DNA of 50,516 nt, from positions 664,670-715,185 of the forward strand of contig NW_027192206.1 of assembly GCF_041956535.1 (NCBI RefSeq), read 5' to 3'. Positions 1-50,516 of the stretch are shown one piece after another (the stretch's first letter is position 1; every line of letters starts with the position of its first letter). Both the position numbers and the translations under genes were made by a program. The notes beneath the pieces are model-generated. The model worked only from the letters and a program-made list of their open reading frames with translations, searched no databases and was not told the origin of the DNA. Origin of the DNA: Calcarisporiella thermophila CBS 279.70 (taxonomy: Eukaryota > Fungi > Calcarisporiellomycota).

Positions 1-112
1 AAGGCAGGTAACTATCCCCCCTGCTGGAGTAATCTTTAAACTCATGTAAGCTATGGAAACTAATAAAAGTCATCGTTGATTGATCAAAAAAAACTTTACA
101 ACTTTGTGTCGT

Positions 113-373
113 CCTTGGTTGGCGTAGTGGTTTAGGGCCCCGGAGCCGAATCACTAGATTACGGGTTCGATTCCCGTAGGTGATACCCGTCCGTGACAGT
201 TTGCCGGATTTTTCTCAGGACTCAACCGTTATCAATAGTATAGCAACAAGCAAGTAATATCAAGCGGCTACAAAATAGGGTAGCCAAAATCATTAGGAGA
301 AATCACAATAATGGGAGGCCAGGGGCAGTTCCTGAGTGATTTTGACGTAATAGTCTACTCTTCTATTCCATTC
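113..373 (+). mobile_element. tRNA-derived (Arg-like) SINE-like element or tRNA pseudogene
   Basis: Pol III A-box TGGCGTAGTGG (120-130), B-box GGTTCGATTCC (164-174) and an intact T-stem ACGGG/CCCGT. Acceptor and anticodon stems do not pair. A hairpin-rich body and a CTTCTATTCCATTC tail follow. The 3' boundary is approximate. Confidence 0.6.
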
Positions 374-1435
374 AGATAAAAATCATCGAGTGGGTGTAAT
401 ATATATATCCTACGGGAATTAAATCTTTCAAATACGTTGCATATATTAGATATATTGAGGATTTCTTAACTTTATTGTATATCAAAGATTTTTTTTTATT
501 ATGAGTCATGGACTTATTTTTCAAAACAATAAAAAGGGTGATAGCACTTATGTAATAAAGCAAGGATTCAAAGTTTAATTTTTATCTTAGCAAGTTCTTG
601 ATATCTCCTATTTTAAGTATTAGTCTGCATTCGGATTAGCAGGTAACTTAGGACAGTGACCATATAGCTGAGATAATCCCTCTCTACCATACAACTCCTA
701 TCTTCAACGCAACATTTTTTGGGATTTGAATGTAATATATATATGACTAGGATATACTAATTTGCTGGTTATAGACGTTGTTGAGATTGTAGCATCGCAA
801 AAAAATATTAGGGATATAGTTATTTTATGGGCTTTAATGCATCCAATTGAGCAAAGTGAATATTTTAAAAAAATATTGGTTATGGTTAAACTAGGGTTAT
901 ATATTATTGAAAATTCATTGGGACATGGGGGAAAGGCAAAACTTATTACAATATACTCTGCGTAGCATTCTCGTCATCATTATTTGCTATGATGGCTATG
1001 AGTTAGTGCGAAAAGAGGAATTATTGGCGGATACTAATCCCAATGAGTGTTCACTTAGATAATAAAAGGCGACTTGACCAGTTCACGCATTAATATTGCC
1101 CTAGTTCTCCGTCAAATCATTATTTGAAGAAACTGTCTATTTATAAGAAGGTGGCTATCTTTCTCTCTCTACTGGGCAACTATATCGTAATACAACATAG
1201 TATCATTAGATATTAGACTATTTTGTGAAACTTTTACTTGGCTATGCATCGATGTCAATAGATGTAAATCACCAAGAGGGATATTTATTAGATTGTAAGA
1301 TAGCTATGGAAATTGTAAAACCATACAGATCATATGGCGCATTCTATTCACCGGGGGTTATATCGCAAATTATAAATGTTGCAATATTTTATTTTTTCAA
1401 AATTCTTTAATTTCTCAAAAGCACTCCTCGTAATA

Positions 1436-1806
1436 ATGTTTCCAGGCCTAATTTTGCTTCCGTTATTGTATCTTTCTTTCTCGCTGGCATGTCACCCTGG
1501 ACCAGGTTATCCTCATACTCCTCCCACTACTCCTCAGATTCAATTTGGTGTTCCAACTGGTAAATAGTTAGAGTTATTTTTTTATTGTCCAACTTTTCAC
1601 TAGCTTAATAATTATTAGCCTGCCCAAACTGTCCTCAATCTATCTCTCCTGAGTGCGAGAACGCCGCTTGCATATTACTTCAACCGCTCTGCCCTCGAGA
1701 ATGCCCTCAGGGATGCTTATTGTATAATACAGCTCCCTGTTGCACTCATTTAGGAATACCCTATTGCGAAGGATCTCCTGTTCCTAGACCGACTATGAGA
1801 AGTTGA
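1436..1806 (+). CDS. Small secreted cysteine-rich protein (103 aa, 2 exons)
   Basis: Exon 1 1436-1559 has a signal-peptide-like MFPGLILLPLLYLSFSLA and a Pro/Thr linker. GT-AG intron 1560-1618. Exon 2 1619-1806 is in frame: ACPNCPQSISPECENAACILLQPLCPRECPQGCLLYNTAPCCTHLGIPYCEGSPVPRPTMRS*, with 10 Cys. Exon 2 is absent from the ORF track. Confidence 0.8.
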
Positions 1807-1974
1807 TATTAAGGGAAGAGAAAACTGAAGCTCATGACTTTTGACTAAATAAAATTATCTCTTTCAAATAATATTGCAATGGTGAGAGCAAAGTAAATCT
1901 TAGAGGAGCATAAATTTTGGTTTAGAAATAGAATTAATTTAGAGTTAAATTCATATTCTATATACACAGGATTT

Positions 1975-3399
1975 TCAGTAGAGGGGACAATTGAGGTCAG
2001 CTGTCCATCCTTCGCTTCCTACACATTTTCTACAAACAAACAATCCGGTGGGATCGATCTGGTCTTTGATAGCTTTAAGTCACGGATAATTATTTCCAAA
2101 GAAAGCCTGCTGCCAGTTGGGCTCGTTAGGATCCGACTCATTCGGATAGCTTCCTGAATCTGGCGTAATGTCTCGCAAAGTCTGCACTAGGTTTGTTAAC
2201 AAGTCTTCGGCTCCCGTCCGCTCACTGAGTGTGGCATTTTCTAACCAGCCAGTGAAGACCGATATGTGTAAAAGGGATTTGCGCCAAGCGGGATTCACTG
2301 CATTATAGGATTCTGGGTAACAAGCAACAGCACCGCCCCCAAGAAGTGCCCCCGTGTAGAGAAACTCAGAAAGCAATCGAACTCGGATATCTACCATCAC
2401 TTTTGCGAGCTGCTCGGAGGATGCATTGCTCTCCAGAGTTGATCGAGGGATCAAACGAGAGCCCATAATACCATTATAACCCATAGGTCTATCGCACCTA
2501 CCAGAAACAGAAGGATTTTCACGGCATAGTGTATGAACGACCCAAGCATGGAACTATGGAAAGATGAACATCTCCCCATTGAGCATCACCTTTGTTCTGG
2601 CATGCATTGGCAATGCGTAACTTTCCATCTGCAGTCACAACCACAAATTGAAGCACATTGTCCGCACTCATGCCATGTTTCGGCGACAAATGACTATGTC
2701 CCCCGCCTTGCACATATCCCCTGCCGCACCCACTGACAAAGCTTGTCCTCCAACAACCTCTAATCCACACTTCGCTGCCTCTTTGTACACAGTTTCCCAA
2801 AGCACTCCAGCCTCTACCGTCACAGCGGAAGTTCCTTCAATGCAACCGTCAGCAGTGAATTCATCTTAGAAAATTAGGTTAGTAAGATGATGAGTCCAGA
2901 TGCTTAGTCATTCAGCTGCTGTACTTCTGCCAAGGAAGTCATGGCCAATATTTTTGATGACAAGGCGCAAATTATGCGAGGACGCAAACTCTACCGTCCG
3001 CTGCACATCAAAAGTATTACTGACATTGACCACATACAAGGGAATAGCACCTTGTATGCAAGGAGTATTCCTGCCTACATTGATGGGGCATCCTTCGTCT
3101 CCATCCATCTTCCAATTAGTAAACTGCATTCCTCCTGCGAATTCGGCTCGCCAAAACGGGTTGTGCAACCGTTGCCTGGTTATATTGCATACGACCTCGT
3201 AGAAGTAAGGGTTATGGCACGGGGACCCCAATGGAAGAGGCGCTAAGAGTCTTCCCCCAACTGAGACATTGAAACGCTCCCATATATGAGCATCTGGCCA
3301 GCAACTATCTTTGGGCATGCACCTACATCTACGAGTCTCGGCCGTGTTCAAAGTCAGCAGTGCCAGGAATATAGCGACGCTCAAGGTGAATTGCGCCAT
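1975..3399 (-). pseudogene. Secreted FAD-linked (BBE-like) oxidoreductase pseudogene
   Basis: Paralog of 19935-21665 (CRCMP..CWP, GHDFLGRS, VQGGGHS, YPNESD...FFGNNYP). In-frame TGA at 2908-2910 and 2080-2082, a TAA near 2866, frameshifts and a central deletion. Confidence 0.9.
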
Positions 3400-4202
3400 T
3401 ATTTTAATATACTTATAACGATAGAGAATATAGGAATATTTAAAGAATAATTATTGAAGCAGGACCACGTAGTAAAATACTTTGTCATGATGTTATTTTG
3501 CGCCTGACATTTAATATCAATATATACTCAGAAATAGTCATGAAAGGAAATTCTATGTTCCATGTGCCTACTTGTTTTACAGTTTATCTCTTTTATTTGA
3601 TTTGCTTCATATTGAATAAGAAATATATTTCCGCAATTACCTGATCATCATCGTAGTTATTACAAAATCACACAATGTACTATAATGACTTGTAAAACTT
3701 TCATATGATCAAATTGTTTTGATTTAATATATATTTGAAGTTCATACCAACCTAAATTGACTACTTAGTCGCTTGACCTTGCTAAATGAATAACGGATTA
3801 ATAGATCTGTAAGTAAAAATGTGTGACAAATAATCAATTGAATCCCGAGATCTTTGTGATCGATTTGATGGGATTGTACTAAGTTCAAATAGAGAATTTT
3901 GTTAAAATGACAGAAGATTCATAAGGGGTACTTGAACTGGGAAATACCAAACATTAAAAATCGTATAGCTAAAATAAAAAATATCTAATGATTTCCTAGG
4001 TTGAAATTCCGTTTAGGACGCCCTGTATACTCATGGTGTATTCACTGGAAGAAATGATATAGATATATTTAATTATATGGAATATCTCATTACTATCTTT
4101 TTAACCCATGGACCCAAGTATAAAATGTATCCTTTATGTATTCTTAGCTAAATATTTATTTCCTAAAATACTTCAGGATTATATCGACTAGTTGTCAAAG
4201 AG

Positions 4203-5072
4203 CTACTCTTGAGTTGCGCTGACTCCCGCATTCCTCTTGATCCAGTCAAGGTGGTACCCCAAACGAGTGAAGTATCCAATGGTAGATGCTCCTCCACAGT
4301 CATCTTTACTAATGAAGCTCGACACACCCAAAATATAGTTAGTGCCGCCAATCACCTTGTATGCGGGGCCTCCACTATCTCCATAGCAAATGCCTTTGCC
4401 CCTTACTGGCTGGTAACAAATATGGGGACCAGCAAGACCTCCCCAGTCCGGATAGTTTCTACCGCATACGCCGTCGCCGCCTACCTTGAGGTCAACTTTG
4501 AGTAGTTTATCTGAAGTATTTTGTGACTCAGTGACACCCCACCCTGCGGCGGTGATAATATCCCCTTCTTTAGGTGCATCTGGAGATATCTTAATAGGCA
4601 TAGCGTTCTGTACCGAACTTGCAAGGAACAATAAACCAACATCATACTGAGCAGTATAGTGTTTATGTAATTAATATTGTTTTCAGTTTTCGTGTCTATA
4701 TATCTATATTAATGTTTGCACTGGTGATTTCTAATTTACCTTCAAATCTTGATTTCTCCTGTAGTTCTCATGCTGTAATCCTCTTGTCACTCGCACTACT
4801 TGTCCACCGGAAGATGCGCTCAAACTGTTTGCGCGGATGGTTACCCCGCTGCTTTCCACACAGTGGGCGGCCGTGAGGACCACGTCAGGTTTAATAAGAG
4901 AACCAGTACAAGCATAGCTTCTTCCACGGATATACACAGTTGAAGGCAATTCTCCAGGCTTAACAGGAACTCCTCCCCAGATTTGAATATTTACAAAATC
5001 ATCACCCTTTCCTACGGGTTGTGCGGAAGCAGCACCAAGCAAAAGCAGGAAGGAAAGTCCTAGTAAACGCAT
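4203..5072 (-). CDS. Secreted S1 serine protease (258 aa, 2 exons)
   Basis: Signal peptide, mature N-terminus IWGG, TAAHC, YDVGL (after intron 4647-4739) and GDSGGP, so the catalytic triad is complete. Confidence 0.92.
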
Positions 5073-7267
5073 AATGTCAAAAATGATAAGGAAAGGTTTT
5101 CTTTGATTTTAAGGTGAAACATTGTAGAATCGGGAGCTATATATAGTCGTCAGAAGCACAGAATTTCTGGTAAAATATTGAGTTTTCAAACTGACCGTCA
5201 ACTCAATGCTAAATTATGTAAATGTCAAATGACAACTCATTCAAATAAGTACGCAGTTATGTAAGATGAACAAAATTAGTTGGCATCGCACCAGTCATTA
5301 ATTATTAAAGACTCTTCAGTTACTTTACACCCAAGGTAACAGTGTGTACAGTATCATATATAAACTGAAATAAACTAGTGGTAAACCAGATTTTATACCG
5401 ATCAGCTTTTTCTCCTATTAGCGAATACTGGTAGGTACAAGTATCGAGAATATGATGATTTAGAGGTGAAGGGCAATGTTTCATAGGGTAGCCAAGTGTC
5501 TATCTAATCTTTTTTTTTTGCATATGGAATGATCTGAAATGATCTTAGCTAAAAGCTATGTATAAGCAAAATAATGCGCTTTGACTCTTGATCCAACAAG
5601 TCATTAACTATTGCTTAACTAATACCTAAAATTCCCGGTATCAACTTAGAAATACAGAAATGGAAAACTCTGATTCAATGCCTGTTAAACCCCCCAGAGA
5701 AAATTAGTTATATTTAGGTTCTTTAAACTACATTACCAATATGATTTCGTTATTTCTCAGTATTCCAATATATATATCAACTATTAGAGTTTATAAATTG
5801 TATATTACTTTGCCTCTCTCATCTATTCACGGTGTAAACATAAAGTTGGCACGCATAAAGTTCAAACGGTGAAATGACCGGAGCCATTCTAAAAAGGCAA
5901 ACCGTAAAACCATCAGAGCTCTTCCAATGGACTTCAATTTTTCAAATTAAAAACTTTAAGTCACAGTTATATTTAATGCTCTCGAAACCTAATTGTGTAG
6001 CCCTGTCAACCTCGGATATATTTTACGTAATTTCCTGGCTTGTTTGGAACTGTCATTATCATAGGGCATGATGTGGATTGCGCTAGTATTTGAGCCAGCA
6101 AATTAGGTCTGTGGATATCCAGTGTATCTAGATAGGATAGCTCGTATAAATGCTACCTAAACCTATTAATCCACGGATACGTCGCCGTTTATCTTCTCGA
6201 CAAAGAAAAAGGTTTATGCCAGAAGCAAGCTCAAAGGGACAACTTAATTATTTTACTATTAGAGTGACATTGAAGCTGCAATTGAGCTATATTTCTCCAG
6301 CACTCGACCTCTCGTAGCATTCGAACGAGTGCATTAGTCTTAATTGAATAGTTGAATTTATACATCCACCATGACATAAAATCTTTGATATTCAGAAATA
6401 GAGTTAACTTGTCAGGTGAAGTGCACAGCATTGGTTCGAGATCTCAGTCGGCTAAGTAGTGATGTTTGAGATGTAGAAAGAAAATTATTATCACCTTGAT
6501 CGCATTTCTAGAATGCTCTGTCATTTACAACTAGCATATATGTATTCCATAGTTAGCTATTTAAGAAATAAATACTTGTATAGCATAAATAGAGGAAGAG
6601 GCATTTTGCACTCTCGCATATTGTTAACGCCGTTCCTTATTTTTCACTATATTCTACAGATTCACTAATGCTCCCCAAAATAAAACTATTAAGGGTTTAT
6701 TAACTTCCTTTCCAAGATATGAATTCAACTGGTCTAGTGGTGATACTGTAGATATGGTAAATTATTAATAATCAATCCTTAATCGAAAGATTTCAATACA
6801 AAAATAACAGTGACAGTTATCAAGCTCTATGAAAATGATTTCGACTTCATTATTCTCACAAGAAAACATATATCCCTACAAAATAGGTATGGGTATATAA
6901 AGGAGTATTCTATGAAAGAATAATATGTAAACTGTACATTGATTTGCATAGATGATATTTCTTTCCCTTATCGTTACTAATTTTTCTTCTTTTTTTTCAA
7001 AGCTTTTAAAATGTTATTTGAGTGATCGATTAAAGGGCAACGATTGATGGCGCAGAATCTTCATACAAATGGGACAGTTATTAATACGCCAAGCCTTATC
7101 AGAACTGATTAGTCACGGCTAAAAGGTATTCGTAACTTTTATCTGACGTACTTGGGCTATCAAGGTATGCTTTATAATGTCCAAGGAACTCCACCTCTTT
7201 ATTAGAATTGGTTTTCATTTTCACCGCTACGACTGAAATACAGACTGAGATTCCTGAGAAAGGCTTT

Positions 7268-9384
7268 ATGGCTAACACTGAGGGTAATGATATCGGCGAA
7301 TCAAGCGAACCTCCTATGCCAAGACTCCCTCCAACCATTCCTCCCATTTCTCGTTGGAACTTTGTGAGGAATTGGTGGCAGCGAAGTGAAACAACGTCTG
7401 AAATCGCGGAGGCTCGTCTTTTATCACGTTTGAAATTCTTTCGCATTGACAATCAAAACATTCATAAATCCGATCGTTCAAGGACTATTGCCAAAGTTGG
7501 CCTGGTTCCCCTGCGTGATGGTATTCGAAAAATCAACACTCTGGTCATAGAAAAAATCGCGAGCAGCCCCTCCCATTTGCCAGAGGAGGATAATCCAAAC
7601 ACCACAGTTGATAAAGCAAACCAAGAAATGGGATATACACAGGAGCCCCAAACAGACTTAACTTTACGCATACGCACAACTTCTGAAGATGACCCACCCT
7701 CTGACAAGAAAGTACTTGTAATAGCTCATGGTTATGGTGCAGGTCTGGGGTTTTTTTATAGGTAAGTTTGAGTTGATATACGAATTCTTGGATCTTATGA
7801 AATGTCATTTTGACTGTAAATATTCGGTTTTAGGAATTATAACGCTCTTAGTCAAGTTCCAGGGTGGAAATTATATGCTATTGATTGGCTTGGCATGGGT
7901 CGAAGCTCAAGGTATGTTAAATATTCCATTATAGAATAAGCTTCATATTATAAAAATAAGTGCTAATCAGTTTGTACTCTACTGTAGGCCCAAATGGCGA
8001 ATATCGAAGAAACAAAATGAGTCATGGGACAGAGCTATCGACGAGGTAAGTACCATGTCAAAAAATCAAAACTGCTCTGTGCTCATTAGCAGTTGTTGTT
8101 TTATTCGCATTGATAGACGGAGGAATTTTTTGTGGATTCGTTGGAGGAATGGCGTGAGATTCACAAAATTGAAAAGATGACTTTACTTGGTCATTCGCTC
8201 GGTGGATATCTATCAGCGTGCTACGCCATTAAATATCCTGATAGAGTGGAAAAGCTCATCCTTGTTTCACCAGGTAAGCAGCACTAAATAATGTAGTAAT
8301 GTCCTCTTAAGAACTGGAATTAATGTATGTTATCATTGGTTACAGCTGGTATCCCAGAAAACCCCACAGAACCTTCCGAGAGCTTGGACAATAGGACTAA
8401 GCCAAATGTGATTGATACCTCATCATCCGCCTCAAACCCCCACGAAGATGTGAAAGTAGATGATCTAGACCCCGAAATTCAAATGGCAGGTGCGCAGGTA
8501 CCAGAGAGTCAGCCTCCGCCTACTCCAAGACGAAGATTGCCTACCTGGGTCAGGCACGTTTGGGAAGCTAATATAACGCCCATGTCAATTATGCGTAAAA
8601 TCGGTCCATTCGGTAGAGTGACTTTTTGCCTATTTGTTCCACCTCACCTAGTGAAAATTTACTTGGATTATCTTTTTTTGTCATGCTACCCAAATAGGTC
8701 CGTATCTTGTCAATGCATACACTACACGACGATTCCATTATCTTGACGATCAAGATAAACATGATCTCTATGACTACATCTATCATATCTCATCCTCACC
8801 CGGTTCAGGTGAATATGCAATGGGTATAATATTTGCGCCGGGAGCTTATGCGAGAAGACCGGTAGGCTATAATTTCACTAATGCATACCATAATCTATTT
8901 GCAATGGCCAGAAATAACGATTCGCTTTTTGATTCACTGCTTATAGTTGATTAGAAAGCTTCATCATTTAAAGACCCCAACTGTATTTTTATATGGGTAA
9001 ATAGTTTTCATGTATTTAAATTTTTATCTATTCGACTGACTTATTTTAAATTACATTTGATAAATAGCGATAGAGGTATGTGAGAATCATTAAACTTGTC
9101 GCTTTTTCCAATATCTATGATGTTGGCTATGTTTAATTCTTTGCTGTCTTTAGACTGGATGGATTATCGAGGTGGTGAAGCGGCGCAAAAAGTTCTACAA
9201 GGACCTTCGAAGCTTAAGATTATTCCACAAGCGGGGTATGTTGAAATTTATTCAACTTCAAATTGCTATTTCAATTTTGTTGGTGAACTTAAGAGATAAT
9301 CTGATCCTCTGGTATAGGCATCATATTTATCTAGACAACCCGCCTGCATTCGACAAGGCGATAATCGAGGAGATGACGTACTAG
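7268..9384 (+). CDS. Alpha/beta hydrolase of the ABHD4/ABHD5-Cld1/Ict1 family (multi-exon)
   Basis: [23 protein letters not shown], nucleophile motif GHSLGGY and C-terminal HHIYLD (HX4D) are spread over GT-AG-bounded exons. The start codon is uncertain. Confidence 0.88.
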
Positions 9385-10319
9385 ATCATATCTGGAAATT
9401 TTAAAGAGCTATCGTGCAATCCGATTAATCAACACCCATTTAAAATCTCAGCCAGTTTATTTTAAATGCAATGCAAATTGTTCTTTGAGACTATGTTTTT
9501 AACAAGACTAACATTATAGTCTAAAAAAAGTTCATTCCTAACAAAAATACTATTTAATTCACACGTTCGTTCATTACATGATTATACACTTAAATAGAGA
9601 TTCTATTCAGAAATAGATGCTTGAACGCCTTTTACTCAGCATCATGGAGGTTATGGTGTGCTGAACCATTGAACTTGCAAAACATACATGTTTGCAGTAT
9701 TGTCACACCAATCTTAAAAGTTTCGTGTTGAACTTGACACGACATCCGTAATGGTTGCTGAGATATAATCTTTCGGTCCGTCATTTTGGCCAAAGATAAA
9801 ACCACAAAATTAACGCATTAGTGTATAGATGTTTCTGTAGATAGATGCGCACAGCTATCGCATAATAGTAACCAATTCGATTAACTTTACCCCCACAGCT
9901 AATATGGCTAGGGCTTCTTTCAGCTGAGCTCCAAGAGTTTTATTACCAGACTTTGATCGACAAAGGAGTGTTATGAAGAAGAGCGTAAGTGCATTTGCTT
10001 CTAGTAGATCGCAGATCACAGAAAGATAAGTAGAGATATCCTTCCTTGTGGAGGAATGGAACCGGAGTTTCCCTTTTTAAGCTCGAAGACAAAGCTTAAG
10101 GTTTTAGAGGTGTTCCTGGGTCAAGTGGATTTCACTCTCTTGGACCTATTTTGTGATTTCTACGAGTCATTGGGGCCGAGTAAGATTAAAGCATGTAATT
10201 TGCCACCAAAAACGTATTGGGAAAGAGCCCTACACTCCCAAAGAAAGTAATAAATATCCTCACTATGCCCACGATTCCACACCAGAATTGCTCATTCAAA
10301 GTCTTTATCTGCTCCTGAG

Positions 10320-12244
10320 ATGCCCCTTGTAAAACCCGCCGCTCATGGTCAACATCGTTCGTTGTTAGTAGCAAACTCTCGATTTAAACGATCAGATGAT
10401 AATCAACTTCGCATTTGGATGTTATTTAAAGACATTCACAGCCAACTCTCCACAATCGACGAAATCAGCTCGGAATTAACTGCCTATCTTCCCGATATTA
10501 ATGATAGCGAAGAAAGAAAATCCTATATTGAAAGAACATGCGCCGAGTTGGAATCAAATCTAACCGGCAAAGGTTTGCGGCTCCGAGTACATCTGAATAG
10601 CTTCCAGGAATTAAAGGACTTACTGGGGGATTATTTCCACGTGAGCGCGCCATCTTTAAGCTCCTCCTTCTACGATTCAATTACATCCTCCGGACCATCC
10701 GCATCACCAACCTCAAACATTGCCATTAAGGGTCATATGCTATTTGAACGATATTCGCACCTTACTCCCCGAACTTCTAGTAGAGTCGAAACAGCCGATA
10801 ATGCTCTCGCGAAGCGAAATATTCTACAGTACCTTTTTGAGGTGTACTGTTCGAAGTGTTTTTTTTACCACAAGCCCGTAAACGTTCCAGAGATGCTGGA
10901 CAATTTTAACAATAGAAATTTACCACTTGGCTTCGTTCACTCTTGCATTGCCTGGGCATCGCTCCACGTCTGTGTTGCTGCATCCCTTCTTTTTTTTTTT
11001 CTTTTTCTTAGCTTATCAGTTCTTTATGCGACAGGTCTATCAATTTCATCTTAATGTTCCCTATCGCAATCAACTGGCTTCTATTAGAGAGCATTGCTAC
11101 CAAGAAGCACTCACCTGGTTAGGTGATCAGCATGATGAACCCGAGTCTCCACTCTCAGTCCTCGCTGCTCTGAACTTGAGCGTATACTGCATGCTGGATA
11201 TGAGAATATCGGAATCTCGGACGCTGTTGGCTCATGCCGTCTTGATGGAGCAATATTTGGAGCTAGGAGGAAAATGGAATGCTCACGATGCAATGCAGAT
11301 GGAAACTAAAAAGCGGCTAAAGTGAATATTATACATTGATTCTGTGTAATCTCTCCGCCCTAGCGATAATGGTATATCACATAGGCTCTCGCTCATGTGC
11401 TGGGATTTTGCGACAACGCTCTACTGCGGGTCGATTCCCTTGATGCCTGTCCCCTCCGATTTGAGTGAGTACCGGCCCGCTTTTTTCCCGCACGAAGATG
11501 CAGAGACTCGGCGATCACTGGTAGGCCAATTCAAGGTTGCCAATTTTGCATATTTCCTGATTCGCTAATGGAGCGCTTCTCATTTTCGCCTAGGAGCTGC
11601 TCATGACCGGCGCTGCTGGTTACACTAGGCTGTTCAAGCTACCAAACATAGATTGGAGGGCCTCCGATGCTGAGATTCTCTCCATCCTCTTTCTGCTGTC
11701 CCAGGGCTTTATGAGAGCATTCCCTCGGCTGTTGGAGGCCGGCCTGGACTTTGGCTATAGCGAAGAAAAAGATGTGTGGAGGCAAAGCGGAGGAAAGGGG
11801 ATCAGTGCCTTCACCTCGGCAGACCTCAGCTATTACACGCATGTGTGCAGTGTGATGTGCCAAGTATGGCTCAACTTCCTCGAGCCAAAGGTTTTGCCTC
11901 CGCCCAACCGCTTCAACACGCCCATTATGCGAGAACTTCAGGTGACAGCGTTGGACGCGTGCGTTCCTGTCGCACGATGGATATCGAATATATTCCTGGA
12001 AATTGCGTCTCGAAAGCTGTGGTGCGGACAATCACCGTGCCACGCCAATTTTGTTGCCTGCCGTGCGCACCGCCTCATAGCATTGCACCATTGGCGAAGA
12101 GAGGCGCGCCAAAATAGTCTCCTTTTCTTAATCAAGATGCGGCACGTTTTCAAATGCGAGCCTGTGCGATTTATGACAGTGGCGGCTTCAGTATCACATT
12201 GGCTGGGCGAGGTCCTCGTTAGGGATTTTGGGTGCAATTTCTAG
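10320..12244 (+). CDS. Fungal transcription-factor middle-homology-region (MHR) protein without a visible Zn2Cys6 domain (~573 aa, 4 exons)
   Basis: Introns 10968-11034, 11322-11384 and 11521-11593 join one open frame. MHR-like segments include YLFEVYCSK..FYHKP, SVLAALNLSVY and METKKRLK..CWDF. Confidence 0.65.
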
Positions 12245-13847
12245 TCTATTTCATTATTTCGTTGAAAAGTGAAAATATTGGGGGCCGATGTGCTGTCTTT
12301 TGCCGCTTTAACACTGTATAGGCAATCTGAAATAATGTATGGTTTGAATATCTTCCATATTATTTGATTTCACACTCTTGGTCGGATTGTAGAGCCCACG
12401 GTTTCATAAAATTTACGATAGCATTAGTAAATGATAAGCTATTCCCAGCTTATCGATTCAGCGCAATAAAATATCCAAGCCATTTGAAGGAGTGAGGCCT
12501 ATTCTTGATTTATTTTGGATTAACTCTCCAGAATCTCGCCAACATGATTATGGATAGACACAGTTTGTTATGCTTGTCGGATAGGCATTTTTGTTTAGCG
12601 GAAAGCTTGGCTGCCTATGTAGTCTTTTTAACTATTCTTACTCGTGCAACAGCGTGGGAGAAAGTGGGTTGCAATATTCAATACTGTATGGTAACATAGT
12701 TTCATGTATAGATGCAAGAATGGAAGTATTCTAACCAGCATGTTTGCAACATTGAGATGATTTTATGCTAATAAACAAATGTGTTCTTCGTCAATTAAAC
12801 ACACATTGAACGGAGTATATTTACGAAAGGACGAGGATGCTAGATAAAGTCAACAACAAATCTCCTCCTTATTGATACATTTTGGCTATGATTCTATTTC
12901 GTGGTCCGTCAATATATCCAACTGAAATGATTTAATAACATGTTCCACTCGATTGGGATTCAAGAACTGATTTCTCAACATTACGACCAATAATACGAAA
13001 TTTCAGCCTCGCATCAAATCTACAGCTTTTGTGATATATCTCTATAGTATGCTTATCTTCACAACCAATAAGATTGATATGCATTTTAAGCATACTATTA
13101 TCAGTGTACACTTAAGTATAGGCTTAGAAAAATTCAAGCCCGATGGCACAAAATACTGATAATACTAATTTAAGCATTGGTCTTATAGTTATCAAGATGA
13201 TCCGTTTTTATTTCACAAGCTTCTTCGTCCGGCATTATACGTCTTTCACCCATCATGTTAATAACCAAATATCTTAGGTAACATACTCTCTTTGTCTTGG
13301 ATAAATCTAAATCAGCAAACAATACAATAGGGCAAAAATCAGAGGCAAAAAAGCTAGCTTCACCAATAAATGGGATCATATGACTAAGAATCATGTATTT
13401 GGGTGATAGAAGATCACAAGTAGGCGTGCAAAATTAGGTTGGTTTAATGTTTGGGCTTCATGTTTTTGAGCTCTGTGACCGTTTCTAATACTCTGTTTTG
13501 CGGAGTAGGCTGCGTTATATGTTGACCAATAGGAAGAAAAAGATGGAGCTCCACTATACTCCTTAACTCTAGGAGTGCCACAAACGTGTGAACATGCGAA
13601 TTTGGGCTTGAAATCGAGGCTAATATACTCTTAAATGTGCGCCCTTTTAAGCCAATTTTATCTTAAACACGCCTTTTTTGACCTTGATTTTGGAGCTCTG
13701 GGAATTCTAGTCAGCCATATTTTAGAGCCAAGAAATATATAAGCCATCACCTACTGCTTATTTTATCATGCATCGCCTTGTCGTTTTTTTCTTTTTTGCA
13801 CATTTATTTTTGATTCGATCTAGTTTACATAGGAATAACGGAGAAAG

Positions 13848-14167
13848 ATGGGTAACTTTTAAGCAATTTCTCAACTTTTTAGCGGCTTATAAAAGCCGGC
13901 GTTTTTATTAAGATTTTCTCTATAGTGACCATGGACAAATACCTCAAAGCACAATTGGATTATTTGAAGGAGGATTATAACAAATTCGATAGCGAAGACA
14001 AATCCCAAGATAACATCGAAGCAGGCGTAATGACTTTGAAAGCAGCGCAAAATGTTCTAGAAACGGTCAAGGACCATACTGTGAACAACGATAATTTATA
14101 TGTATTTAAGAAGCTCACCTTTAATTTAAGAACAATATTGCTTCATATGGGTGCTCGTGACATTTAG
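13848..14167 (+). CDS. Small orphan helical protein (~81 aa, probably 2 exons)
   Basis: ATG-G at 13848-13851 and GT-AG intron 13852-13925 join in frame to MVTMDKYLKAQLDYLKEDY...; TATA-like ATATATAAG near 13735. Confidence 0.45.
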
Positions 14168-16077
14168 CGAAGACAATTAATGCACAAGGGAGCCAGTATA
14201 TCTAGCATAATATCATATAGCAAAATCTTCATTTTATTCAGTTATCTTAATTATATGTAATATACCACCTCAAGTAATAAATAACCAGCACTTTCATAGC
14301 CTCAATACAATCCAAATCATTGCAATTCAAAGTGAATTTTTTTTTGGTGCCTCCATGCTGCAACCACCAGGCAGTAATTGCTCCATTTTTACGCTCCCCT
14401 ATGGCAAGTGGTATGGCACCAGTCAAACAATTACCAGGATCAATATGATCGCTTCTAGATACTCGCAATAGCTCTGATGCCCATTCACTGCAGCCTGTCA
14501 AACTTATACTGTGCTGACTTTGATATACAGATGTAGTACATGGGTTATCATCAAAATTTCTTTCCGATAAATGAGATTCTGCAAGCGTCTAGGTGAACCA
14601 AAGAGACTCGCTATTTTCCAATAATCCTTTAATGGGCCTCGAGCTACCATTACAGTGCCATTAGGTAGAGCCTGCTTAAGAGTGTCCAGCATAATTGTTG
14701 CTGCATCCTTCGCAGCCATTTTTCCGCCTTCTAATTCACACCTCAAGTACGCACATGGTGGCTTAATTGGCAGCTGTAGAGCATGCAGATTCTTGTTTAG
14801 TCGGTGCCACAATTTTTCTGGCCAAGATGTTTTGCAGCTACAACGTCCGCCCAATGTGAGAACGATCCACAATGCGAGAGGGAAAGATTTAACGACAGGT
14901 TTGACTACCTCCAATAGATGCGCAGATTTCACATATTTAAGCTTGTCTTGTCCCAAATCTGTTGTAATCTTCATAGTGTCGTTCCATCCAAGTATAATAT
15001 GTGCGGTTTGTGCCATACACTCAACACATGCTATTGCAGACCGACGCAACTTGCTATTATAGACATGATGTAACCCCCCTACGCTCAAACAAGCGTGAGG
15101 ATAACCTATCCATGCATATTGAGCAGCTGTATCGACCACCCATACTGGGGGACGCCTATACCATATCTCGGATAGTAAATGTAGGAAAAAACTCCCAATA
15201 TGGGATGCTCTACTATACCCAGCTTCGGCTGCACCATCACTTAGTAATTGCATGAATCTACCCGCACAGGATCTTATTGCTGTTTGCACCGGATGACCAC
15301 CTATTGTGACATGGGCTCTGCATGCTGCATATTGCCATCTGATTAACGGCGAGCCGGTGCGTGATAACCTCGCAGCATTGAGGGTAATTCTAGCCTGCAG
15401 GTTTGATGTCCTGTAGTTAACATTCGGCCTAGTATCCTCCAGTTGTTGTTCATGTGACGATCGTTCTATATCTAGTAGTATCGATCTCTGATAGCCACGT
15501 GAATCAGGAGGATCAATGATAATTCCACACTCCAGATTTATTGACATGCACACCATGAATATTCCCCCGGATACTGCGAATACACAGGTACGCCAATGCC
15601 AAGGGCCACCATACTCACGGCTTGCTGCCAAAGTAGATTGCCATGAGCAGTGATAAACCACCTACCCGCAGCCTTGCTCATCATCAGAACCGTGGCATCC
15701 CCTGGCTGTATAGACGTAAAGTAATGAAGTGCAGTCATTCCGCCACCACGTTTGCAAGGTCCTCCAGGGAACTCTTGCGCGCGCGAAGGCCTAATTTGGA
15801 TGATTTTGCGCGTGACTTGGTCGAAAAGTATCCCGTCTCCTCTTGGCTCCCACCGCTCACTCTGAACGCAGACGGGTAATAATCCATTTTCTTTGCCTTC
15901 AGAGGCCAGCCATACCGGGTCGATGTTGGAGGACGACCAGGCATGATCTAAGTCTGAATAGTCGTTGTGTTACGACGATTATTTCATACTTATACAAATA
16001 TGTATAAGCATGTATCTTATCATCATTATTAGTCATCATCACCTATTCTATCATATATATAGGATGTGCTTTCTCTC

Positions 16078-16664
16078 TTTTGAATTCCTTTGGTGTGTGT
16101 TATTTGTGTTATCCCTTATGACTGTTTTTCATTCCTTTTTATCAATATACTCTTATTAAAATCCAACAGATCAAGAGTCTCATTAACTATATTGCGCTCA
16201 CGTAGCAGGGCGCGCATACGCAGCGCCATCCATTCGTTCGATTGTTATGCCGGGTGGAGCGAACTATACGGCATAGGCGCTGCGTATGCGCGCCATGCTA
16301 CGTGAGCGCAATATNNNNNNNNNNNNNNNNNNNNNNNNNNNNNNNNNNNNNNNNNNNNNNNNNNNNNNNNNNNNNNNNNNNNNNNNNNNNNNNNNNNNNN
16401 NNNNNNNNNNNNNNNNNNNNNNNNNNNNNNNNNNNNNNNNNNNNNNNNNNNNNNNNNNNNNNNNNNNNNNNNNNNNNNNNNNNNNATGCCGGGTGGAGCG
16501 AACTATACGGCATAGGCGCTGCGTATGCGCGCCATGCTACGTGAGCGCAATATAGTTAATGAGACTCTTAATCTGTTGGATTTTAATAAGAGTATATTGA
16601 TAAAAAGGAAAGAAAAACAGTCATAAGGGATAACACAAATAACACACACCAAAGGAATTCAAAA
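16078..16664. repeat. 150-bp inverted repeat (arms 16078-16227 and 16515-16664)
   Basis: The arms are reverse complements with 3 mismatches by eye. The loop holds a further TATGCCG/CGGCATA hairpin. Confidence 0.92.
16315..16485. other. Assembly gap (171 N)
   Basis: Run of N flanked by an identical 68-nt sequence on both sides (16247-16314 = 16486-16553). Confidence 0.97.
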
Positions 16665-17694
16665 TTAAAATCAAAAAGTCGGGCACATACCTATGTTGTG
16701 GATCTAAGCACCTGTCTATTTTACACTCTAATAGTTTCAACACCTGCGGATGAGGTGGACGGGGTGGCCTCAGCGCACAGTCTTCATTCCCTGGCTGATC
16801 CGGAGTCAAAATTTCCTCTTCCCAACCTTCAGTGCCGGGCACAATCTCGTCACCTTCTTCAAAGCTTTTTCATTCCAGCTGTCCTCTTCTCCAGTCCACC
16901 AGTCTGACATGCTCTCGAATGATCGTGCCTGCATCACTTCAGATCCTTCAGTTATATCTGCTACCTCCGGATCAGTTGCCCCTGAATTAGAAGGTGTACC
17001 GCTAGAATATATCACCTCCTGCAAAGGATCCTGAGTGCACTCATCATTCAATTTCATCGTGGCATCATGATCTTCGTCGTTCCATATTCCTTCGTTGAAG
17101 CCATTCAAAGCATCCACCTTCTGTAATTGTGCCACTGGCGAAGAGACTGGTGTGATCGCTGCTTGCGACACTAGGAAAGCGGCTGGGTTAGGCCATATAT
17201 AATGGTTCAATTGCTCTGCGTTCATTATTGGATCATATAGCCTACGAGTAAGTATACAATAAACCGATCTAGATGACGTCTGTGCAAAATAATGTCTGGA
17301 GAAAGGGTGAAAATTTCTTTAGTAGCGAGCAATTTTTACAGAAAACTTTGTTAAAGTGGCATATTTTCGAGCACTTCGATGCGGTGGATAGAATCGTAGC
17401 AAAGAGGGTTTGTGATCTAGAATAGAGTAATAGCCTACGTAGAATGTTCGACTAATGTAGCTATTTCAAGTTAGATGAACTAGAATATTTCGGTTGGGTA
17501 GGCTACAGAAAAAAAAATAGCGGGAACAAAACTGGAAAAATCGAAGGAATATTACAAGTAAAAATAGCCTATATAACAACATCCATAACACTAGTGTCCC
17601 TTTTGGTCAAAGATTCATTTGAAGCCTTTATTATTGGTTTATCGTATTTACAGTCAACCTATTGCTGTTTTAAGGGTTGTACACGTTCGATTGT

Positions 17695-17753
17695 ATGAAA
17701 AATCGGTTATCATGATTAGAAAAACTTTCTAATCATGATAACTGATTTTTCAT
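17695..17753. repeat. 28-bp palindromic hairpin, possible MITE core
   Basis: ATGAAAAATCGGTTATCATGATTAGAAA-AAC-TTTCTAATCATGATAACTGATTTTTCAT, one mismatch. Confidence 0.8.
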
Positions 17754-19934
17754 TTTAGCTTAATTATTTAATAATCAAGCTAATCATGTGTCGCCAGTTC
17801 CTTTGGTTACTCACTTTTGATTTCGCGTATTTGCTGTTTGATTTTCTCATTCAAAGTATATTATCCCAGCACATCTTTTTGTGGATCCATTGTAGATTCA
17901 ACTCTACTTTTATTTCAACCCACTGGAGCATGAGAAAATTGCTGCTCTTTAAATCCCAGCAGAAATATTACTGATCCGTACTGTTTGATTCGAAGAGGAC
18001 GGTTAAGCTGAATGGGAATATGGATATTAAAAATAAAACCCACACACATTACTACCTGATTAAGGAAATCCAGATGGAGTTAGGATATTTTATATTTTGA
18101 ACAGCGTAGCGGAATATATTACCCCCAGTTTGGTTTTAAAAATAGAATATTACTATTCTAGATATCGGGACTTCTTCTATTGTGAGTTCTGCATTCAATT
18201 GCTCAAGCTTTCGAATAGGAAAAATTCATTGTAATTACCTAGTTAGATTAGCATTCATTCCCAGTCAAATAATCCTCTATCAGTAGATGAAGGTCACAAA
18301 TCTTTGACAAACTCCTGGGTTGTGAATAATAGCGGATGCAAACAATTAGACAATTAACAATTAGATATTTCACGTTACTGCTTAAATTAATGAGATTTGG
18401 TGAAGTGATATGTTCTTTGATCGGCTATCTGATTCTCGTGAAAGTTACGATTGGAACCAAGAGTACTGATCTATATCACGCGGTCCTCAATAAGTGTACT
18501 CGCCGATTTGAACCGATCTCGTAATCATTATTGTTATCAGGAAAGGTGATAGGCAGGATCAGTTTATACATACAATTTCACTCTTATATGGAATCATGCT
18601 TTATATGTTCTACTATCAAACCGGGTATGGCAGTCACAAGATCACCACTAAATGCGATAGAGATGCAGACTCGGTTTTGGAAATCTTTCTATGTGCATTT
18701 GGTATACTCTTTCCAAAAATCGATGGATAAATGAATACAGCACAAATGTGCCCTGGGGAACTTGTTCTCTAACGAAGTAAAAGGCCTACGGTATCACAGT
18801 ATTGGCTTTATCCGATTTGACAGTGGTTTTACGGAAGAGGGTTTCAGATTGCATAAAAAGGCTCCCAAAATTAGAGCTTGCATCACGACAGGGAATGGTG
18901 GTAAACTGGTAAGTAGAATGTCCGCTCTGATCTTAGGAGGGCTGAGGATTTACTGTACGTCCACAATGTCACTATAACTCAATGAAGTCCAAACGGCAGT
19001 ACTTTTCTATCAAATATTCATCGATCTTTCATATGCTTTTTTACTTTTAATTACCTAATGTTCATGCACTTACTCAACCATGTATTTGTGCTTATTTGTG
19101 CTTATTTGTGTTTCGCCTCCATTATATAGTTTGTGCCTTTGGTTTATCTCTCGTCACTTCTTACTTTGATTTAAGTAAAACAAATTCTCAAGAGTCGTTG
19201 AAATAATATTATGCGTGATTTCTATTGAAATTATAATTGAGATCGGGGACAATAATACTACATAAATTAAGGAGCTAGGATGAGTGTAAAGTATATTGTA
19301 TATGTGTTTTTATGGTTAGATTTAATACTTAATCGCCTTTTGTAATTAGAATGACTGTTGTACCCAACTAAAGATTATTACGATAATGCTACTACGTAGA
19401 GGGATGAACCACCCGAGTCTTACAAATCTAAGCCATGGCTTTGACGCCTAAACTTACCCCAACCCATTCGATGTTAACGATACTCTATGCCACTGTTATA
19501 ATAATTAGGAACCAGAGATGGGTGAAAAGTTGGATCTCTTAGGTTAGAAAGTAACCTAAGTAACCCAACCATCACATAAATTCTATCATAAAATCTTCTC
19601 CCCAATAAACATGGTAAAAGAAACTATTATTATTAAAAATCAGCCTAAGTAACTCACCCAATTTTAATCTGCGTTACCATAATATACTAATTTGGTATCA
19701 TCCCATCCATCTTTTTGAGGCTTTGCTTTTTTGAGTCAGTCATTATATGAATGAATACTTTTCTCGTTTGACCGCAATCTACAGCCAAAAGTGAGGATCG
19801 AATAATTTTTGTGCCTCAGAAAGGATACAGTTCATTTCGTGAAATAAAAGGTATCCTTTCTTAGGTCAACATTAATAAACAAGATATTCAAAAATATAAA
19901 GTTCGAATAAAATTATTTATCGAAATTTCACAAG

Positions 19935-21665
19935 CTAAGTGCGCGAGCAGTTAAGATCATCGGTCCAATCCTCACTACCTACACAATGCCAGCACGTAAA
20001 CAGCCCTTGAGGATCAACTGAATTTTTAATTGCCTTGAGCCGCGGATAGTTTGCACCAAAGTAGGATTTTTGCCATTCTGGATCATTAGGATCGGATTCA
20101 TTAATATAACAGCCGGAATCAGGTGTAATATCCTTGAGTAACTGCGTTGCACGTGTTGTTGCTTCGTTCCGGCGACCAATTTCTTCCATCGTAGCATTAT
20201 CTTCCCAGCTACTCACCATGATAACATGCAATAGTGCCTTTCGCCATGCAGGATTAACTGAAGTTTCATTGTTATTATTCCTTGCAACGGCTCCTCCGGC
20301 AACTAAATGGCCAATAATCAACTTGTCAGTAAGCGGCGCCGTCAGTACTTTTATGAGGGTATCCGATAATTGATCGAGTGAATCATCAGTTTCGAAATTA
20401 CTCCTTGGGATCAGCCTTGATCCAGAAGCTGCGTTGCCACCCACGGGATCTGTGCACAAGGTATTGTTCATACATTTGGTAGTAAAATACCAGCTGGTGT
20501 AGTTGGGAAATGCAAACATATTTCCAAAGAGGACAGAAAGTCCTTGGTGATTATTTGCAAACGATACTAATGGCGAGAAGGATGAGTTAGCTTGAGACAT
20601 GTTGGCTATCGGATTAAGATAAGCAATAGCGGTCATTTTTTCCATAATATAAAAATAGCCTGCCCATCCAGCATCCGACATTGAAGGTTGTAGTCTCATT
20701 AATTCCCGCGTCAGATCCCTAGTGCTGGCCGTATCATTCGTTTGAATGCCGTAGAATGCAGCTATTACACCATTGGGTTCCTTGTAAGTTTTTAGAGTCG
20801 CTGACACCACAACACCAAAAGTGCCGCCACCTCCACCACGCAATGCCCAAAATAAGTCTTTATTCTGGCACGAGTTTGCAGTGCGCAATTTTCCGTCCGC
20901 TGTGACGACTTTATACTCCAATACGTTATCTGAGCCCAATCCATGGAGAGGAGATATCGCGCTATGACCTCCGCCTTGAACATAAGCACCAGCTGCACCC
21001 ACAGTCTGCGATGAACCACCCACCACGACCAAACCGCGCTCCCCGGCTGCCCGATACACATCACCAAATTGAACGCCGGCTTCCACCGTGATAGCTGAGT
21101 GTGGTTCGAAGTTCTTGCAGTTTTCAGGGGTGAACTGGTCGTGGAAGGTGATATTTCTGAAATAATGGGTCCAGATGCTAAGTGCACCTGAAGCCGTGCT
21201 ACGGCCATGTCCTGAGGACTTTACTACTAAACGAAGACGCTTTTCTGCTGCAAATACAACCGTTTTCTTGATGTCCTCGACATTGCTGACATTCACTGCA
21301 TATACAGGAACAGAACCTTGCAAGCAGGGTGTATTTTTATCTGTGTCGAGAGCACATCCTCGATCACCATCCATTTCCAAGGAAGATTTCTGCATGGCTC
21401 CTACATGGTCACTACGCCAAAAAGAGTTGTTGCGATTTAGCTTAGCTAGTTGGCATGCCCCCTCATCGTAGTGTGGCTCGTGGCAAGGAAATCCAGGGGG
21501 TTTCGGCATTAGCAATCGACCACCAACGGACACATTGAAGCTATTCCATTCATTGGGACTTGGCCAGCAATCGCTGTTAGGCAAACAGCGACATTGAAGT
21601 GATGCGTGGGAAAAGAGGTGAGATGTGAAAAAGTATATAGAGATAAATGCAAGATGTTTAAACAT
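19935..21665 (-). CDS. Secreted FAD-linked oxidoreductase (FAD_binding_4 + BBE-like), intronless, 576 aa
   Basis: Signal peptide, CRCLP..CWP, VQGGGHS, LFWALRGGGGGTFGVV, YINESD...YFGANYPRLKAIK..DPQGLF. The FAD-attachment motif reads SGHGRS, 3 residues short. Confidence 0.92.
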   Translation of the reverse strand: MFKHLAFISIYFFTSHLFSHASLQCRCLPNSDCWPSPNEWNSFNVSVGGRLLMPKPPGFPCHEPHYDEGACQLAKLNRNNSFWRSDHVGAMQKSSLEMDGDRGCALDTDKNTPCLQGSVPVYAVNVSNVEDIKKTVVFAAEKRLRLVVKSSGHGRSTASGALSIWTHYFRNITFHDQFTPENCKNFEPHSAITVEAGVQFGDVYRAAGERGLVVVGGSSQTVGAAGAYVQGGGHSAISPLHGLGSDNVLEYKVVTADGKLRTANSCQNKDLFWALRGGGGGTFGVVVSATLKTYKEPNGVIAAFYGIQTNDTASTRDLTRELMRLQPSMSDAGWAGYFYIMEKMTAIAYLNPIANMSQANSSFSPLVSFANNHQGLSVLFGNMFAFPNYTSWYFTTKCMNNTLCTDPVGGNAASGSRLIPRSNFETDDSLDQLSDTLIKVLTAPLTDKLIIGHLVAGGAVARNNNNETSVNPAWRKALLHVIMVSSWEDNATMEEIGRRNEATTRATQLLKDITPDSGCYINESDPNDPEWQKSYFGANYPRLKAIKNSVDPQGLFTCWHCVGSEDWTDDLNCSRT

Positions 21666-22398
21666 TTTGCAATAGAGAGGGCCTATATCAACTTAGATTA
21701 AATCGTTTTTCACACGATTTACTGTGGCAAATGCTTAATACTTGTAGAAAGTTTACTAAATGTATAACGTTGCACTGATAAAAATCGAAAGGAATGTGTG
21801 TAAAAGGAGTAACTGTTTTTAAATGGAGTGTGAGTATTTCAACCGTCCGATTGAAACATCGATTTTAAGAAATTGATTTCTTAATAAGGAAACCACAGCC
21901 TCGTCAGTGGTTACGGTTACACAGCGCAGCCAAGTGCAATAGAATATTTCCTAGAACTCTGCTTGACATCATATAAATCGATATGCCAAGATATAAAAGA
22001 AAGTTTTCTTGGTTCTATTCCATTGTATCAGTTCAAAGAACACGGTCCAGCATTTTTTATCATTTTCATTAAATCACATATAAAATCATATACTATATTA
22101 ATTATTAATTTATGCCAAGTTATGACTCAAGAGTGTTTGTTTGGTTCTCTTTCAGTCTGCCAGTCCACAAATAAAAATTAGTAATCTCAAGAGAGTACAA
22201 TTTGCACCGATCGCGATATACGGTAAATCAAACTCTCATACATAATCAAATGTAAACGAGGTATTTAATGCCTATAAACTCTGCCTTAATTTTTCTTGCT
22301 GAAAAAATATACAATAAAAACTCTTCTGTGTTTATATTTGACAAAATTTACAATCAAGTGCATACTTCAGGAAGGATGGCTAAAAAAAAGACTCCCTG

Positions 22399-24971
22399 TC
22401 AATTCAAGTGCCCAACCAAATGTTGGTCATCAAACATCATGCTATTTGAGCCAGTAGTGAAAGCATTGACATCTTGTAACATCGTGAGAGGGCTATGCGA
22501 TGTGGGTGAAGCGGAGCGAGGAGATTGATATAACGTATCCTCAGACAAGAGGTTATATAATAAGGACTGAATATTCATACCAGTGAGTGTGTCCGGTATC
22601 GGATCTATGGATTTTGATTTTTCAACGAAATATATATCCGTCTGTGGGATTAAGGAGTACACATCGTTTTTTTTCTCCAACTGTAGTGATATGGAAGCAG
22701 AGGTTGGTGTTGTGTTCGCTGATTTGTTCATCTCCATGCCGGAACAATAAGTATGACAAGGTCCTGACTCCCCAGGCATTGGGAAAAGTGTCATCCTATT
22801 TTGTTGAGTTATATCGGCTTCCCGATGTGATATTTCTCCTGTTGTCAACAGGCTGATATCTATTTGGTATCTCTCCACTAACTTAGTCGATTCCTCCTGT
22901 ATACTCTGTAGTATTGAAAGAGTAGGACCTGCCATTCCCCAATATTGTTTCATACGCTCCAATAATATATACGCGCGGGCTAACGATTCTCGACATTTTG
23001 CTGACACTTTAGGATCAGAGTTATCCACAAGCTGTATATAGACAGTGCCTGCCACATACACACAGCTGGCGGCATAATTGGTAATTCCATATAATTGTTC
23101 TATGCTCAGTCCCCACAGTAAATCCATGATCGTATTAGCAGCGCGAATGCAATTTTCAGTTGAAGCGTTTGCCAGCGAACTAAGTGAAAGTTTTTCTTCC
23201 CCGGTAATGCGTGAATACCTTCGATATAGTAAAATGATTATCATACAATAAAGTGAATGCATCAGCACAAAACGCTCATTTTTCCTCTCCAATTCTATTT
23301 TGTAACTCTGTTCATTGAGTTGAAGATGCTCTGGTAGAGATCGTTGCCATGACGAAATTAATGTATGCAGTTTTGTCAATTCGATGAGATGAGTGTGCGA
23401 ATTGACGGGAAGATCGCGCCTAACAAATTTCATCACCCGACCAAGAAGTGCAAAAATTCGAACAAGTTGCGCCAAAGAATTCATATCTGCTGTGCCTAAT
23501 TGTGGCGGGGAAATGCCTTGCTTATTTATGTATAAATTTTCGGTAAGAGTTGGTTGTTCCAGTTCGTAATTCTTGTCATCTGTTGGAAGTTGCACATTAC
23601 AGTCTCGATCATCGATAGTCTGTATACGTCCTGTAGCAGCGGAACAAATCCGATCCATTAAGAAACATGCCCAAAAACACCTCCGGCGTGTTTCCTTTTC
23701 AATCCAATTGGATTTGTAGGAGATAGGCTCATCTACATGCCATTGCTCGCGATTCATACCAAGCTCTTGCACCATTCTATTAATTTAATTATATTAAAAT
23801 TTATAATTGGCAGATTTTTACAAACCGAATATTTACCTTATTGCCATTCCTAGCCACAACCAGGATCGGAAACCTTTAGCACATCCAAGATCATCGACTA
23901 CAATGATCAACATAGCCTGCACAGCAGATAATGTCGGTCGATCCCAGGCTCGTGAAATCAAGTCTCGTGCACGCAAAGCAAAGAGTTCTCCCGCCAGATA
24001 CTGAGAATGCGATTGTAGTTCAGGTCGCTTTGAAAAACTAGTTAATTCACAAGAATGAGATAACACTAAAAAATAAAAAAGTCAAATCATAAAGGGGCTA
24101 TTTACCGTGCAGATATTGCCAAGACGCTAAAGAGCAACATAGGTGGAATTCGATTCGTTCTCAACTCTTCCATGAAGGTTGGTCGATGAAGTATAGGCAA
24201 GGTAGGCCACATATATTTGAAAAAGTGCGTTACTAACTCCTCGACCAAATCCTGCGGTAGCTGTTCCATATTTAGGGGCGAGCGGGGAATAGAGAGTTTT
24301 GATTGTGCTAACAAGAGGCTATTCTCGGAATGGGCTGCTTCTTTAATAGCTAAGGGCGTGTCATTTATCTCTGTTGATAGTTCTTCAGTACTCATTTCTA
24401 GTGAGGATAATGTACTCTCAAACAACAAGTGATTCGCTTCGATACTATCTGATATAATGTCAAAGCTTATTGAATCGTATTCGCTCCCAAATGTATTGTT
24501 ATTATGGCAAGCTTCTGAATTGTAATTTCCAGTACTCTGGTTCGTTTGAATATTCACCCTGTTGGTGTTGTATTCGATCGATGATTGCGGAATCAACATA
24601 TCTTCTGTTAAGAAGTTTTCAGGTCTTGTCGAGAAGTTCGGCTCAATTGCGACCTCTGGCAATTGATTTTGGCGGGTATACTCATTAACAGCGATCAACT
24701 GCTTGTTAGAAGTCTGGTACTTTTTCAACAGATTTTCCATTCGTTCCAAGCGCTTCACGAGCTTATCAATAGAATCATTACGTGAGCCGCGTTTTTTGTT
24801 GGTCTGGTTATACACACAATCAATTCAAGAGTATAGACAACTGCTGCATTGTGGTCTTCCGCCATCGCATTTTATTTTCTTTCTTCGACATGAATCGCAC
24901 GCCACCGCAAGGCGCCCTCGTTTTTTTGTACCCTTAGCACGATCTTTAGTTATGGTGGGATTTGCGTTCAT
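22399..24971 (-). pseudogene. Zn(II)2Cys6 + fungal MHR transcription factor (814 codons) with one in-frame TGA
   Basis: [30 protein letters not shown], with the stop at 24825-24827. Introns 24038-24105 and 23777-23836. MHR motifs LPILHRPTF and ETRRRCFWACFLMDR. Confidence 0.85.
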
Positions 24972-25993
24972 TTAATGTCTAAGCCGTACTACATGATGAT
25001 GAACGATAAAAAAAATGGACAGTGCAATCACTTCAAAATAAAGCAATGAATTTCTCGCTTTAAAAGAGCCAAAGGATTAGGATAAATGTTGAGATAATGA
25101 AACGGGGATATTGACCTTGATACAATTGAACTGCCCTCTATAAGCTCCATAACCCAGGTTTTGCCGAGATTTTGTGACTGAAAAATGAGATTTATTATTA
25201 ATATTTAAATACTATTACTAATTAAATGGATCAATATTTGAATATTAAAGGTTAAAATCTCTATTTCTTAATCAAATTGAACATATAGTTTTGTGAATTA
25301 GGCTTCAAACACATACCCACGTGAAAAGGAAATCTAGGAGGAAGAAAATAAATAAATACCTGCCCAAAAGTGCATTCAAAAAATTCTCTCGACAACGATA
25401 TAAGTTTTGGATTTTGCGACTTGTTGAAGTGCAATTGAGCTGCAAGTATCAATCAAATGGTTAAGTGCGTTCCTAGCTTAGTTTACTAACTATTTTTACT
25501 TTCATTTAAAATCTCACAATAATAAACTCTGTATTGAATTTATCGCATCACTCGCAAGATTTTCCGTTTTATTATACAAGTCATTGTGTAAGTAGGGATA
25601 ATATTAATTTTTTCACGTCAATTATACAAAAATGAGTAAGGAAAGATTATCATTAACTCATAATATGATGCATATTGTCTGTGATGATTTCCCTAGGTGC
25701 TAATGCAATTTGTTGAATACAACATTCACTGATTTCGAGAGAAGTCATTTTTTTAATTTATTGTTTCTCCTCGCAAGGCTAAAGTTACAATCAAATTAAT
25801 ACTTTATGCTACCGTGAAGCAGCACCGTATACATGAATGAAATTGAAAGTGTTAGAATAATGGATATCATATCATAATTTCTTGAACAATTATGGCTCAT
25901 TTAAGTTCACCTTAGAATTTCATAATTAAATATTGGATATATATGTACAGGAAATGGCTGAACATTATGTAAGTAACAAAATAGTTACTTATC

Positions 25994-26886
25994 CTACATT
26001 TCAAAGGGCCCAGTCAGGCGTATATTTGAACTTGGAGCTCTGACAAATTTTATAGCGGTTTTTTGTGTTATAATACCATGCGATTTGGGTCTGGTAGTCT
26101 TAGGTGCTTGATTTTCGGTTGATTCATGGTCAAGTGCGTTGAATAATGAGAGCCTTATCACAGAAATGGCTAAGTTGATGCCTTTGAATTCAAAGGCAAG
26201 AGACTAATAAGACATAGGTATTAGAATTAAACACCTAGCCCTACGCTCATTAAAATATCTCACTTGTCCGATGGAAAAAATTTGATCATAAAACTTCTAA
26301 TAAATAATAAGAGATGAAAGGTTGAAGATTGAAATCCATATAAATTTACATGAGAAATAGCGTATCAGATTATACCGAGCAGAATGCCTGAGCTAATTCC
26401 TTCGTATCAAATGGATCCATAGTCGTGGAGTTTCTAGCCAGAAAACCCACTTCTAATTCCATATTACCAATATAAATAGCATCGTTTTCAGAGAGAGGAT
26501 CGTATGTTTGCACCGATATTTCCTGCATAAGTGAGACGCCTGCCCATTTCCTATGTGGGTTGGAAAACGCCAAAGTTCCAGGCTGTATTTGCTCATTCGG
26601 GCTTTTTCAAGAAATAAAGAAATTTCTAAATTATTTACAATAAAGTTGTTGAACCTATTGACATTTACCAAATTGTGAAAATATACTGTTCATCCACTAC
26701 TATATATTGAACCCTGCGATCAAAATCGCTTGGTGCCACATAAACATAATTTGAGAGTGCCATTGAGTTACTAGGAGATTTGCGTACTTGCATCAGAATT
26801 TCTTTGGGAGGTAGCGACAGATTATGCTTGAAATGACCGTTAGTAGATGTGGTGTTATGAAAGTTCGATCGTTGACTATTCTCCAT
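25994..26886 (-). CDS. SEC18/NSF paralog encoding only the N-terminal domain (228 aa, 4 exons)
   Basis: KSPSNSMALSNYVYVAPSDF, NPHRKWAGVSL, ELEVGF, FYDQIFSIGQ, GIITQKTAIKF. Introns 26602-26668, 26297-26375 and 26204-26263 keep frame. A TAG follows and no AAA D1/D2 domain is recognisable downstream. Confidence 0.75.
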
Positions 26887-27579
26887 TTCGTAATTTGTTT
26901 ATATGGTTCTCGATTATTATATGACCACGTATTTGAATCAAAATTCTGAGGAATTGCCAAGGTTGCTGCGCACAAAGTGTAGGCTTGACGCTTGGCTTTT
27001 TGAATAATAATTTAGAAATACTAATGATTGTGTGGCCGCTTGTGGCTCGTTCATTTGTATAGAGGGTTACTGCTTCAGGTCGCACAACAGAATTTATAAT
27101 TAAATAAACATATTGAATATAAGACAATTCCTTATTTCTACTCGCTCCATTTAACTTCATTTTTATCTTCACTCTTCTACCCATACCCAAAATAAACCCA
27201 CTAACATTTTCAATTGAAAGGAGGCATTATAAAAATGTTGCATGCTACTACAGCTATAAACAAATTCCTAGTAGATGTTGGAGAAATGCGTATATCTCTC
27301 ACTAATCGAATTTCCTGCTTTAATGCAGGAATAGCGTGATACCGAACTCTAGAAATTGGACCATTTTAGAATAAAAATCACCAAGAATGCACATATTAAC
27401 TCTCAATTATTGCACTTTGCAGCTTTGAATCGACCGCTATCCCCCGTAAAGTCAAGGTAATATTTGCTCTATCTTATCTACAACGACCTCTATCGATAGA
27501 GCAAAGTGTTGCTGCCATCCTTTTCTCTATGTTATCCTTTCTATTCAATTCCAACTTATGTCTCAAATTCAATTCCAAA

Positions 27580-29316
27580 ATGTACTGGAGTATATATCTA
27601 ATTGCCTTGCGCCTCTGGGTTTTCCTGGTGCTAGCAGACACAATTTCAAAAAGGGGTTTGGCAAAACAAATCCCAATTTCAACTCACGATCGCATTTATG
27701 TTGAAGAACCAGATATCTTAACTAAGCAATCGGTGGACGATATACTCAGTATTGATAATAACTCAATGTAATTGAAGACATTTTTTGCGTCATTTAATCA
27801 TCTTTTATCATTAATTTTTAATCATTTTCGATAACAGCTACTCCTGGGATCGACTCGCAGAAATGACTGATCTATATGGCAGTAGAATTATCGGCTCACC
27901 ATCACTGGAAAAATCCATTGATTGGATAATTACTATTGCATCAAAGATTGATGGACTCACGGTGCGTACTGAGCCCGTTGATGTGTTCTACTGGAAACGT
28001 GGAGAAGAAGCCTTGCAGCTTCTTGCCCCTACAACGCGCAATATTAATTATGGCGGTGGGGATACACCAATTTCTCTTCCTGTAATCGGGCTCGGGAACT
28101 CATCAAGCACGGACAAAGAAGGTGTGGAAGGAGCGTTGGTCGTTGTTGGATCATTGGAAGAGTTTAATGCAGTGGATGTTAAAGGGAAGATTGTTCTCTG
28201 GAATGTACCATTCTCAACTTATAAAGACACAGTATACTTCAGAACATGGGGTCGACCTGCAGTTGAGGCCAGAGGAGGTATCGCGATGCTGATACGAAGT
28301 ATAACCCCTTTTTCTCTCTCGACTTTGCACACAGGAGCTACTCGTCATGCGAATATACCTGCTGCGGCAATTACTGTTGAAACTGCAGAGTTTCTTCATC
28401 GTATTTACAAGCGTTATGTAAATCGTGCAAATAACACCTCCATATACGCAAATGAATTTGTAGAACCTCGAGTTCGCCTTAAATTGATGAACACTCGCGA
28501 GCCCACAAAGAGCCGTAATGTTTTGATAGAATGGAGAGGACGAGAGTTGCCAGATGAAGTCGTCGTCGTAGGCGGACATATCGATTCTTGGGATGTTGGT
28601 ACTGGCGCAATGGATAATGCTGGAGGTGCCATTACAGCGTGGGAGGCAGTTAGACTAATCAGTCTATTGAAGCAGCCTCCTAAAAGAACAGGTACTGTAA
28701 ATTAATTGCACTGTTTAAAGAGTTGCCCGTTTCTTTTAACAGTGCAGAGTTGGACCCCTATCTATTATATTAACAGTTTGTTCTTATTAAATATATATTA
28801 GTACGAGCCGTTTTGTGGTGTGTTGAAGAGCTAGGCCTCGCTGCAGCTTATGCATACACTGCTGCTCGAATTAAAGACAACACTCTTCAAAAGCATATAT
28901 TTGCTATCGAAACTGATACCGGTATATTCCGGCCTTTTGGCCTCTTTTTTGCAAATCCGAACCAGACTCAAGTCTTGAACAAGCTCAAAGAGTATGGACA
29001 AGTCTATGGAAGGGGATATGATGGTTTTGAGGTAGGACAAGGCGAACCTGAGTATGATATCGAACCTCTTTGCAAAAGAGGCGTCATGTGTGCATCATGG
29101 CAAAGTTATGATGGACTATATCGCGATATCGAACCTAATCCTGCTGGTAATAGAGGATACTTTTATTGGCATCATACATGGGCCGATGACCCATCTATGA
29201 TGAACGCCACCGATATGGCCAATTCTGCCAAAGCCATGGCTGCTTGGGCCTTCATTATCGCTGAAATTGGGTTACCATCTAATAGTAATATTACCTCGGA
29301 TCCATTATCACCCTAA
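27580..29316 (+). CDS. Secreted M28 peptidase, carboxypeptidase Q/PGCP-like (3 exons)
   Basis: Signal peptide, WDRLAEMTDLYGSR, PA-like insert, metal-binding motifs GGHIDSWD, DNAGG, EE, ETD and YWHH. Introns 27768-27837 and 28692-28801. Confidence 0.92.
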
Positions 29317-30247
29317 AATTTGATTTGATTATGTATCTCTCAATTATGAGATACAAAGTACTCGGAGTGGTCGTATGGAATTCCAAATGTTGTTTCTAGT
29401 GAAATGTAAAATTTAATTTGTTGGTATAGATCGCCAGGTAATGGATCAAAGACCAAATAAAGAATTGAAAATTGTGAGAATAAAAAAAAATGGGCACAGA
29501 AAAAACATAGAGCGATTTAAATTATATAGGTCTTGAGTAGTATCGTGTGAATGAGGGATAATTTTCAATATAGCCTATATAATCAACATTGCTATTGGAA
29601 TATAATTCACTGGAATTAATCTCCAGATTAATCACCAGAAGCTTCTAAGATATTTCATTTATGGTAGTAGCTTCGACCAGAAAAGGGTTTAGCTTTTCTT
29701 TTGGACTCTATTATTTAAGATCCTGTTCCTCTTTCTCAATCATAGTAGGTTTCTAATCTTTCAGCTTTAGTGTAATCTCAATATATTTTTAAATTATTAT
29801 TTAGTATTTTATTACGAGTTGTTTAGGGGAAAAATTTTAACAGCTTGCTCAGTACTTCGGTGAAGAATAAGATACTGTATTTGAAAAATCACGGATAAAG
29901 ACGCGTGAAATTTCACGTTTTTGTGCTTTCATTTATAATGGCTCATTTCGCATGGATATGCATCATATAGCCTCTATTCACGGAAAGTTAAACTGCTAGA
30001 CTTTGTTATTAATAGTAGGGATTTACAGAGGTACGCGCTATTTGGAAATATATTTAGAAATTGTCGGAGTTCAATTAGCTCGTTGAAAATTTTTATTAGG
30101 TTGTGGCTTTGACGGCTTTTTCATTAGCTATTTTTTTACTGAATCCCTACTTTATTGCTATGGGGACTTTCAGGTCATGCAATTAAATTCTAGGTATAAG
30201 TAATCTGCCCTGCTATAACATTGAAATTGTTTATTTCATTTTACACG

Positions 30248-31694
30248 ATGAGTTCATCCCACTCATCCTATACTCATGGAAATATACACGCCAAGGATGG
30301 TGCATTCGTCAATTCTGGTATAATGAAGTTTCACGATTGTGAGAATGTTTATATGGGTAAGAGTTCTCGGATTTAAATAAAACTCATAACTTCTTTCATA
30401 TCATCGTTCTGGGATGTACTAGCGGGGTCCAATTCTTCCAAAGCAAAGGAGAGAAATAGTCAACTGGAAAATTCTAAAAAAGAGCGAGTGAATGTTCTTA
30501 GCATAGACGGCGGCGGTGTTCGTGGTATTGTTCCCATTACGGTTCTTGAAAATCTATATGAATTAACCGGAAAAGAGGTATAATTTTTGCTTCATAGGTT
30601 TTCCTGACTAATACAAAAAAATTAAATTCTGATTATTATTTTAGCCTTATCAGTTATTCGACTTGATATGCGGCACGAGCACCGGTGGAATACTGGCAAT
30701 TATGCTAGGTATTTTAAAAGTTCCTATCAAAGACTGCCGTACTATATACGAAGAACTTTCCAAGGAAGTGTTCGAGCGTTATGCCATTAAGAGAGCTATC
30801 AACTTTTTCTCATCTGGTGGTGTACGTCATAATGGTGATAATTTGGAAAGTTGCGCAAAAAGAATAATTCAACAGTATACTGGCGACGAAAACATCCAAA
30901 TGTCACAAGTACGCAATGCTATTAAGGTAAATTCAGCCGACTTATAATCATTTACCAAATTCATATAAAATGGGTATAATATAAGTGATATTTGTGGCCC
31001 GGTTCTATAATATTTGCAGGTGTTCGTAGTGGCAAATCAAGGAGAAAACCAATGTCTCGCCAACAAGAGGCTGTTTCGGAACTATAGTGTGTTTGATCCG
31101 GCTAAAGGGCCTGACTGTGCTGTGTGGCAAGCCATTCGAGCAACCTCAGCTGCACCTACTTTCTTCAAAGAAATCATTATAGGTACGTTGGTGACGATAT
31201 TGGATGCTGATTTTTAAAAATAATTTATAATCCTATGATCTTTCTATTTAGATGGAATCAAATATTTTGATGGAGGAATAGGCGCAAACAATCCATCCGA
31301 GATCGCCTTAGCAGAAACTGAAAAAATCTGGCCAGAGGCAAAAGTCAACTGTTTATTATCTCTAGGAACAGGAACAGCTCCCATCTCAGCCATAAATGCT
31401 GGGATCTATGGAATATCAAAATTGAAAACGTGGCTTCTGGATACGGCAACCGATTGTAAGGAGGTGGATATTAGGCTCAGACAATCTGGCCATCGATCAC
31501 TATCAAATTCTATAGACGAAAGTTATTTTCGTTTCGAGCTTGAAGCTGGAGCTGGAATTGGCGGGATGGACGATACAGCTATAATAAGAAATTTGAGGAT
31601 AGCTACTGGCGACTATCTCGCTCACCCAGCCCAGATGAAGTCTTTGGAAAATCTTAAAGTTCGGTTGAGTAAAACACCAGCTTCTATAATTTAA
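30248..31694 (+). CDS. Patatin-like phospholipase (383 aa, 5 exons) with an N-terminal amyloid-like extension
   Basis: DGGGVRG, GTSTG, RATSAAPTFF and DGG. Introns 30357-30422, 30578-30644, 30927-31019 and 31183-31251 give an intact frame. Confidence 0.92.
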
Positions 31695-32295
31695 CATCAT
31701 ATATTTGCATCAAATAGTTATCAACTTAACCGAATTCAAATATTTGATTCTTATTTATATTCAATAGATTCTAAATTCTCTACTAAAACTTAAGTGAAAA
31801 AAATAAATAAATAAAAAAGATTTCTTAGCCAAATAAATTAATGTAACTAGGGAGACTCAGTACTCCTCTTGGGTGAGAGCTCAAAGGGAATGAAGCTGAA
31901 TCCCTATCTACCACCCCCATATGAACAAGAGGCACAAATCCAGGATGCAATCAAAGGCTGAGGAGCAGAATAAGGAGTAGATTTTTTATTTTGTTTTGAA
32001 TTTACCACTACAGTGTATCGTTTACTTTGCATCAAAAGCAACCTAAGAAACTTATATTCTATATATATTTCATCTGTTTTTTTTTATTAGGCACCATGTA
32101 GTCTAATTCTGTATTAGCAGTTGTCCAGAGGAAAAATTTTATTTCAGTTAATTTTGTATATAGATTTTTATTTATAAAAATAGGAGCGATGAATTCCAAA
32201 AATATCAAATTAAAGCGTTTCAAAATAAATTAATAGAAGAAGTATGCATTATAACCTGTCATGCTAATAGTAACTCGTGCTAACAACCTCATAAA

Positions 32296-33087
32296 TCAAC
32301 TTTCTTGCCCTTTCAATATCCAGTTGCTCGTAGCCTCTCCAAACTTTCTTGCCCATTCGCTATCGCTTGCTAACTGCTTAACTGGATCTTTAACCGGAAC
32401 ATCCAAGCCTCGCTGCACCGCTGGACGCGATTCAATACGCTCGATCCAGGCCTTGAGATTAGGGAGGCCATCAATCGTAACTCCGGCCCAATGGTGAGCA
32501 CGAATCCTAAAATGAAAAGGAATTTACTTAGAGCCTATTGAATATACCTGAAGTCAATAAAATACCAACCACGAGTAATTTGCAATATCTGCCAAAGTAA
32601 ACTGTTCTCCAGCAAGCCATTGCCTCCCCTGTGAAAGATGTTTTTCAATCACTTCGTATAATCGCCTAGTTTCGTCTTGATATCTCTTAATTCCATACTC
32701 GATTTTCTCGGGAGAATATCTATAAAAGTAGGTGGCTTGGCCTTGCATTGGACCTATGCCTCCCATTTGAAACATAAGCCATTGCAGGACCTCCGAACGG
32801 GCATTCGGATCTTTAGGGTAAAGTTTTCCGGCGGGGTCATAATGCTCACATAGATAAACCATAATGGCACCCGACTCGAATACATTGAAATTGCCTCTCG
32901 AGTGATCAGTAAGTGCCGGGATACGCCCATTCGGATTTATCTTTGTAAACCACTCGGACTTTTGCTCTTTTTCAGCAAAGGAGATTGGCTTTACAATGTA
33001 AGGCAGATCGAGCTCCTCGAGAGTGATGGATGCTTTGTGGCCGTTGGGGGTCCCCGCAGTATAAAGAGTCAGGTTTGGAGTGGCCAT
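32296..33087 (-). CDS. Glutathione S-transferase, Ure2p/YfcG-like (2 exons)
   Basis: [38 protein letters not shown]. Intron 32507-32569. Confidence 0.93.
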
Positions 33088-34099
33088 GGTGTGCTTGCTA
33101 AACTTATTGATTCGATGTTTAGGTTTGGATGTGCTCATGTGTCTTCATCTTAGCCGCATATTATATACTGTGCAATCTATTTGTCAGCTCTGTGATGTGA
33201 AACCTGCGATCCATTAACGGTGGCAAATTTAGGGGATTGAATGGAGATTTAACTGGACAGGTTTCAAATTAGGGAGGGCTTACTTAATCAAGGGTCATTT
33301 GTAATCCTTTCAGTTTACTTGAAGCAGTCGATTTGGCATCCGTGTACATAGGAATTACTAATTATGCAAGTATTGCTAAAAGGAGAAAAATTAATTTGCA
33401 TTCGATTAAGAAATAAACTAAATGCTGTACAAAACTGAGGCTACGGCAACTCATTGTTTATGCACTCTGGATTTTGAGATCCATTATCTCCTACTCTTGT
33501 GTGGTATCCTTTCAGTGATTTCTCGATGAATCGGTGAATGTGAGCACGCCTTGTGGCTTCTATTATGTTATGACATCAGCTTTTATCGATTTCTTTTATA
33601 TTCATGTCTGTCTTTTTTCTCTCTTAATACAGCATGTCTTCTCGTAACAAGTACCAAATGAAATGGTGGGGAGCTAAATTCACTCGATCAACTAAATAAT
33701 TCTCGACTAACAAAGAAGTCTCATGTTAATACTACTTCATTTCACATTTCACATTACTCATCGTTGCATGATTCAAAAATATAGTTTAGTGCACTGCTAA
33801 ATTAGCCATAGAATGCGTCCGGGAACTTTTCTCCGCGATGTGTTAGCCGCTTACGCCGTATAATGAATCTAGAATAGAACCCCTAAAAAATTTAGACCAT
33901 GCTTTCGAAGTATTGAGGCAGAATAGTCAGAATATTGAAATTATAAAAACAATTCGGATGGGCAACTGATTTTCTAGAATATAACACTAGCGAGAGTGTG
34001 CAAACTAAGCTCAATAATGAGTGTCCGAATGAAGTATGACAATCAAATAAACATTGCTCTGCTGTACTGGCACAAGAGTATTGCTCAGGGCAAAATACC

Positions 34100-34822
34100 C
34101 ATTTAATGGAAGGGTTGTTTCTGGCAGAGGATCCAAACGATCGCTTTATTTGGATCCCAGTATCTACACGATTAGAGAAAAGGGCATCACATGTCGCCGC
34201 AACATATCAGAATAGCTTCTACAGTCCTTATACTTTTTTGAGTTTCAGAAGATTCAACTATTGAATATCTCAACAGGTTCCTGGAGTTCGGCCCATCGAA
34301 AAATGAGTAACCGCACCGAAACTTCACCCATCGAGCCACAAAGTTAGCGTCGTATCGCTCATGACAGACACAAATGGAGATGACAATTCCTAGGACCAGA
34401 AATGTGTCACAACACTATCCGTGTAGACACGGGGGCGGCTGGAATTGCCTACACTATCATCAGGCCATGCGCCCACAGGACGGCGTAAATAAAATAGGAC
34501 ATCAGCGTGCTCCAATTGCGCACATTTTGGGGCATGGAAGCACTGGATGGAGAGCCGTGATTCAGTACATAGCCACGGTCATCATCATGTGAATTTATAT
34601 CCAATGCCCTTACAAGTGTTCATGGTCTTCCATGTGACGGCCCATTACTGTGGTACCGGGGCTGTTATCGATTCACCTTCTCCCGCACCCCTAGAGCTTG
34701 AAATATCAAAAATACCTGCTTTTTTCCTTGAGGACAATCCAGCAAATCCCAGCCAGCCAGAACCCGCATGGAATGAGACGGCAGGATTTGAAATTGCAGA
34801 GGAAATATGGAAAAATAAGTAA
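34100..34822 (+). pseudogene. Diverged homolog (copy C) of the unknown family at 14247-17483
   Basis: Collinear matches to copies A/B: DPNDRFIWIPV ~ DPHHRYVPDPV, PCRHGGGWNCLHY ~ PCKHGGGMTALHY, ILGHGSTGW ~ IIAHDNLLW, CGTGAVIDSP ~ CGIIIDPP. Frameshifted. Confidence 0.65.
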
Positions 34823-35595
34823 ACTCGTATTCTAATATTTTCTTTGTTATTTTATTTTCTTTCTTTCTTCCTCTCGTATTCTGTTTTCCTCTCTCCTTAA
34901 AAAAAAAATAGGAAAGATATGCACACTCTCTGCACACCCCCCAACTCTTGCATGGCATTCTTGTTTTCTAATGTCTATATCCGTTATTAAGAACGAAAAA
35001 TGATACATTTTAATAAAGATCCTCCTAACAATAAAAAAGGGAAAATGGGTAAACTGGTGAGGTATGGGGTACACTAACCTAATTCTGCTAGCTTCTCCAC
35101 CATAATATAATCCAAGATAATCAAATTTATCAAAATAACAGAAAAGGCGTTAAAGCGGGAGAGAGAAGATATATATAGATACTCCTCAAAAGAACAATAT
35201 CCTTTTTTTGAAAGAAAGATGAGTTTTATTACAAAATGATGCTAAAACCGGAGATAAAATAATATAAACCCAATTTAATATATACTTTGACATAGCTTTA
35301 ATGGGCTTCTCAAAAAATTATTGATTTAAGTTGGTGCGGGGTCAAATGGTAAAAGCCAAGACTTTTTTGCTAATTATAGGTGTAACTGAGCATGTAGTTA
35401 CCTTAGGCGATATAAATGTATTATTACAAGGGATAAAGTATATTTCTTGTAGACGTCTTGTAACAAGTCAACCTTTCCTTGGTTAATATGTACTGGCGCT
35501 TATTTGTGCCACCTCAGTATAGATAGTAACTGAGAGTACGGAGTGCAATAAGACAGATTTTGTGAATGATCCTGTGACTAATATTCTAATACCCA

Positions 35596-36840
35596 CTAAT
35601 CGATGACAATCCCGCATCTCAGATTTAATGCACGTTGACATACACAGCATGAACATTCCCGTGGGTGGCGTTCATACACAGGTACGCCAATGCCAAGGGC
35701 CACCATACTCGCGACTTGCTGCCAAAGTAGATTGTCATGGGCAATAATAAACCACCTACCCGCAGCCTTGCTCATCATCAGATCCGTGGCATCTCCCGGC
35801 TGTATAGGCGTAAAATAATGAAGTGCAGTCATTCCGCCACCATGTTTGCAAGGACCCCCAGGGAACTCCTGCGCGCGCGGAGGCCTAATTTGGATGATTT
35901 CGCCCGTGACTTGGTCGAAAAGCATTCCGTCCTCCATTGGCTCCCACCGTTCACTCTGAACGCAGACGGGTGATGGTCCATTTTCTTTGCCTCCAGAGGC
36001 CAGCCATACCGGGTCGGGCACATACCTATGGTGTGGATCTAAGCACCTGTCTATTTTACACGCTAATAGTTTCAGCACCTGCGGATGAGGTGGATGGGGT
36101 GGCCTAAGCGCACAGTCTTCATTCCCTGGCTGATCTGGAGTCCAAATTTCCTCTTCCCAATCTTCAGTATCGGGCTCAATCTCGTCGCCTTCTTCCAAGC
36201 CGATTTCATTTCAGCGGTCCTCTTCTCCGGTCCACCAGTCTGACATGCTCTCGAATGATCGTGCCTGCATCACTTTAGGTCCCTCAGATATACCAGTTAT
36301 CTTCAGATCAGTTGCCCCTGAAGTAGAAGAAGGTATACCGCTAGAACATATCACCTCCTGCAAAGGATCCTGAGTGCACTCATCATTCATTTTAATCGTG
36401 GCATCAAGATCTTCGTCGTTCCATATTCCTTCGTTGAAGCCATACATTGCGTCCACTTCTTGTATTTATCCTATTGGCGAAGATACTGGTGTGATCGCTG
36501 CTTGCGACGCTAGAAAAGCGGCCGGGTTTGGCCATATAATTTTGTTCAATTGTTCCGCGTTCATTATTGAATCATATAGCGTACGAGTATGTACACAATA
36601 AATGAATCTAGATGGCGACTGCGCAAAATATTGTCTGGGGCGAATATTCGGAGAAAAGGTAAAAGGTCTTTAGTAACGAGCAATTTTTACAGAAAACTTT
36701 GTTAAAGAAGTGGTATATTTTCGAGCAATTTGATGCAGTGGAAAGAATCTTGGCAAGGAGGATTCGTGACCTAGTATAGAGTAATTGTCTACGTGGTAGG
36801 TTCGACTAAAGTAGCTTTTTCCAAGTTAGATTAACTTAGT
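35596..36840 (-). pseudogene. Unknown family copy B (5' leader + N-terminal ~320 codons, 3'-truncated)
   Basis: High nucleotide similarity to 15520-15923 + 16678-17483, without the LTR insertion. Two internal stops. Confidence 0.85.
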
Positions 36841-36858
36841 AAAATAGGAGATTCCAAG

Positions 36859-37091
36859 CTTGATCAGACATACTGTATTTAGAAACTGAAGGATCAAAGT
36901 TTCAGAAATTTCTGCAACTGTTAATATCTCCTTTAAAAATTCAAAACGTGTGTAATAATTTTCGAAGACATATTTACATTTCTCAACTTTCATCGTCAAA
37001 TTTTTATACCTGTTATATACCAATTTATAATACATTTTATATCTTTCTTTTATATATAATGTCTCTTTCCACTTCCATTCCCCGGTTGTTT
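36859..37091 (+). repeat. ~235-bp promoter + start-codon module shared with 48762-48995 (opposite strand)
   Basis: TGATCA.A.ATACTG.ATTTAGAAA...ATCAAAGTTTCAGAA...TGTTAATATCTCCTTTAAAAATTCAAAA...TCCATTCCCCGGTT occurs in both copies. Confidence 0.85.
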
Positions 37092-38410
37092 CCTACCCAA
37101 TATGAAGCCGGGTTTGGGAAAATGCTTGGTACAGCATATTGAAAAAATGTTTATTATAGACAGGAAAAATTTAATATTCCCTATGTCTAACTTAAACCGC
37201 CTTGTTTGGAAAAGTAATTCAATGACTACCCAGTATATATGGTTCAAGTGCATAAGCTCTGAAAATACGCCTTGGATCAGAGTTTCATTGAGAGAAGTTT
37301 ACTTTGCAGATGATCTCAAGACAGCTATCAAAGATAAAAAAAAAATCAAATGCGTTCAGAAAATTATGATGCTGATGAGCTCGTCTTAAAGATCAAGAAA
37401 AGAACAGAGGACGATGATTAAGCAGTCGAATTGACAGACCCGGAAGAGATAATGGCGTCAGGCTTACTGCGTTTCGAAAAAGACTGCAAAGTGTTGGTCG
37501 CAGTTCGTACTGGTAAATAATCCATGTGATGTATTGTCTTTGCCGCAATCATTTGATTTCTTAAAGCACTAATCTTGCACGTTATATGTGCGTATACACA
37601 TCATTTACTACATTTTTTGCATTGACCAATTCCTTGGTAAGTCGTTGGGCGAAAACGTCCTCCAGATGCAGGTGAATGCTTTGCTAACAAGTTGTTTAGT
37701 TAAAATATACTCTTCTAAAATATCTATTTTTCTTAGATGAGGAAGATGAGGAGCTACTTGGGCAGGCAGACATGGACTCTATATTGAGGAGTAGGGCGCA
37801 CTTCAATCAGATCATTGAACAATGCTCTTCAAATCCTGAGGAATCATACTCCAACCCTGATAACTTCATGAGAATTCCCTTTCCCTTTATCGGCACCACT
37901 TCAGTCGACCGCTTTCATTTGTCTGTTGATGGGTATTTTGATTACATGGGTCGCGAGGGATTCACTCGAGTGCTTAAAGAGATAGACCATTTGAGATATC
38001 CTACCGGCTCTACTTAGCTTTTTGTTCATGGGAGTACCGGATATGGAAAATCACATATTCTTGCAGCAATGACGTGCCTACTAATGTTACAAGGGAAAAG
38101 AGTTGTCTACCTCCCAGATTGTCGCAATATGGTACTGAGCTGAGAAACTTATTTTAAAGAGGCTCTTTTCCTTACCTTTGGTGATTCCCCGGAAAATCAG
38201 CGCAAAATAGCAAAATGCAACGCCGCGAAAGAGGTCCTTGCGTTTTGCAATAAAATTTCTAACAAGGAATCCAACCGTCTTTATTTCATAATTGACCAAC
38301 TGAGTGCCCTGGACTACATTTATGACAACGAAGATTGTATTCTAAATAATTTAAAAGAGGATACAAAACGATTTTTAGATGGACCACATATAAGCACTAT
38401 TCCGTAACAA
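37059..38410 (+). pseudogene. Crinkler (CRN)-type gene: ubiquitin-like header + P-loop NTPase, truncated
   Basis: Header YIWFKC...FADDLKTAIK...YDADELVL...KVLVAV, then MGREGF and Walker A FVHGSTGYGKSHILAA..RVVYLPDCR, LYFIIDQ. Several stops and frameshifts. Confidence 0.75.
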
Positions 38411-39587
38411 TCGCATCAACGAATTTTCAGTCAGTACTTCATATTGCTGACAAAATTCACAGTCTATTTGTGTACTTTCGCTTAGATGATATCCTCTAAG
38501 CCTGATTAGATTTTTGATATTCTACGATTATCAGATAATCAAAAGATATCAAAACTACACAACGTGCTATTGAGCATGTTGTGTAGTTCTAAAGTTTTCC
38601 TCTATCACTTAATTTTTTTTTCTATGCCAAACCCTCACGCAATTCTTGAGACTCATGCATGTGCTGCGAAAATATCGACATCTTTTAGCTAAATTGTTGA
38701 AACAGCTCGTTTCGGAAGTAGAATTTTAGACGGTATCGCTTAAGTTTAAATTTTGAATGGGACTTTATCAGATGCTTGTAGAATTTCAAAGTAGATGTCA
38801 AATAGCCGTGAGAGATGCCGGGCCCTCTCCTTTATTCCGCAAAAAAACAAGTTATCCCACCGAGTGGATCCTGTCCATTCGGGTCGTATTCAACGGAATC
38901 ATGGAACAGCAGGTTTGCTACCTGGCTTGCCTTTAGCCCAATACATGGACCTGGCAGGCAGTGACAATGGGCTTGCGCATTTGCGTTGAATGAGGAAGTT
39001 TTCTATTATTAGCCATGCACGCACTGTACAATTCTATGTCGACCTTCATTCTACTGGAAGAATTTACTCTACTATATTTCGTATGGGACTATTTCCGTGG
39101 CCACACGATAATATCCATACTCTAAGACAGGATAAATAGCAAATGCGGAAAGACCACCGTCAAACATCGGCATCTCTTCCGTAGCCTCCTCATCTTGAAG
39201 TAAATTAATCAAAGCAACGGCGATATGCTAAAGCTTCATTTCTACCAATGGCTCTTCGAGCAATCATCCTGTACAAGAACCAAAAAATAACAAGGTCACT
39301 CGGTCAGTGTTCTAGGAAGGCAGTCATGCATCCAGACAGTCAAACCCTTTTTTTGTTGGAAAGTTCAAAATCAACGCTTCATCGGGAATAGCAGATGGTG
39401 TTTATTTCCTTCTATTAAATAGTGAGAGAATGGGATACCCTCATGCATATCCATACTGCACTCGCTCAAGTATAATACAATCATGAAACATAGGCCAGGA
39501 TATATATACAAAAAAAAGTCTTGACGTTAAATAATGGGTTCGTCGCAGGAGGATGACCGTCCGTTCAATGTTGTGGAAGTGATTAAG

Positions 39588-40424
39588 TTAGGCGTCGGAG
39601 CTGTCGTCGTCGGTGTCGTCCGCCACCTGAATGGACTCCTCTGGAGCTGCGCTTTTCTGCTGAGCACTTTGCTCGCTTTCAAATTTGCGGATCTCAGAGC
39701 GCACCCACTTGAGATAGGGCTTGATGAACGTGAAATACTGAGGGTTGCCCTCCTCTCCGCACGCACGTGCCTTCGTACCGTGGCTGACAAGGCCAACGAC
39801 GCGCAGCGATTTGCCCGAGCCGGTGTAGAGCGGGCCGCCGGAGTCGCCATTGCAGACCGAATGGCCGACCGGCTTATCAGAGGTGCAGAACTGCGTCTTG
39901 CTGTCAAAGTTAGGCTTATTCACCTTGCACTCTGCCGCCGTCGCAACCTTCAGAGCCACTTTTTTCAGGTTGGGCGAGTCGCCGCCCTGGTTGTCTGTGT
40001 CGCCAAAGCCTGCCGCCATGATGGTCGAGCCCGCCTTAGGGTACTTCATGCCAATTTTAGCCACGGTCGTGTTCATGGGCTGCTCCACGAAGATTAGGCC
40101 GATATCGTTCAGGTTCTTCTTGCTGTCATACGCTGGATGCGGGACAAACTTGACATCATCAGCGCTGTGACCCTCCCCCTTCAAGTTGCTGCCGTAGATG
40201 ACGCCAGAGTGGGATCGATCGCCCAGGCAGTGCGCGGCTGTCATGATAACACGCGGCGCAATAACAAAAGCGGTGCAAGGGGAACGTCTGTTCCTTATTT
40301 CCGCAATAAATGGCAGCTCATCCGGCTGCACATCCGTTCCACCGATGATGCGTTTATCCAAGCTAGGTGCAGCGGAACAAGCAAGGGCCAGCGAAAGGAT
40401 TGCTAGAACAGAAGAGATGCGCAT
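39588..40424 (-). CDS. Secreted S1 serine protease, intronless, 278 aa, acidic C-terminal tail
   Basis: Likely start MRISSVLAIL (40424), KR-IIGG activation site, TAAHC, NDIGL, GDSGGP. Confidence 0.93.
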   Translation of the reverse strand: MRISSVLAILSLALACSAAPSLDKRIIGGTDVQPDELPFIAEIRNRRSPCTAFVIAPRVIMTAAHCLGDRSHSGVIYGSNLKGEGHSADDVKFVPHPAYDSKKNLNDIGLIFVEQPMNTTVAKIGMKYPKAGSTIMAAGFGDTDNQGGDSPNLKKVALKVATAAECKVNKPNFDSKTQFCTSDKPVGHSVCNGDSGGPLYTGSGKSLRVVGLVSHGTKARACGEEGNPQYFTFIKPYLKWVRSEIRKFESEQSAQQKSAAPEESIQVADDTDDDSSDA

Positions 40425-40882
40425 GGTGTATGAGGAAGTGAGTGAAAAAGCGATGCAGGGTGGGAGATGCGAACTCTCGAAAACAAGTTTAAATAAAAAG
40501 AACACTTCTTGCGAGGTTGGTACCTCCTTCAAGCTAAGGTTGCCTGTATTTATAAAACATATTTTTGGTTGGCCGACCAAAAAAAGGCGTTCGTTTCACT
40601 CCAATCAAACCCTATTAACAGATCTTCCGGCCACGGTTTTGCAGGGTGCCATTGGGTGGCTTGTTTAATATGCATGCTTCCAGAAGAACACACATTACAC
40701 GCAGTGTGCTAAAAATAAACATGGAGTAGCAAACTGTCATACTCGTGCGACTATTGATATAAATAAACTGGGATGACAAATATCTTCTTTTGCTTAGACA
40801 CCACACTCGCAAGCAATATCTTTTGCAAAGAGATGAGTGGTGAAGATTAGGGACCAACAAAATACCTAGAGCGCATGCGGTG

Positions 40883-40929
40883 TTTGGGTTTTAGATCCCC
40901 TAAAAATTTTAAGGGAGCTAAAACCCAAA
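40883..40929. repeat. 23-bp palindrome, possible MITE remnant
   Basis: TTTGGGTTTTAGATCCCCTAAAA-A-TTTTAAGGGAGCTAAAACCCAAA, two mismatches. Confidence 0.7.
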
Positions 40930-41142
40930 TTTTAAGATTGAATCTTAATCGGTAAAGCAGTTTTCAAGGTTAAGTAAGCTGAAAAGTTGTTAGTGAATGT
41001 TAATGAAACAAAACCACCCACCTCTATTCAAGCTTATATACTAAATCGCCCTCGGACCTATACTTAAAATTAAGTACCCATGTCGAGAATTGTCGACACA
41101 AGCGTCATAAGCAGAGCTTAATTTGAGCCAGCCTCTTTATTA

Positions 41143-41424
41143 AAAGCACAGATTAAATAAATTTTATTTAATCTATGCTTTCCTATCTAGACTATCACTA
41201 TATGTACACGCATCAAATGATGATGTCACCCAATGGTCACAAATATAACCATCTAAAATTATAACAGTCCGTTACAGTTCGTGTTTTGAATTTTTGTTTT
41301 AGATAGTTCTTATATTTGTGACCATTGGGTGACATCATCATTAGATGCATGTACATATAGTGATAGTTTATATATATGAATTAAGCAAGCGGAACTTTCT
41401 CCTATCTTAACTATCCTAGTAACA
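41143..41424. repeat. Stacked inverted repeats in an LTR-like segment
   Basis: Hairpin 41143-41181 (19-bp arms) and 58-bp arms at 41191-41248 / 41310-41367 (2 mismatches). 41304-41424 is directly repeated, diverged, at 42858-42980; both copies end ACTATCCTA...AACA. Confidence 0.8.
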
Positions 41425-41429
41425 GCGAC

Positions 41430-41766
41430 AAAATGAGATGTAAAATCGTTTCGCAGTGTTGAAGGTGTTCGTCGATTCCGTTTTACTCGAGACAATTAGG
41501 ACGTAAATATTCACAATTGCAATATCCAATTTGAATTGGCCCAGGAGTCGGTCCATGCGACGTTGAAACACAGCTGGTCCGTTTTTGACACCGAAGGGCT
41601 TTCGAGTGAACCTTTTGAGCCCAAGCTGGATCCGAAAAGCAGTTTTAGCTCTGTCGTCGGGAGTTGCCAAAAGGACTTGGTGGAACCCTTTGTTCGCATC
41701 AAACGTCGAGAATCATGATTCACCCGAAAAGTGCTGGAGTAAATCATCTACGCGTGGTATCGGTAG
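41430..41766 (-). mobile_element. Degenerate Ty3/gypsy reverse transcriptase fragment
   Basis: PIPRVDDLL...FSTFDANKGFHQV...DRAKTAF...PFGVKNGPAVFQRRMD. The YxDD motif has decayed to NIYV and there is an internal stop. Confidence 0.88.
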
Positions 41767-42310
41767 CTATCCGGGTTATAAAATAAGGAAAAACAATTTC
41801 CGATGGTTCTTTCAAGCGTCATTTATAATTGGAAAGAGTTCCCCAAACAGCGGTTACAAACTGGACCATAATTTTCGAAGTAGCATCTTACCAACAGATC
41901 CTTTACCCTGGAGATCGTCTCTGGTGAAGCTATCGATAGAGTCTCGACCACTGGCGCTTCTACGTTGCCTACACTATTATTATTCTTTAACTTCCACTTA
42001 CTTTATACAGATTGAGAAGCAACAGCATGCAACAGGACTCATTGATATTAAAGCAATTCAGCTTCCAAATGTCCACTAGCATCGAAGCCTGTCCTCGTAA
42101 CGGATTAAGAATATTTTCCGCATTCTGACTCTACAAAATAACTATAACTCTTTAACTCTATCTAATATGAGGAATTCATAATGACTCTATGAACTCAAGA
42201 ATATAATAAGCCAGCTCCTATAGAAAATTTTTGAAGAAAATTTTTAAGATACGTGCCCAATTAATTTGGATAAAAAATTTTTCGGACACTTTTCCCTATG
42301 AACCTAAGCG

Positions 42311-42490
42311 CTCGAGTCGCATAAACTGTCAACTAGCGAGCAAAATTATGCGACACACGAGAAAGAACTTTTCGCGACAGTGCATGCATTAATGGCCTGG
42401 AAACATTATCTACATGGACAACCATTCACGGTTTATTCAGATTATGCGTCACTCAGATATTTCCAGACTCAGCCAACGCTTACGCGTAAA
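42311..42490 (+). mobile_element. Ty3/gypsy RNase H fragment
   Basis: ESHKLSTSEQNYATHEKELFATVHALMAWKHYLHGQPFTVYSDYASLRYF; not in the ORF track. Confidence 0.88.
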
Positions 42491-42857
42491 GATATTCTCC
42501 TGTTCGATCACTTTATGCGCTCGCCCGAATAATTACGGTACGCGGCATGGATGTTTGAAAAATTCGTGTGTTTTTACTTAACATACGCATATCACTTTCA
42601 TTTATCTAAACTATAATTTAAAACTTCCTTAATATTAAATAGAAGGCATAGCCTTTCTATTCATGTATGTGATGGGGGTTTTTATTTGGAGAGAAAGATT
42701 TAACTCCGTATGAATTATTACAATCTCAAATGTACGTATATATATCAAATAAATGATGTCGTAGCTACATAACACAGAGATTAAGAAGATCTGAAAGTAA
42801 TATATGTTAATAATTAACAAAAATTTACAAATTATTTGTAAATTTGTAAATTTTTGC

Positions 42858-42980
42858 TAGTTCTTATATTTGTGACTACTGGCTGACATCACTATTTTTT
42901 GGGTGTATATTTTGGGCAATTTTGAATAAGAAGCGGAGTTATTACCTATCTTTCCTATCTCAAACTATCCTATTCCAACA
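42858..42980 (+). repeat. Second LTR-like copy (partial, diverged)
   Basis: Shares TAGTTCTTATATTTGTGAC...TGACATCA...AAGCGGA...CCTATCT..ACTATCCTA with 41304-41424 and ends CCAACA. Confidence 0.6.
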
Positions 42981-44517
42981 GAACTCATGATCAAAGTGAT
43001 ACGTCATCATGAATTTCTAATGTTAATATGCTTCGAGGACAGTCTTCAATGCTAGTGGATATGTGAAAGTTGAATTGCTTGAATATCAGTGACCCCTGTT
43101 ACATGCTGTTGCTTTTCAATCTGTATAAAGTATGTGGAAGTTATATAATAATAGTGTTTTCAAAATTGAAGCGCCAGTAGTCGAGACTCTATCAACAGCT
43201 TCACCAGAGGCGATCTTCAGGAAAATGGGACTGTTTGTAAGAGGTTGCTTTGAGAGTTATGGTCGAGTTTGTAACCGTTGTTTGGGGAACTCTTTCCAAT
43301 TATAAACGACGCTTGAAAGAACCATCTATAATAGTTCTTTCTCCAGAGCTTACTGTAGATTCATTTCGTCAATACTGTCATCGACAGTACTTTAACAAAA
43401 AAATTGGGAGTAGTAAGACACAGAAGCAACGCTTTGAAATATATTTTGACGATCCAAGATTATTTCAGGAAGGGGTCTAAAGTTGGAACTTTGATTATCA
43501 TGTGTAATCTATTAGTACTATATCGCATTTGGCTCTAATTCAGCAATCCAATTCATCTGAAAGTCGGGGAATTAGTTTCATCAGCATATTAAGGTGACTC
43601 CAGCATCTAATATCTCTAAGTATTGGACCGTATATACTGTAGCAGAGGAAGCCAAATTTGTTTTGTTATGAACGGCAGTGCATGCAATAGATAATACGCC
43701 AACGATTGAATCCGTAGCCTGCGAAAGAGAGAAGAGTATTTTTAATATACTCTTCAACTGGTTTAGAGTCTGCCTACAAAAGTTTTTAACGTAACCAATT
43801 CCATAGAGTACTGGAGGTTCTCACATATTGATGTAAATATACTGTACTTCCATTCGACTCTGTCCATTGGAGTAGGGCAATTTTAGTGAAAATACACTGG
43901 ACTGCAAGTTGATGGACTAAACTGTTCCAAGTACTCATTATTTTATAATAAAACATAAAATAGTTGATAATAGCATAATATCGTAAATTACTTATCTAAG
44001 AAGAGATTCAACTTACGTACGTAAAATGATTCATAATTTTTTACAGTATATTCTGCACTAATTTGTTACTCTGTGTATATCCACAGTACTGATATGAATA
44101 ATTACAACTGTGATCATAACTTGTCCACATTCCTCGCACAGAATACCTGTTCTTCATTAAAATAACTTAAGGGAAGCCTAAGAAATATCAAGTCCATTCC
44201 TGATTCAAAGAAAAAATGCCTAATTCTATTTTGGGTAATTCTATTTGTGTCCCTGGTACAATATCAAACAATGAGGAAATTGGGGTTAATCCGATATTGG
44301 TATAAACCAAACAGCACGCCTCGAATATGATACTCGAAATGGAACTCTTGGAGTTTCATTTAGGTTGGATACTGTTACTATGCGAAAAATCCATCGTCAC
44401 AGACGTTTGTTTCTCGGGCATCCGTTAACAATAAATTAGACGCCTTCTGGAAACAATCTCTCTCACGCATATATAACTCTTCGTTCTCTTCTTGCTCACA
44501 CAACTGCAGCTGTAATA

Positions 44518-45247
44518 ATGGCAATTCCACTAGATCGCGCTAGGGATGTGGAGCAGGCAATGCAAGAGGGGAAGAGAGAGCAAGAGGAGATTGCTTCTCG
44601 AGGCTCATCGGGTCGGGTTCCTGTAGGAAGCCAAGGTAAACAAAATTAGGAATGAGAGTGAAATGCCTGGTTTTTTCATCCCTCGGTTTCCTCTTCGTAA
44701 ATTTTTGGTTGCAAATCATTTAGCTGCCCGTTTCCAAAGTCAAGCAGACCAGGTATCAGAGGCGATTCGGCAAACTCAATATCCCACGGAAGTTACTTCT
44801 GGTCCAGAATTGGTAGCCGAAGAAGCTACCTTGGCCGGAGAACAAGGAGTTTCGTCTCCTGATGCCGTCGTGACGGAAAAGGAAGAGCAAGATTGTCTCA
44901 GAGAATTAAAGCGCGTGGCGAAAGATGAGTCGCAAAGGCTACCAGGGCTCTCTCAGGAGAGAGGGTCAGCTGCTGCCAAAGCTCAGAGCGCATTTGGGAA
45001 ATATACATCCGCAGTGGCCACCGAGCACGGTGTAAGCCCACAAGAGGTGGCGGGGTCCGTAAGGCCGGCGCCTAAGGGACAGGTGGATGTCGATGAGTTG
45101 GCGGCTTATTTGAAACAAGAAGCGTCAGATCGCCTGTCCTATGAACAATTAATGGAAGGACAAATATTGAAAGGTACCCCAGCCTCGAAGGTGCAATCCG
45201 CGGCGGATCGATTATCGCAGGTTGCAGAAATGGAAAAGGGACGCTAG
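44518..45247 (+). CDS. SMP/LEA-like hydrophilic stress protein (2 exons)
   Basis: Intron 44636-44723. Repeated GSQAARFQSQAD / GSAAAKAQSA / GTPASKVQSAAD motifs; TATA near 44469. Confidence 0.7.
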
Positions 45248-45896
45248 AAGCTGATTATCAAAACGTCTGCTATGTGGGTCTGGTTAACCCTGATGAAGTG
45301 ATAGGATTGCATACAATATATACGAAGCTGATGCCTATTTTCATAATAAGCATATGTGAATATTTTTCTTTGGCTTTTACATTAACCGATTGTATGTACT
45401 TAATGTAGAGCATGGACTAAATCGATTTAAAAGAGAAAAAAATAAAAACTTTAAAGTACATGTAGGTAATTTTCTGTTTGACTGGTATCTATAGTCAAAT
45501 GCAATGCAGCACTATGGATAAGACTTTGTTAATTTTTCCATGCAATTGTTAACCAAGTAAACGGATATAAGCATTATTGTAACGGCAAAGGAGTAACTCT
45601 GACGTCATAAAATTTCATACAAAACCCTCCAACATTATATTTACAAATATTTAAAATACTACACTTTGATATTATTCCTGTAACTAATGTAATAGCAATT
45701 TTCATATTTTACAATATAAATAGTAGTGGTTAAGATTATTGACTCACCACATTAAAGCCTACTTCAACCCGACTATACCTCCATAATAAACTATAATCAA
45801 AATTACAATATTAATTATATAATCCCACTCACACCGTTATTATTTAATATACAGCAATATATTTGTTAATAGGCTTTTTTTTTTTTAAATAATTAC

Positions 45897-46485
45897 TCAT
45901 AGTATCCTTAGTTTCATCCAAAACACTCGCTTGGATTCGAAGCGAAAGATTGAATCGATATTATCTTTAGCTGACACATCGATAACGAGTTCCTTAATAA
46001 GACCAGTAGGCAAGTCGTAGACCCAGCCATGAACGGTCACCATATGATTGGACTCCCATGCATTCTGAAGGATGGTAGTGTGGCAGAGATTGAAAACGGA
46101 TTTTTTCACATTACATTCTATCAACTTAGCCAGTCGCTCCTCGACGCTATTAAATACTACATTTTTCAATTTCGTATTAAATCGTGGTTAAAGTCGCTTT
46201 TTTTTACAGTATATATAATGGTAAGTGATCACTTACCGTCGATCTCATCCTTGGTGGCTAAGATTGTTGCACAAGAGTTCAATTATTAAGCGCAGTTGAG
46301 TGAAAAATAATTTAGTTAGAATATCTAACAGCGCCATGCCTGAGTATTAATTGGTTATATTGGTATTTACCGGCATATATATCTTTGATGGAATGAAGCC
46401 AATTGTCAATAAAACCATACTGCTTGTTTTGCATAGATGCCGTAATGCCACCACAATGATTATGACCGCAAACAAAGATGTGATC
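45897..46485 (-). pseudogene. Beta-carbonic anhydrase, 5'-truncated
   Basis: HIFVCGHNHCGG, IDNWLHSIKD, ECNV..SV.NL and VHGWVYD over three spliceable exons. The upstream exons with the CxDSR Zn motif were not found. Confidence 0.85.
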
Positions 46486-47045
46486 ATTTTATTGATATAC
46501 AATGTTAATAAGGTTTATAATTATGAGGGAATATTCATATATAGTAATTCCTCTCTGACCTAAGCAATTGAAGAATTGACGTTGTTAAAAATTTAACAAT
46601 TAGATACTTCAACCACACATTTAGTAAATATTTATCCTCTCATCACCTCTACTGTGAATATTAAACTAATGTATTATCTATTTGTAATTTTTTTTTCCAA
46701 ATACATTTTAAAAAATATAAATGTGTCAGAGATTTTATGATTGAAATGTCGTAAATCGTGCTAACCCTGTGTTTATCTTGGCCAAGATGCTAATAGGAGT
46801 CGGACGGAGTAACAATTGACAATAAAAACAGCACGAAAAGCTCTATGACATAACGTAAATTTTTGGCAGGGTAAGCACGCGACAAGACTTATTTGCGGAG
46901 AATCATATATAATCAAGGATTGCTATAAAAAGGCCATGGAGTATTCACGATAACCATCCATCTTATCCTCAAACATCCTGAGAGCATTTTATTTAACACA
47001 GTTCAAGCGTTCCAACTTTTTCCAGTAAAATAAACTAGAGCCAAC

Positions 47046-47675
47046 ATGAATGTAAATGTGAGTATCATTTTGTCAAAATCAAGTTATAGGAACCGTGGCA
47101 TCATGTGCTTTTATATAATATCAGCACATCACCCTTGTTACTGTTTCTGACTATTTCTTTTTGTAATTAGAGCTTTCCTACCGTGTGTCAAAAGCTGTTG
47201 GAGGCCAAGGATAAAGCCAGGTTGTCGTAAGTAAATTAATAGACTCGATTGGATATTGATAACGATAACATTGGTCATCTAACAAAAGGGTATTTGGGTG
47301 ATAGCTTCGCTCAAATATCAAATCATATTAATCATGAAGAAATGTGGGTTGCAGCTTTGTCCTATGGACAGGTAAATGCTACCTTTTAGATTACTGCCAT
47401 GTGTAATTTATCAAACAAACAATTATGATTTAATTAGGCTTCGCCCTCCGCCGAAGATATTAAAGGCCCTTCCCAGATCCTCAATATCTCTGAAGAGTAT
47501 TTGACCGAGAGCTTTGGTTCTCGCGACTGCGGAATGGTTGAGCGTGGAACGTATGGGTTCAAATTTTAACCAATTTTTGAAACATAATCAATCCTCATAT
47601 TGTATAATTGATAGCCTGATTACCAGCTTGCCTCCCCGTGATCCCGTCCTTTATCGTCTCAATAAGATGATGATG
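47046..47675 (+). pseudogene. cyn1: Cyanate hydratase (cyanase), 3'-truncated
   Basis: Five exons (47046-47057, 47171-47226, 47305-47371, 47438-47550, 47615-47675) give KLLEAKDKARLSFAQI...EEMWVAALSYGQA...PPRDPVLYRL. The catalytic C-terminal exon (EKFGDGIMSAIDF type) was not found downstream. Confidence 0.85.
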
Positions 47676-47872
47676 GTAAGCAATTCATTTTATTCAGCAT
47701 GAAATATGTAGTCTAATGCTCAAATATTCAATTATCTCTACATATTATTTTCGATTTCAATATCACGATATGAACAGCAATAGTTTCGGCATTCTAATAT
47801 TCCAACAATATTCGTAATTTTTCGTATTTTTACATTTTTATTTTTCTTTATTTCCTCGTGATATGGGAGATT

Positions 47873-48082
47873 CCATGTAATAAGGCGAGAACAAGGTTTT
47901 TATAATAATAAATAATAGGGATAACAAGATAAAACAAGGTATAACTGAGTTAAGAACAAGGTAAGAAACAAGATAAGAAACAAGGTAAAGTTTAATAACA
48001 TGTAGTTGTTAATATTTAAAGGAATCAAGATAAAATCAGGCGATAAATAAGATCAAGCGATAATTTAGAATTGTTACACAGG
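47873..48082. repeat. A-rich (AACAAG)n-like tract, possible MITE
   Basis: Repeated AACAAG(A/G)T units bounded by imperfect inverted ends CCATGTAA...TTACACAGG. Confidence 0.35.
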
Positions 48083-48114
48083 TTAATAAAGTGTTACTGG
48101 TACTAGGTAATATT

Positions 48115-48796
48115 TGGTAGTCGTGACAGGTGTCGGGTCTGTTCCCTTACACTCCTCCTCTATCTCGTCTCTCCTCTTTCTTTTTAGAACCCTGTTTGCT
48201 GCAATACGAGATGGTTCCATAACGACTTTGGGCACTAGGAAGTCAGGCAGAATTCAGAATACGTTTGAAGTTTTTTAACTATTAAGAATTTTTGGAAGGA
48301 TTAGTTACCTGGTATGCACTTTACTGCTCGATTCGTTTTTGGAGTGGGAGTTGAACCCCTTTGATTATTCGACTGCGCCCCTTTCAGTCGTGTACCGTCT
48401 GTACATAATAGATAATGGCAAATTAATAGAAAGAGTAATGATTTGTAAACTAGACATCGCATTGTGAAGTAGATGATACAGTTTTCGATTCAACTACTCG
48501 AGCAGTACGCGATTTGTTCTTATCAAACCTAAAGCGCAGCCGCCTTAAAAATTCCCGTGGAAACTTTTCAAAAACTACGGAGAACAGTTTTTTTCATTTC
48601 TCTTTTTTGAAGGATGGCAAGCTGCCTGAGAGGTGATAGTAAAGAATTGAGCAATGATGTCCAATTGTTCTTTGTAAGCAAGTGAAGATGAAGTTTCCTT
48701 CAAAGCTATCTTGCCATTCTCCTGTGAAGCATTTGAAATAAACCGAGCCCAAAACTGGTAAACAAACCGGGGAATGGACGTAGAGAATGATGTCAT
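48115..48796 (-). pseudogene. Degenerate gene sharing its promoter and N-terminus (STSIPR) with the CRN-like gene
   Basis: MTSFSTSIPRF versus MSLSTSIPRL at 37059, with a shared upstream module. Multiple stops and a residual GT-AG intron near 48237-48309. Confidence 0.5.
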
Positions 48797-49202
48797 AATA
48801 TATATAAAAGTGAGATATAAGAGGTTTATAATTGGTATAAAACAAGAATAAAAATTTAACGATAAAAATTTGAGAAATGGTAAAGTCTTCGAGAATTATC
48901 TCTCTTGTTTTTGAATTTTTAAAGGAGATATTAACATTTGCAGATGATTCTGAAACTTTGATTCTATATTTTCTAAATTCAGTATATTTGATCAAATCAC
49001 CCTTATGACCAATTCATTAAAAATGGACAAACCCCCAAAATTTCCGGAGATACTTTTGGCGATGACGTCGTTAGCGTCTTAGGTTGCTCTTTAAATTGCT
49101 CTAAGATATCGAAAATAGGAAAACTACTTATTAATCTTAGGAACAAATCCATTAATTTTCACTTTTTGTTTCCAATTTTACAGATCACTTTACTCTCAAC
49201 TC

Positions 49203-50269
49203 ATGCCACTAGAATCCGATTCTCAAGTGTGCATGATCTGTGATCATACTCACACTGGCACCGATTGCATCCCCAGTATCAATTATTTCGACTGTGAATC
49301 TACATCTGGAGAGGAACTCTATTCCGATGCTGGAACCAGTAATCAAGAAGAGCCAAGCAATAAGAGAGTCAAATTAGATGCTCCAGTGAATAGTGAAATT
49401 GAAGACAGCACGTTGGTGGTTGATCTAGAAAAATTCAACGGTTTTCCAATTCATGATCAGAATGATTTTTACCGACTCCGCAAATCACCAGGGCTGGTGT
49501 ACTTCGACCGCACACAATACATATCAACAATCGAGAATTTTACAGAAAGAGTTCTACTTTTTTTACGACCACGCCGTTTTGGCAAATCTCTGACCTTAAG
49601 CATGTTAGCTTACTTTCATGGTTTGGAGCACAAGAAGAAATATCAAACAATATTCCAGGTTCAAACACAATATTTACTATAGTTTAGATTTGTATTTAAT
49701 GCCAAGTTGATTCAATCTAATATTTCCAGGATCTCGCGATAGATCGAGATGTTCAGGCTAAAAAGATAATTCCCGGTCAATACTTAGTCCTATCTTTCGA
49801 TTTCGCAGGAGTCAACCGTACTAGTGATATCGGGAAGGCTGAACGTGAACTTGCAAAAATGATAAACAGAGCTATTGGCCGGTTTTACAGGTCCTATGCT
49901 TCGTATCTGGGGAACAAAATTATCCAAATTGATTACCTCGACATTCCACCTTCTATTTCACAAGGACACATACGTGGTCAAAAAGCATTAAGCCTTAGCA
50001 ATATTATAGACACAAATACCTTAGTACAGCTTAAATTTAATTGCAGAGACCAATTCCGACCAGGACAGACTATTATTCAATGGGTTCATTCAAGCGGCGG
50101 CCCACATGAACAATTATTGAATTATTGGGAGAGTCCCGATATAACAGCTTTACGTGATAAGCATGCAGTATATGCTTACCTAGTTCTCATTATTGGCTCT
50201 CGCAAAATTTTAGTTTGGAAAATGGGCAATAATTCCACCTTCAATGGGCCTATACTAGCAGGAATGTAA
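49203..50269 (+). CDS. AAA-ATPase-like / PD-(D/E)XK-associated family gene, apparently internally deleted (331 aa, 2 exons)
   Basis: YFDRTQYI, Walker A LFLRPRRFGKSL, intron 49659-49729, YLVLSFDF. It then continues into a C-terminal-type segment (IQIDYLD...QLLNY...YLVLIIGSRKIL) with no Walker B. Confidence 0.7.
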
Positions 50270-50516
50270 TGTAAGAATATTTTAGCACTGATTCTTATCT
50301 CTCTGCATATATACACAAAATACTATGCCTTAATTAATTGATGAAATCAAGATGAAAGAGTCTCCACTGCGAAAAAAAAGAGGAGAAAGGCAATATGAAG
50401 CATCAAGAATAACAAAGATGAACATGGAAAACGCAGATGGGGAGATTTTGATGCACGGAGAGAGGGAGATAATTGGCGGAACACAAAGATAGGGTCGAAG
50501 ACATGATGATAGATAA

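What the first reader, a model, noticed from the sequence alone, without database searches (positions are those of the whole stretch)
14247..36840. Three broken copies of an unrecognised intronless gene: candidate repeatedly endogenised mycovirus segment
Seen: copy A (14247-17483, minus) rebuilds to ~740 intronless codons. Copy B (35596-36840, minus) shares the coding region and a ~260-nt 5' leader whose homology stops abruptly near TAGTT(C/A)ATCTAACTTG. Copy C (34100-34822, plus) is a distant homolog ~770 bp from B, convergent. In a 33-codon stretch (AQEFPGG...ATxLM) 6 of 9 A/B differences are synonymous, so they diverged while functional, yet every copy is now broken. Known: non-retroviral RNA virus sequences occur in fungal nuclear genomes, often near retroelements. 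Inference: separate integrations of related monocistronic virus segments (long UTR + one ORF, as in multisegmented dsRNA mycoviruses), or an undescribed mobile gene family. I could not name the protein and saw no RdRp motifs.
Basis: partly seen in the sequence, partly recalled or inferred. Interest (0 to 1): 0.8.

Follow-up and report, generated by a model that had tools for sequence, protein, structure and literature searches.

The report
Dead orphan gene family, possibly viral
An early-branching fungus carries four broken copies of a long intron-free gene for which no relative was found in any other organism; it was likely picked up from an unknown fungal virus and then likely copied around by the host, but nothing yet proves the viral origin.

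Summary
Copies A and B are 86-87% identical over a sharply bounded 256/275-nt leader and 322 codons. A spans 740 codons, broken by three frameshifts and a 755-bp foldback insertion. B has two stops and ends early. C matches only over 34410-34664 (about 30% identity). A fourth copy, broken to judge by its gene model, lies on another contig. The host is Calcarisporiella thermophila, named by database records of its own gene models. No relative outside this genome was found in any protein, virus, metagenome or structure search. A's lack of stops in 739 codons still suggests a coding period. No viral hallmark, terminal repeat, target duplication or structured leader was found. Three of four copies within 23 kb favours host duplication over separate integrations. 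Best reading, by exclusion only (0.36): one virus-derived gene multiplied by host duplication, then decayed. Rivals: native orphan family (0.30), unknown transposon (0.17), separate integrations (0.12). A central RNase-H/DEDDh-like domain is a weak, post hoc hint.

The parts
17226..17481 (-). Copy A 5' leader, 256 nt, 36% GC, shared with B up to a sharp boundary
   Evidence: 35 mismatches in 255 aligned nt; folds no better than shuffles (z +1.38)
16678..17225 (-). Copy A coding part 1: ATG, acidic N-terminal region, start of the Cys/His-rich domain; one frameshift near 16860
15923..16677 (.). 755-bp insertion splitting A: 4-bp direct repeat on both sides (15919-15922, 16678-16681), 150-nt inverted arms 98% complementary, N gap 16315-16485 flanked by a 68-nt exact duplication (true length uncertain)
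   Evidence: no Rfam match inside it
14247..15922 (-). Copy A coding part 2: shared Cys/His-rich domain, frameshift near 15545, 385-codon stop-free frame, inferred frameshift near 14580, last 108 codons and stop
14980..15511 (-). Part of A with a weak, post hoc resemblance to DnaQ-type (DEDDh, RNase H-like) exonucleases
   Evidence: glocal profile score z 2.65; 3 of 600 shuffles and 4 of 145 natural segments score as high; no HMMER, Pfam or fold hit
36562..36836 (-). Copy B 5' leader, 275 nt
   Evidence: fold z -1.22, 20 of 200 shuffles as good
35596..36561 (-). Copy B coding remnant, 322 codons, in-frame stops at codons 33 and 117; homology to A ends at its last stop
   Evidence: downstream DNA does not align to the rest of A (94 of 100 shuffles as good)
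34410..34664 (+). Copy C, statistically supported homologous core (85 codons, two in-frame stops)
34106..34822 (+). Possible full extent of C (first ATG to last stop over several frames); homology outside the core not shown

Best explanation
These are broken copies of one intron-free, roughly 740-codon gene that was likely captured from an unsampled fungal RNA virus and then likely multiplied by the host's own DNA duplication. Shown: four related copies in one genome (A-B about 80%, D 48-69%, C about 30% amino-acid identity), breaks not shared between A and B, a common sharp 5' boundary, no relative found elsewhere. Inferred: a viral RNA with its leader was reverse-transcribed by a host retroelement and integrated once or a few times; local duplications gave A, B and C and a dispersed one gave D; copies stayed under weak selection for a time and then decayed independently. 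Weakest step (about 15%): the protein would have been a nucleic-acid-binding protein with a zinc-binding Cys/His domain and an RNase-H/DEDDh-like domain, acting on RNA (packaging or silencing suppression).
For: No relative outside this genome: 1 hit, its own gene model, among 1.84 billion representatives for the 385-aa frame; 4 hits, all this species' contigs, for the N-terminal profile. No intact long copy among annotated proteins (0 hits of 675-2000 aa; only P0001 at 358-2000 aa). All four copies are broken (D's gene model reads partly in A/B off-frames). A and B decayed symmetrically (10 A-private, 8 B-private residues of 127 with D as outgroup). Some coding constraint: omega 0.60-0.64; 0 stops in 739 codons of A against 5.3 expected if half the A/B divergence were neutral (P 0.0025 by simulation). 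No transposon ends. Three of four copies within 23 kb, beside other local paralog pairs. Ty3/gypsy-type reverse transcriptase and RNase H debris 4.5 kb from B (Pfam RVT_1, RT_RNaseH). Precedent: tandem, highly diverged capsid-like copies after one totivirus integration in yeast (PMC2805616); endogenous RNA-virus genes in Mucoromycota (PMC7482067; PMC12548735).
Against: No direct evidence of a virus: nothing in viral contigs by protein or leader pattern, no BFVD fold match, no conserved leader structure (0 of 40 pairs compensatory), no poly(A) run within 450 nt of A's stop. The published Mucoromycota cases are recognisable polymerases; this is not. The selection signal is borderline (345 of 5000 neutral simulations as silent), and the zero-stop test uses frames chosen for being open. 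Host genes here can also be long and stop-free (585 and 461 codons). The species is an isolated lineage, so orphans are expected. An arenavirus-type nucleoprotein lead failed. The whole genome could not be searched.
Confidence: 0.36

Rival explanations
1. A native, fast-evolving, lineage-restricted gene family under birth-and-death evolution whose members have all been lost to relaxed selection; no virus involved.
For: Clustering of A, B, C; the window holds other paralog pairs (FAD oxidases 47-64%, trypsins 31%); GC 0.46 and GC3 0.41 lie within the host range; lone early branch (PMC10079182); paralogs already at 30% identity would hide distant orthologs.
Against: 4 of 4 known copies broken and no intact annotated copy; 740 codons without an intron; no known domain. 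The codon test has no power: an off-frame control scores the same as A (0.027 vs 0.029).
Confidence: 0.3
2. Remains of an undescribed DNA transposon: the gene is a transposase with an N-terminal zinc-binding region and an RNase-H-fold core, the leader boundary is the element's end, B is a deletion derivative.
For: Fixed 5' end in A and B and the same start codon in D; all copies dead; size and Cys/His domain fit transposases (general knowledge); weak RNase-H-like signal.
Against: No terminal inverted repeat within 1.7 kb downstream of A (best 10 of 14, reached by 72-100 of 100 shuffles) and no convincing target duplication; no transposase or CxC/KDZ Pfam hit on 12 sub-segments; no relative among 1.84 billion representatives, although transposase cores usually find relatives; only four copies seen.
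Confidence: 0.17
3. One reading: each copy is a separate integration of a related monocistronic virus segment, and the divergence built up in the viruses.
For: Unrelated flanks, sharp 5' boundary, unshared breaks, a ladder of divergence, omega below 1.
Against: Independent insertions would rarely put three of four copies in 23 kb and two 773 nt apart; omega near 0.6 is far above what replicating viral genes usually show (general knowledge); no segment-end signal or leader structure.
Confidence: 0.12

Closest known systems
Endogenous totivirus capsid-like gene families of Pichia stipitis and Debaryomyces hansenii (Taylor and Bruenn 2009, PMC2805616; abstract, part 1 of 5 and passages read)
   Same: Several tandem copies, some very diverged (amino-acid p-distance 0.755), attributed to duplication after one integration, with purifying selection.
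   Different: There the viral source is shown by sequence and a polymerase gene lies alongside, and selection is significant; here no viral relative exists, selection is borderline and all copies are broken.
Endogenous Curvulaviridae-like RdRp genes of Mortierellales and Phycomyces (PMC7482067 passages; PMC12548735 section 13)
   Same: RNA-virus-derived genes in Mucoromycota nuclear genomes.
   Different: Those are recognisable RdRps conserved across many species; this has no RdRp match and is confined to one genome.
ORFan RNA segments of mycoviruses (PMC7724248 passages)
   Same: Virus segments whose proteins have no detectable homolog exist in fungi.
   Different: They were shown as replicating RNA without a DNA copy; here only chromosomal DNA is seen.
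DnaQ-type DEDDh exonucleases and the arenavirus nucleoprotein exonuclease domain
   Same: A run of motifs in the expected order in A 14980-15511, with the first acidic pair and a later Asp-Thr aligned.
   Different: Scores are at the edge of chance, the last catalytic Asp is not matched, and the nucleoprotein comparison failed.
KDZ (Kyakuja, Dileera, Zisupton) DNA transposons (PMC12730594 passages)
   Same: Cys/His-rich region ahead of a possible RNase-H-like core (resemblance recalled, by eye).
   Different: No Pfam hit; no terminal repeats or 8-bp target duplication; no natural KDZ sequence could be fetched for a direct test.

Membership tests
Non-retroviral endogenous viral element (RNA virus) | Sequence or structural homology to an RNA-virus protein | tested here: inconclusive
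   No hit; models were low-confidence (pLDDT 38 and 51) and pattern scans reach only close relatives
Non-retroviral endogenous viral element (RNA virus) | Embedded in host chromosomal DNA | tested here: met
   Flanked by host genes on a 736,877-nt contig; junctions not checked with reads (none listed)
Non-retroviral endogenous viral element (RNA virus) | No introns | tested here: met
   A and B colinear over 322 codons; five stop-free frames cover 739 codons of A; no transcript seen
Non-retroviral endogenous viral element (RNA virus) | Phylogeny nesting the copies among viruses | not testable with these tools
   No outside relative to build a tree with
Segment of a multipartite dsRNA mycovirus | Terminal sequence shared with other segments or a polymerase segment | tested here: inconclusive
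   Leader found only in A and B within the window; 0 matches in viral contigs; genome not held
Cut-and-paste DNA transposon | Terminal inverted repeats and target-site duplication | tested here: not met
   A's 3' end may be lost, and only 1.7 kb downstream was examined
Cut-and-paste DNA transposon | DDE/D transposase domain | tested here: inconclusive
   No Pfam hit; weak RNase-H-like signal only
DEDDh exonuclease (DnaQ-like) | Significant match to a family profile | tested here: inconclusive
   hmmsearch and hhalign negative, but true DEDDh controls also scored at chance there; glocal z 2.65 against 2.3-3.3 for 3 true controls; 4 of 145 natural segments as high
DEDDh exonuclease (DnaQ-like) | Four acidic residues plus His conserved | tested here: inconclusive
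   First Asp and Glu aligned, last Asp not; the alignment itself is uncertain and the gene is decayed
Arenavirus-type nucleoprotein | Match to a profile of 37 natural nucleoproteins | tested here: not met
   No HMM hit; hhalign 17.7 vs shuffle max 22.5; glocal 11 of 150 shuffles as high
Native paralog family | An intact member or orthologs in relatives | tested here: inconclusive
   None among annotated proteins; no close relative's genome available

The most novel reading that the evidence does not exclude
The copies are the fossil record of a fungal RNA virus lineage never yet sequenced, whose 740-residue non-polymerase protein joins a zinc-binding domain to a DEDDh-type RNA exonuclease fold, a combination our one literature search did not find described for mycoviruses, and which the host kept and duplicated for a time as an antiviral decoy.
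Probability: 0.1. Interest if true: 0.7.

Novelty: new member of a known kind. Interest (0 to 1): 0.33.

Why it matters
If viral, the four copies give a search handle on a virus group invisible to present databases, from the earliest branch of Mucoromycotina, and a second case of a captured virus gene growing into a host gene family. If native or transposon-derived, it is an unnamed protein family and a reminder that the annotated 'uncharacterized proteins' here are artefactual models spliced around pseudogene breaks. As it stands the origin is unproven and every copy is dead, which limits the interest.

Tried and rejected
Searches with no outside relative: Pfam, PHROGs, NCBIfam, PDB sequences, ESM Atlas, phages, plasmids, viral contigs, metagenome contigs, genome contigs. 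L045, the 1 of 127 metagenome candidates passing tblastn, was rejected: a GC-rich bacterial contig where the match straddles the start of a small membrane-protein frame and is driven by the seed words. Folds from single sequences were too poor (pLDDT 37.9 and 50.9) and their searches gave only generic bundles or ferredoxin-like folds; a family not listed is not excluded. By-eye leads, all recalled: arenavirus nucleoprotein exonuclease (rejected); FtsJ-type methyltransferase (no Pfam or fold support); KDZ transposase (no Pfam hit; the pattern scan fetched 8 loci, none recognisable as KDZ on inspection); DnaQ-like (inconclusive). My first dN/dS (0.47, Fisher p 0.0015) ignored transition bias and is superseded. 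Leader structure (71-73), terminal complementarity and an internal deletion in B, TIR/TSD: not supported; a 9-nt repeat around B also occurs inside C and was treated as chance. Codon usage: no power. Sequencing runs: none was listed, no evidence either way. Rfam: only chance hairpin matches. Earlier findings: nothing for this genome or sequence.
Full report
1. What is there. Self-comparison of the window shows A and B as two blocks, 86.2% over 825 nt and 86.8% over 418 nt. Between A's blocks lies a 755-bp insertion (15923-16677) with a 4-bp repeat on both sides, 150-nt inverted arms and an N gap. Without it A measures 740 codons, carried by five stop-free frames with frameshifts near 16860 and 15545 (seen against B) and near 14580 (inferred from overlapping frames). 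B has 322 codons, stops at codons 33 and 117, and no homology past its last stop. No break is shared. The leaders (256 and 275 nt) differ at 35 of 255 aligned sites, about the synonymous rate, and end sharply; upstream flanks are unrelated. C matches over 85 codons only.

2. Host and further copies. The only hit among 1.84 billion representatives to A's 385-aa frame is a gene model over A itself, named Calcarisporiella thermophila by NCBI/UniRef. A profile search returned 4 proteins of 7996 candidates scored: models of A, B, C and a fourth copy D on a 491,667-nt contig. D starts at the same ATG, is 48-51% identical in the N-terminal part and 69% in the shared domain; its model reads partly in what are off-frames of A/B, so D is likely broken too (DNA not seen). 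No protein of 675-2000 aa matched the C-terminal frame (0 of 3815 candidates) and only P0001 of 614 candidates matched B at 358-2000 aa, so no intact copy is annotated. The genome itself was not held.

3. Selection. Simple counting gives omega 0.47; with the substitution spectrum held fixed, 26 of 81 changed codons are silent against 19.6 +/- 3.9 expected, reached by 345 of 5000 simulations; a codon model gives omega 0.60-0.64, p 0.034-0.066. A has no stop in 739 codons where 2.0, 3.4 or 5.3 are expected at neutral rates of 0.02, 0.035 or 0.055 per site (P of none 0.14, 0.03, 0.0025), with the caveat that the frames were picked as open. With D as outgroup A and B carry 10 and 8 private residues of 127. 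Reading: part of the A/B divergence was under constraint, much of it neutral, on both sides.

4. What the protein is. No library or collection named it; the one metagenome candidate was spurious. Layout from the sequence: acidic N-terminus, a Cys/His-rich domain shared by all copies (16 invariant columns), then about 420 residues seen only in A. Single-sequence folds were unreliable and matched nothing specific. I tested recalled resemblances with natural sequences fetched by tool. Against 37 arenavirus-type nucleoproteins (of 44 loci; 7 dropped by length) the C-terminal part failed. Against 80 DnaQ-like exonucleases (79 kept of 115 candidates, plus P0005), A 14980-15511 scored z 2.65, like 3 true DEDDh controls (2.3-3.3), with 3 of 600 shuffles and 4 of 145 natural segments as high; a negative control reached z 2.06 against the other profile. 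The region was chosen by eye, so this is a hint only. A KDZ transposase resemblance found no Pfam support and could not be tested directly.

5. How the copies spread. No terminal inverted repeat, target duplication, terminal complementarity or conserved leader structure. Three of four copies lie in 23 kb, two of them 773 nt apart, in a window that also holds FAD oxidase and trypsin paralog pairs, a second two-copy element and LTR-retroelement debris. That favours host DNA duplication. Composition is host-like but uninformative (one of 15 host reference frames was entered out of frame).

6. Origin. Against a native family: all four copies dead, no intact member, 740 codons without intron or known domain. 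Against a transposon: no ends and no relatives. Non-polymerase virus proteins are the class most prone to having no relatives (PMC7724248, passages), RNA-virus genes are known in Mucoromycota genomes (PMC7482067, passages; PMC12548735, passages and section 13), and one integration followed by tandem divergence is documented (PMC2805616). This makes capture then duplication the most likely single story, at 0.36, ahead of native (0.30), transposon (0.17) and separate integrations (0.12). These odds are judgement, not computed results. The species is sister to the other Mucoromycotina (PMC10079182, passages), which weakens every argument from absence.

7. Literature. Nine searches listed no paper on viruses or endogenous viral elements of this species; the two virus papers checked hold its name 0 times in the main text. 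Supplements were not read and could list it. One earlier finding (e1-10720118) concerns an endogenous RdRp in another fungus; it adds context only.

8. Verdict. Interest 0.33.

Noticed in passing
window 15923-16677: Foldback insertion with a 4-bp target repeat and 150-nt inverted arms that start 155 nt inside one end and 13 nt inside the other; unclassified small mobile element, partly collapsed in the assembly.
   Followed up: partly
window 41419-41712 (-), 42308-42529 (+), 41786-42108 / 43023-43342: Reverse transcriptase and RNase H fragments on opposite strands (Pfam RVT_1, RT_RNaseH) with an 84% inverted duplicate of the adjoining region and a 190-nt hairpin at 41184-41374: rearranged LTR-retroelement debris.
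   Followed up: partly
window 36860-37091 / 48760-48995: A second two-copy element, 81% identical, inverted, each running into a short similar reading frame; one copy starts 23 nt from B's 5' boundary, head to head. Shows that a shared upstream block with a sharp end is not unique to A/B.
   Followed up: partly
window 37285-38150 (+) and 49119-50269 (+): Decayed P-loop NTPase genes (weak P-loop hits; AAA-ATPase_like); they recall Crinkler-type genes (recalled; no Crinkler Pfam hit).
   Followed up: no
window 17695-17753: Near-perfect 28-bp hairpin about 215 nt upstream of A's leader boundary; similar hairpins at 19814-19865 and 40883-40929.
   Followed up: no
P0001, P0002, P0003: The public gene models for A, B and D appear to splice around stops, frameshifts and the insertion and read partly off-frame; they are unlikely to be real proteins.
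   Followed up: partly
window 44627-45247 (+): 206-codon Ala/Glu-rich frame with no Pfam match.
   Followed up: no
window 1987-3378 / 19938-21665 and 4236-4985 / 39591-40424: Local paralog pairs: FAD/BBE oxidases and trypsins, one trypsin intron-free with GC3 0.69, far above its neighbours.
   Followed up: partly
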